DNA of 64,000 nt from an uncultured Pseudomonadales bacterium (GTDB taxonomy: Bacteria; Patescibacteriota; Microgenomatia; UBA1400; PJMF01), in assembly GCA_964457085.1 (NCBI GenBank), contig CAYWDM010000005.1:12065-76064 (forward strand). The letters are read 5' to 3'. Of the stretch, positions 1-64,000 are shown one piece after another. The notes beneath the pieces are model-generated. The model was not told the origin of the DNA. It saw only the letters and a program-made list of their open reading frames with translations, and did no database searches. Every line of letters starts with the position of its first letter. The stretch's first letter is position 1. The position numbers were made by a program, and so were the translations under genes.

Positions 1-929
1 AACAAAAGGCCAAAGAGCCTGTGCTGAGTTTCGCCAAGCCCATCAGACAAACCATCACTCAAACACTTGATGCTTCAGGTTTGGTTGATGCCAAAGAAAA
101 AGCTCTACTTCGTTTTGTGGCAGGCGGCAAATTAACCTATCTCGGTGCCAAAGAAGGCGATGTAATTAAAAAATATCAAACCATTGCCCGCATCGACGCC
201 CGTGATCTTCAAAAAAGACTTGAGCGCAGTCTTAACACCTATTCACAGCAACGAAATAGTTGGGATCAGACCTTAGATGACACCAAAGATCGTGCCATCG
301 CCACTAAAGAAAATCGCACTGTAAACACTAACCAGTTAACCTTAAATAACACCGTCATCGATGTAGAATTGCAAGATATCGCCATTTCTAACGCAGCAAT
401 GACCTCACCAATCGCAGGTATTTTGGTAAGTGCTCCCACTGCAGTTTCTGGTGTAGTCATTGGTGCCACTGATACTTTTGGGGTTGTTAATCCCAGCACC
501 CTAGTTTTTCAGGCTGAAGTTGATGAGGCAGATATCGCCAAAGTCTCAGTTGGCCAAAAAGCGGCACTGTACCTTGATGCATACCCAGATCGTAAAATTG
601 AAACCTACGTCAGTTACATTGGATACCGTGCCATTAACACCAGTAGTGGCACCGCATTCCTAGTTGAACTACCGATCACCGCTGAAAATGCCATTGATAC
701 CTACCGACTCGGTATGAATGGTGATGTCAAAATTGAACTAGCCACTAAAGCAAATGTGTTAACTGTGCCACTCTCAGCCACCAAAGAACGTAGCTCAAAA
801 ATGTATGCTGATGTTAAGTCAGGCGACAATCAAGCCACTGAGCGAGAAATTGAAGCTGGCCTACAAACCGAAGATGTGGTGGAAGTCATCTCTGGTCTAA
901 GTGAGACAGATGAAGTTGTCCAACCATAA
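1..929 (+). CDS. HlyD-family periplasmic adaptor (membrane-fusion protein, MacA/YknX-like) of an ABC efflux system; 5'-truncated by window edge
   Basis: Reading frame is open from nt 3 with no upstream stop, so the N-terminus lies outside the window; beta-sandwich/lipoyl-like adaptor segments; followed directly by MacB-type ATPase and FtsX-type permease genes. Confidence 0.6.
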   Translation, partial: QKAKEPVLSFAKPIRQTITQTLDASGLVDAKEKALLRFVAGGKLTYLGAKEGDVIKKYQTIARIDARDLQKRLERSLNTYSQQRNSWDQTLDDTKDRAIATKENRTVNTNQLTLNNTVIDVELQDIAISNAAMTSPIAGILVSAPTAVSGVVIGATDTFGVVNPSTLVFQAEVDEADIAKVSVGQKAALYLDAYPDRKIETYVSYIGYRAINTSSGTAFLVELPITAENAIDTYRLGMNGDVKIELATKANVLTVPLSATKERSSKMYADVKSGDNQATEREIEAGLQTEDVVEVISGLSETDEVVQP

Positions 930-941
930 GTAAGTTAATTC

Positions 942-1700
942 ATGGCAAAAAAAACCAAGACCTCACCAGCTGCACCAAAAGCAATTGAGACTCCAGTAGT
1001 TCTTGAACTCAGACGTGTTTCAAAAGTCTATAAAATCGGTGATCAAACTATTCGTGCCCTAAATCAGCTCTCACTTTCCATTCATGAGGGTGAATTTGTA
1101 GCAGTCATGGGACCATCCGGATCTGGGAAATCCACTTTTCTACAAATTGCCAGCATGCTCGCAACTCCCAGTAGTGGAGAGATTTTTATCAAAGATCGCA
1201 ACGTCACTGCCTACAATGATGTGGAAAGTGCTCACCTGCGAAATAGCGAAATCGGTTTTGTATTTCAACAATTTAATTTACTGTCAAAAACTCCAGCAAT
1301 TGAACAAGTGGCACTACCACTAATTTACACGCCTGGCGTCACTGAACACGAGCGCATGCGACGCTCAAAAGAAATGCTGGAAAGATTTGGACTAGGAGAT
1401 CGGCTTCACAATACACCAGGAGAACTATCAGGTGGTCAACAACAACGTGTGGCCATTGCTCGGGCGTTGATTAATAACCCAGCCATCATTTTTGCCGATG
1501 AGCCAACCGGAAATCTTGATTCAAAAAGTGGCAAAGACGTAGAACAAATTTTAATGGAGTTAAACGAGGAGGGTCGCACCATCATCATGGTAACTCATAG
1601 CCAAGAGGCTGCAGAAATCGCCAAGCGCGAAGTCTTCATTAAAGATGGTGAGATTTTCTCTGACAAACCAATTACAAAACGTCGTGCCTACAAAAAATAA
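942..1700 (+). CDS. ABC transporter ATP-binding protein (MacB/LolD/YknY type)
   Basis: Walker A GPSGSGKST, ABC signature LSGGQQQRVAIARAL, Walker B IIFADEPT, H-loop VTHS. Confidence 0.9.
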   Translation: MAKKTKTSPAAPKAIETPVVLELRRVSKVYKIGDQTIRALNQLSLSIHEGEFVAVMGPSGSGKSTFLQIASMLATPSSGEIFIKDRNVTAYNDVESAHLRNSEIGFVFQQFNLLSKTPAIEQVALPLIYTPGVTEHERMRRSKEMLERFGLGDRLHNTPGELSGGQQQRVAIARALINNPAIIFADEPTGNLDSKSGKDVEQILMELNEEGRTIIMVTHSQEAAEIAKREVFIKDGEIFSDKPITKRRAYKK

Positions 1701-1702
1701 AC

Positions 1703-2929
1703 ATGGTTATTAAAAACACAGTCCTAGTCGCACTCAAAGCCATTTACGTAAACAAAGGTCGTGCATTATTGACAATGCTTGGCGTGATAATTGGTGTCGC
1801 ATCCGTAGTCTTATTAACTGCTATCGGCAATGGCTTGCAGTCATATATTTCTGATCAATTTGAAAGTCTTGGTTCCAATAACGTGATTATTGCACCAGGC
1901 ACAGTTTTCAAGAAAAATGCAGACGGTAGCAGAACTTTTGGCAGTCGAGATTCACAGGCCAGTAGTATTTCAAATAACAAACTCAAAATGTCGGATGTTT
2001 CCGACATTCGTAAGTTGCGAGAATATGTATCCTATGTTTCCTATGCCAACTCTGAGGCAGACAAGGCACATTTTCAATCAAAAGAAAAAGATGTCACCAT
2101 CATCGGCACTACTGAAGAATATATTAAAATTTACAATACTAAATTTACCGCAGGACGATTTTTTGATAAAGCTGAGAGTCAAGGTGGCGAGCGGGTGATT
2201 GTTCTTGGTGCAAAAGTAGCCACTGAGTTATTTGACAAATCAGATCCAATAGGCAAACGCATTAAAATCGGCACACAGCTATACACAGTTGTGGGTGCTG
2301 TTGAGTCAAGGGGTGGCAGTTTTGGTGGTCCCTCATTTGATGACTATGTGTATATGCCATATAAAACTCTTTCGCAGATTTACGACACAGAAAAAGTGCT
2401 GCAGATCTTTGCCAAAACTAAGGATAAGGAAAGTATTCCTGGGGCAATTAAAGCGATTGAAAAACAATTGGGCAAGCGACTCAATGAAGATGAATTCAGT
2501 GTCTTTGATCAAACTGAAATCCTCAAAACCATTAACGGCATTTTAAGCATGTTAACACTTGGACTTGGTGGTATTGCCGCAATTTCATTGCTGGTCGGTG
2601 GCATCGGCATCATGAACATCATGCTGGTATCTGTGACCGAAAGAACTCGTGAAATTGGCCTACGCAAAGCCCTCGGAGCCACACCAAACCAAATTCTCTG
2701 GCAGTTTTTAATCGAAGCAGCCTTATTATCAGTACTTGGTGGATTAATTGGACTAGCAATCGCCTATTTGGGAGCACTGGCAATTCAATCAGTCTTCCCT
2801 GCCAAAGTAACTATGGATGCAGTGATGCTATCTTTTGGCGTTTCCACAGCTGTGGGATTGGTGTTTGGTGCAGCACCCGCAAATCGAGCAGCTAGACTCT
2901 CACCTATTGAAGCACTACGATATGAGTAG
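1703..2929 (+). CDS. ABC transporter permease, FtsX/MacB family
   Basis: N-terminal TM helix, large extracytoplasmic domain, C-terminal three-TM FtsX-like module containing RTREIGLRKALGA; starts 3 nt after the ATPase gene stop. Confidence 0.8.
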   Translation: MVIKNTVLVALKAIYVNKGRALLTMLGVIIGVASVVLLTAIGNGLQSYISDQFESLGSNNVIIAPGTVFKKNADGSRTFGSRDSQASSISNNKLKMSDVSDIRKLREYVSYVSYANSEADKAHFQSKEKDVTIIGTTEEYIKIYNTKFTAGRFFDKAESQGGERVIVLGAKVATELFDKSDPIGKRIKIGTQLYTVVGAVESRGGSFGGPSFDDYVYMPYKTLSQIYDTEKVLQIFAKTKDKESIPGAIKAIEKQLGKRLNEDEFSVFDQTEILKTINGILSMLTLGLGGIAAISLLVGGIGIMNIMLVSVTERTREIGLRKALGATPNQILWQFLIEAALLSVLGGLIGLAIAYLGALAIQSVFPAKVTMDAVMLSFGVSTAVGLVFGAAPANRAARLSPIEALRYE

Positions 2930-3454
2930 ATGCAGATTTTTAAATTTCTCTTAGTGTTGGTGGTGTTTTTAACAGTTGCTTGGCTCAGCATCAACACCCT
3001 GACTGCCCAAAAAATCATTCCCCTAAATCCCGTAGCTATAGTTGGATTACCCACCACCACCTGGAGTGATGCAGGAAGCACGTTGCAATCAGGTTTTCAA
3101 AATTTTAATACTTCACAATCAATTACTTCAAATGGTTGGCTTAACTCGACTTGGCAAAGTGTCCAAAAAGAGTTGGGTGCCCTAGGCACTCAAACAACAG
3201 AGGTAGCTAAACATGCTCAAAATGTCACCGGTGGCAAAGAATTAATTGGTGTTGCCAATCCAACCAACCCACCTGCACCCCAACTCGAAACAACTTCGAC
3301 ATCAGAATCAGCTAAACCAGCGTCACAAACATCAAATCAAATCACCCCTACTCCAGAACCGTTCTACACCAAGGCTTTGGACTACAGCAAATATGTCTAT
3401 TGTCAGGAAGTTGTCAGAGATTACGAGCTACAACATCCGGAGGTTAAAAAATGA
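2930..3454 (+). CDS. secreted hypothetical protein (signal peptide; Thr/Ser/Pro-rich)
   Basis: Hydrophobic N-terminus LLVLVVFLTVAWLSINTLTAQ; low-complexity TS-rich middle; 4-nt overlap with the downstream NOX-like gene. Confidence 0.4.
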   Translation: MQIFKFLLVLVVFLTVAWLSINTLTAQKIIPLNPVAIVGLPTTTWSDAGSTLQSGFQNFNTSQSITSNGWLNSTWQSVQKELGALGTQTTEVAKHAQNVTGGKELIGVANPTNPPAPQLETTSTSESAKPASQTSNQITPTPEPFYTKALDYSKYVYCQEVVRDYELQHPEVKK

Positions 3455-4761
3455 ACGTATCGTTGATTAAATCACTGACTCGTCCAGGATTTTTTACCAA
3501 TATCGGTTGGCTCGCCATTCTCTGTAGTTCTGCCGTCACTGTCTGTCTCTTTTGGTTGGCGAAGCAACAATACCCCGCCTTCACCAACTGGGTGCTTGGC
3601 ACACAGTTTACAGGAACCATCGGTCTATTTTGGTTGTGTTGGGCATATGTGCTCTCAATGAGGCATAGTTGGTTGGAAAAGTGGTTTAACGGCATCGACA
3701 GAGCCTATAAAGCCCATCACTTTATTGCCGTCACTGCATTTTTTACTTTACTCATACATCCTTTATTGATGGTGTTCCAAGACTTGCCAGCAAATAGTTT
3801 TGCACTCTACCTATTACCTGGAACATATTTTCCTTTCAACCTAGGCATCGTTGCACTATACGTGATGCTATTTTTAGTGGTGCTGACCATAGTCATTGAC
3901 TTGCCGTACTGGATCTGGAAGCAAACACATGAGTGGATGGGAGTGGTGCTACTACTTGGAGGGGCACATGGAATACTCGTTGCCTCTGATTTATCAAAAT
4001 ACTTGCCATTACAACTGTGGATGGTAATCTGGGTGCTGATAGCCACAGCAGCCATTATTTACAAAAGATTTTTATACTACTGGCTAACACCACCTTGTAA
4101 TTATCAGGTTGAGAAACTACAAAAAGAGAATGGTACGCTCATCATCACCCTAAAACCGCAGCTGCATAGTCATGCAATCCAATTACGACCTGGGCAATTT
4201 GGATTTCTCTCAATTCCAAACGTTGGCAGAGATCACGACGAGCATCCTTTTTCTCTCATGGAACAATCGGCACAAACAATAAGTTTTGGCATTAAGATCT
4301 ATGGTACTTTTACTGAAACACTGACAACACTTAAACCAGGTGCAGCAGTAACCCTTCGAGGTCCATTTGGACAATTTGGCGAGCATCTCCTACAAGCAAA
4401 ACAACAAGTCTGGATTGCTGGTGGCATTGGCGTCACACCATTCATTTCACTTTTAAGTGAAATCCAGCCCAATCAATCAGTCACTCTAATCTATGCCAAC
4501 CGCGGGCCTGCTCCAGCACTCTTTACAGCAAAAATAAAACAGTTTTTTGCAAAAAATAAAAAGTGCATGTATGTTGAACATGACACAGCAACACATGGTC
4601 GTTTAACCGCAGATAAAATCACCGAATATGCCGAATTAACTGCAAAAACAAGGGTGTGGCTTTGTGGTCCACCACCGATGATGATGGAGCTTGAAAAACA
4701 GCTTCCAATCCACGGAATTAAGAAAAAATATATTTATTTTGAAGATTTTTCGCTGAAATAA
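3451..4761 (+). CDS. NOX / ferric-reductase family transmembrane flavocytochrome (bis-heme TM domain + FAD + NAD(P)H domains)
   Basis: Two His pairs in TM helices (HHFIAVTAFFTLLIH and HEWMGVVLLLGGAH) with the roughly 13-residue spacing typical of bis-heme ligation; FAD motif HPFS; NAD(P)H motifs GPFG, GGIGVTPF, CGPPPM. Confidence 0.75.
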   Translation: MNVSLIKSLTRPGFFTNIGWLAILCSSAVTVCLFWLAKQQYPAFTNWVLGTQFTGTIGLFWLCWAYVLSMRHSWLEKWFNGIDRAYKAHHFIAVTAFFTLLIHPLLMVFQDLPANSFALYLLPGTYFPFNLGIVALYVMLFLVVLTIVIDLPYWIWKQTHEWMGVVLLLGGAHGILVASDLSKYLPLQLWMVIWVLIATAAIIYKRFLYYWLTPPCNYQVEKLQKENGTLIITLKPQLHSHAIQLRPGQFGFLSIPNVGRDHDEHPFSLMEQSAQTISFGIKIYGTFTETLTTLKPGAAVTLRGPFGQFGEHLLQAKQQVWIAGGIGVTPFISLLSEIQPNQSVTLIYANRGPAPALFTAKIKQFFAKNKKCMYVEHDTATHGRLTADKITEYAELTAKTRVWLCGPPPMMMELEKQLPIHGIKKKYIYFEDFSLK

Positions 4762-4781
4762 ATTACCAAATTAAATCAAAC

Positions 4782-5591
4782 TTACTTCGCACATACTCTG
4801 GTACCCACCCATTCCTTATCAGCCAAAGCTTTGTAGACATTATCTTTCTGCAATCCAGAAAGGATATACGACTCAACCCCATTCTTCAATAAATCTACAG
4901 ATTCTTGGACCTTCAATAACATGCCACCAGTAACATCGAATCCTTTAGTGCGACCAATTGCACTTTGGTATCCTGGCCAGTTTTCTGGAGTAATTCGTGG
5001 AATCACATTGCCATCAACATCAAGAACGCCGGGCACTTCAGTGATGTGAACAATTTTTTTAACCATGTAATCATGTGCCTTAAATTCTCTGGCAAAAAAT
5101 GCCAACACTTCTTCGGTTGACCAAATAGTACAGCCTTGTCCCAAATCTAAGAGCACATCACCGCCAGTAATTGGCACCATTCCTTTTGCTAAATAGCCTT
5201 CAAGCATATCTAAGAAAAACTTGGCTGGTTTGCGCTTATCTGTGATTAAAATATTACTTGGGGCCAGAGTCACTGCGGGCATTTCCTGACGGATACACTC
5301 ATAGACAACGTGACGATTTAGCTGTGCAGCACTATCTTGAACAATTGCCATACCCAATCGGCTCTCATCGTTCACAAATCCATCCATGGTGTGATATTGC
5401 GTGGCTGGCATGTGTGCAAAACTGCCCTGACCGTGGCCAATCACCAGTAATTCTTCTGGTTTTTCAGCTCGAGCTCGAGCAATTTGCTTGATCAAATCGA
5501 TCAATACTCCTTTGCGCAGAGACATCGGCACGTCTTTGTTGGTAATGATCGAACCACCTAGCTTAATTAAGTTAACAATTTTTTTTGACAT
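4782..5591 (-). CDS. isopentenyl phosphate kinase-like (amino-acid-kinase fold)
   Basis: N-terminus KLGGSIITNKD matches the IPK/amino-acid-kinase glycine-rich nucleotide loop; about 270 aa, too short for Asp/Glu kinases. Confidence 0.55.
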   Translation of the reverse strand: MSKKIVNLIKLGGSIITNKDVPMSLRKGVLIDLIKQIARARAEKPEELLVIGHGQGSFAHMPATQYHTMDGFVNDESRLGMAIVQDSAAQLNRHVVYECIRQEMPAVTLAPSNILITDKRKPAKFFLDMLEGYLAKGMVPITGGDVLLDLGQGCTIWSTEEVLAFFAREFKAHDYMVKKIVHITEVPGVLDVDGNVIPRITPENWPGYQSAIGRTKGFDVTGGMLLKVQESVDLLKNGVESYILSGLQKDNVYKALADKEWVGTRVCAK

Positions 5592-5630
5592 ACAGATTTA
5601 TTGCTCCGTAAAAGATTAGTATACAAAAAC

Positions 5631-6260
5631 TCATACATTTTGGCTCAAGATGTTTTGGGCCTGTAGTGCTGTTGGTAGTAATATCTTTTGGCCCAACAGG
5701 CTTTGAGCTGCAATCAAAGAGGTTGGCCTAATATTTTGCCAATCATTATTGAGAAAATCCTGCAATTTTTCGAGTGGAATTTCCAGCAACTCTTCGCCCT
5801 GTGGTAGTCTCCCACTCAAGTCATTCATTTGCTGCCAAGTGAACTCCACAAGTGGCAATGCAAAAACATAAAATAAAACATGCCCATCATCCCTGCGAAT
5901 TTGCTCAACTTTTCCAACCATCTCTGGTTTCCCACGCAACTGGTCAGGATGCAAAATAATGTCAGGCTTCTGCAAACTGCGGGTTTCTTCTGTAAATTCT
6001 CGACCGAAAGCATTTGGAACAAAAACTTCAGGTAGTTCACCGTCTTCCAGCTCAACCTTGCCACTCCACAATGCCCTCATTCCTTGAGCAATAGTAGTCA
6101 TTTCTACATCGTATGTAACACCAGTCATCGCATTTTCGACAACTCGTTCACGCTTGCCAAAATCTTCCTCATTCACAGGCCCCATCACAAAATTACCATT
6201 GAAAAAGGTAATTCCAACAACACCCGTACCTTGTTTAATTTCACTCATATCACACTCCAC
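5631..6260 (-). CDS. hypothetical protein
   Basis: Intact 209-aa ORF; last gene of a same-strand run downstream of the VirD4-like ATPase; no recognisable motif. Confidence 0.35.
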   Translation of the reverse strand: MECDMSEIKQGTGVVGITFFNGNFVMGPVNEEDFGKRERVVENAMTGVTYDVEMTTIAQGMRALWSGKVELEDGELPEVFVPNAFGREFTEETRSLQKPDIILHPDQLRGKPEMVGKVEQIRRDDGHVLFYVFALPLVEFTWQQMNDLSGRLPQGEELLEIPLEKLQDFLNNDWQNIRPTSLIAAQSLLGQKILLPTALQAQNILSQNV

Positions 6261-6633
6261 ATAGTTTCATGGCTAATGCCTCAACTAGTCGATCCTGATT
6301 ACCGATTGTTGCTGTAGCAAACCATTCATCGATTCCGACGTCCTCATCACCGAGCTCAGCTTTGGTGAGTGCGTACAACACCTCACTCATTAAAGTTATA
6401 AATTGTTCACCCAACGCCCCAACAAACTTTCCAGAGTCATAGTTCAGCCCACATTCTGGACAGACTGGCCTATCTTGGGTGTATATAGCCCCACACATGC
6501 CACAACTAAAACCCAGTTCAAATCTAAGTCGCTCAGCCCGCAGCCTCCAGTTTCTGGGTATTTCCATGACACTGTATGTGTCGAAAGTCACAACAAAAAA
6601 CACGCAACTGAAGTGTGTTGCGAAAATCACCAC
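6250..6633 (-). CDS. hypothetical protein with zinc-ribbon
   Basis: CGMCG...CPEC four-Cys ribbon; overlaps downstream gene by 11 nt. Confidence 0.35.
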   Translation of the reverse strand: MVIFATHFSCVFFVVTFDTYSVMEIPRNWRLRAERLRFELGFSCGMCGAIYTQDRPVCPECGLNYDSGKFVGALGEQFITLMSEVLYALTKAELGDEDVGIDEWFATATIGNQDRLVEALAMKLCGV

Positions 6634-6636
6634 CGA

Positions 6637-7395
6637 TTAAGCATCATTTAAAAATCGAGTGAAATCAATCAGGTTCATTTTGGTAGCTTTGAGTAGTTTG
6701 TATATCAATACTGCAGATTCGCGCGGACGACTGAGCAACTGATCTTTTTTGGTTCGAATTGTATTTAGTGCTCTTACGCAATCTCCATGACTTGGTTCTT
6801 TTGGTGCCATCCACATCGCAATCTGATCAAAAGCATCAACTGATTCTGTTGCTGCTGGAGCAACGCGCCATTCAACTCCAATCATGTTTTTTCCATCGGC
6901 AATTTGCCTGATATAACCAAATGCAATTCCCAAAGTAGTTTTTGAAACATCAATACCTCTTTTTACGCCTTCGCGGAAGTGATCTAGCTCATGCTCGATT
7001 GTTTCTAACCACTCTTTCTTATCAACTGGTATTAGAGGATATCCGTCTGCTCGAGCACTCTCGACCTCCTCTTCTACGATTTGGAACCAGCGTTCAGCAT
7101 GAGTTTTATCAAAATTTACAATATTAGCTTGAGATTGAAAAACTGTGTTAAATCCTAGGTATCTCTTATCAGCCTCAGTGAGATGTGGCAAGTCGTCTAG
7201 CCATATAGTAGATGGTTTTTGAATCTGGATTCTCACAGCAGCTCTCAGCTTGGCCTCTCCTTCAGGTGACATGATTTCAGTCCCGCTTAATACATGATTC
7301 AGGCCATCTTCAGCAACGGGAGTCTGCAACTCCTGGCTGCGATCTAGTTTGTGTGGAAGCGATTCATCTTTTGGAGCAACTTGATTTTCTTGCAT
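6637..7395 (-). CDS. hypothetical protein
   Basis: Intact 252-aa ORF immediately after the coupling-ATPase gene; no recognisable motif. Confidence 0.35.
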   Translation of the reverse strand: MQENQVAPKDESLPHKLDRSQELQTPVAEDGLNHVLSGTEIMSPEGEAKLRAAVRIQIQKPSTIWLDDLPHLTEADKRYLGFNTVFQSQANIVNFDKTHAERWFQIVEEEVESARADGYPLIPVDKKEWLETIEHELDHFREGVKRGIDVSKTTLGIAFGYIRQIADGKNMIGVEWRVAPAATESVDAFDQIAMWMAPKEPSHGDCVRALNTIRTKKDQLLSRPRESAVLIYKLLKATKMNLIDFTRFLNDA

Positions 7396-7441
7396 TATGC
7401 AGACTCGTTGTGAATCTAGGTTTTATTTAAAAAAATGGTTG

Positions 7442-9838
7442 TTAGAGCCGAGCTCTAACAGAAATTTCCTGTTCCACCATATCACGGTCTTTGCCATATT
7501 TGAGTCTTGAGAGCTGTTTGACCATCTCTGCTAATTTAGGATTCATTCGAGCCTTAACCATATCCATGTCTTTGGCCAATGACATTGAGAATGAGGGCAC
7601 AGGCTCGTTATTGACGATGGTTTTGATATAGACATGGAATTTCTCAATATTAGCCAAATCATTTTCATTAAATGTTGGGGCAAATTCATGCTGCAAGAAG
7701 TTGGCGTCAGTGACACCGACACGGAATGAGACCATGGTACCCACGTTACCAAAGACAGCGTTCTTCACTTCTTCATCAATCTGACCAATAAACTGGTTAG
7801 CCACAATCAAATTGAGCTTGTACTTACGCGCCTCAGACAAAATCACTGCAAAATCTTCGGTTGCATAGTTCTGGAACTCGTCGACATACAGATAAAAATC
7901 TGTGCGCTGATCCATCGGAATATCTTGACGACTCATAGCAGCAGTCAAAACTTTGGGCACCAAAATCAGACCCAAAAACTTGGCGTCTTCCTCACCCAAG
8001 ATACCCTTACTCAAGTTACACAAAATAATTTTCTTCTCATCCATTGCTCTGCGGAAATTAAATGCACTAGCAGGCTGGCCAATAATATTACGCATGGTCT
8101 TATTGGTCACAAATCGACCAAATTTAGAGACGATGTAATCAAGCACCTCTGACTTGTGAAAATCACTAGTCTGTGCGATTTGATCAGTCCAATATCGTTT
8201 TACCATGGGATCTTTAATCAATGGCAACAACTCTTCAACAAATTTTTGATCAGTGAGACAGCGCACCATCTCGATAAATGTGCTTCCCTTGCGACACATA
8301 ATCGTTAACATAGCATTACGAATAGCATGTTCAAACCGAGGTCCAATGATACCAGTGCGATGTGGATCATAGAGCTTGTACATCAATCCAATAATTGAAC
8401 CAGCTACAAAATGCATCTGCTCTTCAGTATCTGCCTCCATCATGTTCAGGCCCATTGGTCGAGTTAGATCTGATGGGTTGAAATAAATGACATCCTCAAC
8501 ACGCTCTGGTGGCAGCAGTTGCAAAATATCTTCCACAAACTCACCATGTGGATCTATGGCACAAACACCTTTGCCATTTTCGATATCCTGTAAAATCATT
8601 TCTTTGAGAAACTCAGACTTGCCGGTACCTGTCTTGCCGACAATGTACATGTGCCGTTGACGGTCTTTTTCAGAAATATAGACATCTCGTGATTCACCAC
8701 GGTACTGTGACTTTCCCAAGTACAAACCGCTGTTTGGAATCAAGGCTGGAGCTGGAGCATTTTTAGCAATCAACCATTGAATATGATGTGTCTCAACTGT
8801 TTTGTTGGGAAAATGGATGATCGTAGCCAACTCTTCAGTATTGAGCACTGAAGTACCCCAAGACCAAATTGGCATATATCGATAAATAAAATCGATCATG
8901 AAGAAGTGACCGAAAACAAATTTGTTACGTTGAAAGTTATTATGTGGTGAGCTAAATTGAGCAAAAGCACCCACAATGTTATTGAGATGGGAGTCAGCGT
9001 TATATTCATTTGGAGATGAAACCACTACACGAAGTGCAACTTTGAAGCCAGGCTTATCAATCTTAGTATTGATTGCCTCCATTTCTTTCGGATCATGACT
9101 ATAGGTAGCCTTGTTTGGATCAGCTTCACGTTTCTTTTCTTTTTGCATGAAGCTACGGCCTGATTCCTGCCATGAGCGACTCAGTGGTTGAATAGTTAAC
9201 TGGACGATTGCACCTTCACCTTCACCCATTTTTGAAAGTGCGGAAGTAATCAGCGATAGACCATCAGTTGGCAAATCTTTGAAGGTTTTAATTGGTAAAA
9301 ATTTACCTTTTTCTAGTGACAGTTCAGCAAAGGCTACTCGACCTTTTTCATTGAAAATATTAACCTCATCCACTTCTCTAATTTCAGCTGTTGGATAAGC
9401 ACCATTTATTTGTTTTTCTACCAAGTCGCGAATTTTGCGAGGACAGCTGACATAAAAAGCAATTTGCTCGCGCAGTGCCACAATCTCGAAGCTAATTACT
9501 TCCTCTGGCTTCAAAAAGTCAAACCAACCGACATGTTTAATTGAATACAATCCAGCAAACATTTGCTCAGCTGCATCAATCTTAATCTCGTTTTCTTTGG
9601 GTAAACGAACCATCAAAGTCATGAAGTCGAGTGCATCTCGCTCACGATGACGGTGTTTATAAACAACAAACAAAATATATCCGAGGCCCGCCAAAACCAA
9701 AGCTAATGCTAGCCCCCATCCAAACCACAATAGGTACTCATTGGCTTTTGTAATAAAGTCAGTTGAGTCGAACGCACCTCCATTCATACTTCCATTGTAG
9801 AGAAAAAAAACACTTTGGGGTAGTGGTTTGAAAACCAC
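7442..9838 (-). CDS. VirD4/TraD/TraG-like type IV coupling protein (FtsK/HerA-superfamily ATPase)
   Basis: N-terminal TM helix; Walker A VGKTGTGKS; Walker B YVDEFQNY; C-terminal ARKYKLNLIVANQ...G resembles the TraG/TraD C-terminal module; exact start uncertain. Confidence 0.6.
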   Translation of the reverse strand: MVFKPLPQSVFFLYNGSMNGGAFDSTDFITKANEYLLWFGWGLALALVLAGLGYILFVVYKHRHRERDALDFMTLMVRLPKENEIKIDAAEQMFAGLYSIKHVGWFDFLKPEEVISFEIVALREQIAFYVSCPRKIRDLVEKQINGAYPTAEIREVDEVNIFNEKGRVAFAELSLEKGKFLPIKTFKDLPTDGLSLITSALSKMGEGEGAIVQLTIQPLSRSWQESGRSFMQKEKKREADPNKATYSHDPKEMEAINTKIDKPGFKVALRVVVSSPNEYNADSHLNNIVGAFAQFSSPHNNFQRNKFVFGHFFMIDFIYRYMPIWSWGTSVLNTEELATIIHFPNKTVETHHIQWLIAKNAPAPALIPNSGLYLGKSQYRGESRDVYISEKDRQRHMYIVGKTGTGKSEFLKEMILQDIENGKGVCAIDPHGEFVEDILQLLPPERVEDVIYFNPSDLTRPMGLNMMEADTEEQMHFVAGSIIGLMYKLYDPHRTGIIGPRFEHAIRNAMLTIMCRKGSTFIEMVRCLTDQKFVEELLPLIKDPMVKRYWTDQIAQTSDFHKSEVLDYIVSKFGRFVTNKTMRNIIGQPASAFNFRRAMDEKKIILCNLSKGILGEEDAKFLGLILVPKVLTAAMSRQDIPMDQRTDFYLYVDEFQNYATEDFAVILSEARKYKLNLIVANQFIGQIDEEVKNAVFGNVGTMVSFRVGVTDANFLQHEFAPTFNENDLANIEKFHVYIKTIVNNEPVPSFSMSLAKDMDMVKARMNPKLAEMVKQLSRLKYGKDRDMVEQEISVRARL

Positions 9839-9857
9839 TGTGAAACTGCCAAAAAAA

Positions 9858-10565
9858 CTAACTATCGAGTTTTCGATATATTACCTTACCTACAAACATT
9901 TTCATGATCTTATGACTCCATTCAACCAACCATCTGACACTAAACTTAGGACTCTTCTTGGCTCCAGCTTCCTCAATCGCTGGAGTAATGGGCACCACTA
10001 CCACGGCTTGCTTGGGCAATGGATGATTCTGAGGTAAGTTTTTAATCGCATCAACAATCACTATTTCTTTGGGAAGTTGATCAGCTTGCTGTTCGACTTT
10101 GTTGAGATATCCCTCAACTTCAGGTGGCAACTCTGGATTTTTCTCAATCTCAACCGCTTGAATTCCCGTACCAGACTCAGCTTGTGAGGAATTGTCTGGA
10201 GTTTTTGAACCTAATGATTCTTTAGCGGTAGTTGTTGGAGTCGCTGGATTGAGGGTATTGGTGGCGTTAAGAATTGCCTGAGGCATCACCTGTGCCAACT
10301 CACCAGTCTCTTTAACTGCCTGCTGCATCGCTTCTTCAGCAGCTTTTCGTGCCTCGTCACTTTTTGCTGAAGCCTCATTAATGGCCTGCTCCAACAACGC
10401 CAAAGCGTCTGTCTCTGGAAGTGGAGTGGGTGTTACTGGAGAGGTGCTGTTGACTGCAGTAGAGACACCACCAGCAAGGACAGTGTTTTGGTCATCAGTT
10501 TTCTGATCATCTTGTTGCTGTATTGGGGTAGCTGGCTGTGTTGGTAAAAGTGAATTATCATTCAT
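9858..10565 (-). CDS. hypothetical low-complexity (Thr/Pro/Ala/Glu-rich) protein
   Basis: Intact ORF with biased composition; lies between the Lgt-like and VirD4-like genes. Confidence 0.3.
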   Translation of the reverse strand: MNDNSLLPTQPATPIQQQDDQKTDDQNTVLAGGVSTAVNSTSPVTPTPLPETDALALLEQAINEASAKSDEARKAAEEAMQQAVKETGELAQVMPQAILNATNTLNPATPTTTAKESLGSKTPDNSSQAESGTGIQAVEIEKNPELPPEVEGYLNKVEQQADQLPKEIVIVDAIKNLPQNHPLPKQAVVVVPITPAIEEAGAKKSPKFSVRWLVEWSHKIMKMFVGKVIYRKLDS

Positions 10566-10639
10566 ATGAGCAGTCGTTTCATGATACAGGGAATTGCTGC
10601 TAGAGTGAAGTCAGCAGTACAACGGGCGAATTTAAACAG

Positions 10640-11941
10640 TTACTCCATCAGCAACACATCCCCAATCTGAAAATGCAATTCTTGAGCTTTTCCAGCCGGC
10701 ACTTCCAAAACCATATTAACTTGCGTTTTTGGCAAATACTGTTTAAGTTGAGCTAGGCTTGTTCCTTTTGAAGGAGCTGCAACTTGAGTAGAAATATCCA
10801 TTACCTTCCCATCCAACAACCAGATAAGATCCAAATCAAAGTGCATGTCTTTCATCCAAAAAACCCAATGATTTTTACTTGGAAAGACAAATAACATGCC
10901 ATCAGCTCCAATTTCCTCTCGATTGCTCAAGCCCAATGTCCTGCTCGCATTTGTATTAACTACTTCAAAAATATGTCTCTTTTCTTGATGTAAAACAGTT
11001 ATTTTTTGACGATCAGTCAAGCTTAGTCCAACACTACTAGTTACAACTCCCCGAGCACTCTGCTGGGATTCAACAGCTTGCCCACCCAACTGTCTATTTA
11101 ATTTTTTGCCAACGATTAGACTCAAACCAAATAGCGTCACCACTACAGCTAAAAAAAGTAATAAGCTCTGTTTTTTCTTAACTTCTGTACCCCACCACCG
11201 AAAAAGAAAGCTCGCTGAAAAACCGATCACCGAAATTAAAAAAAGTTGATTAAAACCCAAACCATAAAAAAACTCTGGTCGATCTAATCTTAAAAAGTCC
11301 AACCCAAGTCGAATTGTGCCATACAGCAACACATACCATCCAAAAAACCTACCTTGTCCCATTTTTTTAGGTTGTTGCCAGTAGATTCGCCATAAAATTC
11401 CCGCCAATAACAATAGTGCAATGATTTCATACATAAAAAGAGGCTGGTAATATGCAACAGTTTCAAATCCTGGCAATCGATGTGACGGGTCAATGTATAA
11501 TTTCCAGGGTAAATTGGTCGGCAAACCATATAACTCTTGATTAACATAATTTGCTAAACGCCCAATTGCTTGTCCAATAGGGAGGCATAGTGCAACTGCA
11601 TCAAGCAACCACCACCGCTCCTTAGATGACTTAACTGATATCCAAATTCCAGCCAACAACCCAATCACAGCTCCCAAGATACTTAATCCACCATTCCATA
11701 CTGCAAAAATCTGCCACGGTTGACTTACATATAACGACCAATCCGTCATCAGGTGCCACATTCTTGCAGCTACCAACATGCAGATTAAAATCTGTGTAAT
11801 TTGCCATGAACTTAGAGGGACTTTCTCTTCAGAATGAGATTTTGCAGCGATGTATTCGAGTAGCCAGAGCACGCTCACAACTGCCACCCCAACTATAAAA
11901 CCATACCAGTGGAACATCTCTAGTTTCCAAATAACCACCAA
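10640..11941 (-). CDS. lgt: prolipoprotein diacylglyceryl transferase (Lgt)-like membrane domain fused to a C-terminal DUF192-like domain
   Basis: IFAVWNGGLSILGAVIGLLAG matches the Lgt W-GGLS-GG-G signature within a multi-TM N-terminal half; C-terminal FPSKNHWVFWMKDMHFDLDLIW resembles DUF192. Confidence 0.5.
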   Translation of the reverse strand: MVVIWKLEMFHWYGFIVGVAVVSVLWLLEYIAAKSHSEEKVPLSSWQITQILICMLVAARMWHLMTDWSLYVSQPWQIFAVWNGGLSILGAVIGLLAGIWISVKSSKERWWLLDAVALCLPIGQAIGRLANYVNQELYGLPTNLPWKLYIDPSHRLPGFETVAYYQPLFMYEIIALLLLAGILWRIYWQQPKKMGQGRFFGWYVLLYGTIRLGLDFLRLDRPEFFYGLGFNQLFLISVIGFSASFLFRWWGTEVKKKQSLLLFLAVVVTLFGLSLIVGKKLNRQLGGQAVESQQSARGVVTSSVGLSLTDRQKITVLHQEKRHIFEVVNTNASRTLGLSNREEIGADGMLFVFPSKNHWVFWMKDMHFDLDLIWLLDGKVMDISTQVAAPSKGTSLAQLKQYLPKTQVNMVLEVPAGKAQELHFQIGDVLLME

Positions 11942-12423
11942 ATGTATAAAACTAACATATACGCGGTGGCAATAATCATTATTCTCAGTAATTGTGCGTA
12001 AGATACAGTTCCCAGTTTTGATTTTTCAAGCAAACCCGTAAATCTTTCAAGGAAAAGTGTAGGTGTTCCCACCAATCTCCAGCCCTCAAACAAAACCCCA
12101 ATACCAATACCAAAAATCACCCCATAGCCAATAAATTGATCTGTAGAAGTTAAAATATATATTGCCAAACCTGCATACACCAATAAGAAAAGTGGCGATC
12201 TTGTCACCAAGTTAGTGTCATTTTCATCCAGTCGATACTGTACTAACAAATATTTTTCATCAACCTTTAACAGTAACAAGCCAATTATCCCACCCAGTAG
12301 TAGCCAAAAAATTGACAACCAATTGGAAATTACTAATCCTGACAATCCTGCAACAACTGCCAAAATCATCACTGGCAATGCCATTTTTTTAAGCTCACTG
12401 TACGGTAAAAAATCAAATTGCAT
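11920..12423 (-). CDS. integral membrane protein, unknown function
   Basis: Four to five hydrophobic helices; 22-nt overlap with the downstream Lgt-like gene. Confidence 0.4.
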   Translation of the reverse strand: MQFDFLPYSELKKMALPVMILAVVAGLSGLVISNWLSIFWLLLGGIIGLLLLKVDEKYLLVQYRLDENDTNLVTRSPLFLLVYAGLAIYILTSTDQFIGYGVIFGIGIGVLFEGWRLVGTPTLFLERFTGLLEKSKLGTVSYAQLLRIMIIATAYMLVLYIWWLFGN

Positions 12424-12428
12424 GCTAT

Positions 12429-13742
12429 TTACTGCCTGAGTTGTTCTGCGTCAAACACTGGGGTCGGCGAATTTATACTTGGAACTCCAGTTGGCTTGGT
12501 ACTAACTTGAGCTGAAGGCGTTGCTTGATCGATTTCAGCAACAGGCTTGGTTAAAGAGATGATTGTATTAAATGCTGCATCAATTTTTTGATGGAACTCT
12601 TGATTGTCGGTATATTTAATGACTAATTGGTTAATAATCACCTCAATTTCCGAAAGATTAAGAGATTCGTCAACAACCAGCATTTGATTCCCCGCCATCA
12701 CTGCCTCAGCCATTAAATCTGCAACTGGCTTATTTTCCTCGGCTGCCAGTAAAGGACCAAAGCCATCTGCAATTAGTAGCGATTTTGAGTATTTTTTAGG
12801 AAAATCTGCGAGACAACTAGCACTGAGGCTGCATGGTTTCTCGTCAAATTGTCCAGCGATTTTTGCTGCTGTTGTAATTACTCCAATGTTTGGGAATTCA
12901 ATGAGTAAATCCTTGAAGGGTTGCACATCTGCCAACTCAACTTGAAGTAATTGATCACCTGATTTTGGATTACTACTTGCCGAACCCGTACCAGGAAAAT
13001 GAGCTAGTACAGGCAAAATTCCATTTCTACCAAAACTAGATATAAAGGCTCTCGCCAGCTCCATAGATTTAGAGTAATTTGCACATCCAAGGTTTTTAAC
13101 CCAAGAGTCAGGGGTAGGCTGATCAATAACTGGTCCAACAATGATATTAATGCCCATTTCACGCCACAATTTGGCCACATCATTCCACTGAGTGGCCGCA
13201 GTATCAGTCGAAAGATTACAATTAGCTGACAACGTAGAAGGCTGAGGTAGTGAACGTGTCGCCGGCACAAATCTAGTCTGACTTGCTTGATTCACTGCGA
13301 TTAAAATCGGTCTATTCATCAGTCCACTAGCAGTAGCAATTTGAGCCACAGCTAATTGGGCTGAGATGCTGGCTGACTGTTTTCCAACAAGTATTACTGC
13401 CCCAGGCTTGTTTTTTTGCAACCACTCAAGAGTTGCTGGCGAATACAACGTGCTAATTCTAGTAGAGCCAGGAGTAACTGGTTGCTTTTCATCGATGTTT
13501 TGCAGTGCAACCGGAACAACTAGCAACCGCGCAACTTTTTCTCTGGCTGTAAAATCAGCAAAATTATTATTCTCTATTGGTTTTTCCTGTTGGACTGTTT
13601 CTGTCTTTGCGACATCTTGTTTAAAGAATGGACGCTTAAAACGATTGTAGCCCAACAAACCCGCAAAAATTAACAAAATAGCAATAAAAATGTAGGTAGG
13701 AAGTTGTTTCATTTTCCGAGTTTTATTTGTTGTACTTTCCAC
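12429..13742 (-). CDS. membrane-anchored glycoside hydrolase family 3 N-terminal-domain (NagZ-like) protein, possibly non-canonical
   Basis: N-terminal TM anchor; LAHFPGTGSA aligns with the GH3 KHFPGHG motif; the later GFGP segment lacks the canonical SD nucleophile dyad. Confidence 0.45.
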   Translation of the reverse strand: MESTTNKTRKMKQLPTYIFIAILLIFAGLLGYNRFKRPFFKQDVAKTETVQQEKPIENNNFADFTAREKVARLLVVPVALQNIDEKQPVTPGSTRISTLYSPATLEWLQKNKPGAVILVGKQSASISAQLAVAQIATASGLMNRPILIAVNQASQTRFVPATRSLPQPSTLSANCNLSTDTAATQWNDVAKLWREMGINIIVGPVIDQPTPDSWVKNLGCANYSKSMELARAFISSFGRNGILPVLAHFPGTGSASSNPKSGDQLLQVELADVQPFKDLLIEFPNIGVITTAAKIAGQFDEKPCSLSASCLADFPKKYSKSLLIADGFGPLLAAEENKPVADLMAEAVMAGNQMLVVDESLNLSEIEVIINQLVIKYTDNQEFHQKIDAAFNTIISLTKPVAEIDQATPSAQVSTKPTGVPSINSPTPVFDAEQLRQ

Positions 13743-14026
13743 ATAAATAATTTTGCCTTATTCTTTGCGTTGGCATCTGTCACAAAAGCCAGAGCTCTTT
13801 CTAAAATGCCTCGATCAATTGTTTTTGACATTCTCATGTATAAGCTTTTGTGCTCTAGATCACCAAGTGCCACTGCCAATCGATATCCAAAATCTTGGAA
13901 TTCCTGACTTACATATTTATTAACTTCAATCGTAGTATAGCGGGCAAAAAGTCCCTGAGTCGATTGAAATCCAAGTGTATTTTGAACACTTGTCGGTGAC
14001 TTTTTTACTTTGGCGTCATTCTTCAT
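13709..14026 (-). CDS. hypothetical small protein
   Basis: 105-aa ORF overlapping both neighbours; could be spurious. Confidence 0.25.
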   Translation of the reverse strand: MKNDAKVKKSPTSVQNTLGFQSTQGLFARYTTIEVNKYVSQEFQDFGYRLAVALGDLEHKSLYMRMSKTIDRGILERALAFVTDANAKNKAKLFMWKVQQIKLGK

Positions 14027-15248
14027 AGATATGATCTTTATGATCTCTCACCAACAAGCTTAACATAGTGCCAATTCCTCCTAAAGCAAATAGTAATTGC
14101 CAAGATTTATTACTGATTAAAAACAGTCCAGCAAATAATAACCAAAACAAGATTGCCACCACACTGATGATTACTTCTCGATATACGAAAAACGACAGTG
14201 CCTGACTTCCCTTACTGCGGCGCATAAACAGCGTGTCGAAAAATAGCCAGTGGAAATTAGATGTCAAACGTTCAATCATGTCTAAAATTGCAATGCTCCA
14301 GAAATTAAAAATCATTGTTCGAGCCAGCCATAATAGTGACAGCAAACCCCCACTCACCATAAATGGTTTGCGGGTGCGATGCCTGTCAAGAAATGATCCA
14401 GTAAAATAGGTAATAATCATTGCTAAGAACAAGGACAGTCCATACAAAAAGCCAACTCTATCAACAGTTCCCAAGATAAAAAAAACATATAATGGCCACA
14501 CTACTAACGTGGCATCATTAATGTATCTACCTGCATATGAAACAGCGAGCTTTCTATACCCAGGTTCCTGCATCCACGAAAAAAACTCCTTCCAACTGAC
14601 GACATCATTTATCTTAGTTGGCTTCATTAGAGCACTGCAAACCATGCCAAATAGCACTGTAATCAACCCAAATAGAAATAACATCTGATATCCAAAAGTC
14701 ACCACTACTGCACCACCAATAATTGGTGCCACCATTGAAGAAAGATTGACTATAAAACTGATCGAGCCCATGTGGCTTCCCATGTGACTTTTAAGTGATT
14801 TCTGTGAGTTCAGAGTGTGGTAACTATTCCAAAAAAACACCTGTATTGTCTCAAAAATTGCAGCCAACACCAACAAAAGCGGCATCTTTTCTACAGAATA
14901 CAAACACATAAAATACACTACATATCCGGCTTGACTCACCAGAAACGACCTTTGGGGACCAATCTTAGTGATTATGCTGCCAATTGGAATCAAAAAAATT
15001 AAAGAAAGTGCTCGATTGAACAAGTAATAAAAAGCAATTACCAACATCCCTTGTTGAAATGAGTTTATCAACGGTGAAAAACTAGGTAAAGACTCACCAA
15101 ATTTAAATAAAAATAATGGCAAAAAGAGCAACACCATCTTGCTAGAAAGCTCTCGTGACATGCGTAAACCATTTAGTAACCAGGTTTCTCTATCTTGGTG
15201 AGGCTGCCAATTCACAAAATTAAGCCGATGATGATACACAGATGGCAT
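14016..15248 (-). CDS. polytopic membrane transporter (MFS-like)
   Basis: Ten to twelve predicted TM helices in two halves; 410 aa. Confidence 0.45.
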   Translation of the reverse strand: MPSVYHHRLNFVNWQPHQDRETWLLNGLRMSRELSSKMVLLFLPLFLFKFGESLPSFSPLINSFQQGMLVIAFYYLFNRALSLIFLIPIGSIITKIGPQRSFLVSQAGYVVYFMCLYSVEKMPLLLVLAAIFETIQVFFWNSYHTLNSQKSLKSHMGSHMGSISFIVNLSSMVAPIIGGAVVVTFGYQMLFLFGLITVLFGMVCSALMKPTKINDVVSWKEFFSWMQEPGYRKLAVSYAGRYINDATLVVWPLYVFFILGTVDRVGFLYGLSLFLAMIITYFTGSFLDRHRTRKPFMVSGGLLSLLWLARTMIFNFWSIAILDMIERLTSNFHWLFFDTLFMRRSKGSQALSFFVYREVIISVVAILFWLLFAGLFLISNKSWQLLFALGGIGTMLSLLVRDHKDHIYEE

Positions 15249-15250
15249 GT

Positions 15251-15811
15251 TTATTTTTGAGCACTCTCAAGCAGTTTTTTACTGAGACCAATCAAGCTAT
15301 CCATAAAAAGCAGTCTTTGATCAAGCATAAAATCTTCCAAAACATAGTCTCTTCCTCGCTGTCGTTCTCCCTGTCCTCTCCCATCGACGCCCAGTCTCAA
15401 ATGCCAAAAATCATTGCTTCCTAAATGTTCATACATGGATTTGAGTCCATTGTGCACTTTCGGACCCTTCCCGAGTTGCAGTTTATTGCTACCAACAACT
15501 AGATCCAAATCATCATGAGCTACATACAGTGAATGCAGTAACTCTTTTTTTTGATCCGGTGACAGTGAGCCAAATTTCAAATAGTAGTCAAGCACTCCTC
15601 TGACTGCCAAACCTGATTGATTCATGAACAGCTGTGGCTGAATGAGCATCCACTCTGAATTTTTACTAATCAAGGAATTAGTTTTTTTCATCATCACCCA
15701 ACCAGGCATACGAAGCTGTTCTCTTATCAATTCTGCAAACATAAACCCAGCGTTATGGCGAGTGTTTTGATACTGGGTGCCAGGATTTCCTAGTCCAATT
15801 AAAAATTTCAT
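15251..15811 (-). CDS. pth: peptidyl-tRNA hydrolase
   Basis: MKFLIGLGNPGTQYQNTRHNAGF is the canonical Pth N-terminus; the track ORF extends upstream from a TTG, and the ATG at 15809-15811 is the likely true start. Confidence 0.85.
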   Translation of the reverse strand: MKFLIGLGNPGTQYQNTRHNAGFMFAELIREQLRMPGWVMMKKTNSLISKNSEWMLIQPQLFMNQSGLAVRGVLDYYLKFGSLSPDQKKELLHSLYVAHDDLDLVVGSNKLQLGKGPKVHNGLKSMYEHLGSNDFWHLRLGVDGRGQGERQRGRDYVLEDFMLDQRLLFMDSLIGLSKKLLESAQK

Positions 15812-15950
15812 AGAAAAACAAAGAAATGTACTACTCATGATGCCGGTTTTAGGAGTTCGAAACAAGTACTACCCAGCTTCTGAGTCAGCTGCAAATTACA
15901 ATAAAACTGCCTCGTTTGCCAATCAAAGGGTATAATTCACCCATTGTCGT

Positions 15951-16811
15951 ATGCCAAAAATAAAATCTCCATTTTTTTCAATCGTAATTCCAACTCTCAA
16001 TGAGGAAAAGTATTTACCAAAACTGCTTACAGATCTCAGCAAACAGTCATATCAGGATTTTGAGGTCATTCATATTGATGGGAATAGCGAAGATGGAACC
16101 GTTGCTAAAGCAGCACATTTTCACAGCAAAATCGACATTTCCACAACCTCTGTCACCACACGTAATGTGAGTTTCCAACGCAATACTGGAGCCAAAAAAG
16201 CTAAGGGAGAATGGATTTTATTTTTTGATGCCGACAACAGACTCCCAACGTATTTTCTAGATGGTATCCGCTATCAAATCGCCAAAACTCCAACCACTGA
16301 CATCTTCACGACATGGATTCAGGTTGAAGGCCGTGGTCGACTTTTTCGCGCTATCGAACAATTGGTAAATGTCACCACAGTGCTCTACGACCAACTCGAT
16401 CGCTCATTTGCTCCTGGAGCCATGATTGGCATCCGTCGCAAACTTCGCACAAAAAATGAGTTTGATCAAAAACAAAAAATTCTTGAAGATTATTATTTTG
16501 TTAAAACAGCTGTCGATAGAGGCTTAACCTTTAGCATCTTCAAAGAACCAAGGTATGTGCTGTCGCTGCGTCGCTATCGAAAAGAAGCTTTAAAAACAAT
16601 TGCTGCTGGAGCCATTATTCAGCTAAAATTTTTGGGTGGCAAAAGCTTTACCACCACTGATCATGGCTATGTTATGGAGGGCGGAGCATATTATGACCAA
16701 GCAAACACCGCCACTTTATTTTCAACACTCAGTGCATTTATTCAAAAAGCATCACAGAAGCAGCTGGCTGATGCCAAACGCATTTTTGCTAGTTTAACCC
16801 GTGATCTCTAA
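15951..16811 (+). CDS. family 2 glycosyltransferase
   Basis: FSIVIPTLNEEKYL then D-x-D context (IDGNSEDGT, FFDADN) typical of GT-A fold GT2 enzymes. Confidence 0.7.
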   Translation: MPKIKSPFFSIVIPTLNEEKYLPKLLTDLSKQSYQDFEVIHIDGNSEDGTVAKAAHFHSKIDISTTSVTTRNVSFQRNTGAKKAKGEWILFFDADNRLPTYFLDGIRYQIAKTPTTDIFTTWIQVEGRGRLFRAIEQLVNVTTVLYDQLDRSFAPGAMIGIRRKLRTKNEFDQKQKILEDYYFVKTAVDRGLTFSIFKEPRYVLSLRRYRKEALKTIAAGAIIQLKFLGGKSFTTTDHGYVMEGGAYYDQANTATLFSTLSAFIQKASQKQLADAKRIFASLTRDL

Positions 16812-16819
16812 GTAAGAAA

Positions 16820-18661
16820 TTATTTTGCGATCTCTATAGTCTGCAGCTCCGCTACGCTAGTAGCTTGCTGCCAATTTTTGTCACTCCGAACTCGCACCAA
16901 TCTAGGAAAGCGCAGTGACCATCCTGATTGATGAATCGTAGACTTAGTTATTTCATCTGCGGCAATCTCCAATACAATCACAGGTTCAACCCAGACATCT
17001 GGTTCTAGGTTCTTATCAACCCAATAGTTTGCTGGCTTTGATTCAATTTTTGCCTGATCAGCCAAATTTTTAATGGTTGGTAGTTCTACATCAGTCAAAC
17101 CAGTGCCTAGTTTTGCCACAGACTTAACCAACAACTCGCCATCAACCTCCTCAATAACACCCAGTAAAAATGCTCCCACTCCAAATCCAGTTCTCTTACC
17201 TCTACCCCGGTAGTAACCCATCACCACACAGTCAACAGTGTCGTTTAACTTCCCGCTTGAACCTTCATGTTCTTTAATCTTGACCCAACGCCAGCCTTTT
17301 CTGCCGCTACGATATTCAGAACTAGTGAGTTTAATTACTGCTCCTTCTAGACCAGCAGCCAATTGAGCACTGTGATATTCATGAACTTCGTCAGCATTAG
17401 TAGTTTTTATAAACTTGGTCTGTTCAATCACTTCGCTATTAGTGCAAATTTTTTGCAACTCCGTCTTTCTAAAGCTGAGTGGCTCACTGATTAGCTCCCG
17501 ACCATCAAGATACATCAAATCAAAAACAAAAAATCTAATCGGAACAGTTACTGCAGTCTCTGCAACATCATGTTTACGCTTGCGAGTAATGGTGGTTTGA
17601 AATGAAGTAATTTTCTTGGTAATCGGATCGATGCCGACGGCTTCACAATCAAGGATGCAAGACTGACAAGTAAGTTGCTGTACAACTTTTTCAAGTTCTG
17701 GAAACATATTACTCACATCTTCAAGATTCCGAGTAAATGCTTTGTAAACAGGACGACGTCCTGTAGGTTCACCACTCAAATCAGTTTCAAAAATACCCTG
17801 TTTATCAATGTGAATTTGAATGCGTAAGCCATCATATTTTGGCTCAACATATACTTCTGGCATTTTGGCAATAATTTCAGCAGCAGTATTTAACCGCTGA
17901 CAAAGTGCATTTACCAATGGCACACCAACTTCGACTGTATAGGAACTGGCAGAAAAATCTTGATTCAAATAACTTGCAGCTAATTTGCCGATATCTGCTT
18001 TCTGCTGGTAAGCCAATTCCAATAATTCACCATCACGTTTATCTTGCCATTTCGACCATGAAAGTGAATCCATCAAAGTCATAGTTGAAAATCCTAGTCT
18101 TAATTTACCAATGATGATTCTGGAAACAAATTTTGCTGATATTGGATCCAGCTGCTTAAAAAGTCCCACCAATAACTCCAGCTTCTTTTCTTGCGATCCA
18201 TTACCCCCAACACGAGCAATTTCAACTAATCTCCGATATACCTCCTCTATTTGTAATTCAGACTGAACATCTGTTTTTGCCACAGCAAGTAAAAACTTCG
18301 CCGCTACTTCCTCTGCCACCAAACCCACATCACCCAATGCTTTGTATCTGCCATGCAATGCCAGTGACTCTTCATCGCCAGCTACGGCCAAAATATCTGA
18401 CTCAAACAACCCCACAGCTTGTGGTACTGGAACAACAGAATCATGCAATCTAGAAAGTGCTCGTAGTACCATCTTTGTTGATAGTTGGAACTCAAGCGAC
18501 ATATAACTGGGCAGTAAAATTCCCTGCAACAAATAGGCACTGATGTGGGCCTCACTATAAGTCAGCTGTCTCCACAGCTCCGCCAGTTGAGCAGTCATTT
18601 CCAGTCTTGAGCTGGTCTTTTCTAAAACATTGAGATAACGACTAAATTTTGCAAAAGTCAT
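16820..18661 (-). CDS. ATP-dependent DNA ligase
   Basis: Adenylation motif I EPKYDGLR (KxDG); size and downstream OB-domain region consistent with archaeal/eukaryal-type ATP ligases. Confidence 0.85.
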   Translation of the reverse strand: MTFAKFSRYLNVLEKTSSRLEMTAQLAELWRQLTYSEAHISAYLLQGILLPSYMSLEFQLSTKMVLRALSRLHDSVVPVPQAVGLFESDILAVAGDEESLALHGRYKALGDVGLVAEEVAAKFLLAVAKTDVQSELQIEEVYRRLVEIARVGGNGSQEKKLELLVGLFKQLDPISAKFVSRIIIGKLRLGFSTMTLMDSLSWSKWQDKRDGELLELAYQQKADIGKLAASYLNQDFSASSYTVEVGVPLVNALCQRLNTAAEIIAKMPEVYVEPKYDGLRIQIHIDKQGIFETDLSGEPTGRRPVYKAFTRNLEDVSNMFPELEKVVQQLTCQSCILDCEAVGIDPITKKITSFQTTITRKRKHDVAETAVTVPIRFFVFDLMYLDGRELISEPLSFRKTELQKICTNSEVIEQTKFIKTTNADEVHEYHSAQLAAGLEGAVIKLTSSEYRSGRKGWRWVKIKEHEGSSGKLNDTVDCVVMGYYRGRGKRTGFGVGAFLLGVIEEVDGELLVKSVAKLGTGLTDVELPTIKNLADQAKIESKPANYWVDKNLEPDVWVEPVIVLEIAADEITKSTIHQSGWSLRFPRLVRVRSDKNWQQATSVAELQTIEIAK

Positions 18662-18698
18662 AGCACAATTATGACAGGATCAAGTCAGAAAAACCAAA

Positions 18699-19787
18699 CT
18701 AATCCTCAAGCACGTACCGCACTCCCTTGGTTACACCTTGCTTGCGAACCACCCCTTTTTTGATCAAATCTTTCATGTCACGCAAAATCGTATCTGTTGA
18801 CACATTTGGCAACAACATTTGAGCATCCTCTGAAGTGATCTCGCCCTGATTTTGAAGTGTTTCTAGTAAAATTATTTGTCTCTCAGATAAGGCAACTTGT
18901 TTACCCAACTCACGTTTTAACCTCAAGTCTTTTGAGAGTCTCATTACCTGCAGCTTAATCTTATCAATTTCAACTGCCAGACCATAACAAAAATATTCTA
19001 ACCAATATGTTAAGTCTGTTTGCTCATGTTGCTGCACCGAAAGTAATGCGTTGTAGTATTGCTCAACGTCGGCATCAAAATATTGTTCTATTGAAAAAAA
19101 CTTCTTAAAATCATATCCAGATTGATAGAGCACTAGGCTTGCTAGAGCACGGGCTGTTCGCCCATTTCCCTCAATAAAAGGATGAATGTATACCAGCTGG
19201 TAATGAGTAATTGCGGCTCTAAAAATAGGATGAATCTGCGTTGTCTTGTCATCAACCAACCAAGTAAAAAATTCATCAACAAGATACGGAACCTCGACTG
19301 AAACAGGGGGACGAAATACCACGCTTCCTCCCTGAGCACCCCTAACAATTACTTGTTTGCGACGAAATTGACCAACACTATCAGTCTCAATTAGTCCCTG
19401 CATGGTTAACGAATGCAGTGTCTGCAGCGTCTCAACCCCAAATACCTGACGATTATCCAAAGCTTCTACTTGATCTATCCATGCGATCACGTTGCGATAA
19501 TTGATCACCTCTTGGATGTCACGTTCACGAGCAATAATATTTGCCTGTTTTGCTGTTGTTAATCCATCTGCTGTTTGAGATTGAATTACCTGACGAGTTT
19601 GTTCTTGAGTTAGATCATTTCCCTCGATTTTAGTGCCAAAATGTACTGTTCTGGTCAGTGCTTCATCACGAAATTTAGCTTCCCAGGATGGCACCAAAGG
19701 TGAGTGATCGATTAATGCCTTGGCAGCTTCAATACTCGATACATAAGTCAACAAATTACTGGTAATGGTAAATTTTGGCGTGTACAT
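18699..19787 (-). CDS. Fic/Doc family protein with C-terminal winged-helix domain
   Basis: Fic motif HPFIEGNGRTARAL; N-terminal TKIEGN resembles the Fic_N inhibitory-helix region; C-terminal basic wHTH-like tail. Confidence 0.8.
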   Translation of the reverse strand: MYTPKFTITSNLLTYVSSIEAAKALIDHSPLVPSWEAKFRDEALTRTVHFGTKIEGNDLTQEQTRQVIQSQTADGLTTAKQANIIARERDIQEVINYRNVIAWIDQVEALDNRQVFGVETLQTLHSLTMQGLIETDSVGQFRRKQVIVRGAQGGSVVFRPPVSVEVPYLVDEFFTWLVDDKTTQIHPIFRAAITHYQLVYIHPFIEGNGRTARALASLVLYQSGYDFKKFFSIEQYFDADVEQYYNALLSVQQHEQTDLTYWLEYFCYGLAVEIDKIKLQVMRLSKDLRLKRELGKQVALSERQIILLETLQNQGEITSEDAQMLLPNVSTDTILRDMKDLIKKGVVRKQGVTKGVRYVLED

Positions 19788-19911
19788 GTGTTCGTGATTT
19801 CTTAGTGTGATTGTACGTCAATTATCGCAAAAAATGCAGGGATATTTAAAGGCAAGCAACGACACAAAAATAGGTTGAATTATCTGTGCTTATCTCTGGA
19901 CTGCTCAACTC

Positions 19912-19919
19912 TGTATAAT
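19912..19919 (+). promoter_or_regulatory. extended -10-like element TGTATAAT upstream of the 19930 gene
   Basis: TGTATAAT lies 10 nt upstream of the ATG; no convincing -35. Confidence 0.3.
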
Positions 19920-19929
19920 AGCTCTCACT

Positions 19930-20274
19930 ATGTCTAAAGTTGAAACACCATCCTCAGTATACGAACTGCCACTCTCCATCATTAAAAACATGATTGGCTT
20001 ATCATCAAGTGGTTTTGGGGTGGTGGTTGCATTGGCATGGAATGAAGTTATTAAGCGTGCGGTAACTGACTTTATTGATCCCTACATGGGCAAAAATAGT
20101 GGCCTTATTTCACTGTTTATTTATGCACTTGTCATGACCACTCTAGCGGTAATCGCAACCATGCAACTGTCTTCCATGCAAAAAAATCTTGAGTTACTCG
20201 CAGAGAAGTTTAGAAATAATCAAAAACGGGCAACAGTTACCAAACTACCTAACAAGAAAACAGCAACAAAATAA
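19930..20274 (+). CDS. small two-TM membrane protein (possibly MscL-like)
   Basis: Two hydrophobic helices; N-terminal helix GFGVVVALAWNEVIKRAVTDFIDP loosely resembles the MscL TM1 region; low confidence. Confidence 0.3.
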   Translation: MSKVETPSSVYELPLSIIKNMIGLSSSGFGVVVALAWNEVIKRAVTDFIDPYMGKNSGLISLFIYALVMTTLAVIATMQLSSMQKNLELLAEKFRNNQKRATVTKLPNKKTATK

Positions 20275-20323
20275 ACTACATATTTTCTGCTAAACTCTAG
20301 TGGAAATCTCTTAAATCAACATC

Positions 20324-21196
20324 ATGGATCTTACTATTTCGCCATTCACTATCAGCGACTGGAATAAAAAAATACAGTTGCCGCAGCCAGAATCGCATAA
20401 AGGGCAAAACGGCAAATTGCTAATCGTCGGCGGCTCAGAATTATTTCATGCAGCCAGCAAATGGAGTCTCGATGTAGCCTCCAAATTTGTGGACATGGTT
20501 TTTTATGCATCTACACCCAGCAATAACGCACTGGTAAAAGAAGCAAAAACTGAGTTTTGGAATGGAATTGTTATCGAACGAGATGAGATTCACCATTATG
20601 GTGCAGAGGCTGACTGCATCTTGGTTGGACCTGGCATGGAGCGGTCAGCTGAAACAGTTACCACCACCAAGCAACTGATTGCAGAATTTTCAACAAAAAA
20701 ATGGGTAATCGACGCTGGTGCTCTCCAAATGATTGCCCCAAGTGAAATTCCCACAACTGCCATCATCACCCCACATCCTCAAGAACTACAGCGACTACTC
20801 TCAACCATTTCGCCAGCTAAGCTTACTGTTGCTCCACCCCACAGTACCGACGAATTCTTACAAATCTGGCAACAAATATATTCGACAAGCGGACTCACCC
20901 CTCCAGCTGCAACAATTATTAAAGGCCACCGCGATCTAGTCATTTCTGGTGGCAAAGCCTATGAGATTTCTGGTGGCAACCCCGGCATGACAAAAGGTGG
21001 TACAGGAGATGTACTCGCAGGGCTTGTGGCAGCGCTGTACTGCACCAATACAGCGGAAGTTTCTGCCGTCATTGGCAGTTATTGTAATAAACTTGCCGGA
21101 GATACCTTACATACTTCAGTCGGACCATTTTTCAATACCAGCGATCTGGTTAACGCCATCCCCAGGGCAGTATGGGCTGTAGCACAACCAGCTTAA
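20324..21196 (+). CDS. nnrD: ADP-dependent NAD(P)H-hydrate dehydratase (YjeF C-terminal / Nnr family)
   Basis: GKLLIVGGSELFHAA near the N-terminus and KGGTGDVLAG C-terminal motif. Confidence 0.8.
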   Translation: MDLTISPFTISDWNKKIQLPQPESHKGQNGKLLIVGGSELFHAASKWSLDVASKFVDMVFYASTPSNNALVKEAKTEFWNGIVIERDEIHHYGAEADCILVGPGMERSAETVTTTKQLIAEFSTKKWVIDAGALQMIAPSEIPTTAIITPHPQELQRLLSTISPAKLTVAPPHSTDEFLQIWQQIYSTSGLTPPAATIIKGHRDLVISGGKAYEISGGNPGMTKGGTGDVLAGLVAALYCTNTAEVSAVIGSYCNKLAGDTLHTSVGPFFNTSDLVNAIPRAVWAVAQPA

Positions 21197-22296
21197 GACT
21201 CAGATTCAAGTTGAATTTGTTCTAACTGTATAACTGAAGCATTTGGTAGCTGTAACTGCAATTCTTCAAGTGAATCACGATCTGCGGTGGTAAGAATCGT
21301 CTGGTAGGTTTTGAGTAAATCCAGAACAATCATCCGACTTTCGCTATCAAGCTCCGACAAAATATCATCAAGCATTAAAATCGGTTGGGTGGCCAACTTA
21401 TGACGAACATATTCCAACTCACCCAACTTCAACCAAAGCACTGCCAATCGTTGTTGTCCTCTTGATCCATAGCTAGCAATATTGAGCCACTCTTCTAACC
21501 CGAGTTGCAGTCTCGAACCGGGAAACTGCACACAGAAATCATCCTTATGTGGACCAATCAAGCTGTGCCCAACGATTATTTCTTTTTCCAAATGATCAGC
21601 AAGTCGTTGCTCCGAAATTATTGAGGGTAGGTACTGCACTCGCAGGGTAAATTGGAATCCAATGGTCTGCAAAAAATTCAATAACTCCTGTCTCTTACGC
21701 TGTACATATTCCCCATGTTGCACCAAACTAAGATTCCAAAATGTCAAGCTTGAACGAGATTGCTTACGATCAGCAATCTGCTGCAGTACTCGATTGCGAC
21801 TTCTGAGTGTTTTTTCATAGCTGGTAAGAGCACGATCGTACTGCCAATCAATTGCTGATAGTGAACTATCCAAAAAAGTTCTTCGACGACTTGGCGAGCC
21901 CTCAATTAATCTCATGTCTTCAGGTCTAAACACCACAGTAGCTAATTTGCCAATAAAATCTTGTTTGCGACGGCGAATACCATTCACTGAATACAGTCTC
22001 GATTGGGTTTTCTTTCCCTGTACCAATCCTCTGGTAATCAGCATCTCCAAACTAATTTCTTCTCCATCATTTGCTGTAATTTCTCCATGAATTCTCGAGA
22101 GTTCCTGACCCAAGCGTATGGTTTCATCAATTCTGCCAGCTCTAAAACTGCTAGCACTACTCAGCAAACTCAACGCTTCAATAATCGATGTCTTGCCCAC
22201 ACCATTTAGCCCATGTATTAGAGTGGTATGTCCAAAATTTCCCTGCCAGTTGGGAACATTTCGAAAATTGTTAATTGCGAGCGATTTAAGTAACAT
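21193..22296 (-). CDS. recF: DNA replication and repair protein RecF
   Basis: N-terminal LKSLAINNFRN plus Walker A GLNGVGKTS; SMC-like signature region near the C-terminus; 4-nt convergent overlap with nnrD. Confidence 0.85.
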   Translation of the reverse strand: MLLKSLAINNFRNVPNWQGNFGHTTLIHGLNGVGKTSIIEALSLLSSASSFRAGRIDETIRLGQELSRIHGEITANDGEEISLEMLITRGLVQGKKTQSRLYSVNGIRRRKQDFIGKLATVVFRPEDMRLIEGSPSRRRTFLDSSLSAIDWQYDRALTSYEKTLRSRNRVLQQIADRKQSRSSLTFWNLSLVQHGEYVQRKRQELLNFLQTIGFQFTLRVQYLPSIISEQRLADHLEKEIIVGHSLIGPHKDDFCVQFPGSRLQLGLEEWLNIASYGSRGQQRLAVLWLKLGELEYVRHKLATQPILMLDDILSELDSESRMIVLDLLKTYQTILTTADRDSLEELQLQLPNASVIQLEQIQLESES

Positions 22297-22639
22297 GCTT
22301 TTTTTGATTAGCTGCTACTGCAAAACGAATCCACAAATATAAAAGTAAAATTTGCCAATACAAGCAAAAAAACAATAACCAATCAGAAAAAAGTGGCAGC
22401 AAACCACACATCCCAAAACCACTTTCTTGACAAGAAAACACCAATCTTACCATTGGAACCAGAATCAATTTCCAAAAAAAGTAAATCGATCCAACTGTCA
22501 GTGTCGGCAACCAAAGCATCCACGCAAAAACCCGTTCTCTAACCAACGATTGTGCCGTTTGGTAAGGATGCAGTAATAAGCCCTGTGTAATTTGAGCTAT
22601 CGAGTATGCGAGTGACTTTATTACAAACAGAAAATTCAT
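22286..22639 (-). CDS. membrane protein, unknown
   Basis: Three to four TM helices; follows the sigma factor and small ORF on the same strand. Confidence 0.35.
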   Translation of the reverse strand: MNFLFVIKSLAYSIAQITQGLLLHPYQTAQSLVRERVFAWMLWLPTLTVGSIYFFWKLILVPMVRLVFSCQESGFGMCGLLPLFSDWLLFFCLYWQILLLYLWIRFAVAANQKKHVT

Positions 22640-22640
22640 A

Positions 22641-22832
22641 TCATTTTATAAATTGCACAGCTATAGCAGATACCAACGAACCCACACTAATTATTTGCCA
22701 AGGAAAACTTCCCACTAATTGTGCCAGCACATCTAGTTGTTTTGGCAACAAACGTTGCTGCTGCAATTTTGATTGATATATCGCTTCAGTTTCTAGCAAT
22801 TTTAAAAAGTCTTCTTTTGATTTAACACTCAT
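22641..22832 (-). CDS. small protein, possible anti-sigma factor partner
   Basis: 63 aa with C-terminal hydrophobic helix; overlaps the sigma gene stop by 11 nt, which is typical sigma/anti-sigma coupling. Confidence 0.3.
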   Translation of the reverse strand: MSVKSKEDFLKLLETEAIYQSKLQQQRLLPKQLDVLAQLVGSFPWQIISVGSLVSAIAVQFIK

Positions 22833-23394
22833 GAACTAATTCTCTATCAACTACCACATACAGTCGTCTAAACTCTATTCTGGCTCTGAATAAATCAGAC
22901 TCAACCGCCTTCACACTTCTTCCCAACTCCGCTGCGATTTCCTTCACGCCCCGTCCATCAGCGTACTTAAGCAACAATAATTCTTGGTGTGAATCAACCA
23001 TTTGATGCAGCACTTTTAACACTTTATGCGAGACTTCATGTGAATCAGCCACCGGCTCTCCAAGCAATAAATCGGATAGAGGCAAGACTCTGATGGCCCG
23101 TTTTGCGTATATTTTTCGATAATAATCAGCAATTTCATGACTCAAGATGCTGATCATCCAAGTAGAAAGGCTGGATTTTTCCCGAAATAAATTAAGGCTT
23201 TTAAGTGCATTAATGAATGTCTCTTGTACTAGCTCTTCAGCAATAGTGATGTCGGAAGTTTTTTTTAATGCAAAGCGCAGTAGCAGTTGATGGTATTTTT
23301 GATACCAGAGTTTTACAGCCCTACTGTCACCCTGGCGTAGCTGCGAAAGTAATAGCTTTTCTTGACTCAATATCTCAGCCATGGTTTTTTTCAT
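22822..23394 (-). CDS. sigma-70 family (ECF-like) RNA polymerase sigma factor
   Basis: Region-2 like segment (LVQETFINALKSLNLF) and region-4 HTH (VKEIAAELGRSVKAVESDLFRAR); likely start at MKKTMAEIL (23394) rather than the track start at 23460. Confidence 0.7.
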   Translation of the reverse strand: MKKTMAEILSQEKLLLSQLRQGDSRAVKLWYQKYHQLLLRFALKKTSDITIAEELVQETFINALKSLNLFREKSSLSTWMISILSHEIADYYRKIYAKRAIRVLPLSDLLLGEPVADSHEVSHKVLKVLHQMVDSHQELLLLKYADGRGVKEIAAELGRSVKAVESDLFRARIEFRRLYVVVDRELVHEC

Positions 23395-23402
23395 ATCTCC
23401 TC

Positions 23403-23411
23403 TTGTATAAT
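23403..23411 (+). promoter_or_regulatory. putative extended -10 (TTGTATAAT) upstream of the first pilin-like gene
   Basis: TATAAT at 23406-23411 preceded by TG; lies inside the 5' end of the divergent sigma gene; no clear -35. Confidence 0.3.
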
Positions 23412-23416
23412 AGCAT

Positions 23417-23785
23417 TTGAATATGCTTTCCCCACTACTAAGCCCCAAACATATTGGCAAATTGCTTGCAGCTTCATCTGGTGATCCAAATATTAATTTG
23501 TCAGACTACCTTATTTTAAAAAGTGGAAAAAAAGTCAGTGAAGTGTACTCGACGCCAGCTGATATGATCAATCTGGTTGTCTCAAATACTTTTGTAATCG
23601 CAGGATTTTTGTTGTTTATTTTTATTATCGCAGCAGGTTTTAAAATTATCTCCAGCGACAGCAAAGGCATCCAAGAGGGACAGACTATCATCACTGGGGT
23701 TCTAACTGGATTTATAATTATGTTTGCGGCTTTTTGGATTATTCAAATTCTTGAGTTAATTACCGGCGTGAATATTATTTTTTAG
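23417..23785 (+). CDS. T4SS pilin-like small membrane protein, paralog 1 (TrbC/VirB2-like)
   Basis: Two-helix hairpin with the family motif region ...ISSDSKGIQEGQTIITGVLTGFIIM...; track start is TTG at 23417, first ATG at 23423. Confidence 0.55.
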   Translation: MNMLSPLLSPKHIGKLLAASSGDPNINLSDYLILKSGKKVSEVYSTPADMINLVVSNTFVIAGFLLFIFIIAAGFKIISSDSKGIQEGQTIITGVLTGFIIMFAAFWIIQILELITGVNIIF

Positions 23786-23797
23786 AGCAGTATAATC

Positions 23798-24259
23798 ATG
23801 AGCAAGATGAGAACCTTATTTTTAAATGCAACCAAAAAACTAAGCAGACTTCTTTTATTTGTCTTTGGACTTTCGTTTGCTTTTCTCGGTTTCCCATCAT
23901 TGGTGTCGGCACAAGCGGACATCTTTGGAAAAATTAGTGCCCCAGCAGGCGTTGACAAATATAATGCCAAAGCTGGTGTTGGTGGCATTGGCCTCATTTT
24001 ATTTGTTTCTAACCTCATCAGACTCACTACAGTGGTCGCAGGCATCTGGGTCTTTATCAACTTTATTATGGCTGGCTGGATCTACATCACCTCATCTGGT
24101 GACGCCAGTGCACACGCCAAAGTGAGTAGTAAAATGACCATGAGTATCATGGGACTGATGATCATCGTTGGTGCATACACAATCGCCGCACTACTTGGGC
24201 TCATCATATTTGGCGATGCAAGCTATATACTGAATCCAAAGTTGAAAGGTATCCAGTAA
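23798..24259 (+). CDS. T4SS pilin-like protein, paralog 2
   Basis: Signal peptide ending VSA-QA; C-terminal WIYITSSGDASAHAKVSSKMTMSIMGLMII hairpin motif. Confidence 0.6.
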   Translation: MSKMRTLFLNATKKLSRLLLFVFGLSFAFLGFPSLVSAQADIFGKISAPAGVDKYNAKAGVGGIGLILFVSNLIRLTTVVAGIWVFINFIMAGWIYITSSGDASAHAKVSSKMTMSIMGLMIIVGAYTIAALLGLIIFGDASYILNPKLKGIQ

Positions 24260-24654
24260 TGCCAGTATTGGTCTCCACACTCATTGCACAGATGAAAGAC
24301 ATTAATCTTGGGACTGTTGATCCTGCAACAGACGCTTTTAGTAAAGGTTCTGCACAAGCAAATGGCGACAAAGCTATTAGTAATCTTGAGCTTTTTATTA
24401 GCAATACAATCGGTTTCATGACTACCCTAGCAGGATTATTTTTTATAATTTATTTTTTCATGGGTGCCTTTCACTGGATTACTAGTGGTGGTGATAAAAG
24501 TAAAACAGAAAAAGCTCGAGAACAAATCACTCAAGGTGTGCTTGGCTTAGTTATTATCATTGCTGCATATGCAATTATTGGTTTAGTGGGAAGTGTCATT
24601 GGTCTAGACCTGCTCACTCCTGGAGAACAAATCAAAAAATTAATTCCAAAATAA
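24259..24654 (+). CDS. T4SS pilin-like protein, paralog 3
   Basis: HWITSGGDKSKTEKAREQITQGVLGLVIII motif; no obvious cleavable signal peptide. Confidence 0.6.
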   Translation: MPVLVSTLIAQMKDINLGTVDPATDAFSKGSAQANGDKAISNLELFISNTIGFMTTLAGLFFIIYFFMGAFHWITSGGDKSKTEKAREQITQGVLGLVIIIAAYAIIGLVGSVIGLDLLTPGEQIKKLIPK

Positions 24655-25091
24655 TGCATACTATGCGTAATTTTTCCTCAACACTTTTTACAGTTACTTC
24701 ACTACTTATTAGCTCTGCTTTTTCTCCAATTCTCGTACAGGCGCAAGGCATCAAAAATCCAGTCATCGGCAAACTGGGTGACAGTGTCACAAAAGCTGAA
24801 TCTGGAGAGTTATTCACTAGTTATTTTGTCAGCCTTTGGCGAGTAATCATGAGTGTTGGTGCAATTATGGTCATGGTGTATTTTATTTGGGGTTCATTTG
24901 AATGGATTACTAGTGCAGGAGACAAAGGCAAACTTGAATCCGCAAGACAACGCATTACTTCTGCAATTATTGGTTTAATAATCCTCGTTAGCTCACTCAC
25001 GATTATTGGCTTTGTTGGCAAACTGTTCTTTGGAACTGATTTTGATATCTTACAATTAACATTTCCCACACCAGCTGGTGTAACTCCATAA
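24654..25091 (+). CDS. T4SS pilin-like protein, paralog 4
   Basis: Signal peptide ending VQA-QG; EWITSAGDKGKLESARQRITSAIIGLIIL motif. Confidence 0.6.
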   Translation: MHTMRNFSSTLFTVTSLLISSAFSPILVQAQGIKNPVIGKLGDSVTKAESGELFTSYFVSLWRVIMSVGAIMVMVYFIWGSFEWITSAGDKGKLESARQRITSAIIGLIILVSSLTIIGFVGKLFFGTDFDILQLTFPTPAGVTP

Positions 25092-25094
25092 CCT

Positions 25095-25445
25095 ATGTCA
25101 CGACTTGCCCTCAAACTCGATTTTGCTAAAGAAGCTGGTACCCAACAACTCCCAGGCTATAAAAACGTTTCATCTGCTGATGCTGGATTTGGGGCATGGC
25201 TTGGCAGCATTCTGAGTGCGGTTATGTCTGTTGCCGCAATCCTGGTTTTCCTATATCTGATCTGGGGTGGCATTGAATGGATCACTAGTGGTGGCGATAA
25301 GGGCAAAACTGAAGCTGCTCGCAACAAGATCACATCAGCCATTATTGGCATCATTGTTCTGGGTGCTTCAACTGCAATTATTACTGTGGTGCAAAGTTTC
25401 CTGGGAGTCTGTTTCTTAAAATTCGCTGGTGCGAGTTGTATTTAA
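25095..25445 (+). CDS. T4SS pilin-like protein, paralog 5
   Basis: IWGGIEWITSGGDKGKTEAARNKITSAIIGIIVL motif; about 106 nt nearly identical to paralog 6. Confidence 0.6.
   Translation: MSRLALKLDFAKEAGTQQLPGYKNVSSADAGFGAWLGSILSAVMSVAAILVFLYLIWGGIEWITSGGDKGKTEAARNKITSAIIGIIVLGASTAIITVVQSFLGVCFLKFAGASCI
25243..25348 (+). repeat. 106-nt segment about 92 percent identical to 25708..25813 (paralog 5/6 gene-conversion tract)
   Basis: Direct alignment ggttttcctatatctgatctggggtggcattgaatggat... with about 8 mismatches over 106 nt. Confidence 0.8.
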
Positions 25446-25520
25446 TTTTCGCTAGTTTGCTTCGCCAAGAAAGTATTGATATAATAATCTAGTATCACGG
25501 AAATTATTATAAGGATAATC

Positions 25521-25925
25521 ATGAAAAAACTACAACAACTTGCTCTTTCCGCTGGCACAGCCGTCACTTCGCTTGCCATCACCGCTTCAAGCGTATTGGC
25601 TGCAGGCATCAAAGACACCAACATCGAACCCGGCAAGGGTTTTGCAACCAGTTTTGGTGGCTTAGTTAACGGTCTTGTTAGTTTTGTTATGGTCATCGCC
25701 GCAGTAATGGTTTTCCTATATCTGATCTGGGGTGGCATTGAATGGATTACTAGTGGTGGCGATAAAGGTAAAACTGAAGCTGCTCGAAACAAAATCACTT
25801 CAGCCGTTATTGGTTTGATCGTGGTTGCTGCTTCATATGCAATCATGACTTTGGCTCTAAACTTTTTGGGCTTCTCAAACCTCAACGAGGTCTTCCAGAA
25901 CACCAAGACTATCGATGGCAAATAA
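25521..25925 (+). CDS. T4SS pilin-like protein, paralog 6
   Basis: Signal peptide ending VLA-AG; IWGGIEWITSGGDKGKTEAARNKITSAVIGLIVV motif identical to paralog 5 over the core. Confidence 0.6.
   Translation: MKKLQQLALSAGTAVTSLAITASSVLAAGIKDTNIEPGKGFATSFGGLVNGLVSFVMVIAAVMVFLYLIWGGIEWITSGGDKGKTEAARNKITSAVIGLIVVAASYAIMTLALNFLGFSNLNEVFQNTKTIDGK
25708..25813 (+). repeat. second copy of the 106-nt near-identical tract (see 25243..25348)
   Basis: See partner repeat. Confidence 0.8.
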
Positions 25926-25949
25926 GCCAGAGATTTATAAAGCAATTAG

Positions 25950-25976
25950 AAAAGACCCCGAAAGGGGTCTTTTTGG
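25950..25976 (+). terminator. rho-independent terminator after pilin paralog 6
   Basis: AAAAGACCCC-gaaa-GGGGTCTTTTT: 7-bp GC-rich stem, 4-nt loop, T5 run. Confidence 0.8.
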
Positions 25977-26044
25977 TTGTTGAGTTTTACTACAACCACA
26001 TAGACACAAAGTGCAATATGCTGAGATATAATCAATTCACAACA

Positions 26045-26476
26045 ATGAAAAATCGTAAATCAAATCCTCTATATTCCAAACTAATCACTGTTAGTTACTT
26101 GGCTCTTTTTTCTCTTGCATTTCCCCAAGTAGCAAGAGCTCAGACTACCGCTTGGAGCGGAGTTTGTGTGTACGCAGATGATCCTGAAGTTGCCACGATT
26201 CAAGGATTGCAGTGTCTACTGGCAAATGTCTTGTCTGTGGCGCTGACCATTATTGGAATTGCCGGTTTTGTGATGTTGATTTTTGGTTCTATGAAATATC
26301 TACTCTCCGGTGGCAATGCTCAACACGTCGAGAAAGCTAAAAACACCATGACCTATGCAGTTGTTGGTTTAATTGTGGGACTAAGCTCTTTTATTATTCT
26401 AAATTTAGTTGCAAGCTTCACTGGCGTCAGCAGCATTCTGCAATTTACAATTCCAGATTCCTCAACAATGTGGTAA
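26045..26476 (+). CDS. T4SS pilin-like protein, paralog 7 (divergent)
   Basis: Signal peptide ending ARA-QT; YLLSGGNAQHVEKAKNTMTYAVVGLIVGL motif. The track ORF start (TTG 25973) runs through the upstream terminator, so ATG 26045 is preferred. Confidence 0.55.
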   Translation: MKNRKSNPLYSKLITVSYLALFSLAFPQVARAQTTAWSGVCVYADDPEVATIQGLQCLLANVLSVALTIIGIAGFVMLIFGSMKYLLSGGNAQHVEKAKNTMTYAVVGLIVGLSSFIILNLVASFTGVSSILQFTIPDSSTMW

Positions 26477-26500
26477 TTTTTGGAATCTATTCCAAAAAAA
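26476..26500. terminator. possible bidirectional terminator between convergent pilin paralog 7 and uppS
   Basis: TTTTGGAATctATTCCAAAAAAA palindrome flanked by T-run and A-run; AT-rich stem, so weak. Confidence 0.3.
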
Positions 26501-27214
26501 TCAGCTACCGTACCGTCGCTGTCGTTGTTGGTATTCTTCGATGGCTGTATTCAGCTCTGCAACTCCAAAATCTGGCATTAGTACTTTAGTGAAGTACAGC
26601 TCTGCATAAACGCTTTGCCATGCCAAAAAACCTGACAGTCGCTGCTCACCGCCTGGTCTGATAATTAAATCTGGATCGGGCACTGGGTGACTATCAAGCA
26701 AACCAGAAAGAATTGCTTCATCAAGCTTAGTGGTGGTTTTGCCTGCGGTTAATTGCTCTGTATGCCAGCTATTCGTTGCCCTCAAAATTTCATCTCTACC
26801 TCCATAGTTCAGAGCAAATATCACAGTCAACTTGTTATTTTCTTTTGTGGTTTGTTTCCACTTCTCAATATTTTTTTGGATATCCTCTGGAAATTTAGTG
26901 AGATCGCCAATTGTTTGAATTTTCACACCTTTGTCATGCAACCTACTTGAACTCACACCGAAAGACTCTCTAAACAAACTCATCAATCCGCTCACTTCTT
27001 GAGGATCTCGTCGCCAGTTCTCAGTACTAAATGCCCAAAGAGTAACGTACGAAATGCCCAACTCAATGCAACGATCAACTAATTTTTCAATCACCTCATG
27101 AGCAACTTTCTGATGCCCTTGGATGATTTCAAGTCCATGTAATTTTGCCCAACGGCGATTGCCATCCATGATAATGGCAATGTGTCGAGGCATAGTTGGT
27201 TTTGGTGTAGACAT
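26501..27214 (-). CDS. uppS: undecaprenyl-diphosphate synthase (cis-prenyltransferase)
   Basis: HIAIIMDGNRRWA and downstream cis-IPPS motifs (ALNYGGRDEI). Confidence 0.85.
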   Translation of the reverse strand: MSTPKPTMPRHIAIIMDGNRRWAKLHGLEIIQGHQKVAHEVIEKLVDRCIELGISYVTLWAFSTENWRRDPQEVSGLMSLFRESFGVSSSRLHDKGVKIQTIGDLTKFPEDIQKNIEKWKQTTKENNKLTVIFALNYGGRDEILRATNSWHTEQLTAGKTTTKLDEAILSGLLDSHPVPDPDLIIRPGGEQRLSGFLAWQSVYAELYFTKVLMPDFGVAELNTAIEEYQQRQRRYGS

Positions 27215-27228
27215 ACGTTTGAGTTGAG

Positions 27229-27828
27229 CTATTGAATGAATTTTTCGAGAGCTACTTTTATTTTTGGGTCACTGATCATTAGTCGAAACCAGGGTGCAAA
27301 ATCATGCCAACCGCGTGACTCTGGAGTTTTTACATCATCCAACTCAGCAACGATTGCATCCCAACTCAGCCATTCCACAGCCACTGCCTCGCTTGGGTTA
27401 GGGGTCAAATCATCTTCCATATACCACCCAGCAAAGATGTGATCAAATTCACGTTCGCTGAACTCCTCATTACAAACTGCATGGTATAAAAATGTAGTTA
27501 TTTCTTGAGGTTTTTGAGCAGTCAGATTTAGTTCTTCGCGTAGTCTGCGATGAGCACATTCCTTCGGTGTCTCTCCAGGCGTGACATTACCGCAAATAGT
27601 ATTTGCCCACTGCCAACCCCCGACAATTTTAAGCGGACTACGTTGCTGAATTAGCAATTCCACCTCTTGGGTTTGAGGGTTCTTCCTAAATAAATAAACC
27701 GAGCAAGCCAAATGTAAAATCCCTTCACCGCGATGAGCCTCAATTTTGTCCATCTGTCCAGTTGACTGTCCCTGTTCGTTCACTAAAGTCACCAAATCTG
27801 CCGAGGAAGCATTTGTCATAAACCGCAT
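27229..27828 (-). CDS. idi: isopentenyl-diphosphate delta-isomerase type 1 (Nudix fold)
   Basis: HLACSVYLF...LLIQQRSPLK...WANTICGNV...ECAHRRLREELNL follows the IDI-1 pattern (A-F-S-V-x-L-F / W-T-N-x-C-C-x-H-P / R-R-L-x-E-E-L-G). Confidence 0.6.
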   Translation of the reverse strand: MRFMTNASSADLVTLVNEQGQSTGQMDKIEAHRGEGILHLACSVYLFRKNPQTQEVELLIQQRSPLKIVGGWQWANTICGNVTPGETPKECAHRRLREELNLTAQKPQEITTFLYHAVCNEEFSEREFDHIFAGWYMEDDLTPNPSEAVAVEWLSWDAIVAELDDVKTPESRGWHDFAPWFRLMISDPKIKVALEKFIQ

Positions 27829-27890
27829 TATAATCAGCAGTGCTTTTTTGAGCTACAGTCACAAAAAAGCCCGCGTGAAAATGAGCTGCT

Positions 27891-30179
27891 GTGCTACAAT
27901 TACCAGATATGGACAAGCAGTACGATCACAAAACTAACGAGCAAACAATCTCAAGTTTATGGGACAAAACAGCAGTTTTTAATCCTGATACCTCCAAAAA
28001 AGCTGATACCAACCACAAGCGTAAATCCTTTTGTATCATCATGCCGCCTCCAAATGCGAATGACCCACTGCATATAGGTCACGCAATGTTTGTTTCGCTT
28101 GAAGATGCTCTGATTCGCTATCACCGTATGCTGGATGAAGACACAGTCTGGATTCCAGGCACCGATCATGCGGGTATCGAAACCCAATATGTATACGAGA
28201 AAAAACTCAAAAAAAGCAACCAGAGTCGCTTCCAATTTGACCGCGAAACCCTCTACAAAAACATTTGGAGTTATGTGCAGGACAACAGCGGCGTCGCCGT
28301 TGATCAAATAAAAAAATTGGGTGCAAGTGTTGATTGGTCACGATACAAATTCACCCTTGATGCTGATATTGTTAAAACAGTATTAGCCACCTTCCAAAAA
28401 TTGGCTGATTCTGGCTTGATTTACCGCGATAATAAGCTCGTTAATTACTGTACCAAATGTGGCACTGCATTTAGCAACCTCGAGATTAAACACCACGAGA
28501 GCACCTCTCCACTCTATTATCTAAAATATGGCCCATTTACACTCGCAACCACTCGACCAGAAACCAAATTTGGTGACACAGCCGTAGCAGTTCACCCCGA
28601 AGATGCCAGGTATCAGGAATACATTGGCAAGGAAATCGAGGTTGAGGGTCTCAATGGACTATTCAAGCTCAAGGCAATCGCTGACACTTTTGTCGATAAA
28701 GAATTTGGGACAGGTGTCGTTAAGATTACTCCATATCACGATTTTAACGATTTTGAATTCTGGAAACGCCACAAGGCAGAAATGCCTGAACCAAAACAAG
28801 TCATTGATTTACATGGAAAATTAACAGCTGTGGCAGGTAAATACGAGGGACTTAAAATTGCGGCTGCTCGTGAGCAAGTTGTGGCTGATCTGCAAGCAAA
28901 AGATTTAATCGTTAAAATTGACAAAAACTATCAAAATTCAGTTGCGATTTGCTACCGCTGTAGTAGTGTTATTGAGCCACTACCACTCCCCCAATTTTAT
29001 GTCAAAGTTAAGCCACTTACTCAAGTTGTGCTTGAAAAAATCGATGCAGGCGAAGTTGAAGTAATTGGTGCCGGACACGATAAAATTCTGCGTCACTGGC
29101 TAAATACGCTCGAGGACTGGAACATTAGTCGCCAAATTGTTTGGGGCATCCGCATGCCAGTCTGGTACAACACAAAACAATATCCCAACAGTACTGTGGT
29201 ATTTTTGGATAAAAATGGTCAAAAAGTTAGCGGCCAAATCAGTGAATTGCTGAACCAAGTAGACCACCGGTATTCGCTTGAAGAGATTTCTGCTGGACTA
29301 CAAAGTCTGCATGCACCAGTAGATGCTAGCTTTACCATATCCACCACTTCACCTGGTCCGACATATATCCAGGAAACTGACACCTTTGACACTTGGTTTT
29401 CCTCAAGTCAGTGGCCGTTTGCCACACTGCAGAACACCAAACTAAATGACTTTAAGCGCTTTTATCCCACCAATGTGATGGAAACTGGCTACGACATTTT
29501 GCCTTTTTGGGTGATGCGAATGCTGATGATGGGACTATTCGTGACTGGCACTGTTCCTTTTAAGCAAGTGTACCTCCATGGCCTGGTAAGAGATCAAAAA
29601 GGTCAAAAAATGAGTAAGAGCAAAGGCAATGTAGTCAATCCACTTGAAATCACCGAAAAATATGGTGCTGATGCCCTCAGAATGGCACTAGTCATTAGAT
29701 CGTCTGCAGGTTTAGACAAGTCTGTTGGCGAGGGAGATTTTAAAGCAATGCGAAATCTTTCAAACAAAGTCTGGAATGCCGCGAGATTTGTATTGATGCA
29801 GCAAGATAATACTGCCTTTTCTGCAGCTGAATTGCCAGCGGACAAACAGTTTCTGAGTAAAATATCAGATCAAGAAGTCATCGACAAACTCTCTGATCTG
29901 CGATCCCAAGTTAGTCGAAATCTTGACCAACTACAAATTGGCTTGGCCGCGGAAACAACCTACAATGAGTTTTGGCATTGGTACTGTGATCAAATAATTG
30001 AAGCTGGAAAATACGGATACATCAATAAAAAAACCGTTTTGTATGGACTACAATCATTCTTAAAAATGTTGCATCCATTTATACCTTTCGTTACAGAAGC
30101 AATCTGGCAAGAGTTGTATGCCCTAAAGCTTGTTGCTGAACCAATCTTGGCTGCTAGTTCCTGGCATGAAAATACTTAA
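27891..30179 (+). CDS. valS: valine--tRNA ligase (compact form)
   Basis: PPPNANDPLHIGHA (HIGH region, ValRS-type PPPN), DWNISRQIVWGIRMP (ValRS W-C-I-S-R-Q motif), KMSKSKGN; likely true start MDKQY at 27909. Confidence 0.7.
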   Translation: MLQLPDMDKQYDHKTNEQTISSLWDKTAVFNPDTSKKADTNHKRKSFCIIMPPPNANDPLHIGHAMFVSLEDALIRYHRMLDEDTVWIPGTDHAGIETQYVYEKKLKKSNQSRFQFDRETLYKNIWSYVQDNSGVAVDQIKKLGASVDWSRYKFTLDADIVKTVLATFQKLADSGLIYRDNKLVNYCTKCGTAFSNLEIKHHESTSPLYYLKYGPFTLATTRPETKFGDTAVAVHPEDARYQEYIGKEIEVEGLNGLFKLKAIADTFVDKEFGTGVVKITPYHDFNDFEFWKRHKAEMPEPKQVIDLHGKLTAVAGKYEGLKIAAAREQVVADLQAKDLIVKIDKNYQNSVAICYRCSSVIEPLPLPQFYVKVKPLTQVVLEKIDAGEVEVIGAGHDKILRHWLNTLEDWNISRQIVWGIRMPVWYNTKQYPNSTVVFLDKNGQKVSGQISELLNQVDHRYSLEEISAGLQSLHAPVDASFTISTTSPGPTYIQETDTFDTWFSSSQWPFATLQNTKLNDFKRFYPTNVMETGYDILPFWVMRMLMMGLFVTGTVPFKQVYLHGLVRDQKGQKMSKSKGNVVNPLEITEKYGADALRMALVIRSSAGLDKSVGEGDFKAMRNLSNKVWNAARFVLMQQDNTAFSAAELPADKQFLSKISDQEVIDKLSDLRSQVSRNLDQLQIGLAAETTYNEFWHWYCDQIIEAGKYGYINKKTVLYGLQSFLKMLHPFIPFVTEAIWQELYALKLVAEPILAASSWHENT

Positions 30180-30618
30180 CATTCTCTGGTTTTACAGTCG
30201 ACTCTGCATCGTTAATCTTAGCTTCATTTTTTGGTACGTCTTTCACCTATATTTCAGCACTCGCATTTTTCTGATCTCGCTCTGTGCAGTTAGTTTTACA
30301 GTGCTGTTAGTGATTTTTCAGATTTTTACCTGGAAAACACCTTTTTTTACTGTAGTAGAAACTGACCAAAAAAAGAATATTTTACTCAAGAACACCCCTG
30401 AAGAATTTACAGAGAAAATATATACGGCTAACCAAATAAATGAGCGTGAAAAGCATTTATACGCAAACCTCGCCAAACAACCCAACCACAGAGACATACT
30501 CATTAACTTGACTCTGCTCCACTCTATGGATGATAGCTCTGCCGAGCTGACTAATATTAAAAACAGGCTGTTGATTGTTGATCCTAATCATTTCATTGTT
30601 CGTCAGATAGTCAGATAG
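30130..30618 (+). CDS. hypothetical membrane protein (may be spurious)
   Basis: ORF overlapping the valS 3' end by 50 nt; two hydrophobic segments; fills the gap to the terminator. Confidence 0.25.
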   Translation: MLLNQSWLLVPGMKILNILWFYSRLCIVNLSFIFWYVFHLYFSTRIFLISLCAVSFTVLLVIFQIFTWKTPFFTVVETDQKKNILLKNTPEEFTEKIYTANQINEREKHLYANLAKQPNHRDILINLTLLHSMDDSSAELTNIKNRLLIVDPNHFIVRQIVR

Positions 30619-30639
30619 ATTTTTTTATTCAACCAAAAC

Positions 30640-30670
30640 AAAAAAACCGCACTAGTTAGGTGCGGTTTAG
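30640..30670. terminator. bidirectional rho-independent terminator between convergent genes (valS side and rplY)
   Basis: AAAAAAACCGCAC-tagttag-GTGCGGTTT: GC-rich 7-8 bp stem, A-run on one side, T-run on the other. Confidence 0.7.
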
Positions 30671-30688
30671 ACAACAAATTGATTAGAG

Positions 30689-31336
30689 CTAGGTTTTTTC
30701 TGGCTCAGCTACTTCTGGAGTAGCTGCTTCGCCCTCACCCTCAACCACAGTCTCTGGAGTTGTTTCTTCTTCAACCTCAACTTTTTGCTCCTGCACTAAT
30801 ACGATTGGGGTCTCTAGATCTTCTTCAGACAACATTAAGGTAACTTTGTCACCAAATGTAGCGACATCTTTAATCAAAATACTTTGACCAATTTCTGTGA
30901 GTATGCCTAGATCAACGACGATCTTTTCTGGCATTTCGGTTGGTAATGCCTCAAGTGGTAGAGTCTCTTTGAGCGTAACCAACACACCGTTTGTAACGTC
31001 AAACACACCAGTGAACTCAATGGCCACTTCAGCAGTAATCTTCTCTTTGAGTGACACATTTCTAAAAACTACGTGTAAAAATTTACCAGAAAGAGGATCG
31101 ATTTGAACTTCTTGAACCAAAACTGGCAACTGCTGTTTGCCATCGATTTCCAAGTAAACCAAACCACTCTCCCCTACATGATCATACAATTTAACAAAAT
31201 CAGTCGATTTCACAGTCAGCATAATTGACTCTTTACCTGGCAAATAGACATTTGCAGGCATTAAACCCTGACTTCTAATTAGCTTTGGCTTGACGCCACT
31301 CTCTCTATGTGCGGCATTAAACACTACTTTTTGCAT
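30689..31336 (-). CDS. rplY: 50S ribosomal protein L25 / general stress protein Ctc form
   Basis: N-terminal L25 domain (RESGVKPKLIRSQGLMPANVY) plus the C-terminal acidic extension typical of Ctc-type L25. Confidence 0.8.
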   Translation of the reverse strand: MQKVVFNAAHRESGVKPKLIRSQGLMPANVYLPGKESIMLTVKSTDFVKLYDHVGESGLVYLEIDGKQQLPVLVQEVQIDPLSGKFLHVVFRNVSLKEKITAEVAIEFTGVFDVTNGVLVTLKETLPLEALPTEMPEKIVVDLGILTEIGQSILIKDVATFGDKVTLMLSEEDLETPIVLVQEQKVEVEEETTPETVVEGEGEAATPEVAEPEKT

Positions 31337-31567
31337 ATCTACCTTTCAGGTGATTTTCTTGATGCAAGCATTATAGCCTATCAGCCAATAGCTCCAACCG
31401 CCTATCGAGACGTTAATGTAGCGTTCAGGTTCTATATCATTTGAGCTCAAACTAAAAAACGAAAACTCACCAAAAATGGTGTTAAAAAAGATTGACTGAA
31501 GAAGTAAAAATAAATAAGTTTTCGGGTCTCACGTGAAAAACATGCGTAGCATCAATCCAAAATTGCC

Positions 31568-34500
31568 CTACTCCAGAGTTAGACCAACAGCCTCATCGCC
31601 AAATTCAGGAATTTGAAATCTAAGCACGTTCCCATCAATGTCTGCTTTTGGAGCAACAACCCTTGCCTTGAGTTTTTTATCAAGTGTTACTATCACTTCT
31701 TTACTTGCCCTATCGCCCGATTGTCTTTGGTTAAAAAAGAAGTATGAAAAAGGTTTTTCAAAGGCGTGATCAAGCTGATATTCAAGACGTACAACCATGT
31801 TTTTTTGCTTGGCCACATCTACAGATGCTCCAAGAATCCGCTGTCCGTTTTCTGTATAAATTGTAAGGGCTTCTGAACTAATTGGTATCGAATTGAGTGA
31901 AATTGATAGTAACTTTGAAGTGGCAGGAATGTAAAATTTCAGATACGCTCGGTATGTCCCCTGAGGCCAAAGATCTAGCTTGGCGTTATTTATGTATGTG
32001 ACTACACGTTGGTGAATGACATTTTTTTCATTGATTGCGATTTTATCTTCTACTTTTTTCTCAACATATCCGTTAACTTTATTGATGCCTACATTAGCAT
32101 CAACTTGGTAAAGGCTGTCAAGAACACATGTGTTTTCAAGAAACTGACTGGGACATTTGGGTGTAATTAAACTACCATCCCAACCAAGTTCCTTTAGTAA
32201 CTGTGCGTCATCAGTATTAAAGCTGCTAAAAGCTATCTCTTTTCTCTGTAGGCCCCTATAAAAAACTTCAAAAAATTGAGTGGCTTTCTCAGCTTCGAGT
32301 TTCTTGATTTGGTCAAGTATTTTGGTTAATACTAAAGCAGTATATTCAACTTTTTTGCCCGCTTTATTTTCAACTTTCCCCTCTGCATGAAACTCCAATT
32401 TGTCATAGATATTTTTATCTGTAATTTCTTCATTAAATTCATCCAAAGATATGGGCCCAGTTATCTTTAATAGTTCCTGAATTGAGCTGTAGTTGAGAGC
32501 AATTACTCCGTCAACAGATCTTCCTAAAGACTCCTCGACAAACCAGTTGACTTGTTTTGCTGTGGTTGGAAAATCTGGGTTCCAGTTACTATCCCGCAAG
32601 TACCATTTCTGCTCCCCGAGTGTTTTCTTAATTTCATCCGGAGGCTTGACTGCACTAGTCAATTTATTATCAATCTCATAGGTGTTATAGACTTTTGAAT
32701 CAACTAACACTCCTCTATTCCACGTTAATAGCAACACATTTTGCAAAAATCCTCCAGTTGGCCGAAGTTCCAAATCATTTTGAATTAAAACTGCATAGGT
32801 CTTTTTTTCTTTCATGCCAAGAATTTCTGGAGTTGCTTGTAAAAACCTAGCAATTATTGCTGAATTATCAATATTTTTATTAATGTTATCTGTACTCCCA
32901 CTTAATATGTCCTGTTGTGACTGAGTCAGATCAGCAATGTCGATTCTCTCAAAAAAACCAAGCAGAGAGCTCAGTTTTTCATGCGAACTTCCCAATAATT
33001 CAACCATTCCTTGACTGACAGAGTTTATGTCGTATTCTGCCCCACCCTGAATGCCATCCAACCATTGGGCTGAGGTTTTGTTAATTTTCTGATTAATCTC
33101 TACTATTTCACCAATTACTGATGCTAATTCCGCCAATACTTTTCCTCCTTCCACCATCTCTTCTTTGACAATTTTTGAATACTCTGTAACCTGTGTCTCA
33201 AGAAGACTCGTCCAGTTGTTTTGGCCATCAACTAATTGCTGTGAGTTTGCTGCCTCTGCAAGTGATAAAAAGACTGCTTTTCTCGACTGAAAAACCGATA
33301 GCTGATACAAGCCGATTAATAAGGCTGTCACACAACCTGCCCCCACCAAAGCTAGACCTCCAAGGAACATTGCCTTATGTTTCTTGGATTTGAAGATAAT
33401 CTTTTTTGTAGCTTTTACTTTTTGAGTAATGCGTTGTTTTTTTTGGCTAGTCCTGGAAGTTAAAAAGATTTTTTGGAGTTCCTGATCAAGATATACAACT
33501 CCTTTTTCTTTTATTTCAATTGGTTCATCAGCCTTTTTTTGTTCTTTCAGGATTTGGGTTGCAGAGATTGATTCATCCCATGTTTCAATGACAAGATCTT
33601 CTTGCATTTTACCAGGCTCAATATCATCTTTTTCCTGATTCATCAATATATTATTTACATAGTGATGATTCTCAGGGGTAGTTTTAGTGTCGGTTTTTTC
33701 CGATTCTACATCTTCCTTGTAAGTAGATTTACCGGTGTTTTTATGCCATTTAGTGGGCAGGTGGCTAGAATTGATGCGTGATTCACCTTGGCTGTATGTA
33801 GCTAAATCTTTCACGGATAAATTGATTGGGTCTTTTTCAGCTTGAATTAGCTCTGTATTTATTTTTTGAATCTCCTTTAGAAAAGAGGGGAGAGAACGCA
33901 CTTTTGAGTCAAGCATCTCCTCACAGGAGGTCTGAGTTTGACAAGAAATTGACTCCGCGATGAGTGCAAGTGGACTTGATTGAGCAGTTACACTCAATAT
34001 AGAAAGGTTCTCTCGAAAATATTGATAATATGACCGTTTTATTTTGTCCAACCAAAAACTTGCGAGTTTTTTCTTACCATGTATGGTCACGACTTGAGAT
34101 ATATGAGGTTTGAGTAACTGAGCAACAACTGCGAGATACACTGCATCAATTGGTTGTAGATATACTGGACATTCTGGGTCAAATAAAACTCCCTGAGATA
34201 CTCCTAGAAAAGAGTAGAGTAATGGTAATTCCATGTTCTCTGAATAATCAGCTGTGTCGATTCCAATAAAAATCTGAGCTTTATTAAACTGTGTTAGTTT
34301 ATTGACCACATCCTTCTCAAAATTGTTGATTTGCTGGAAACCAACTAGGATTGGAGAAGAAAACTCACTTAGATCGAGAGAAGATCGGTGAACAATGGCG
34401 ATAATGGACTCAGACCTTTTACTCAAGATGTTTAGCGATTCTAGCGTCAGAATATGTTGCTGTAACAGTGTATTATTCTGATGGACTATGTCATTTAGCC

Positions 34501-34732
34501 AGCTGCTCTGAGAAGAAAAGCCATGTAAAAAAAGTATTTTATAGATCTGGTGGTTTTTGTAATCCAAATCTTCGAGAGTTATCTCGAGTGCATTTGGTTC
34601 AACTCGGCAAACTGCCAGCCCACTTTCAAGAAAAAACTCTTCCAGCCACACCGCCAGAATGGACTGATCATCGACGATGACCACCACTGGTTCGGAAGAG
34701 ATGGCAGCAATATATGAAGAACCCATGGGCAA
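31568..34732 (-). CDS. large DUF4012-domain protein with single TM segment
   Basis: NDLELRPTGGFLQNV matches the DUF4012 core (E-x-R-x-TGG-F); one internal TM helix (FLGGLALVGAGCVTALLIGLY); 1054 aa. Confidence 0.55.
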   Translation of the reverse strand: MPMGSSYIAAISSEPVVVIVDDQSILAVWLEEFFLESGLAVCRVEPNALEITLEDLDYKNHQIYKILFLHGFSSQSSWLNDIVHQNNTLLQQHILTLESLNILSKRSESIIAIVHRSSLDLSEFSSPILVGFQQINNFEKDVVNKLTQFNKAQIFIGIDTADYSENMELPLLYSFLGVSQGVLFDPECPVYLQPIDAVYLAVVAQLLKPHISQVVTIHGKKKLASFWLDKIKRSYYQYFRENLSILSVTAQSSPLALIAESISCQTQTSCEEMLDSKVRSLPSFLKEIQKINTELIQAEKDPINLSVKDLATYSQGESRINSSHLPTKWHKNTGKSTYKEDVESEKTDTKTTPENHHYVNNILMNQEKDDIEPGKMQEDLVIETWDESISATQILKEQKKADEPIEIKEKGVVYLDQELQKIFLTSRTSQKKQRITQKVKATKKIIFKSKKHKAMFLGGLALVGAGCVTALLIGLYQLSVFQSRKAVFLSLAEAANSQQLVDGQNNWTSLLETQVTEYSKIVKEEMVEGGKVLAELASVIGEIVEINQKINKTSAQWLDGIQGGAEYDINSVSQGMVELLGSSHEKLSSLLGFFERIDIADLTQSQQDILSGSTDNINKNIDNSAIIARFLQATPEILGMKEKKTYAVLIQNDLELRPTGGFLQNVLLLTWNRGVLVDSKVYNTYEIDNKLTSAVKPPDEIKKTLGEQKWYLRDSNWNPDFPTTAKQVNWFVEESLGRSVDGVIALNYSSIQELLKITGPISLDEFNEEITDKNIYDKLEFHAEGKVENKAGKKVEYTALVLTKILDQIKKLEAEKATQFFEVFYRGLQRKEIAFSSFNTDDAQLLKELGWDGSLITPKCPSQFLENTCVLDSLYQVDANVGINKVNGYVEKKVEDKIAINEKNVIHQRVVTYINNAKLDLWPQGTYRAYLKFYIPATSKLLSISLNSIPISSEALTIYTENGQRILGASVDVAKQKNMVVRLEYQLDHAFEKPFSYFFFNQRQSGDRASKEVIVTLDKKLKARVVAPKADIDGNVLRFQIPEFGDEAVGLTLE

Positions 34733-34793
34733 GCTCCGCTCAAATCATTGTAGCAGTCGACGGTGGGGGAGCAACCTTCAGCTCAACTTCCTT

Positions 34794-35204
34794 TTATAAG
34801 CCTCGATCCATGGCGATGTTGGCAAGCTCATCGGCACGAGCATTTTCAGCCCTTGGGATATAATTAAATGAGTATTTGATTTTAACTTCAGCCAATAACA
34901 TCCAACATTTTTGAGCTAATTCTTGGAGTCTAAACTCTTTAATCTTCCAGCGTCGACTTAATTGTTCAACAACAAGTTTTGAATCAAGTCTCCAGCATAC
35001 TTCGATTAGATGTAAATCGGTTTTTTTAAGCCATTTAAGTGATTCAATTACTGCCTGATATTCAGCTTCATTGTTGGTCTTATGTCCCAAAAATGCATTT
35101 ATAGTATGTATTTCTTTATTGTCCTCAGTAAAAACTGCTACCCCGATACCTGCAGGACCAGGATTTCCTCTCGAACCGCCATCAGTGTTTATATACACTT
35201 TCAT
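34794..35204 (-). CDS. rnhA: ribonuclease HI
   Basis: TDGGSRGNPGPAGIG catalytic-Asp region; conserved NNEAEYQAV (E) and C-terminal ADELAN (D). Confidence 0.85.
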   Translation of the reverse strand: MKVYINTDGGSRGNPGPAGIGVAVFTEDNKEIHTINAFLGHKTNNEAEYQAVIESLKWLKKTDLHLIEVCWRLDSKLVVEQLSRRWKIKEFRLQELAQKCWMLLAEVKIKYSFNYIPRAENARADELANIAMDRGL

Positions 35205-35206
35205 GT

Positions 35207-35686
35207 TTATTCCGAATCAGGATATCCTTCATTTTTTATGCGCATCACCAGCACACGACCTCGATCTGTGTCTTCAGAAATAGTTTCCAGATCATTAAAT
35301 CTCATATCCTGACTTACTGCATGATGGATCAAATATCGCTCGTATGAATTTAAATAGCCAAAGCTATAACTTCTCCCTGATTCGAGAACTTTTTCAGCCA
35401 CAGAAAGTGCCTTTTCTTGTAATCGTTGTTCTTTTTGCTGTCGATAGTCTCCGATATCAAACACGATTTTCTGCTGAGCAAATTCTTCTTGGAAAACCAG
35501 GCGAAGAACCAGTTCAATAGCATCAAGTGTTTCACCTCGAGTACCAATAAAAATGCTTTTATATTCTTCTGATAGTTCAAGACTAACTCGAAGTCTTTCG
35601 CCATCCTGAACTGTGGTAACTGAAAAATCTTCTTCTGTTAGGCCACAGTGACTGCACAGTTGTTGAACGTATTGTTCAATTGTCAT
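35207..35686 (-). CDS. jag: Jag/KhpB-like RNA-binding protein (KH + R3H)
   Basis: IGTRGETLDAIE (KH GxxG-like) and C-terminal R3H context (YERYLIHHAVS); sits immediately downstream of yidC as in many bacteria. Confidence 0.7.
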   Translation of the reverse strand: MTIEQYVQQLCSHCGLTEEDFSVTTVQDGERLRVSLELSEEYKSIFIGTRGETLDAIELVLRLVFQEEFAQQKIVFDIGDYRQQKEQRLQEKALSVAEKVLESGRSYSFGYLNSYERYLIHHAVSQDMRFNDLETISEDTDRGRVLVMRIKNEGYPDSE

Positions 35687-35696
35687 ATTAAACTCC

Positions 35697-36458
35697 TTAT
35701 TTTCTAGTCTGCATCCAGAGACTTAATCGCTTGTAGTAAACGGCGAGGCCTCCAAGTCCAGAAACAAAATATTGTTGTACTACACTAAAAACGGTGGTGA
35801 CCACCCAATAAAGAGCTAGTCCTGCTGGAAATTGCACCGCAAAAAAGCCAGTCATTATGGGCATGATGTACATCATCTGTTGTTGCATGGTTGCTGCCAT
35901 CTCAGCAACATCTTCTTCTTTTTTATTTTCTTCTTGAACTTTTATTTTCTTACTCGAATTAGAAACTTTATCAGCCGTTTCTGTAACAGGCATAATCATC
36001 ACTGAAAGTATTAGCTGAGTTAAACCTGCTAATACAGGTAATACATAGCTATGATCTGGCTTAGTGAGATCTAAACCAAAAAAGTTGAAGTTGAGTGCCA
36101 CCCCATTAAAAGTTGGATTATTAAAGAAACTGAGTAGTGCTTGATATAGAACAATTAATACACCAAGTTGTAGCAGTTGAGGCAAACATCCCGCCAAGGG
36201 GTTAATGTTGTATTTTTTATACAACTCTGCTTGAGCTTGTTGTAATCCAGTCTTATCACCTTTGAATTTTAGTTTCAGTTTATCAAGTTCTGGTTTAAGA
36301 TCAGCAATTTGCTTTTGTGCCTTGATGGAGGGGAGAGTAATAGGAATTAAAATGGCTCGAATTATTATGGTGAAGAGCACTAATGCCCAGCCCACGCTTC
36401 CAACCATAGTATGTAATATAAAAAGCAACTGAGAAAATTGTGCGATTAAAAAGGACAT
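35697..36458 (-). CDS. yidC: membrane protein insertase YidC (short monoderm-type)
   Basis: Five-TM core with conserved GCLPQLLQ and GLALYWVVTTVFSVVQQ segments; 253 aa. Confidence 0.85.
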   Translation of the reverse strand: MSFLIAQFSQLLFILHTMVGSVGWALVLFTIIIRAILIPITLPSIKAQKQIADLKPELDKLKLKFKGDKTGLQQAQAELYKKYNINPLAGCLPQLLQLGVLIVLYQALLSFFNNPTFNGVALNFNFFGLDLTKPDHSYVLPVLAGLTQLILSVMIMPVTETADKVSNSSKKIKVQEENKKEEDVAEMAATMQQQMMYIMPIMTGFFAVQFPAGLALYWVVTTVFSVVQQYFVSGLGGLAVYYKRLSLWMQTRK

Positions 36459-36466
36459 ATATTGTT

Positions 36467-36670
36467 TTACCAGCAGCTAATAATACGGAGAATTCCTCGA
36501 CTCAATCCAACAATTGTACCATGTGTTTTTAATTGACTTTCCAGATATCTACTACAAGTTGGACTGTGTTTGCAATAAAAATTATAGCCAAAAACGCTAA
36601 AGAGTATTTGGTGTTTAATCGAAGACCACATTCTGTAGAAACGGATGAGAATAATAGAGAAGTTTTTCAT
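36467..36670 (-). CDS. yidD: membrane protein insertion efficiency factor YidD
   Basis: 67 aa with the C-x-x-x-P-T-C-S-x-Y core (CKHSPTCSRY). Confidence 0.75.
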   Translation of the reverse strand: MKNFSIILIRFYRMWSSIKHQILFSVFGYNFYCKHSPTCSRYLESQLKTHGTIVGLSRGILRIISCW

Positions 36671-36984
36671 TTATTAAAGGGAGAGATTATTTTTTTGAAT
36701 TCCTCCGAAATTTTTGAGGTGGAAACAAGTTTTTTTACGATTATCACTAATTGCAAAGAGTTAGAATTTCTGAAAAAGTCTTCGATCAAGACATATAAAT
36801 GACGCTTGATGGCATTTCTAACAACAGCTTTTTTAGAGACATTTTTACCCACGACAACCATTGCAATTGGTTCTCCGGCACCACATTTCAATACTAAACT
36901 ACTAGAGTGAATTCGAGAAAAAAACGGTAATCGCTGTCTCATCTCTGCAGAAGCGAGATTGAGTTTACGATTCTTTGCTAGCAT
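36667..36984 (-). CDS. rnpA: ribonuclease P protein component
   Basis: Basic about 105-aa protein with the RNR-type motif region (VVRNAIKRHLYV); located in the rpmH-rnpA-yidD-yidC order. Confidence 0.75.
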   Translation of the reverse strand: MLAKNRKLNLASAEMRQRLPFFSRIHSSSLVLKCGAGEPIAMVVVGKNVSKKAVVRNAIKRHLYVLIEDFFRNSNSLQLVIIVKKLVSTSKISEEFKKIISPFNK

Positions 36985-36987
36985 GGG

Positions 36988-37137
36988 TTATGATTTCTTG
37001 CGAACGGCGAGTTGTTTACGACCTTTTGTGCGTCTTCGCTTGATCATTTTGCGACCATTAAAAGACTTCATTCTTTTTAAAAAGCCGTGTACACGCAATC
37101 GTCGTTTCTTTTTAGGATTCCATGTTCGTTTTGTCAT
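36988..37137 (-). CDS. rpmH: 50S ribosomal protein L34
   Basis: Not in the ORF track (49 aa). Manual reverse-strand translation gives [49 protein letters not shown], the canonical L34 sequence. Confidence 0.9.
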
Positions 37138-37181
37138 AGGCGGAGATTATATCAGCAGTTGAGTTTTTTGAGGAGTCCCTC

Positions 37182-38297
37182 CTAAGTTGCCTCATTTGCT
37201 CTAAATGGCATGACTATATATCTATACGATGAAACACCTAAAACTCCAAATTGTGCGGGGCGGAGTGACTCATTTAATGAGAATTGTAGGGTTTCTACCT
37301 TTGTATTTGTAATGAAATCCACCAGATAATTTGTGTTAAAAGAAATAGTGACTGGAACTTCGATCTTTTTATCAACTGGAATTTTTCCAGAGTATTCGCC
37401 ATAAGAAGCAGATTTTGCAAAGATTCCCAATTCTTCCCCACTTAAAGTTAAGTGCACAATATTTGATGAGTCTCTAGAGAAGAGGGTCGATCTTTTTAAT
37501 TGGGTTAACAGCTCCCCAGCGTCTAGCAAAACTTCTGTTTCATAAGTGGCAGGAATTATTTTTTCATATGGTGGATATTCACCTTCGATCAATCTCACAA
37601 AAAGTTGAGTATTTTCGATCGTGATTTTTACTTGTTTTAGTTCTTCTGAAACCGCAAAAGTGATTCTTTCTGCTTTCACTTGATTTGCAATGCGTACTGC
37701 CTCAGCAATGGCTTTCGAAGGAACTAACATTTTCCATGGCTCTTTTTGAGTGAGCGTACTCATTTTCAAAACTGCTAAACGAAAACCATCAGTGGCTGCA
37801 ACTTCAAGTTCTCCAGCATTGAATATAAAACAAAGAGAAGTGAGAACTGGTCTCGTCTGATCTATTGAAACTGCAAATGAAACGTTTCTCTCGATAGCAT
37901 TAATTTCCTCTAGTGTAAAACTAATTTCTCGTCCGATGACTTCTGGAAATTGAGGAAAGTCTTTTCCGCTTTGAATGGGGAGTTTTGTTGTAGAAGATCC
38001 AGATTTGACTAGTAGGTTCGTCTCGTTGAGTTCAAGATTAATGTCTCCAGGTGAGAGTGAAGACACTATCTGTTTGAAAATATCTCCTGGAACTGCAATC
38101 GTGCCATCTCTTTCAATTGCTGCTTCGCAAATACAGGTAACTCCAAAATACAAGTCTGTTGCTGAAAGTATTAACGTATTCTCAGTTGCTGTGATTAAAA
38201 TCGATGACAGTATCGGCAACTGAGGTTTTGTGGGAATCGCTTTTTGAAGATAATTAAGTGCTGTTTTAAGATTTTCTTGTAGTACCCTGATTTTCAT
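37182..38297 (-). CDS. dnaN: DNA polymerase III beta subunit (sliding clamp)
   Basis: MKIRVLQENLKTALNYLQKAIP... typical DnaN N-terminus. The track ORF extends to 38357 through the AT-rich unwinding region, so ATG 38295-38297 is preferred. Confidence 0.85.
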   Translation of the reverse strand: MKIRVLQENLKTALNYLQKAIPTKPQLPILSSILITATENTLILSATDLYFGVTCICEAAIERDGTIAVPGDIFKQIVSSLSPGDINLELNETNLLVKSGSSTTKLPIQSGKDFPQFPEVIGREISFTLEEINAIERNVSFAVSIDQTRPVLTSLCFIFNAGELEVAATDGFRLAVLKMSTLTQKEPWKMLVPSKAIAEAVRIANQVKAERITFAVSEELKQVKITIENTQLFVRLIEGEYPPYEKIIPATYETEVLLDAGELLTQLKRSTLFSRDSSNIVHLTLSGEELGIFAKSASYGEYSGKIPVDKKIEVPVTISFNTNYLVDFITNTKVETLQFSLNESLRPAQFGVLGVSSYRYIVMPFRANEAT

Positions 38298-38549
38298 ATT
38301 TATGTATATATATACTAGTAATAGTAGTAGTAGAGATGGTGGATAGGTGGATAACAACTTTCTTCACCTCTGGTTTTACGGTCATTTTTTAAATGGAAAA
38401 CTGTCATAGTATCGGGCATATCTCTGTGAATTTAAATGGTTAAAAGTACATAACTTTACAGCTGTCTTCGTAAAAGTGTAGCTTTTATTCACACTTCTTA
38501 GAAAATATCTACAACTTTATTCACATAGTTATCTACTTTTGTGGATAAC
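38298..38549. other. candidate chromosomal replication origin (oriC): DnaA-box cluster plus AT-rich unwinding element in the dnaA-dnaN spacer
   Basis: Perfect box TGTGGATAA (reverse complement of TTATCCACA) at 38540-38548; 1-mismatch boxes at 38346-38354, 38485-38493 and 38517-38525; 2-mismatch boxes at 38338-38346 and 38529-38537; AT-rich run ATTTATGTATATATATACTAGTAATAGTAGTAG at 38298-38335. Confidence 0.75.
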
Positions 38550-40172
38550 TTAGCGAGATATCGCGGTCAAAGACATTCTTAATGCTGATACATCCTGCTT
38601 TATTAACTCATCCTCAGTAATCAGACTTTCAACTTTCGAAATAGCATGAATAACGCTAGTGTGATCTCTGTTAGAGAACCATTTTCCAATTTCTTCAAGC
38701 GACATTTTTAGCTCTTCTCTTAAAAAATACATTGCCACATGTCTTGCGGTAACTAGATCTTTAGTTCTTTTTTTACCTTTAATGGCAATTTGCTTGACTC
38801 TGAAATGATTGGCGACCGTTTTAATTACGTCATCTGGACTTACTCGGATTACTGGACGTTTTTTAACCACCTCGAAACGCAATAAGTCTTCAATGAGTTG
38901 TCCAGATATTGTTCTGTGTTTCAATTCAACCTCAGACTTAATTTGATTGATGATTCCCTCTATTTTTCTAGCACTATCTACTTTTGAAGCTATAATTTGT
39001 GCTAGTTCCATAGGAATATTAATATGATTTGCTTGAGCTTTAATGAGTAGAATCGCAGTTCGTAGTTCAAAAGAAGGTTGTTGGATATCTATCATCAGGC
39101 CAGCTTCAAAACGAGATCTTAATCTGTCTTCGAGTAAATTAATCTCATGAGGCGGCCTATCAGAAGTTAAAATAATTTGAGAGGCCTGTTTAGTTAATGT
39201 ATTAAAAGTATGGAAGAACTCTTCCTGAACAGCATTTTTTCCAGCTATGAACTGAATATCATCGATCATTAGAACTTGGGTATTACGATATTTTGCTTTA
39301 AAACTGAGTGCTTTTCTTGATTGAATAGCACTCACAATTTCATTGGTAAATTCTTCACCGGTGCAATAGATAATATTCGCCTCAGGATTCTTTTGTAAAA
39401 TGTTATGTCCAATTGAGTGCATTAGATGAGTTTTGCCAACACCAACACCTCCATAAAGGAAAAGTGGGTTATATGCACCACCTGGCGTGTTGGAGACTGC
39501 CACTGCAGCGGCATGGGCCATCTCGTTACTAGTTGAGACGGCAAAGGCTTTGAAAGTGTAATCAAGCCGAAGACCAATTTTTCTTGCCTTAAACAGAGCT
39601 CGATCTTCATTAGAGATCTGCATAGTGTGCGCAGAGAATAATTCTGAGACAGTTGGGGAGAGGTTCTGATTGTTCGTATTCGTGGGTGAAAAATTAACAA
39701 AACCGGGTTGGTCAGTTTGTTTTAGTCTAAAACCATCTTGGTCATGATTCTCTTCATTTAAACCGCTAGAACTATCTGGAGTCAGTACACCAAGATTTCT
39801 TGAGTTGGTTGGTGGCAGAGCAGTCTTAAAACTATTACTGCTTTGTACTTCTCCAATTTTGAATTCTAAAGTTATAGGGATCTGTAGAAATTTTTCGAGC
39901 GAGCTTTTTATTTGATTAAGTAGGTTCTTTTTAAGATTTGTAGCATGAAACGCTGTCGGACAAGTAATAATGCATGAGGCTGTTTGGTTATTTTCAGAAA
40001 CCTCAATACTGGTTAAAGGATTCGACAATACCCAAGTACTAAAGACAGCTGGAGTAAGTTGAGTCTGAAGATCAGAACAAACTTGCTGCCACACGTTTTT
40101 AACCTGATCTCCAGGCAAGAACTCAGTCGACATACATTTTTTTATGGCAGGAAATTCTTTATAGACAACCAC
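38550..40172 (-). CDS. dnaA: chromosomal replication initiator protein DnaA
   Basis: AAA+ Walker A GGVGVGKTHLMH, Walker B LMIDDIQF, C-terminal DNA-binding domain (TSVIHAISKV); start could be MSTEFL at 40133. Confidence 0.9.
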   Translation of the reverse strand: MVVYKEFPAIKKCMSTEFLPGDQVKNVWQQVCSDLQTQLTPAVFSTWVLSNPLTSIEVSENNQTASCIITCPTAFHATNLKKNLLNQIKSSLEKFLQIPITLEFKIGEVQSSNSFKTALPPTNSRNLGVLTPDSSSGLNEENHDQDGFRLKQTDQPGFVNFSPTNTNNQNLSPTVSELFSAHTMQISNEDRALFKARKIGLRLDYTFKAFAVSTSNEMAHAAAVAVSNTPGGAYNPLFLYGGVGVGKTHLMHSIGHNILQKNPEANIIYCTGEEFTNEIVSAIQSRKALSFKAKYRNTQVLMIDDIQFIAGKNAVQEEFFHTFNTLTKQASQIILTSDRPPHEINLLEDRLRSRFEAGLMIDIQQPSFELRTAILLIKAQANHINIPMELAQIIASKVDSARKIEGIINQIKSEVELKHRTISGQLIEDLLRFEVVKKRPVIRVSPDDVIKTVANHFRVKQIAIKGKKRTKDLVTARHVAMYFLREELKMSLEEIGKWFSNRDHTSVIHAISKVESLITEDELIKQDVSALRMSLTAISR

Positions 40173-40229
40173 TTATACACATAGTTTCCCACACTACACA
40201 AGTGGCGAAACTACTCAAATCAATTCAAG

Positions 40230-42350
40230 TTATTTATTGGTATCTTGAGGACTTGAATACTGGTCAATGGAATAGTATCCATGCAGCTGAGGTTTTGCGT
40301 CAGCACTTTGGTTTTGTGGTGTCTGCTTTGGGGCATTTGCTTGTGCTTTAGCGATAGCTGCTTGTTTTTGTTGCTCCATTATTTGAGAGTTCTGTTTTAG
40401 CGAATCCATAATCTCTTTACTTGGGACTCGACTTTGAGCTAAAATTCCGGCGTCTTCTTGACTATCAATCTTACGCTGTTGCACGCTTGAATATTGAACA
40501 GCTTTGCCACCTGGATTTTCGAGTTCGGCTTTTTTTAATCTCTCTGCCTCTCGTCTGTTAACAATTTCTTCAGGATTGGTGGTAATCACGTCATGTTCCT
40601 CGTCACTGGCAACCACTCGTAGAGCAACATGGTTTGAACCAGCAAAAAAGATACCCTCTCCAACGTCAGAAGCCATTAATAGTTGTTTCTCTCCATCACT
40701 TAAATAAAAAGTTTCGGCCAATACTGGGACTGAAGAAGATGATTGTTTCATTAAAAATTGAATTGAGGCGTTTGAAACAATTGCTTTGCCATAGTCGTTA
40801 TGCAAAAAATCCTCAACATCTTGAGTAATTGTGGTAATTCCAAGGTAATATTTGCGAGCACGTTTAACCATTGAATGAATAAAAGAGGCACTGTCTTGAT
40901 GCTTCATAAAATACCAGGCCTCATCAACGACTAAAATTCGTCGTCTCAAATCTTTACGCACCTTTGTCCAGATGTAATCAAGTATGATATACATGGCGAT
41001 TGGACGGAGTCCTTCTTCCATTTCTTGAACTGAAAAAACAGTGAATTGGTTGGTGATGTTTAAATTAGAAGCTTGATCAAAAATACCTCTAAATGATCCA
41101 GTAATAAACTTCTCCAATCGAGCTGAAAGGTCATTTGCTTCATCATTCTCCATACCAATTAGGGCTTTATATAAATCTTCCATCAACGGTGGTTTATTTG
41201 ACTGGGTGGCCGGGTCAGGAGTAATTCCTTTAGCTTTATAAGCTGCCACAATCGAGCGATCCAAGATGGCTTCTTGTTGAGAGGTCATCTCGCCAAGCAT
41301 CAGCTTTAATAAGCCATGCAGTGAGATAATTTTTTGACCCAGCTCGTTCTCACCCTCCTCATAGAGATTAGCAAGATCAAAGGGATTAATTCTGGTCTTG
41401 GAGTTAAATGTAAAGTTAATGTATTCTCCCTGTACAGCTTTGGACAAATCCTCATACTCATGCTCTGGATCAAGAACAATGACCTCACAATCAAACATCA
41501 GCTGACGAATCACCTCCAACTTAACTGTGTATGATTTTCCTGCACCAGATTTAGCAAAGATCACCATGTTCGCGTTTTCCATCTTAAATCTATCGAAAAT
41601 CACTAGCGAATCATTATGCTCATTAATTCCGTACACAATGCCGGTTTCCATAGTCAACTCGGATGAAGTGAATGGAAAAGTAGTTGCAAGTGAAGTAGTA
41701 TCCATATTACGCGTAATCATCAGCTTATCTCGTCCCATGGGAAGTGTGGTCTTAAAACCCTCGTCCATCTGCAACGTTGCTTTTTTAGAAACGATCAATA
41801 ATGCTCCGAGCGTGGACTGAACATTTTTTGTAACTCTTTCGAGCTCATCAACACTTGGGGCAATGATAGTAACGTACAAGCCGAATTGATAAAAACGCTC
41901 GGCACCTGCAGCCAGTTGCTCTCGGATTGAACGAGCATCATTTAGCTTAATTTCGGTATTAATGTTACTAATTTTTCCAGAACGAACATCTGACTGAATT
42001 TCTGCCTCCATCTCAGTGATCTTGCGTTTGAGGTTCTCTAGAATTTCACTTGAGTCGGTAGGATAGATAAACATGGCAATGTTTGTCTGATACGGGTAGT
42101 TGATCATTGGCGAAAGCCAGTTTGCTGGAACCGATCGGGGATATCCTGCCACAAAAATAGTTCGAGTATATGTTGAGTTGATCTTTTGAAAAGTAAAATC
42201 AACCTCAATTGCCTCTGGAGCGATAATATCTTGTATAGTTACCAACCCTTGAGAGAACTCTTTAAGTTTTTCATACTCTCGTTGCTCTTTGGATAACTCA
42301 GGAGTAATTGGAGCTGGGGTTTTTGGAAAAAAAGGTAAATTGAATGCCAT
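40230..42350 (-). CDS. virB4: VirB4/TrbE/CagE-family type IV secretion ATPase (Gram-positive TcpF/PrgJ-like form)
   Basis: N-terminal YTRTIFVAGYPRSVPANWL (VirB4 N-domain pattern); Walker A FAKSGAGKSYT; Walker B LVVDEAWYF; stop lies 57 nt upstream of the dnaA start. Confidence 0.8.
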   Translation of the reverse strand: MAFNLPFFPKTPAPITPELSKEQREYEKLKEFSQGLVTIQDIIAPEAIEVDFTFQKINSTYTRTIFVAGYPRSVPANWLSPMINYPYQTNIAMFIYPTDSSEILENLKRKITEMEAEIQSDVRSGKISNINTEIKLNDARSIREQLAAGAERFYQFGLYVTIIAPSVDELERVTKNVQSTLGALLIVSKKATLQMDEGFKTTLPMGRDKLMITRNMDTTSLATTFPFTSSELTMETGIVYGINEHNDSLVIFDRFKMENANMVIFAKSGAGKSYTVKLEVIRQLMFDCEVIVLDPEHEYEDLSKAVQGEYINFTFNSKTRINPFDLANLYEEGENELGQKIISLHGLLKLMLGEMTSQQEAILDRSIVAAYKAKGITPDPATQSNKPPLMEDLYKALIGMENDEANDLSARLEKFITGSFRGIFDQASNLNITNQFTVFSVQEMEEGLRPIAMYIILDYIWTKVRKDLRRRILVVDEAWYFMKHQDSASFIHSMVKRARKYYLGITTITQDVEDFLHNDYGKAIVSNASIQFLMKQSSSSVPVLAETFYLSDGEKQLLMASDVGEGIFFAGSNHVALRVVASDEEHDVITTNPEEIVNRREAERLKKAELENPGGKAVQYSSVQQRKIDSQEDAGILAQSRVPSKEIMDSLKQNSQIMEQQKQAAIAKAQANAPKQTPQNQSADAKPQLHGYYSIDQYSSPQDTNK

Positions 42351-42351
42351 G

Positions 42352-43338
42352 TTATTTAATTTCAGCCACTGGTGGCAGAGTGTATTGTTGAGCTTGATCT
42401 GGAATTGGCTGTTCGACTACCGTAGCTGGGGGAGCACTATTCTCAGCAGTCACTTGAGTTTCTGCAATTTCTACATTTGTGAATGGTGACTGATTGGCTA
42501 AAACTGGGCTCTCTTGAACAATTTCTGAATTAATTAGCTCGGTTGTTGGAGATGAAGACCCCACTGAGTCTGCTGACGTCTCGCTTGTTGGCTGCTCGAC
42601 TACTGGGGCTGTAGTTGACTGAGGGTTTGGGTCGGACAAGCTAGTTTTGAATACGCTTGCTCTAACTAAGGGAGTACTATAGTCGTTTGATTCGACTAAT
42701 TGCTGTCCCTCAGCTGTCTCTGGGTTGTAGTTAGTGTAAAAAATCTGGATTATTTCTTGAGTATTCAGCTGTTTTGCAAACAGACCAATGCGGTTAAATT
42801 GTCCCATCAAATGTGCATTTCTGGGCTCAAGTACTCCAGCAGCTTTCTCAAGAATGACGCTTTTCTCGATGGTTGAAATATCGAAAGCATTTTTTTTGCC
42901 AGCACTAGACATGAATGAAGAAGGGGACATAATGCCCATCTCAATGGGACTGGCGGGAATGATTACATAGAATTTTTTATCCAAGACATTTCGCTCTTGA
43001 ATCAGTTTACTAACAAACTCTTGATATCGACCAATTCTTGCTGCTTTATCTTTGCTACTAGCTTTTTCTTGCTGTTTTTTGAGCAAATCAAGATATTTCG
43101 TAGCGTCTTTAGTTTTTGATTGAATATTAATTTGAATTGGATAGTTCAGTGAATTTAGTAATGCAGCATACGCGTAAATAACTGCGTCCTGTTCCTCTTC
43201 AGCCAACAAACTAAAATTCATTGCATATACTGAAAGAATGGTTGAAACAGAGCCATCTTTCATAATCACCATATTATTAGTGATGTCGTAGATGTCTAGA
43301 AATTCTTGAGTGGTGGAGCTGATGACACGGCCTGACAT
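42352..43338 (-). CDS. T4SS-associated hypothetical protein, translationally coupled to virB4
   Basis: Stop TAA is separated by 1 nt from the virB4 ATG; N-terminus (VIMKDGSVSTILSV...FSLLAEEEQDAVIYAYAALLNSL) weakly resembles the VirB4 N-terminal domain; Ser/Thr/Pro-rich C-terminus. Confidence 0.35.
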   Translation of the reverse strand: MSGRVISSTTQEFLDIYDITNNMVIMKDGSVSTILSVYAMNFSLLAEEEQDAVIYAYAALLNSLNYPIQINIQSKTKDATKYLDLLKKQQEKASSKDKAARIGRYQEFVSKLIQERNVLDKKFYVIIPASPIEMGIMSPSSFMSSAGKKNAFDISTIEKSVILEKAAGVLEPRNAHLMGQFNRIGLFAKQLNTQEIIQIFYTNYNPETAEGQQLVESNDYSTPLVRASVFKTSLSDPNPQSTTAPVVEQPTSETSADSVGSSSPTTELINSEIVQESPVLANQSPFTNVEIAETQVTAENSAPPATVVEQPIPDQAQQYTLPPVAEIK

Positions 43339-43396
43339 GTAGTATCTCTATCTTACAAGACAGATGACCAAACAAGCAAGGATTATGCCTGGCTGG

Positions 43397-44698
43397 TTAT
43401 GCTTGACTTACGATCTGGATGGGATCGATGATATTTCCAGCTAAAATGAGTTGTTGATCTTGAAATACATATCCCTCTTTGTCAGTTGTCAGCACATATT
43501 CCCCATTATCAAGCGGAGTAGTTATAAAGAACTGGCCAAGAGGGTTTGTTTTAACAGCTCGTGCAACTTCTCCTTTTGTGTTTTTTATCTCCACAATCGC
43601 ATTGGAAAGTATTTTTCCTGCTGGGGTAAACACCATGCCAACTACTTTATTTGGAACTGTAGGCTTGGAGGGAAAAGGCAGTTGATCACTGTGAGTAGTA
43701 GCAATTGTTGGTTGAATAAAATCAGTTGAGGTTGCTGAGTCATTCACCATAAAAACAGTTTGATCCGAGCTACTCACTAATTGTGGCTGTGGAATGTTTT
43801 GTTGTGAATCATCGGTGGCTGGCGGTGCCTCAATAGCAGGAGTTTTCTCTGGTTCTTCAGCAACACGCTCACTTTTTGTGGAAGTTTCTTCTAAAACGGG
43901 AATTTTAATTTGGTTTGCCACGTCTGCTGGGTTTGAAACAATTGTTTTAGCCATTTGTGGTGGAGGAGTAACTGGCGATCTATCAGTGAAATCTGTTGTA
44001 GTCACAATCTCTACTTCTGAAGTAACCTCTTGTTCTTGGCTAGCAACCTCTAGGGTTGATGTAGATTCCGCTGAAAGTTGGGTGGGAACGATGTCTTCAG
44101 GTTGTAAAGTTGCAGTCGTCGTCGTGATGACCTCATGCAGCTCTCTAACTCTAACCTGTAAATTAGGTTTCTGGATTGATTGAATAGCTGAAATGCTGCC
44201 AACAGTGATTGAACCAAACTCACTCAGAATTGATTGTGACCGCTTATGTTGCTCTTGCTCCCAGGGGTCAATTAATTGAGTCTGATGTACGGAAGTAAAA
44301 TATTCTTGAATTCTTTCACGACGAGCTGGCGATAGATCCACATCTTCTGGTGTTAATATGTTTCCAGTCTCAAGCTTATATAGAAAGGGCTCGGGAATTT
44401 TTACTTGTTTTCTCCAGAAAAATTGGGTGGGTCTATATAAAATATTAAAAAAGGTGCTAAACCAATGACCAAGGGGGCGTTCCTCAATGGGTACAAACGC
44501 AATGGCAACTCCCATACCACCGCTGAGCAAGATAAGTGGCCATTTAACGATTGGGATCAGGTTTGTTTTGTAGATAACTACGGCGATTACCACACCAACT
44601 GCAACCTCAGTAAATTGCTGCAGGGTCATGTTTCCAACGATGTGAAACCGATATCCAGTGACGTCTTGTGGAATGGCGTGCTCTCGCATGACATTCAT
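43397..44698 (-). CDS. PrgI/VirB3-like membrane protein with long low-complexity C-terminal extension
   Basis: N-terminal IPQDVTGYRFHIVGNMTLQQFTEVAVGVVIAVVIY followed by a second TM helix (PrgI-family pattern), then about 300 aa of Thr/Ser/Glu/Pro-rich sequence and a C-terminal beta-rich domain. Confidence 0.5.
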   Translation of the reverse strand: MNVMREHAIPQDVTGYRFHIVGNMTLQQFTEVAVGVVIAVVIYKTNLIPIVKWPLILLSGGMGVAIAFVPIEERPLGHWFSTFFNILYRPTQFFWRKQVKIPEPFLYKLETGNILTPEDVDLSPARRERIQEYFTSVHQTQLIDPWEQEQHKRSQSILSEFGSITVGSISAIQSIQKPNLQVRVRELHEVITTTTATLQPEDIVPTQLSAESTSTLEVASQEQEVTSEVEIVTTTDFTDRSPVTPPPQMAKTIVSNPADVANQIKIPVLEETSTKSERVAEEPEKTPAIEAPPATDDSQQNIPQPQLVSSSDQTVFMVNDSATSTDFIQPTIATTHSDQLPFPSKPTVPNKVVGMVFTPAGKILSNAIVEIKNTKGEVARAVKTNPLGQFFITTPLDNGEYVLTTDKEGYVFQDQQLILAGNIIDPIQIVSQA

Positions 44699-44740
44699 TT
44701 TACACTGCTTCAGAGATGAAAATCGAGCCTATAAATCAGC

Positions 44741-45787
44741 TTACTGCTGTGGTCCAGTAACTACAACAGCCGGGGTGATTATCTCAACCGATACTTCTCC
44801 GCCATTGTTGGTAATGACTGTGCCAGAGAATCGATACACAGGGAATGCGGAACCAGTTTCAATATCAGTCCGATATTCTGATGTCGCCTTGGTTAATTTT
44901 CCAGAAGTGATGGTTGCCAAATCAAGCTGGTTGATAGAGTTTTGGTATGCAGCAATTATTGAACCTTGTCCCGCTAAAATATTGGCAACAGCTTGCTGTG
45001 CAGTAATGGTTGCAACCTGTTTAACGATATTTGTTTCAATTATTTGCTGTTGGATTGTAAGTTTAACTATCTCATTGTCAGCATTTAACATCACTCGAAT
45101 TGGAGCATATTCATCATAATTATTGATTACTGGGAGATTGGCAACCTGAGGAGCAAATGGAATCTCAATAATAGTGGCATTTTTCTCAATGGTTTCATCT
45201 AGATCAGTTTTGTCTTTACGTAGGAATTTTAACTGGCCTTTGACTGGTATGTAGGGGCTTTGGGGGAGTAGGGTTTGAATAAATTGTGTTGCTGTATTCA
45301 CCGCCACTTCTGTTTGAATGGTTTTTCCAACAAATCGTTTGCTCTCTGCCATCGCTGCAGATTCACTAGCTTGTTCCTGAATAGAGAGCTGGTTGTTAAA
45401 AATATACTCATTCCGGTTTTTGTCATGAAATAATGAATAATTATCTCGAACCCAAATGTTCTCTGAGCGAGGGTGTTGGACAAGTTGGTATTGCTCAATC
45501 ATTTGTTGAGCAATTTGGCTAACAATGGTTGGATTCAGTTTAATTCCTGCGATCGGCAGTTTTTCTGGTAGATCAAGCTCAGGTCCGTTATAAGTCAGCT
45601 TTTTAAACTCACTTTTCGTTTGGTTAAAGTTGGTCGACATGAACTCCGATGGGCTGAGGCCTGCATTTCGATTTGGGGTTAGAGAATAAAATATTAAGCT
45701 GAGTCCCGTCGAAAGCAACGCGAAAACTAATAGTCCAATTAGTAATTTTTTATTAGTTATTTGAACAGGCAGGTGGTTCTTTGTCAT
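44741..45787 (-). CDS. bitopic membrane protein (VirB8/TcpC-like position), unknown
   Basis: Single N-terminal TM anchor (LLIGLLVFALLSTGLSLIFYSL) plus about 300-aa extracytoplasmic domain; located between the hydrolase and the PrgI-like gene. Confidence 0.3.
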   Translation of the reverse strand: MTKNHLPVQITNKKLLIGLLVFALLSTGLSLIFYSLTPNRNAGLSPSEFMSTNFNQTKSEFKKLTYNGPELDLPEKLPIAGIKLNPTIVSQIAQQMIEQYQLVQHPRSENIWVRDNYSLFHDKNRNEYIFNNQLSIQEQASESAAMAESKRFVGKTIQTEVAVNTATQFIQTLLPQSPYIPVKGQLKFLRKDKTDLDETIEKNATIIEIPFAPQVANLPVINNYDEYAPIRVMLNADNEIVKLTIQQQIIETNIVKQVATITAQQAVANILAGQGSIIAAYQNSINQLDLATITSGKLTKATSEYRTDIETGSAFPVYRFSGTVITNNGGEVSVEIITPAVVVTGPQQ

Positions 45788-48700
45788 AGCAACTGGTTAC
45801 ATTAGCTTTATACTCGTCTGGAACAGTAATTGGTTTGATACATTCATCTGAAGGCGGCACGATAGAGGCTAACTCTGAAGGTGGGCCAGCTCTAAAAAAC
45901 GCACCATTTCTAGCTATTTCATAATGTAGATGAGAGCCACTTGAGTTTCCGGTATTGCCCATCAATCCAATTACTTCACCAGCATCAACTTCTTTACAAC
46001 CATTCACATACGTTTCTGAAAAGTGACAAAACAAGAACGAGCCTTCAGCAGATTGAAGCGTTAAGTGGTTCCCACAGCCCGAATCGATATTTGCCTTACA
46101 AAGTGTGCCTGGAAATGGTGCATAGACTGGTGTTCCTTGAGGGGCGGCAATATCAAAGGCATCCATTCTCCCATGCGAATAACTGCCAAATGGAGCTTGC
46201 GAGACCACTCCTGTTGTCGGCCAACAGCCAGCTGTCATTGAGCAGTCGCCAATACAAAAACTCTTGCCCGTCATTACGTTGTCATTTCCTTCACTAGTGG
46301 CATTTTTCCAATAGAATATTGCTTCAAAAGTGTTGGTAATCTGTGAATGATTATATGAAGAATCGAATTCCTCTTCATAAGTCAAAGTGAGCGAGCTACC
46401 CGTGCACACTGTATTAGCCGGATTGGTTAAGTCGGTGCTGAGAGGTGGAACAAAATCTTCTAGATGTTTTTCTTTATCTGGTTTGGTGGGAACTGGTCTG
46501 CCGAGCTCCTCATATTTTTTCTTGCTATAGCGAGTTTTAATGATGTCGTTGATTTCGGTGATGGTAATGCAAGTACCGACTCCAGTTGGGGTAATGGTGA
46601 TGGTGTAGGTAACCTTTTGTGTGCCAGAGGTGATTTCAGGGCATTTGTCGTCAAGACAGCCAGTATCGATGGTTTTTGTGAGTGAAGCATAATCGGAGAG
46701 CTTTTCATCTGGGTCACTGGCATTAGTTTGATTTGATGGAAAGTCAGCTAATAGAGCAGCAGTAAAGGCACCATTTGTTATCATCACTGAGGCAACCATA
46801 CCGATGGCTGTGCCTGCAACTGCTTGGGTGGCTGTCGCCACCATGCCTGTACTAATTCCTGTTGCTGCGGTAGCGGTGGTAGTCGTAGCCGCAGCCGTTG
46901 AGGTGGCGGTTGCTGCGTGTGTGGGGCTGACCAGTGAGGGGAGAAAAGAATTGCCAGCTATGCCTGGAGTAGCTGCTGACGACATAGTTGTACTAGCAGT
47001 GCCTCCGAATGTGTTGCTCAGTGAGTTGGAGATAGTGCCTGCATGTTGAGTAAGCCAACCAACTCCAGTACCAACGGCCGCACCAACTCCAGTTCCAATT
47101 ACTGCACCGATTGGACCACCAACGATGAATCCAGTCACTCCACCTATTAATGCACCTGTGGCAGTAAAGGCGGGCATGATCACATTGCCCCAAAGTGCGG
47201 CCATGATCAAGCCACCAGCTGCTAATCCAGCACCGACATATTTGATAGTTTTACCAATTGCATCTTGAACGTCTGCTGGCAAAGCACCGACAGCTGCTCC
47301 AAGTCCCGGCATTCCTAGGGCAGCTCCAGCCAGGGCAGCTGAACCTTTTGCAATTGTTTTATCAAAGGCTTTTTCTAGATTCTTGTTTGCTGTTTTGGCA
47401 ACCGTTTTCCCAGCTTGATTGGCTGCACGCTTGGCAGCTCGTTTTCCAGCACCACCTGCACTACGAGCAATGGCTTTCTTTGCAGCATTGCTGGCGTCAC
47501 CAATCTGGCCAGTTGCTTGTACAGCATCAGCTACTACGCCACTTTTTCCTGCCATACGACGTCGCAGTGAGGCAAGTGGACTTAGGCCTGTGTCAACTGA
47601 ATCAAAAGCGGAGCTATATTCATCAAAAGTCAGATGTCGGCCATTGATGCCATTTTGAGCCATCACTATTTGAGCCTCGCCAACGTCACCCAGACAGAAG
47701 TTGGGTGGGATGTGTCCGCTTTGTAGTAGACGCTGAATCTCATCAGCCTCGTACTGGTTTTGATAGTAGTGCTCGTAAATAGCGATCTGTTCTTGTAACT
47801 TGAGTGACCGCCAAATCTCTTGATTATAGATATCTAACTTCAGCTTTTTGATATAAATGTTCTCGGTTGTTGATGCATTCTTTGGATTTTTGGTGTCATC
47901 ACCAACACCGGTACCGGCAGCAATTACATGGTCGCGGGCATATCCACCGTTGCTACCAGCTGAGGAAATAATGTTTTTAACTGGCTGAACATGTTTTTTA
48001 TCAAATTCTTCTTTGGTTGTTTTTTTTAATTCGTCTCTATCAGCTGGATTAACGCCATACTGGCCATATTCAAGTTTTGCTCCACCCGTAATGTATTCGT
48101 GTCGCCGCAGGTGCCAATAAATGGTAAGCACCCCTTTAAATTCTTTGAATTCGTCTGGGGTTAGTGAGGTATTGAAAATTTGATTAAATTGGTCGGTGCT
48201 GAGAATATCTAGGAATGCTGGCTGTTTGCCGTTAGCAGTGAGTGCATCAATTCGTTCGGTAATTCCATGCACCTGCATGCTTAAATTACCGCTATCAAAA
48301 TATGCAAGCGAATCGCATGCTTCGAGCAGAGCCGATTGCGAGTCACCACCTGCAAACGCTAGATCCGGTCTGACTCCAAAAATGGGATTATTGATGACAT
48401 CATTACTAAACTCAGCCATGTCTGAGTCACTGTTTTTAGCACCCTCAAGTTTTTTGTGTAAAGCTAACAGTGCGGTACGGTCACCTTTACTTTTAAGTTC
48501 TCTATACGCAGACTCAACCGCACTACTGAGTGCGGGGGAGAAACGAGGGTCGCTGTATAGGCCAATTCTAAAATCACTGAGAATTTGTAAACGGAGCCCT
48601 GGGTTGGCATATAAATCTCCCAATCCCTCCATTCCAACTCGCTCAATCACTCTCTTTTCAACATTAAATCTAACTACATCGTGCAACTCTTGTCGTAATA

Positions 48701-49535
48701 TCTCGATTGGAATGCCACTTTTATTCGCGAGGCCAACCAAAAAAGCATTAGTAATACGCTCAGACTCTAAACCAAGAGTGCGAATACTCTCAAAATTTTG
48801 TCTGACACTACGTTCCTGAGGTACTGGTTGAGTTTGTTGTTGATATTGTGTTTGTTCCTGGTCGTTGCTGCCCTCCTCACCACCATGGGCTTCTGTCTCA
48901 ACTGGTTGACTACCTCTGGGAACCTCTGAATCGACTGGGGCAATAAATGCTTCTCCGCGATCATCAGCAAGATCTAGTTGTAGTTCTTTGAGTGCTTCAG
49001 GATCTTCATTAAGTTCTCGTGCTACTTCAATTGCAACCTCGATATATGTCTCAAGTCGCTCTCTGAGTTCTCTATAATGTCCTTGACGATATTCAAGTAA
49101 AAACTCTTCTTGGCCGATGGTGATTAACTCTCTGGTTGCTTGAAACCTGATATGGGTAAAAAGGTCATTTTCAGCGGCAATTAATTTTCCAACTTTTGAA
49201 CCAGCTTCAGAATCAACATTGGCTTTTGAAAGTTGTTCGCCATCAAAGATGAGCTTGGCATGAATTTCATCTATGAGCTTGAAGATGTCTCCAATATAGA
49301 GATATCTTTCACGTTCAGTTTCACTACGATGCTGTCTAATTGCTAACGGCCATTGTTTGGGAGCTGCTTGAGGAAAATCTAAAGTTGGTACAAAAATTTG
49401 CTCTGGAGGTTCGTCTGGAGGCAGTATTTCGCTAACAAAAATTGTGGCATTTAAATCCGACAGGAACCGAACAATTTCTGAGTACGTAGCTCGCTCACCC
49501 AATCGCTTGAGGGTATGTGTCCCCGGTTCAACCAT
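45753..49535 (-). CDS. large membrane-anchored protein with C-terminal M23 (LytM) peptidase domain; PrgK/VirB1-like T4SS cell-wall hydrolase candidate
   Basis: M23 motifs HGRMD (HxxxD) and GLMGNTGNSSGSHLHYE (HxH); central Gly/Ala-rich multi-helix glycine-zipper block; Ala/Thr-rich linker; about 700-aa N-terminal cytoplasmic region. Confidence 0.7.
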   Translation of the reverse strand: MVEPGTHTLKRLGERATYSEIVRFLSDLNATIFVSEILPPDEPPEQIFVPTLDFPQAAPKQWPLAIRQHRSETERERYLYIGDIFKLIDEIHAKLIFDGEQLSKANVDSEAGSKVGKLIAAENDLFTHIRFQATRELITIGQEEFLLEYRQGHYRELRERLETYIEVAIEVARELNEDPEALKELQLDLADDRGEAFIAPVDSEVPRGSQPVETEAHGGEEGSNDQEQTQYQQQTQPVPQERSVRQNFESIRTLGLESERITNAFLVGLANKSGIPIEILRQELHDVVRFNVEKRVIERVGMEGLGDLYANPGLRLQILSDFRIGLYSDPRFSPALSSAVESAYRELKSKGDRTALLALHKKLEGAKNSDSDMAEFSNDVINNPIFGVRPDLAFAGGDSQSALLEACDSLAYFDSGNLSMQVHGITERIDALTANGKQPAFLDILSTDQFNQIFNTSLTPDEFKEFKGVLTIYWHLRRHEYITGGAKLEYGQYGVNPADRDELKKTTKEEFDKKHVQPVKNIISSAGSNGGYARDHVIAAGTGVGDDTKNPKNASTTENIYIKKLKLDIYNQEIWRSLKLQEQIAIYEHYYQNQYEADEIQRLLQSGHIPPNFCLGDVGEAQIVMAQNGINGRHLTFDEYSSAFDSVDTGLSPLASLRRRMAGKSGVVADAVQATGQIGDASNAAKKAIARSAGGAGKRAAKRAANQAGKTVAKTANKNLEKAFDKTIAKGSAALAGAALGMPGLGAAVGALPADVQDAIGKTIKYVGAGLAAGGLIMAALWGNVIMPAFTATGALIGGVTGFIVGGPIGAVIGTGVGAAVGTGVGWLTQHAGTISNSLSNTFGGTASTTMSSAATPGIAGNSFLPSLVSPTHAATATSTAAATTTTATAATGISTGMVATATQAVAGTAIGMVASVMITNGAFTAALLADFPSNQTNASDPDEKLSDYASLTKTIDTGCLDDKCPEITSGTQKVTYTITITPTGVGTCITITEINDIIKTRYSKKKYEELGRPVPTKPDKEKHLEDFVPPLSTDLTNPANTVCTGSSLTLTYEEEFDSSYNHSQITNTFEAIFYWKNATSEGNDNVMTGKSFCIGDCSMTAGCWPTTGVVSQAPFGSYSHGRMDAFDIAAPQGTPVYAPFPGTLCKANIDSGCGNHLTLQSAEGSFLFCHFSETYVNGCKEVDAGEVIGLMGNTGNSSGSHLHYEIARNGAFFRAGPPSELASIVPPSDECIKPITVPDEYKANVTSCYDKEPPACSNN

Positions 49536-49565
49536 ATTTTTTCATTATACCTGGAATCAACCCTC

Positions 49566-51383
49566 TCATACAAATGATGCAATGAAATTGCCTACCGACA
49601 CTGTTTGAGGTTTTGCAACGGGAAGTTCTTTTCGAGATGTACTCTCAGCATTTGCTGTTTTTTTATGTTTTCCAGATGAATCAACATCAGGTATTATTTG
49701 CTCTCCAGAGCTTTCAAGTTCGCATTTTAAACACAACCCACACTCTCCAACCCACATATCGTTTCCTTTACAACCAATACAGGTACTATGCTCCTGCCAT
49801 TTAATTGCTCTACCTTCACCAATTACTGCTGCGATATCTGATCGCGATAACGAGCCACCTCCTTGTAGGGTAAGACTATTAAACAGTTTTGCAGCACCAA
49901 AACCATTAATCGTACCAACTGAAACGCATTCTAGCAGTGAAGTATCAATCGATTTAATTGCCGCAGAAAAATTAAATACGTTGGCTGCTGTGCGAGAAAA
50001 AACCTCCTCGCTTTGATGGGCATGCTGATGATATAAGGCAAGTAGCTCTGGTAGTTGTGATCCACTCAGTTGTTCTTTGCTTAAAATTCCCGCAAGCACA
50101 ATTCTTTTGAGAAATAAACTGAGTTTGGTGACATCTGTTTCTCTGAGAGTTTTCTCATTAAACTCTTTTTGTAGTAACTCGATGACCAGTTTCGCATACC
50201 ATTCAATTGAACTATCCATTGAACTGAGCTGTTGTTTTTTCCACCATTCTTTCAGCCGCATCAAAGGACTTTGTTTGATAGCAATTCGATCAAAAACCAC
50301 TCTAGCCGGCTGTGTTTGCCACTCGTCTAGAGTCATCACTTGACTCATTATGTACTTTTCTGTGGTTTTAATTTCAGTTTCAGATAACTGCCGTTTTTTG
50401 ACAATTTGGCGTATGTTTTCTGGAATACTGCTACCTAATTTCTCCAAAACCTCCAAGTGGTCATGCCAGTGTGCTGCATAAAAACATTGGTCATGTAACA
50501 ACACCAATCGATTAATGCTGGGAATGAAGACTGGTTGTGTGACAACCAGCACACTCATATTTCCCTTGTGAATTTCAGATTGAGGCATTAAATATGCGAT
50601 TTTTTTACCCGCATAACAAGGCAAGTCGTGTGCTGGAAGTTCTAGTTTGCGAGCAGCTTCTACAGAAATGAGATTGTCTGCTGGTTTCCAACCAAATGCC
50701 GTATACACTTCTTGAGCACTGGGCCGCTGTGTGTCGACAGCCTCGACAATTGCATTTATGAGAGCATGGGGTGGCTGACCAGTAGTTAACAAAACACCCA
50801 GTTTTTCTATTAATGCGACAATTTGTTGGTGCTCAAGTTCAAAACGTCTTTTTTCCGCAGTTTCAGTCACACTAGTAATTGCGGTTCGACAAACCTCTTC
50901 AACATCCGGCCTCATTTGGTATATGTCATCATGCAGTTTGATTTCGCCGGTTTGTTTGAGGGAAATCGAGTACCCCAACGAGGTGTAGGGAGAAAACAAG
51001 CTTTCAGACAAGATTGCTCTGAAGTAGTACTGCAGTAATTTTTCTTGAGCACTTCTAGAGTGCAGCGGTACGACCTCACGAAGCAAAAAGTTAATGATCA
51101 TCACCAATCGATCGTTATTGTGGGGAATTTGTTGTACTTCTGCGTTTTTAGTGAGCTCAGGAGCAGATGAGTCTGGCATGGCCTCAGTGGCACCAATTGT
51201 CCCAGCCGGAGTCATCTCATGTCTATTCTTTGTCGGAATCGTGTCTGGTGGGGGAAGGAGAGGTGTTTGATGCGGTTTGGATTCAGCAACTTGAGTTTGT
51301 GCTAGATAGGCAGACAACCAGATGAGTATGGGACTAACTTCACTGTGGGAGGCAATGGCAGTTGCTTGTTGTTCAGCAGACAT
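49566..51383 (-). CDS. hypothetical protein with C-terminal Cys-rich zinc-finger
   Basis: 605 aa; C-terminal CIGCKGNDMWVGECGLCLKCE; internal AAHWHDHLEV stretch (HUH-like, see findings); no TM. Confidence 0.35.
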   Translation of the reverse strand: MSAEQQATAIASHSEVSPILIWLSAYLAQTQVAESKPHQTPLLPPPDTIPTKNRHEMTPAGTIGATEAMPDSSAPELTKNAEVQQIPHNNDRLVMIINFLLREVVPLHSRSAQEKLLQYYFRAILSESLFSPYTSLGYSISLKQTGEIKLHDDIYQMRPDVEEVCRTAITSVTETAEKRRFELEHQQIVALIEKLGVLLTTGQPPHALINAIVEAVDTQRPSAQEVYTAFGWKPADNLISVEAARKLELPAHDLPCYAGKKIAYLMPQSEIHKGNMSVLVVTQPVFIPSINRLVLLHDQCFYAAHWHDHLEVLEKLGSSIPENIRQIVKKRQLSETEIKTTEKYIMSQVMTLDEWQTQPARVVFDRIAIKQSPLMRLKEWWKKQQLSSMDSSIEWYAKLVIELLQKEFNEKTLRETDVTKLSLFLKRIVLAGILSKEQLSGSQLPELLALYHQHAHQSEEVFSRTAANVFNFSAAIKSIDTSLLECVSVGTINGFGAAKLFNSLTLQGGGSLSRSDIAAVIGEGRAIKWQEHSTCIGCKGNDMWVGECGLCLKCELESSGEQIIPDVDSSGKHKKTANAESTSRKELPVAKPQTVSVGNFIASFV

Positions 51384-51696
51384 CTTGCGTCCTGCGTAGT
51401 GAGCAGAAGCGCGTGCTGGCTGTATCCAAAAAAGATGGAGAGTTTGGTATGTCGATGCTCGTCATGATATATAGTCAAACTCGTATCGGACTTTCCTGAA
51501 TCTTTGCTATATTGCCAGATTCAGTTTACCGTTGCGGCACAGTCCCTGAATTACACAGGGTTCCGAGATTGCTCGTTGCAGTATAGTTTGATTTGTTGAC
51601 TGACACAAGCAATGACAGTTACATATTTGAAGAAGTTTGCATGCTGACACTTGGCTTCATTAGCTTCAATTCCCAGAGGTTTAATGATAAAATACC

Positions 51697-54600
51697 GTGA
51701 TGTCTGAAATCAGAGGACCAGATCAGCTTGAAGCCGCGATTCGTTTTTCAGTCAGGAAAATTGAACAAAAATTTGGCGGCATGGGCGCAATCAGCGTTGA
51801 GATTGCTGACGTGGCAGGATTAACTGCCCAAATCGAAGAGATCAAAACTTCAATACGTGAAGCAGTGGCAGTTTTACAGGAGTTAGAAAATCAAAACACA
51901 GATGGTAGTCAGACTGAGTTAATTCTTGATTTAGGACAGCAGCTATATAACTTGCGTTTAAGCACAGTACACTTTTTTCTATCCGCATTAGAAAGTGAAG
52001 TCCAGCTAGGAAGCACCCCCCCTGAATTTGGCGATGCGATTGCCGTTGTTCGCGATCATTTGTTGCTAGATAAGACATTTATGAACTCTGCTGACAGGGC
52101 TCAGTTTGCAGGAAGAGTTCAAGCACTCAATGGAGTATTGAGACCGGAAGCTCCGCAACCTGTAGTACAAGCTAAAGAAAGCAAAGTGCCTGCTGAAGTT
52201 GCCCTGGCAATTGATGATTTTAACTCAGCACTGAACACACTTGATGCAGCCGCAAATGACGCTACTTTTTCACCTCAAACAGCATACTTAGCAGCTCCAA
52301 ATGCTTACGCTTTTTTGGTAAACCAACAGCAAACACTTGATGCGGAAATTGAAGATTGGATGGAAAATTTTGCTAGTAACAGCAATCATGAACTTGAGGA
52401 AACTAGAGCACACAAAAAAGTTGAAGCATTTGCGGCCAGACGGATTGCCCTTAACGAGAAATTACTGAAAAAAGATCCAAAATATATCGCCCTCAGAACC
52501 AGAGCGGACCAATTAATTGTAGATGTAGCTGGCGGAACGATTCACATTGATGGAACTCAGGATGTAAGTGCTTTTATTGGTGAGTTGAATATCTTAGTTA
52601 TCGATGCTCAGACAATTGCAGCAATAAACGCTGACGCAAAGTCGGTGTTGGTTAACCTCACCAAAGACGTCGCATTGCTAATTGATAAGCTGCAGTATGC
52701 TCAGTGGCTACGTGATTTGGAAACAACACATGCTGAGCTCCGAACCCTAGCTGCCAGAATTGGTAGTGTCGTCATTCCATTCATTGGTAATCCAACAGCA
52801 ACCAGAGATGGATTAAGAACTGAGCTGGCTGCCGCTAGAGCAGCAACTCAAGCGGTTGGATATGACCAACAGCGCACCAATCATTTAGACACAACATATT
52901 TTAAACCTGGAGACAACTTATTAGCCAAACTTGATAAAGCAGTTGTGGTGTATGAACAAGAACAGGCGATTGCTGCGTTTGACGCCAATGTTGCTCCACT
53001 CAGGGGAGCAATTGCAGCAGTTCCTCCAAGTCGAGGTGCGTTGAATAAAGTTCAAATTGAGGCCTTGTCTGCAACGTTGGAAACGACACACCATGCCGCA
53101 GAAATCGCTGGCCATCTTTCAAAAAAGCCAGATATGATTCCGCCCATATCATCAGCCATCGACGATATTCTTCGTCAGCTAATTGAGGCACGTTCCAGAC
53201 TCAAAAAATTCTTAGAGGAGGCTATAAAACCCAAAGAGGTCGCTGATCTAACCATTGAAGAACTCGCTAGAGAATTACTCGATTCTGATATTCCAATTGA
53301 AAACCGTGGTGACGCCCTGAAGTTCATGGGTCGTGAGCGGTTGTTGGCCCAAGCATATTACGAGCGAATTGGTTCAGTTGATCATCGCGATCCCACAAAA
53401 CTTGGAATCCTGCAATGGAAAGCAAGAATTGTCATGAATCGATTTGATGACGCAGTTACCTACGAAGAGGCTGCTTCAGGTGACGTGACTTCACTTGAAA
53501 AAAGAGGTGATAAGGCACAGGGTGGTTTGCTGACTTTAGTTATGCCTCGTGAGCAGATCATGGCAGCCACTACTGAGAATCCTAAATATGGGTGGCAGAT
53601 CAAATTTATTTTGCGTCACATAATTGAGACTGCAGCATTGAGATATAAGGGTCCTGGACAAGCAGAAAAACTAGTGCGTCGTAATGCCAAAAAAGTAGTT
53701 GTCCCAGATGGAGTTAATTTGCAAGCCGACGACATGATTATTGGCAAACTGCCCAATGGAGACAGACAGGTGTTAAGAGGAGGACAAGAGGTTGTTTTGG
53801 CAGCGAATGAAGCACCTTTGGCAGTTGCGCCAACTGCAGGTAGATATAAAGACCATGTGGTTCGTCGGGGTATGGAGGGTCGTTCATATGTTGATCTTTC
53901 AGGTCAGGGTGGTAGAAAATATCTCCTCGACGTGATGATTAATGAAGCAATTGCAACATTGCCACCTGGTATGGAAATCGACCCAGATGACTACGACTTT
54001 ATCAAAAACATCTGTCATAACGAATTTGTTGTCTTCGATATGCTTTCTATTTCACTGGCACAGGCTCAACAGCGAACACAAACACGCGCACATAACAATG
54101 AGTTGACTGACATTAATCGAATTGCGTTCCTTAACCCACTTGCTGACTCAGTTCACAGTACTTTCCGATACGACAACCCACATTATTTCGGCAACTGGAT
54201 TCTATTCTTATATCCAGAGTTGCCAGAAAACGGTTTTTTTGGAAAAGGAGGTAAGGCTGAAAAGACGAACGAGTTGAGAGATCTTGAGATACTCTTTCTC
54301 GAAACATTCTTTGACACCTCGCAGCTTACCGGTAAGTTACCACTACCTGGATTCTGTGAAGGTTTGTTCCCGAGTACGTATGACATGATCACCCTCAACC
54401 CTTCAAAGAAGGGTGCAAATGGTAGTGAATCTGTCCAATATGGCAATGACTTTTTTGATAAACAGGGAAATCCTGTTGGTAAACAAGATCAGGCAAGTTT
54501 TGTAAACTACTACACCGCTCAGGCAGGCTGGAAGACGTTTATTGAAAAGGTGTATCAAGAATTGGCCATGGTTAGTTATGACCAGATTGCTGAACAGTCA

Positions 54601-55158
54601 AAGGCTGGAGCTAAGGGTGGTTTCTTCCAGGAAATTATTTCTGTTGACTTGGGTAAAGCAAAAATGTTTGATGGACCTCATATGCATGAGGCTATGCCAC
54701 TACTGCTCACATTTTTGATTTATAGAATATTTAGTTCATATAAAGGCACTTCTCCTGATGCCAGAAAAGATTTGTTTGATAATGTAGTTAAGACTTTGCT
54801 TGAAAGTCGTAATGGTGGTGGATTGCAAGACTATAAGGATGAAATCAACCAAGTGTTACGAAGTATTAGTAAGCCTGGAAGTGGTGCTGGCGACAAATGG
54901 GAAATGGGCGAGTACCTCTTGCCTCAAGGATATGGATATCGATTTAAAGAGCGAGTTAGATATCTTGAAGCAATGTGGGAGGAGGAACATCCAGGTAAGA
55001 CATTCCCAGTTACTCTAAACATCACTCAGAGTAAGATACTTAGTTTCTCACCTTCACCTGAAGCTTTAGAGATTGTTGAGATGCTGAATAAAGAAAAACA
55101 ATTGAAAGCACCATTCAACCGTGGCGGACAAATGATTCAAGTAAAAGAAGAGAAGTAG
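51697..55158 (+). CDS. large (1153 aa) cytoplasmic hypothetical protein with N-terminal coiled-coil
   Basis: Intact ORF with no TM or signal peptide; transcribed divergently from the T4SS-side genes. Confidence 0.4.
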   Translation: MMSEIRGPDQLEAAIRFSVRKIEQKFGGMGAISVEIADVAGLTAQIEEIKTSIREAVAVLQELENQNTDGSQTELILDLGQQLYNLRLSTVHFFLSALESEVQLGSTPPEFGDAIAVVRDHLLLDKTFMNSADRAQFAGRVQALNGVLRPEAPQPVVQAKESKVPAEVALAIDDFNSALNTLDAAANDATFSPQTAYLAAPNAYAFLVNQQQTLDAEIEDWMENFASNSNHELEETRAHKKVEAFAARRIALNEKLLKKDPKYIALRTRADQLIVDVAGGTIHIDGTQDVSAFIGELNILVIDAQTIAAINADAKSVLVNLTKDVALLIDKLQYAQWLRDLETTHAELRTLAARIGSVVIPFIGNPTATRDGLRTELAAARAATQAVGYDQQRTNHLDTTYFKPGDNLLAKLDKAVVVYEQEQAIAAFDANVAPLRGAIAAVPPSRGALNKVQIEALSATLETTHHAAEIAGHLSKKPDMIPPISSAIDDILRQLIEARSRLKKFLEEAIKPKEVADLTIEELARELLDSDIPIENRGDALKFMGRERLLAQAYYERIGSVDHRDPTKLGILQWKARIVMNRFDDAVTYEEAASGDVTSLEKRGDKAQGGLLTLVMPREQIMAATTENPKYGWQIKFILRHIIETAALRYKGPGQAEKLVRRNAKKVVVPDGVNLQADDMIIGKLPNGDRQVLRGGQEVVLAANEAPLAVAPTAGRYKDHVVRRGMEGRSYVDLSGQGGRKYLLDVMINEAIATLPPGMEIDPDDYDFIKNICHNEFVVFDMLSISLAQAQQRTQTRAHNNELTDINRIAFLNPLADSVHSTFRYDNPHYFGNWILFLYPELPENGFFGKGGKAEKTNELRDLEILFLETFFDTSQLTGKLPLPGFCEGLFPSTYDMITLNPSKKGANGSESVQYGNDFFDKQGNPVGKQDQASFVNYYTAQAGWKTFIEKVYQELAMVSYDQIAEQSKAGAKGGFFQEIISVDLGKAKMFDGPHMHEAMPLLLTFLIYRIFSSYKGTSPDARKDLFDNVVKTLLESRNGGGLQDYKDEINQVLRSISKPGSGAGDKWEMGEYLLPQGYGYRFKERVRYLEAMWEEEHPGKTFPVTLNITQSKILSFSPSPEALEIVEMLNKEKQLKAPFNRGGQMIQVKEEK

Positions 55159-55277
55159 AAGTTAGTGGCTACTGGTAACTTTCACAGTTTCTGTTTCAGT
55201 TGTGGATCCAAAAAACCAATCCAATTGAGAATAATTCACAATAATTAAGAACGGTAACGCTTCTTGAATCCTGAATG

Positions 55278-56987
55278 TTAGGCGCCGGTATTCACCTGTG
55301 TTGGTTTGGCTACTTGATGTTTCTCTTTCTTGTCTTCTAAGAAAGCACTAAACATCTTTGCTGGGTCTTCAGCATCAAGTATGCGACCTTCTTTTGTACG
55401 ATCAATAGTTTTACGCATTGATTGACCACGGTCGTAACCAACTTTGCCCCATCTCTTGACACCACCTCGAAGAATTGAGTTGCCATCTCTATCTTGAGAA
55501 TATGGTGACTCACCAGTTTTTGCAGCTCTACCAAGGTCTCTCCAGTTGAATGCTTTGCTGAAGTTCTTTGTTTTGCGTGCGTCGTTGAGATAATTACCAG
55601 CACCATATAGTCCACCTGCAGCTCCGCCAGCCATGCCTCCAAGTACTGGCAATGCAACCTCACCCTGGCCCCAGTTCTTAACCATTGAATTGCCGAGCTG
55701 CTCAAAGACACTACCTTTAACGCCCACAGCTTTTTTCATTTCCACGATCAACTCTGGCATGATCAAAATAATACCGACGCCGACAAGAGTACTAATAGTT
55801 CCTGCTACGCCACGACCAATTAAAAATGGAGGTAAAAATCCACCTGTATCAAGTTGTGTGGCAGCGAACATTCTATAAATAATGATGATTAACAAGGTAG
55901 TTGGGAAGGCCAATAAATTACCGGTGAGGTTTACGATCCACTCTTTAAATGCATTGTGTCCTGGCAATGCACCCATCATTAAAATCAGAGGTGCAAAAGC
56001 AATGCTCAGAACAATAGTGATGTAGGTTTTGAGTAGTTCAAAAAAGAGCTTGAAGACTGCAATCAGTACCGCAACTGCCATGATAACTGCAGCCGTTAGA
56101 CCTGAAAGCCAACCGATAGCATCGCCAATACCATCCATGTTGATTGCGGCTTTAACCACATCATCAACATTGTCCCAAACAGCGGTGGTGGCTTTAACTC
56201 CGGCTCCATTTTGACCAGATAATACACTCCATCCAAGGTCAAAAATACTGTATTGCATGATGTCTTGAGCACTTGAGGCAGAGAACATGCCTACCAGCAG
56301 ATACATTACTAAATACATTAAATCGATCATTAAGCCAGCAATAGCATAGGAAAAGGTAACAAAAATTAGTGAAACCACAATATTTGGAATTGCCTGCTGC
56401 ATGGTAACCGCAGTTTGGCCGATTTTTTGACGGAACATGATCATGAAACCAATGACGAGAAACAAAATCACAAAAATGAGGTAGGCGAGGTTGCGAAATA
56501 ACTTCCAGACTTCGAGCACTGGATCTAGAGCTGCAAAGCCTAAGCCTTGAGCCTGTGCTTGTGGAATGATGTGAGCTGTATTTAATAAATCAGCCACATA
56601 CGTAACTGAGCTAGCTGGTGGAGTGTATAAAGCTACGATACCTTCCGTAAATGAGCCGAGGGCACCGCCTTTGCCATATCGAGCAACCATTCGAGCTCGA
56701 TCTTCTGGAGGTAATGCAGCCAAGCCACTTTTGCTTGGCCCTAACATATGGAGAATTCCTACTGATGCATTGTCAATATATAGTGATCCTGCAAGGTGTC
56801 GAAGATTGGCAAATCCTTTTTCACCTTCGTTCTCGGCGTCTAATTGGGCATCAGAGTTTTTGTTGGCGTCATTTTTGCCAAACCAATCATCCCAAATTGA
56901 AGCATGTGCCGATGTTGGTGCCGCCAAGAATAAAATAGTGGTGAATACTACGATGGTTAAAAAATGGAATAACCTTGTCCGGCGCAT
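55278..56987 (-). CDS. VirB6/TrbL-like polytopic membrane protein
   Basis: Signal peptide, about 130-aa extracytoplasmic domain, then six to seven TM helices and a Gly/Lys/Arg-rich cytoplasmic tail; architecture typical of VirB6/TrbL. Confidence 0.45.
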   Translation of the reverse strand: MRRTRLFHFLTIVVFTTILFLAAPTSAHASIWDDWFGKNDANKNSDAQLDAENEGEKGFANLRHLAGSLYIDNASVGILHMLGPSKSGLAALPPEDRARMVARYGKGGALGSFTEGIVALYTPPASSVTYVADLLNTAHIIPQAQAQGLGFAALDPVLEVWKLFRNLAYLIFVILFLVIGFMIMFRQKIGQTAVTMQQAIPNIVVSLIFVTFSYAIAGLMIDLMYLVMYLLVGMFSASSAQDIMQYSIFDLGWSVLSGQNGAGVKATTAVWDNVDDVVKAAINMDGIGDAIGWLSGLTAAVIMAVAVLIAVFKLFFELLKTYITIVLSIAFAPLILMMGALPGHNAFKEWIVNLTGNLLAFPTTLLIIIIYRMFAATQLDTGGFLPPFLIGRGVAGTISTLVGVGIILIMPELIVEMKKAVGVKGSVFEQLGNSMVKNWGQGEVALPVLGGMAGGAAGGLYGAGNYLNDARKTKNFSKAFNWRDLGRAAKTGESPYSQDRDGNSILRGGVKRWGKVGYDRGQSMRKTIDRTKEGRILDAEDPAKMFSAFLEDKKEKHQVAKPTQVNTGA

Positions 56988-57132
56988 ACATATATTCTAT
57001 CTGATCAATGTCCACACAGCAATCCGATGTTGCTATTAGATTTAAGCTAACCTTGCACTTTGGTGCGGTTTCCAGTACAAATAAATCAAACTAGTACGAA
57101 AGTTGCCTTAGTAGCACTTTTTTAACCACTTT

Positions 57133-57960
57133 ATGACGGAAGAGCTAGAGCGTTTAGCTCAATTATTACAACCTGCTAAAACTGTCCTAATCATAGTGGG
57201 TGAGTCTGCAAATTTTGAACAGTTGGCAACTGCATTGGCCTTGACCCAGACAATACAATCCGCAGGCAAAGAAGTGCAGGTTTGTTGTCCTGTCTTGCCG
57301 ACTCAATTACAGATTGTTCCTGAACATTTAGCCTTGATTTCAAGACTTGAGTTGGTTTCAAACTCACTTGGCAAACAAAATTTGATTATTAGCTTTGATT
57401 ACGTGGAGTCTGCTGTAGACAAAGTGAGCTATGCGATTAGTCAAGACAATAAGAAATTCTTTCTCACTATAAAACCACAGGCTGGTGCTAAACCACTAAA
57501 TGCAGAGTCAATTGGTTTTGAATATGCCGGAACTTCAGCCGATTTGATTTTCTTGTTGGGAGTTCACGACTTATCCAGTTTAAGACAACTGTATTTTGGA
57601 TATGAAGAAATGTACGTCAACACACCTATTATTACTATCAACAATTCAAAACCAGATTTCAGCCATATTCACTTCAATGTTGCGGACGTAAGTTGCTATG
57701 CCGAGATGGCAACCATGATGCTTGGCGGATTACAACTCGATATTGCGGGAGAGTCCGCAACTTTATTGTATGCAGGCATGGCATTGGCCACCAAATCATT
57801 TTCAGCTGCAAAAGTACAAGCCAATTCATTTGAGATTGCAGCTGAGCTGCTTCGACGTGGTGCAAGACGACCAAAAGAGCTGCAGTTAATACAGTCAAAC
57901 AATCAAACTCCGAACAACTCAGGCAAAAAAGACTACAAAAATAATTCGAGACAGAAATAA
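57133..57960 (+). CDS. DHH-like (NrnA-like) protein with degenerate catalytic motifs
   Basis: VLIIVGESANFEQLATALALTQTIQSAGKEV aligns with the NrnA N-terminus, but the DHH-family H-x-x-P-D-G-D motif is replaced (GESANFE). Confidence 0.3.
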   Translation: MTEELERLAQLLQPAKTVLIIVGESANFEQLATALALTQTIQSAGKEVQVCCPVLPTQLQIVPEHLALISRLELVSNSLGKQNLIISFDYVESAVDKVSYAISQDNKKFFLTIKPQAGAKPLNAESIGFEYAGTSADLIFLLGVHDLSSLRQLYFGYEEMYVNTPIITINNSKPDFSHIHFNVADVSCYAEMATMMLGGLQLDIAGESATLLYAGMALATKSFSAAKVQANSFEIAAELLRRGARRPKELQLIQSNNQTPNNSGKKDYKNNSRQK

Positions 57961-57996
57961 ACCCATTCTGGGATTTTCTAGAAATTTCTTCGCAAG

Positions 57997-60702
57997 CTAT
58001 TTAGCTGCTGCACCAGATTCATTGAGTAGAATGGCAGTGGTAATTGAGCCAGGGCGTTCATACTTAGGATATTTTCTGCCTTCAGCGAGTGACTGACAAA
58101 TTGTTGAATTGGAATAGCAATATGAGGCGGCACTAGTCATCAGTTGCTCGATTCGTTCATCTGTCAGCCCGTACGTGGCTTTATAACTTTCAAGCTTGGC
58201 TCTGAGTTGTTCCATTTCAGTTACATTTGGATCAATATTGCAGCTGAATTCAACAAAATCCAAACAATAAATCAAGTCCATATCGCTATGACGTTCATCA
58301 ATCCAACCGAGTGGATGGGGATGATCTTCTGATTGGAATTGGGCTGGGCATTTACCACCTCCACGCCATCTTGTTGGTCGCTGTTGACCACTGAGATCAC
58401 TACTACAATTCATGTTGCCTGGTCCGTTGAAGCCGCCGATGGCAATGGTGAGGTCCTGGTATGAGATGCTGTCTTTATTAAATCCTCCCGGCCAAAATGA
58501 CTTCAAATGTTCCATGGCTGCTTTAGCATCTTCTTTTAGTGCGCCTCGAAGTGCACCGCCATCAAACACAGATTGACTCGGGTCATTTGCACCCTCAGTC
58601 CAGTGAATACCCGCTACTACTTCACAAGGAATTCCAGTTTCTTTTTCTGCATATTCATATGCTTCGATGTCCGATTCAGTGATTCCAGGTTCAATTTCTG
58701 AATCATAAACACCCTTAGCATATTGGGGAATGCCACTACTTGGTGGTAATCCAGTGATTTTCTTAAAGGCTTCGCCTGTACACTTAGGTGTTTCTTCTTC
58801 ACCGTTTGGTTCAATTTGACACCGACCGAGGAATAGATCTTCGGTACGAGTACATTTAATCTGCAAATGCGGCTGGCGAACTGTTTCTTGTAGCTTGCGG
58901 ATCATCCAGCCTAGTCTTGCCCCCAAAATTCTAAATTGTTCTTGACCTTCTGGTGAAATTGATGCTCCAAATCGTTTGGTTGGATATTTACAGACCCAAA
59001 TACCCAGCCTGTTATATTCACACACTGGTGGGGCAGTGTAGTCAGTATATGTATGTTGCGGTGTGCTTGTTTTAAAGAAAGCTATTGATTCTTTAATTGG
59101 ATAATATTCTGGCACTCCTAATTTATTTTCATAATCAACCATGACGTTTTTTGCTTCCATGGCTTCATACGCACCTGGCTGGAATAAGGCTTTCAGAGTA
59201 CTCTCGACATATTTGAGATCTGTTCCAAGTGGTACGACTAGATGTGCAACCACACGCATTGTTTGACCACTCACATTTCGATAGGCTTCAGATTCTTCAA
59301 CCACTACCTCCCAATCAAAGACAAATCTACGATCCGAAGGTATGACATATGGGAAATAGGGGGCAATTGGCAGCCGATTGTCGCCATTAATTAATCCAGG
59401 TGAACCAATGTCACCGGCATTTTCGAGTGGCATATACGACTCGCCGCAGGCATTGCCAATTCCATTGATAATATCTATGACGGCACGTTGTAGAATTTCT
59501 TCTGGACCCGAGCGACAAGGGTAGAGGGCACAGTATTTGAGGATTGGAAACTCATATCTTTTGGCTTTTATTGCAGCCATGTATCCAGTCCTAACTTCTT
59601 TCGAATCTTTGTCGATAACTTTAATTTGTTCTGGATCCCAATGCAGATCGTTGAGGATTTTGGAAGTATCTTTGAACTTTGACATCAGTGCCGACTTGTT
59701 GGTGGCAAAATCTGGAATCTTGAATGCAACCACAATTGGAGCATCAAGAGTGGCATTAATATCCTCTGGTTGTTTGCGGAACCAGAAAACATCATCAAAA
59801 CCTTCGAGGTCTTCATCACGGTTTTGTCTAATTGAGACAACCAAGAAGCCTGTTCTATAGAGCAAGTTTTGGTCAATACTATAGTGATTAAGTGCATCGC
59901 TCCATCCTGCCAGATCTGCCTTATTGGAAAATCCCATTCGTTCTTTATGGATAGCGGGGTCGTATGCTTTAACAAACTCGCCGCAAAAAGCCGCATTGTC
60001 GTTGAATTTCTCGCGAGCACCATTCATTACCTTCATCAAATCTGTCATGTGGATTCCAGGGCTTTCAGGGATTTTGACATTGATGGCGCAATTAGATCTA
60101 CATCCCAGTTTTTCCATCACTGCCCACATCTCATTCATGGTTTTAACTTTGAGATTGCACTGGACTTCAGGGTTTAGTAGCTGATACACAGCACCTCGAC
60201 TATTGGTTTCGTCTGGTGGCAATTCTGGATTTACCACGCCAACCAATCCTTCCAGTGATGAGATTTTATTGGTGATGCTGGTATCTTCGTCACCTCTCAT
60301 CATGGCAATACGAGAGTTGGTCATATCAACTGTATATGGATCTTTATAGCCTCGCAGATACACCGGCCCTTTGTAGTTTTTAGGATCAAGGTATTTTTGG
60401 ACATCTCCAAACACACTCGGAGCCATGTGCCACTGAGGGGCTGCACAGTGGACCTCATATCCTTGATCTTGCACTAGGTTGGCAACCAACACATCCTGCA
60501 GACTATTTGGGTCATCAAGCGTGAGTTCTGGCCTCATGATCAGAGGCAAAAAGTTGTATTTTTCAGCATCACGAGTTGGCCATGGTTCTGTTTCGGCAAA
60601 AGTTGTGGAAGTGGTTGCCACGCACAACAAAAACAACCAAATGCTGATTTTGAAAATAACACTGGTCAGTCGACTAGTGAGGTGCACCCAATTATTATAC
60701 AA
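57997..60702 (-). CDS. large secreted Cys-rich protein (901 aa), unknown function
   Basis: N-terminal signal peptide (ISIWLFLLCVATTSTTFA); many Cys throughout; last gene of the pilin / pilin-fusion operon. Confidence 0.4.
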   Translation of the reverse strand: MYNNWVHLTSRLTSVIFKISIWLFLLCVATTSTTFAETEPWPTRDAEKYNFLPLIMRPELTLDDPNSLQDVLVANLVQDQGYEVHCAAPQWHMAPSVFGDVQKYLDPKNYKGPVYLRGYKDPYTVDMTNSRIAMMRGDEDTSITNKISSLEGLVGVVNPELPPDETNSRGAVYQLLNPEVQCNLKVKTMNEMWAVMEKLGCRSNCAINVKIPESPGIHMTDLMKVMNGAREKFNDNAAFCGEFVKAYDPAIHKERMGFSNKADLAGWSDALNHYSIDQNLLYRTGFLVVSIRQNRDEDLEGFDDVFWFRKQPEDINATLDAPIVVAFKIPDFATNKSALMSKFKDTSKILNDLHWDPEQIKVIDKDSKEVRTGYMAAIKAKRYEFPILKYCALYPCRSGPEEILQRAVIDIINGIGNACGESYMPLENAGDIGSPGLINGDNRLPIAPYFPYVIPSDRRFVFDWEVVVEESEAYRNVSGQTMRVVAHLVVPLGTDLKYVESTLKALFQPGAYEAMEAKNVMVDYENKLGVPEYYPIKESIAFFKTSTPQHTYTDYTAPPVCEYNRLGIWVCKYPTKRFGASISPEGQEQFRILGARLGWMIRKLQETVRQPHLQIKCTRTEDLFLGRCQIEPNGEEETPKCTGEAFKKITGLPPSSGIPQYAKGVYDSEIEPGITESDIEAYEYAEKETGIPCEVVAGIHWTEGANDPSQSVFDGGALRGALKEDAKAAMEHLKSFWPGGFNKDSISYQDLTIAIGGFNGPGNMNCSSDLSGQQRPTRWRGGGKCPAQFQSEDHPHPLGWIDERHSDMDLIYCLDFVEFSCNIDPNVTEMEQLRAKLESYKATYGLTDERIEQLMTSAASYCYSNSTICQSLAEGRKYPKYERPGSITTAILLNESGAAAK

Positions 60703-60759
60703 GAGAAGCAGTGACAGGAGAATTGGCGGTGCGAGAAAAGCTGGACGGGAAAAACTACA

Positions 60760-61110
60760 TTAATACCCTAAGATATCAATTCCAAAGACTTGTTCCACTA
60801 TTTGAGCAATCCAGTACGAAGCGAATAACAATATAAAGCCAACAAGTGCTGCGGTGACACGTTGCTTGCCGGAGTCAACTGATTTTTTTCCTGCCGCACC
60901 AATCATCATTTCGGCTCCACCAGCAACCAACATTACAAAGAGAATCATTCCCGCGATTGGGAATAAGTAGGCAAGTAAGCGATTTATGATGCCCTCTGGA
61001 GTAGAAAGTTCGACTGTAGCAGTCGAATTAGCAAGTTTGAGTGGATTGAGTTCGTCCAATGTTTGTTTGGTAACTTTTTCAAATCCAGAAAGACTAGCGA
61101 GTAGTGACAT
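60760..61110 (-). CDS. T4SS pilin-like protein, paralog 8
   Basis: MIGAAGKKSVDSGKQRVTAALVGFILLFASYWIAQIV matches the pilin family motif; preferred start MSLLASL (61110) abuts the upstream gene stop. Confidence 0.55.
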   Translation of the reverse strand: MSLLASLSGFEKVTKQTLDELNPLKLANSTATVELSTPEGIINRLLAYLFPIAGMILFVMLVAGGAEMMIGAAGKKSVDSGKQRVTAALVGFILLFASYWIAQIVEQVFGIDILGY

Positions 61111-61111
61111 A

Positions 61112-62302
61112 TTAAGTATCTCCAAATCCAGGAATTCTAAAAATGCTGACACCAATAAATTGCAACATAGTTATAGACATAATGATGAATATGAGTCCAA
61201 TGACAGCTGAAGTAATCATTTCTCGACCTTCATCAGTTTTCTTGGCGTCTCCTTGTGAAGTGCTAATGGTAAAGCTGGCTGCCAAGATCATTAATAGTGC
61301 CACGCCACCGGCAACGCCCATACCTACTCGAATCACCACCACGACGATACTCTGAGGATCATTCTCAATACAGCCTACAGCTGTCCAGATACCCAGGGGA
61401 ATTTCTGGTGCGGGTGGTATCCCAGATCCATTTACATTTTGCCCAGCAACACAGCGTGCACATTTACCATATGCCTCTGAATCTTCTGGAATTTGTGCAC
61501 AGATGTCAAAAGTGGTGTCTGATGTGGGGGTAGTTCGAGCTGCGTCGTCACAAGCCTGGATTAAATCAAATTCTTTGGTGCAGAGTATGTCACCACTGCC
61601 AAGAAATTCGCCGTCACTGACTTCGATTGTTAATGTGTCGCCGACTCGAGTTTCTACTGGTGTGAAGGTGATGTCTGGAATCACACCGTTCACAGCATCT
61701 TCGTTATATTGAAACGCATCTTGGCTGTTTTTGACGTGAATTTTTTGGTTGGCTAAGCCACCATTGATGAAAATATTTGAAACGTGGATAGTCAGTTTAC
61801 CACTTTCAAAATCAATGCAGTAGGTATCGCTGAAGCCTCCTTGATCCACAGAAATATTACAGCTATCACTAGATTCAATTTGAAATTGACCAACCTCGCA
61901 CCAATCTCCTGATGCTGTATCTTGAATTTTAATGTCGTATGAGCCAGAAATGTTGGTGCTGGGGGGTGCTGCTGAAAATGTACCAGTGCGTTCTCCAGAT
62001 ACATTTCCAATGAAAATCGGGTTGCCTTGGTTACCTAGTACGTTGTATCGCTGTAGTGCAATTTTATAATTTTTCGTCGTCACGAACCCATCTAGCTTAA
62101 AGGTAAATGAGCCTCCACCCTGGATAGAAGTGGGTGGAGCGGCTCCAAAAAAGTTAATACCCCAATTGTCTTGACAGGATTGGGCTGCTGCTGCAGATGC
62201 CTGCTGAGCAAATAGTGACAAAAATCCAACGCCGCCTAACACAATTGCTAACAGCACGTTGCCAAATTTAGTCATCTGTCTTTTTAAGACTATTGATTGC
62301 AC
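61112..62302 (-). CDS. secreted protein with C-terminal pilin-like module (candidate minor pilin / pilus adhesin)
   Basis: Signal peptide; about 300-aa Cys-containing extracellular domain; C-terminus VGMGVAGGVALLMILAASFTISTSQGDAKKTDEGREMITSAVIGLIFIIMS matches the pilin hairpin motif. Confidence 0.55.
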   Translation of the reverse strand: MQSIVLKRQMTKFGNVLLAIVLGGVGFLSLFAQQASAAAAQSCQDNWGINFFGAAPPTSIQGGGSFTFKLDGFVTTKNYKIALQRYNVLGNQGNPIFIGNVSGERTGTFSAAPPSTNISGSYDIKIQDTASGDWCEVGQFQIESSDSCNISVDQGGFSDTYCIDFESGKLTIHVSNIFINGGLANQKIHVKNSQDAFQYNEDAVNGVIPDITFTPVETRVGDTLTIEVSDGEFLGSGDILCTKEFDLIQACDDAARTTPTSDTTFDICAQIPEDSEAYGKCARCVAGQNVNGSGIPPAPEIPLGIWTAVGCIENDPQSIVVVVIRVGMGVAGGVALLMILAASFTISTSQGDAKKTDEGREMITSAVIGLIFIIMSITMLQFIGVSIFRIPGFGDT

Positions 62303-62356
62303 AGGCGTATTGTACTAAATTTTATCTGATGTGGTAAGAATTCGTTTTTAAACGAA

Positions 62357-62388
62357 ATCGTCCGTCCAGGTTTCCCGGGACGGACGAA
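62357..62388 (-). terminator. probable rho-independent terminator after the 62401..62820 gene
   Basis: CGTCCGTCC-aggtttccc-GGACGGACG 9-bp GC-rich stem just downstream of the minus-strand stop; moderately U-rich tail on the minus strand. Confidence 0.5.
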
Positions 62389-62400
62389 GATTTACAAGTT

Positions 62401-62820
62401 CTACTTGCCAGAAAACAACCGCTTCGCATAGAAGAGGCCTGGCAACCAGAACAAGATGCCCATCAGGTCTACGCTGCTCCAACTAGTGAGCAGATAGAAC
62501 CCAGTGGGGTTTTTGATCGCGGAAAAAACCACCATAGCCGCGAACCACAGCCACCACCAATTGTTCTTCATCAGTCTGGAGTTCAAATACATGATGAACA
62601 CAAAGGGCCAAATAAAGATGATCGCAATGAGTGGATGAGGGCTGGGACCCATGATGCGCTGCGATATCAGACCGATAATCGCAAACACCAATAAGATTCC
62701 ATTCCTGAGGCGGATGTCGAGTCCGTTCCAGAACTTCCAGAAACTCGCTCTCAGCGGATCGGTGGATTTTTTTAAGGAACTAAAAAAGGAACTAACAGCA
62801 GTTTTCACAGTGACCTCCAA
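62401..62820 (-). CDS. small integral membrane protein, unknown
   Basis: Four TM helices; 139 aa. Confidence 0.4.
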   Translation of the reverse strand: MEVTVKTAVSSFFSSLKKSTDPLRASFWKFWNGLDIRLRNGILLVFAIIGLISQRIMGPSPHPLIAIIFIWPFVFIMYLNSRLMKNNWWWLWFAAMVVFSAIKNPTGFYLLTSWSSVDLMGILFWLPGLFYAKRLFSGK

Positions 62821-62982
62821 GTCAAATCAGTGGGTTACGTTTGGAGAGTCCAACTCGCATTGAACTCATGTATTCATACTAGCACAAACCATCTCAATAG
62901 TCAAACATTATAGGCCTCTTAGAAGCCTATAAATCAAGATAAGTGGGGGCATTTTGGACAACTTTCCGCTATACTAGTTAAG

Positions 62983-64000
62983 ATGAGAATGTCTCGTTTT
63001 GTCATCAGGTGGTTGATAGCTTGTTTGGTGCTGGTTGCATTTGGTTTTTGGGGCATACTCACTGACTTTCAGGTTTTTGCTGTTGATCCAGTTGATGATC
63101 TGCAATCACAGATTAATGAGTTGGAAAAACTAAAGAAAATGAGCACCGATGCCACCAAGCCACTGGAGAAAGAGCTGGCGGGTTTGGAGCAGAAAATCAG
63201 AAATGCTCAAAATGGCATCATCGCTGCTAAGACACAAGTTGAGCAAGTAAGTGTTGATATTAAAAAACGAGAAGAAGATTTGGCGATACAGTATGTGATG
63301 TTTTCCAGTCGGATTGCTGCCTCATATCGTCGTTCACGAACCTATTCACCATTTTTGTTGTTTTTAAATACTGGCAGTGCAGCACAACTAACCAAAGATT
63401 TGGCATACCAGACTTCAGTACAAGCTCAAGACAACAAATTAATTCGTGGTATTGGTGAAGAGATTGGTAGTCTGCAAAAAGACAAGCAAAAACTTGAGCA
63501 AGATCAGATTCGTTTAGCTAAATTGCAGTCACAACTAGATGGTCAGGCTCAGTTTTTCCGCAAGGAAATTGAAGGTGCTAAAGCCTACCAAAAGGATCTT
63601 TCAGGTAAGATTGCCGATCTATCAGCCAAACAGCAGTCGATTATTAATGCTCGTTCAGGTACAGCAATTACTTCAGTGGGCGAGGTGCCACTTGCTGATG
63701 ATTTTAACGCTTCTATCGGTTTTAAATCACAAGCACCTGGCAATAGTTTTGCACTGTTTAGTTTTGGTGGCTACACTCATCGTAACGGTATGAGTCAGTA
63801 CGGTGCTAATGCTCGTGCCAAGGATGGCCAGTCTGTTGAAGATATTCTGAAAGCATATTACCCCAATGCGTCGATCAAAAAAGATTTTTCGGCAATGGGT
63901 AGTATTAACGTTCAAGGCACCGGCACAATTTCATTCGAGGATCAATATCTGCAGGGTATCTATGAAATGCCAGCTAGCTGGCATATTAATGCACTCAAGG
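62983..64000 (+). CDS. coiled-coil protein with SpoIID/LytB-like domain; 3'-truncated by window edge
   Basis: Not in the ORF track because there is no stop in the window. Manual frame-1 translation is open from ATG 62983 to nt 64000: signal/TM (WLIACLVLVAFGFWGIL), long coiled coil, then GGYTHRNGMSQYGANARAKDGQSVEDILKAYYPNASI, which matches the SpoIID/LytB G-x-G-H-G-x-GMSQYGA region. Confidence 0.6.
   Translation, partial: MRMSRFVIRWLIACLVLVAFGFWGILTDFQVFAVDPVDDLQSQINELEKLKKMSTDATKPLEKELAGLEQKIRNAQNGIIAAKTQVEQVSVDIKKREEDLAIQYVMFSSRIAASYRRSRTYSPFLLFLNTGSAAQLTKDLAYQTSVQAQDNKLIRGIGEEIGSLQKDKQKLEQDQIRLAKLQSQLDGQAQFFRKEIEGAKAYQKDLSGKIADLSAKQQSIINARSGTAITSVGEVPLADDFNASIGFKSQAPGNSFALFSFGGYTHRNGMSQYGANARAKDGQSVEDILKAYYPNASIKKDFSAMGSINVQGTGTISFEDQYLQGIYEMPASWHINALK

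Follow-up and report, generated by a model that had tools for sequence, protein, structure and literature searches.

A VirB2-type pilin hairpin carrying a predicted Ig-like ectodomain, and its partner pilin: candidate minor pilins of a monoderm-type T4SS

Background

VirB2/TrbC-type T4SS pilins of Patescibacteria make up the T4SS_pilin family (PF18895), which is known to form tandem arrays of genes (Quinonero-Coronel et al. 2025, PMC12102498; Wang et al. 2023, PMC10633639). T4SS and pilin genes were found to be essential for epibiotic growth in one genetically tractable Patescibacterium (Wang et al. 2023, PMC10633639); a pilus has, according to a review, not yet been observed in Patescibacteria, and its existence is itself a hypothesis. 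Mature VirB2 homologs are described in published papers as small two-helix membrane proteins; the VirB2 pilus structures that have been solved place both termini of the subunit on the outer surface and its loop towards the lumen. In the current model, as presented in a review, VirB5 primes assembly on VirB6, finishes at the tip and mediates contact with the target. Monoderm systems and those of Patescibacteria are reported to lack VirB5, and work on pCF10, a monoderm plasmid, detected no VirB5-like protein. PrgB-like adhesins were not detected in Patescibacteria in a published genomic survey, and most Patescibacteria genomes with VirB2 homologs were reported in a published survey to be without a VirB1 homolog.

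Two-helix pilin-like proteins of monoderm T4SSs are also known outside this group: PrgF, a VirB2-like pilin from conjugative plasmids of Gram-positive bacteria (ter Beek et al. 2025, preprint), and Mbov_0395, encoded on a Mycoplasma ICE and represented by NCBIfam NF045849. They resemble the hairpin described below but, unlike the protein that carries it, are small and without an ectodomain. Ig-like surface proteins that aid T4SS-mediated cell-cell contact include PrgB of pCF10 and RSP and RSP2 of IncHI plasmids, the latter two being plasmid-encoded Big proteins that bind conjugative pili (PMC8730810). They are secreted or anchored to the wall as proteins in their own right and bind the pilus or the cell non-covalently, whereas the Ig-like domains reported here are a covalent part of a protein with a pilin module.

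Here we describe a fusion gene of this kind and its neighbour in the window, that is, the whole 64,000-nucleotide stretch of DNA that was analysed. No description of VirB2-like pilins fused to ectodomains was found in the literature searched. The minor pilins of type IV pili and type II secretion systems (GspK, CofB/TcpB, PilY1-presenting complexes) join a conserved pilin-fold anchor to a large variable passenger, and form a dedicated low-abundance set, with several ancient paralog classes, which initiates assembly and caps the fibre. The pair described here has this design logic in common with them, but fold and machinery are unrelated: those minor pilins have a class-III signal for prepilin peptidase and an N-terminal alpha1 helix, whereas the fusion protein has an ordinary signal peptide, an N-terminal passenger and a C-terminal two-helix anchor.

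Results and discussion

The pilin-fusion gene and its product

The pilin-fusion gene is located at 61112..62275 on the minus strand and encodes 387 aa from an ATG, with the stop codon at 61112-61114. An alternative GTG start at 62302 would extend the product to 396 aa (ORF 61112-62302, minus strand). Database protein P0001, which is 100% identical to the fusion protein, starts at the ATG at 62275 (387 aa). The ATG is also favoured because a -10-like TACAAT abuts the GTG immediately on its 5' side, in a scan for promoters and terminators whose sites were no more numerous than in shuffled sequence.

The N-terminus, MTKFGNVLLAIVLGGVGFLSLFAQQASA followed by AAAQSC, resembles a signal peptide and forms a helix at residues 3-22 in the AF2 model. 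The putative signal peptide comprises residues 1-29 (62189..62275, minus strand) with likely cleavage after AQQASA, a site that was placed by eye from the sequence. The mature protein of about 358 aa consists, in the AF2 model, of two Ig-like domains, a Cys-rich neck and a helical hairpin. On the minus strand, Ig-like beta-sandwich domain 1, the variable head, is encoded at 61874..62179 (residues 33-134), domain 2 at 61559..61864 (residues 138-239), the neck at 61364..61558 (residues 240-304), and the VirB2-type (PF18895) hairpin, with TM1, turn, TM2 and tail, at 61115..61363 (residues 305-387). An LPXTG sorting signal is absent from the sequence, which ends in FRIPGFGDT after the two TM helices. 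No pilin/N_methyl Pfam profile matched the protein, and a class-III signal is absent. The initial annotation had read this ORF, from its sequence, as having a signal peptide and a Cys-containing ectodomain; the ORF list, the AF2 model and 39 homologs bear this out.

The C-terminal pilin module

The hairpin scored 55.1 bits against an HMM built only from the eight stand-alone pilins of the window, and the best of 2000 composition-preserving shuffles reached 13.1 bits. In a six-frame control covering 267 window segments, the module reached 53.9 bits (E 2.9e-16), as against 6.5 bits for the best segment that is not a pilin. The fusion protein aligned with the window pilins ungapped across TM1, the turn (S.GD.KK) and TM2 (ITSAVIG). 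Its turn reads STSQGDAKKTDEGRE, and a conserved IPGFG tail follows TM2; the AF2 model places the helices at 307-339 and 344-379, joined by the loop STSQGDAKK. The initial annotation had likened this C-terminus to the pilin hairpins and had named a generic TM hairpin, lacking the turn motif on alignment, as the outcome that would speak against it; the score and the aligned turn motif instead show a genuine pilin module, as judged by sequence.

Against Pfam PF18895 the fusion protein alone obtained 17 bits (E 0.0064) and did not reach the gathering threshold of 26.6, while 78 of 84 diverse family members matched at E<=1e-3, the best at 1.8e-9. Its profile-based membership in PF18895 thus holds at the level of the family and is sub-threshold for the window sequence taken alone. 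Pfam TrbC/VirB2 (PF04956) matched neither the fusion protein nor the partner pilin, and gave only sub-threshold matches (E 0.004-0.03) to three array pilins. NCBIfam NF045849 matched residues 308-374 weakly, at 18.8 bits, below its curated cut-off of 40. A PDB sequence search with the profile of the C-terminal module returned nothing meaningful.

Among the 39 homologs the mean pairwise identity of the hairpin was 0.64. Between genomes, the mean best identity was 0.59 for the fusion module, 0.55 for orthologous array pilins and 0.63 for the partner; the low pilin identity of 25% holds only between paralogs. The idea that the hairpin is more conserved than the major pilins was therefore rejected, the orthologous array pilins being about equally conserved, and nothing marks the hairpin as specially machine-bound.

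The C-terminal 80 aa are homologous to the T4SS_pilin proteins of Patescibacteria, with the same two hydrophobic helices, S.GD.K turn and ITSAVIG, and the fusion gene shares its genomes and neighbourhoods with the arrays of those pilins. The export signal, two helices and short charged loop of VirB2-like pilins are likewise predicted in the fusion protein. VirB2-like pilins are, however, small (a few tens to about 100 aa), whereas the fusion protein adds an ectodomain of about 275 aa, the Cys neck and the IPGFG tail, and differs further in being paired with a partner class of its own outside the array. The fusion extends the VirB2-type pilin architecture, which had earlier been described only as small hairpins.

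The ectodomain

The AF2 model, run with an alignment of 39 sequences, had a mean pLDDT of 83.3 and showed the signal-peptide helix, two beta-sandwiches and the helical hairpin; a single-sequence AF2 run (pLDDT 45.5) was set aside. The strands of the Ig domains mostly exceeded a pLDDT of 90. Foldseek matched the model to tandem Ig domains only, for example PECAM-1 IgL1-2 (E 2e-7), Fab light chains and nectin-3 D1D2, so that the matches are cell-adhesion molecules and antibodies. The ectodomain of about 275 aa contains 10 Cys, each kept in at least 37 of the 39 homologs, which we counted in favour of an extracytoplasmic location of the N-domain. Residues of about 33-239 are thus predicted to fold as two disulfide-containing Ig-like sandwiches, and the cytoplasmic enzyme fold that would have undermined the initial annotation did not appear. 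The initial proposal of a large, secreted passenger on a pilin module agrees with this prediction. The Ig-like fold is a generic one, and the two domains could be a mere spacer.

The neck carries the motif F.LC.QI ... KC..C ... GIWTAVGCI with four invariant Cys (C259, C272, C275 and C302), and is modelled as short helices and a beta-hairpin with a moderate pLDDT of 55-84. Mean pairwise identity among the 39 homologs climbs along the protein, from 0.20 in Ig domain 1 and 0.21 in Ig domain 2 to 0.44 in the neck and on to the value of the hairpin.

Profile searches found no Pfam adhesin, lectin or other domain in the N-domains of the 84 diverse members. PF18895 was the only Pfam family to match these members, besides one MatE match judged to be spurious. 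Big_1-Big_9, PrgB and related adhesin profiles did not match any of the 84, and VirB5-like Pfam families matched neither these nor the fusion protein. A search with the N-domain only retrieved just the fusion protein itself and one close homolog.

The partner pilin

The partner gene lies at 60760..61110 on the minus strand and encodes 116 aa from the ATG at 61110. One nucleotide separates it from the fusion gene (TAA-t-ATG) and a GGAG is found 8 nt 5' of its ATG; the partner is probably translationally coupled to the fusion gene, the operon structure of the pair being deduced from gene spacing. A version of 131 aa would result from an upstream TTG start that overlaps the fusion ORF. No recognisable signal peptide was found in the window partner.

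With 32.3 bits the partner cleared the PF18895 threshold of 26.6; its match to RseC_MucC (24.5 bits) was treated as a hydrophobic-hairpin artefact. An HMM of the partner class gave 155 bits for the window partner versus 21-75 for the array pilins. At the genome loci, the partner was found directly 3' of the fusion gene in 72 of 80, with a spacing that mostly ranged from a 13-nt overlap to a 7-nt gap, and it had a secreted Cys-rich extension of its own in 28 of 73. The initial annotation had taken it for an eighth pilin paralog. It is indeed a pilin by its profile match, but not just another copy: profile scores and gene order indicate a dedicated, orthologously conserved class outside the array.

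Breadth and diversity of the family

The C-terminal module was found at the extreme C-terminus in at least 499 clusters (50% identity), under highly variable N-domains, in proteins of about 200 to 520 aa. The 171 members compared contained 46 unrelated N-domain clusters, and the fusion architecture was present at 84 loci from many assemblies. Tandem paralogous duplications of the fusion gene also exist. As read from these alignments, a conserved anchor with a variable head is the pattern across the family, and the pair of fusion and partner is conserved in hundreds of lineages.

Gene neighbourhood

A SpoIID/LytB-like gene, divergent from the pair, is located at 62983..64000 on the plus strand and runs off the end of the window; its translation has an N-terminal TM segment and a coiled coil, and it matched TIGR02669 (SpoIID_LytB) with an E of 7e-14, below the curated cut-off. 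Such a divergent SpoIID gene was present within 1.3 kb upstream of the pair in 58 of 70 loci. On these counts a SpoIID-type gene for a putative cell-wall enzyme is the tightest conserved neighbour, and the pair is linked more tightly to it than to core T4SS genes.

Next after the pair, at 57997..60702 on the same (minus) strand, is the gene for a secreted Cys-rich protein of 901 aa, as first annotated. The protein has a conserved body of about 600 aa and a variable C-terminal domain, and homologs were found downstream of the pair in 31 loci. One of them, at locus L023, ends in a lysozyme-like domain (PF18896, SLT_3), but the region it has in common with the window protein is residues 32-639 only; the SLT_3 domain lies outside it, and a lysozyme-like annotation of the window protein was rejected. 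A PDB sequence search with the 901-aa protein gave nothing meaningful. Further along the strand, at 55278..56987 (minus), is the gene for a polytopic membrane protein of 569 aa, tentatively a VirB6/TrbL-like platform, which was syntenic with the pair in 27 loci. TrbL Pfam families were matched by four of 60 homologs (best E 4.4e-6) and the family profile had no match in the PDB, so the VirB6 identity of this protein is a weak assignment.

Core monoderm-type T4SS genes, recognised by Pfam matches, are located beside dnaA at 40230..49535 on the minus strand: VirB4, a 328-aa gene, a PrgI/VirB3-like gene, a 348-aa gene and a 1260-aa protein with an M23 peptidase domain. The array of seven tandem PF18895 pilin paralogs lies at 23417..26476 on the plus strand; in other genomes, for example at locus L003, a few kb separate array and pair. 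The window pair is 19 kb from virB4, within one T4SS-rich block, and 4 kb from the weakly identified VirB6-like candidate, and the block from virB4 to the pair contained no gene with a recognised housekeeping function. Of the 34 loci with long flanks, 26 had array pilins or the 569/901-aa block within 10 kb of the pair, and the other eight had no T4SS-associated gene within that distance. Six of those eight keep the UppS-side arrangement, which elsewhere leads to an ECF sigma gene and the array. A VirB4 homolog within 10 kb of the pair was not found in any of the 84 loci. The co-occurrence with the pilin family, suggested at the outset as a check, was seen in other genomes, as was co-occurrence with T4SS-associated genes.

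Proposed role of the pair

Our leading reading, which we hold tentatively and would place slightly short of an even balance, is that the pair represents specialised VirB2-type minor pilins of the monoderm-type T4SS of an ultrasmall, Microgenomatia-like Patescibacterium, plausibly as a tip complex that displays a variable head. The Sec-type signal peptide would export the N-terminus of the fusion protein, leaving the N-domain and both ends of the hairpin outside the cell and the turn inside; published structures show the N-terminus of VirB2-type pilins at the outer face of the pilus, a geometry that would allow a passenger at this end to be displayed. As minor pilins, fusion and partner could join a filament or stalk of array pilins, most plausibly as the initiating complex on a VirB6-like platform; as VirB2 pili are extended at their base, this complex would be carried to the distal tip. 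Contact with the host or partner cell would then fall to the exposed, variable Ig-like head and, in many genomes, to the ectodomain of the partner as well, while SpoIID may make way for the structure through the peptidoglycan. Adhesion, tip location and incorporation into a filament are what we infer from this arrangement. The tip adhesin of the initial annotation stands in part: topology, Ig-like fold and the conserved anchor with its variable head fit such a role, but no lectin or adhesin domain was recognised by Pfam in the 84 members.

VirB5 is a soluble helical-bundle protein. The pair would be a functional analogue of it built from the pilin fold: the proposed role is like that of VirB5/TraC/TrwJ (priming on VirB6, tip location, contact), and the analogy lies in that role, the proteins not being homologous and the fusion being an Ig-like tandem on a pilin hairpin. 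A more specific proposal, which we regard as speculative and rather doubtful, is that fusion and partner form a VirB5-independent initiation and tip complex derived from the VirB2 fold, which would prime the Patescibacteria T4SS pilus on the VirB6-like platform and whose swappable Ig-like or Cys-rich heads would set host specificity. If this more specific proposal is true, T4SS pili would have their first described minor-pilin/adhesin system, and host recognition by uncultivated Microgenomatia would become predictable from sequence. The pair is a concrete candidate for the missing T4SS contact or tip component in Patescibacteria and a widespread, previously undescribed candidate for how an epibiont pilus contacts the host cell, with ectodomains that are predicted to be exposed and that diversify rapidly. 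SpoIID might be what opens the wall in this system, in which a VirB1 homolog is absent from most genomes with VirB2 homologs.

The strongest competing explanation, unlikely in our judgement but to be taken seriously, is a membrane-resident envelope scaffold: the hairpins would be a two-helix anchor or a fixed part of the T4SS membrane complex, never polymerising or leaving the membrane, and the Ig-like domains a rigid stalk through wall and S-layer, for example positioning SpoIID or lining a passage in the wall. That SpoIID gives the strongest synteny, that the fold match is generic and that no adhesin domain was found in the N-domains would all suit a scaffold, and Ig-like tandems are common wall-spanning spacers. 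Fusion, partner and array persist as separate conserved classes, as expected for fixed positions in a complex, and a head of about 25 kDa on every subunit could not fit a dense pilus lattice. The turnover of N-domains and the tandem paralogs are, however, more typical of exposed surfaces that recognise a partner, and the hairpin aligns with the array pilins without gaps, its pilin geometry complete and its turn motif retained; both points speak against a scaffold.

It is improbable that the pair acts outside the T4SS, working with SpoIID in wall remodelling or division through a hairpin that is an ancient duplicate recruited as an anchor. The close divergent SpoIID gene, the eight long-flank loci that have no T4SS-associated gene nearby and the distance from VirB4 would agree with this. 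Monoderm T4SSs need wall hydrolases, though, so that the SpoIID linkage is compatible with a T4SS role as well; array or 569/901-aa block accompany the pair at most long-flank loci, the UppS-side arrangement persists in most of the exceptions, and the pair closes a block of the window that runs from virB4 and has no recognised housekeeping gene.

F TraA and RP4 TrbC pilins have unusually long leaders that are processed, and by analogy the fusion protein might be a giant pro-pilin whose N-terminal 300 aa are a cleaved leader or chaperone-like pro-region, releasing an ordinary small pilin. We consider this very improbable: the N-terminal part is a confidently predicted, disulfide-bearing two-domain fold with its own signal peptide, inspection revealed no conserved small-residue cleavage motif between GIWTAVGCI and TM1, and strong conservation, as seen in the neck beside the hairpin, would be surprising in a stretch that is cut off and lost. 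Chance resemblance of a hydrophobic hairpin, or an assembly or gene-call artefact fusing two genes, for which only the sub-threshold PF18895 score could speak, is refuted by the shuffle control, by the window-wide control in which no other membrane protein exceeded 6.5 bits, and by the recurrence of the same architecture in hundreds of independent clusters and at loci from many assemblies. The family is recognisable by sequence from its GIWTAVGCI, STSQGD.KK and IPGFG motifs.

The fusion gene and its pilin hairpin

Read from its upstream start, the open reading frame of the fusion gene extends over 61112-62302(-). A database protein identical to the fusion (P0001) starts at an ATG at 62275 and has 387 aa; residues are numbered here on this form. 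The initial annotation had described the C-terminus as pilin-type, and about 80 aa of it indeed align ungapped, across TM1, turn and TM2, to the pilins of the tandem array, seven PF18895 'T4SS_pilin' paralogs located at 23417-26476. Trained solely on the window's eight stand-alone pilins (the array and the partner pilin beside the fusion), an HMM gave the fusion 55.1 bits; when the C-terminus of the fusion was shuffled 2000 times, the highest score was 13.1 bits. When all 267 six-frame segments of the window, polytopic membrane proteins included, were scanned with a pilin profile, the fusion was the sole non-array match (53.9 bits, E 2.9e-16) and the next-best segment scored only 6.5 bits. With the turn motif aligned and scores this far above both shuffled sequence and the next-best segment, the similarity is not that of a generic TM hairpin. 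PF18895 alone scored 17 bits on the window fusion, below its threshold of 26.6, and was matched by 78 of 84 diverse members of the fusion family. Membership of the hairpin in the T4SS_pilin/VirB2-like superfamily is supported.

The hairpin (61115-61363(-)) also matched weakly NF045849 of NCBIfam (18.8 bits, cut-off 40), the 'Mbov_0395 family pilin-like conjugal transfer protein' of Mycoplasma ICEs. This match hints that Patescibacteria pilins are akin to the pilin-like proteins of monoderm ICEs and not borrowed from diderm systems.

Just past the gene for a 139-aa membrane protein lies a GC-rich stem-loop, GTCCGTCC...GGACGGAC (62360-62385(-)), then a T-rich stretch, followed in front of the fusion gene by a promoter-like TTACCA-17-TACAAT (62309-62337(-)). 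This succession suggests that the fusion and partner genes, possibly with the 901-aa gene behind them, form a unit under its own promoter, in a promoter and terminator scan whose sites were overall no more numerous than in shuffled sequence.

The partner pilin

The pilin that had been placed next to the fusion was recovered at 60760-61110(-), with 116 aa from its ATG and 32.3 bits on PF18895, above threshold. It begins 1 nt past the fusion stop codon and has GGAG 8 nt upstream, which suggests that the two genes are translationally coupled. Eighty-four loci with fusion-family genes from public assemblies were analysed with our own ORF and phmmer pipeline. A same-strand pilin directly downstream of the fusion gene was found in 72 of the 80 testable loci, the two genes in most cases overlapping by up to 13 nt or standing up to 7 nt apart. 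The HMM of this partner class scored 155 bits on the partner in the window, 21-75 bits on the array pilins and 34 bits on the fusion hairpin, so the downstream pilins form an orthologous class of their own.

Partners reach at least 250 aa, and up to 543 aa, in 28 of 73 loci (for example L035:10279-11910, L077:10276-11778 and L070:1867-3366); each of the six longest, which were inspected, has its own signal peptide and a Cys-rich N-terminal extension. No signal peptide could be recognised in the partners of the window and of L001, its close relative; both carry a hydrophilic N-tail of about 45 aa.

Predicted structure and topology of the fusion

An AF2 model of the fusion was built with a 39-sequence alignment (mean pLDDT 83.3). 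It comprises a signal-peptide helix (residues 3-22), two beta-sandwich domains (residues ~33-134 and ~138-239, pLDDT mostly >90 in both), a small helical/beta-hairpin segment of moderate confidence (residues 244-304) and two long helices (residues 307-339 and 344-379). Foldseek matches of the model in the PDB were tandem Ig-type domains only, namely PECAM-1 IgL1-2 (E 2e-7), Fab light chains and nectin-3 D1D2, with low TM-scores because the relative domain orientation differs. Neither an enzyme nor a lectin fold was among them, and the N-terminal domain, for which a cytoplasmic enzyme fold had been considered, is modelled as a tandem Ig-like sandwich. The predicted fold of the ectodomain is Ig-like but generic.

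Each of the ten Cys in the mature fusion is kept by 37 or more of the 39 homologs. This pattern fits an ectodomain that is extracytoplasmic and disulfide-bonded. From the signal peptide and two TM helices, the N-domain and C-terminal tail are predicted to lie outside and the turn inside. This topology is that of VirB2-type pilins as a preprint summarises it: in every conjugative pilus that has been solved, VirB2 has both termini pointing outward and its loop in the lumen (preprint). What is observed or directly predicted is thus an exported, disulfide-bearing tandem Ig-like ectodomain placed covalently N-terminal to a T4SS-pilin hairpin.

The fusion family

A word-indexed search returned 104 homologs of 227-520 aa, most of which match only the C-terminal third of the query. 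The shared module reads F.LC.QI ... KC..C ... GIWTAVGCI ... GG(V)ALLMIL ... STSQGD.KK ... SAVIGL.FI ... LQFIGV ... IPGFG and has four invariant Cys. When 1.84 billion representatives were scanned exhaustively with HMMER, 499 clusters carried the module at E<=1e-30, and it stood at the extreme C-terminus in 149 of the 150 best matches. The exception is the tri-module ORF P0158 (312 aa), with a fusion-type module and then two array-type modules in tandem in one open reading frame; it may be a genuine pilin polyprotein, or an artefact of gene calling or assembly.

Pairwise identity within the N-domain group of the query climbs along the protein, from 0.20 (Ig1) and 0.21 (Ig2) to 0.44 (neck) and 0.64 (hairpin). 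The N-terminal parts of 171 members fell into 46 clusters unrelated by BLAST, and no Pfam domain matched the N-terminal parts of 84 diverse members. Where sources name the proteins, they call them 'hypothetical protein'. The family is large and unannotated, with a conserved anchor and variable heads.

Some genomes have several fusion-type genes with differing N-domains, either in tandem (L038, L068, L082) or solo without partner and SpoIID; the whole pair is duplicated in L076, and L044/L073 have two copies per contig.

T4SS setting and conserved locus layout

In the window, a segment of a Patescibacteria (CPR) chromosome, dnaN (37.2-38.4 kb) and dnaA (38.5-40.2 kb) adjoin monoderm-type T4SS genes for VirB4 (40230-42350), a PrgI/VirB3-like protein (43397-44698) and a protein of 1260 aa that contains an M23 peptidase domain (45753-49535). 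The region agrees with published Patescibacteria T4SS loci, which lie near the origin, have VirB2-like arrays and usually miss a relaxase (PMC12102498). The array pilins are mutually only ~25% identical, yet for each of them other genomes have a counterpart of 50-75% identity; their mean best cross-genome identity is 0.55 (20 loci: L003, L006, L011 and 17 others). From these identities the array seems to be an ancient set of separate pilin classes that has stayed fixed, and not one of fast-evolving copies for antigenic variation, an idea proposed earlier (PMC12102498).

In 58 of 70 loci, a SpoIID/LytB-type gene lies upstream of the pair, divergent to it and no more than 1.3 kb away. The copy in the window (62983-64000(+)) encodes an N-terminal TM segment and a coiled coil and runs off the window end. 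A published survey found no VirB1-like enzyme near most Patescibacteria VirB2 genes (PMC12102498), and SpoIID may be the wall-opening, VirB1-like enzyme of their T4SS.

Downstream of the pair, two arrangements were found. The window type (36 loci) continues with homologs of the 901-aa, 275-aa (opposite strand) and 569-aa proteins, the other (38 loci) with UppS, then NUDIX, an ECF sigma factor and a pilin array; at least two array pilins lie within 10 kb in 18 of the latter 38, and five loci have both arrangements. Co-occurrence with the pilin family, which the initial annotation had proposed to examine, was borne out: where the flanks reach 8 kb or more on each side (34 loci), the array or the 569/901-aa block lies no further than 10 kb away in 26. 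The fusion is co-encoded with its partner and linked to T4SS-associated genes and to the gene of a wall-remodelling enzyme, as directly observed or predicted.

The 901-aa ORF (57997-60702(-)) is present as annotated, 57 nt beyond the partner gene. Its family is secreted and Cys-rich, with a conserved body of ~600 aa and swappable C-terminal domains. The member at L023:6161-9709 terminates in a lysozyme-like domain (PF18896 SLT_3, E 4e-11); this annotation was rejected for the window protein, as the domain falls outside the region common to both, and the C-terminal 260 aa of the window protein (motif AGIHWTEG) gave no Pfam match. The 569-aa polytopic membrane protein (55278-56987(-)) belongs to a large family without annotation, counting 872 homologs at E<=1e-5. 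Conservation in this family is high, with 37-65% identity in 60 aligned homologs, and TrbL/VirB6 Pfam families are matched by only 4 of 60 members. The 569-aa protein is probably a VirB6 analogue largely missed by standard profiles, the VirB6 assignment being weak.

Proposed role of the fusion and its partner

VirB2-like pilins are defined as a small hairpin only, and the fusion departs from that architecture; it has no homology to VirB5, T4P minor pilins, sortase-pilus adhesins, or Big and PrgB adhesins. Pilin-ectodomain fusions, the partner class and the SpoIID linkage are unmentioned in the Patescibacteria pilin-array papers and a recent T4SS review, and full-text literature searches gave no other description of them. 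The feature is real and widespread, chance resemblance or artefact being excluded, and it is a new architecture within VirB2-type pilins for which we found no published description.

In the current model, VirB5 primes the pilus on a VirB6 pentamer, growth proceeds from the base and VirB5 ends at the tip (T4SS review). VirB5 is missing from monoderm and Patescibacteria systems (literature), and PrgB-like adhesins were not detected in Patescibacteria (PMC12102498). By analogy, the fusion may function in the manner of VirB5 or of a tip complex of minor pilins, and a role as contact or tip element of an essential, poorly understood secretion system is plausible. We tentatively favour, with not quite an even chance of being right, a reading in which fusion and partner are minor pilins that would initiate or cap the structure built by the array pilins and expose their variable heads for contact with a host or partner cell; a passage for the structure through the wall may be opened by SpoIID. 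That such a tip complex of VirB2-fold minor pilins sets host specificity is possible but rather unlikely.

The minor-pilin reading is weakened by several points. A pilus has yet to be observed in Patescibacteria, the Ig-like fold is generic with no adhesin domain recognised, and the 569-aa protein is only weakly assigned to VirB6. Linkage to SpoIID is also tighter than to virB4. Finally, cross-genome conservation of the hairpin is no higher than that of orthologous array pilins (0.59 versus 0.55); the opposite had been expected, and special conservation of the hairpin was dropped as an argument. In the main rival, which is possible but on the unlikely side, the proteins remain membrane-bound within a scaffold that spans the wall. 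A role outside the T4SS, centred on SpoIID, is improbable, and a giant pro-pilin that is cleaved is very improbable.

Taxonomic distribution

The closest homologs of the fusion are in records labelled Woesebacteria, Pacebacteria or Microgenomatus. A complete 853-kb genome titled 'candidate division TM6' (L015; CP011212.1, 31208-51483) has the full SpoIID/fusion/partner/943-aa arrangement typical of Microgenomatia; either the title is mislabelled or the module extends outside Patescibacteria. Many further records are titled 'uncultured Pseudomonadales' and are evidently mislabelled.
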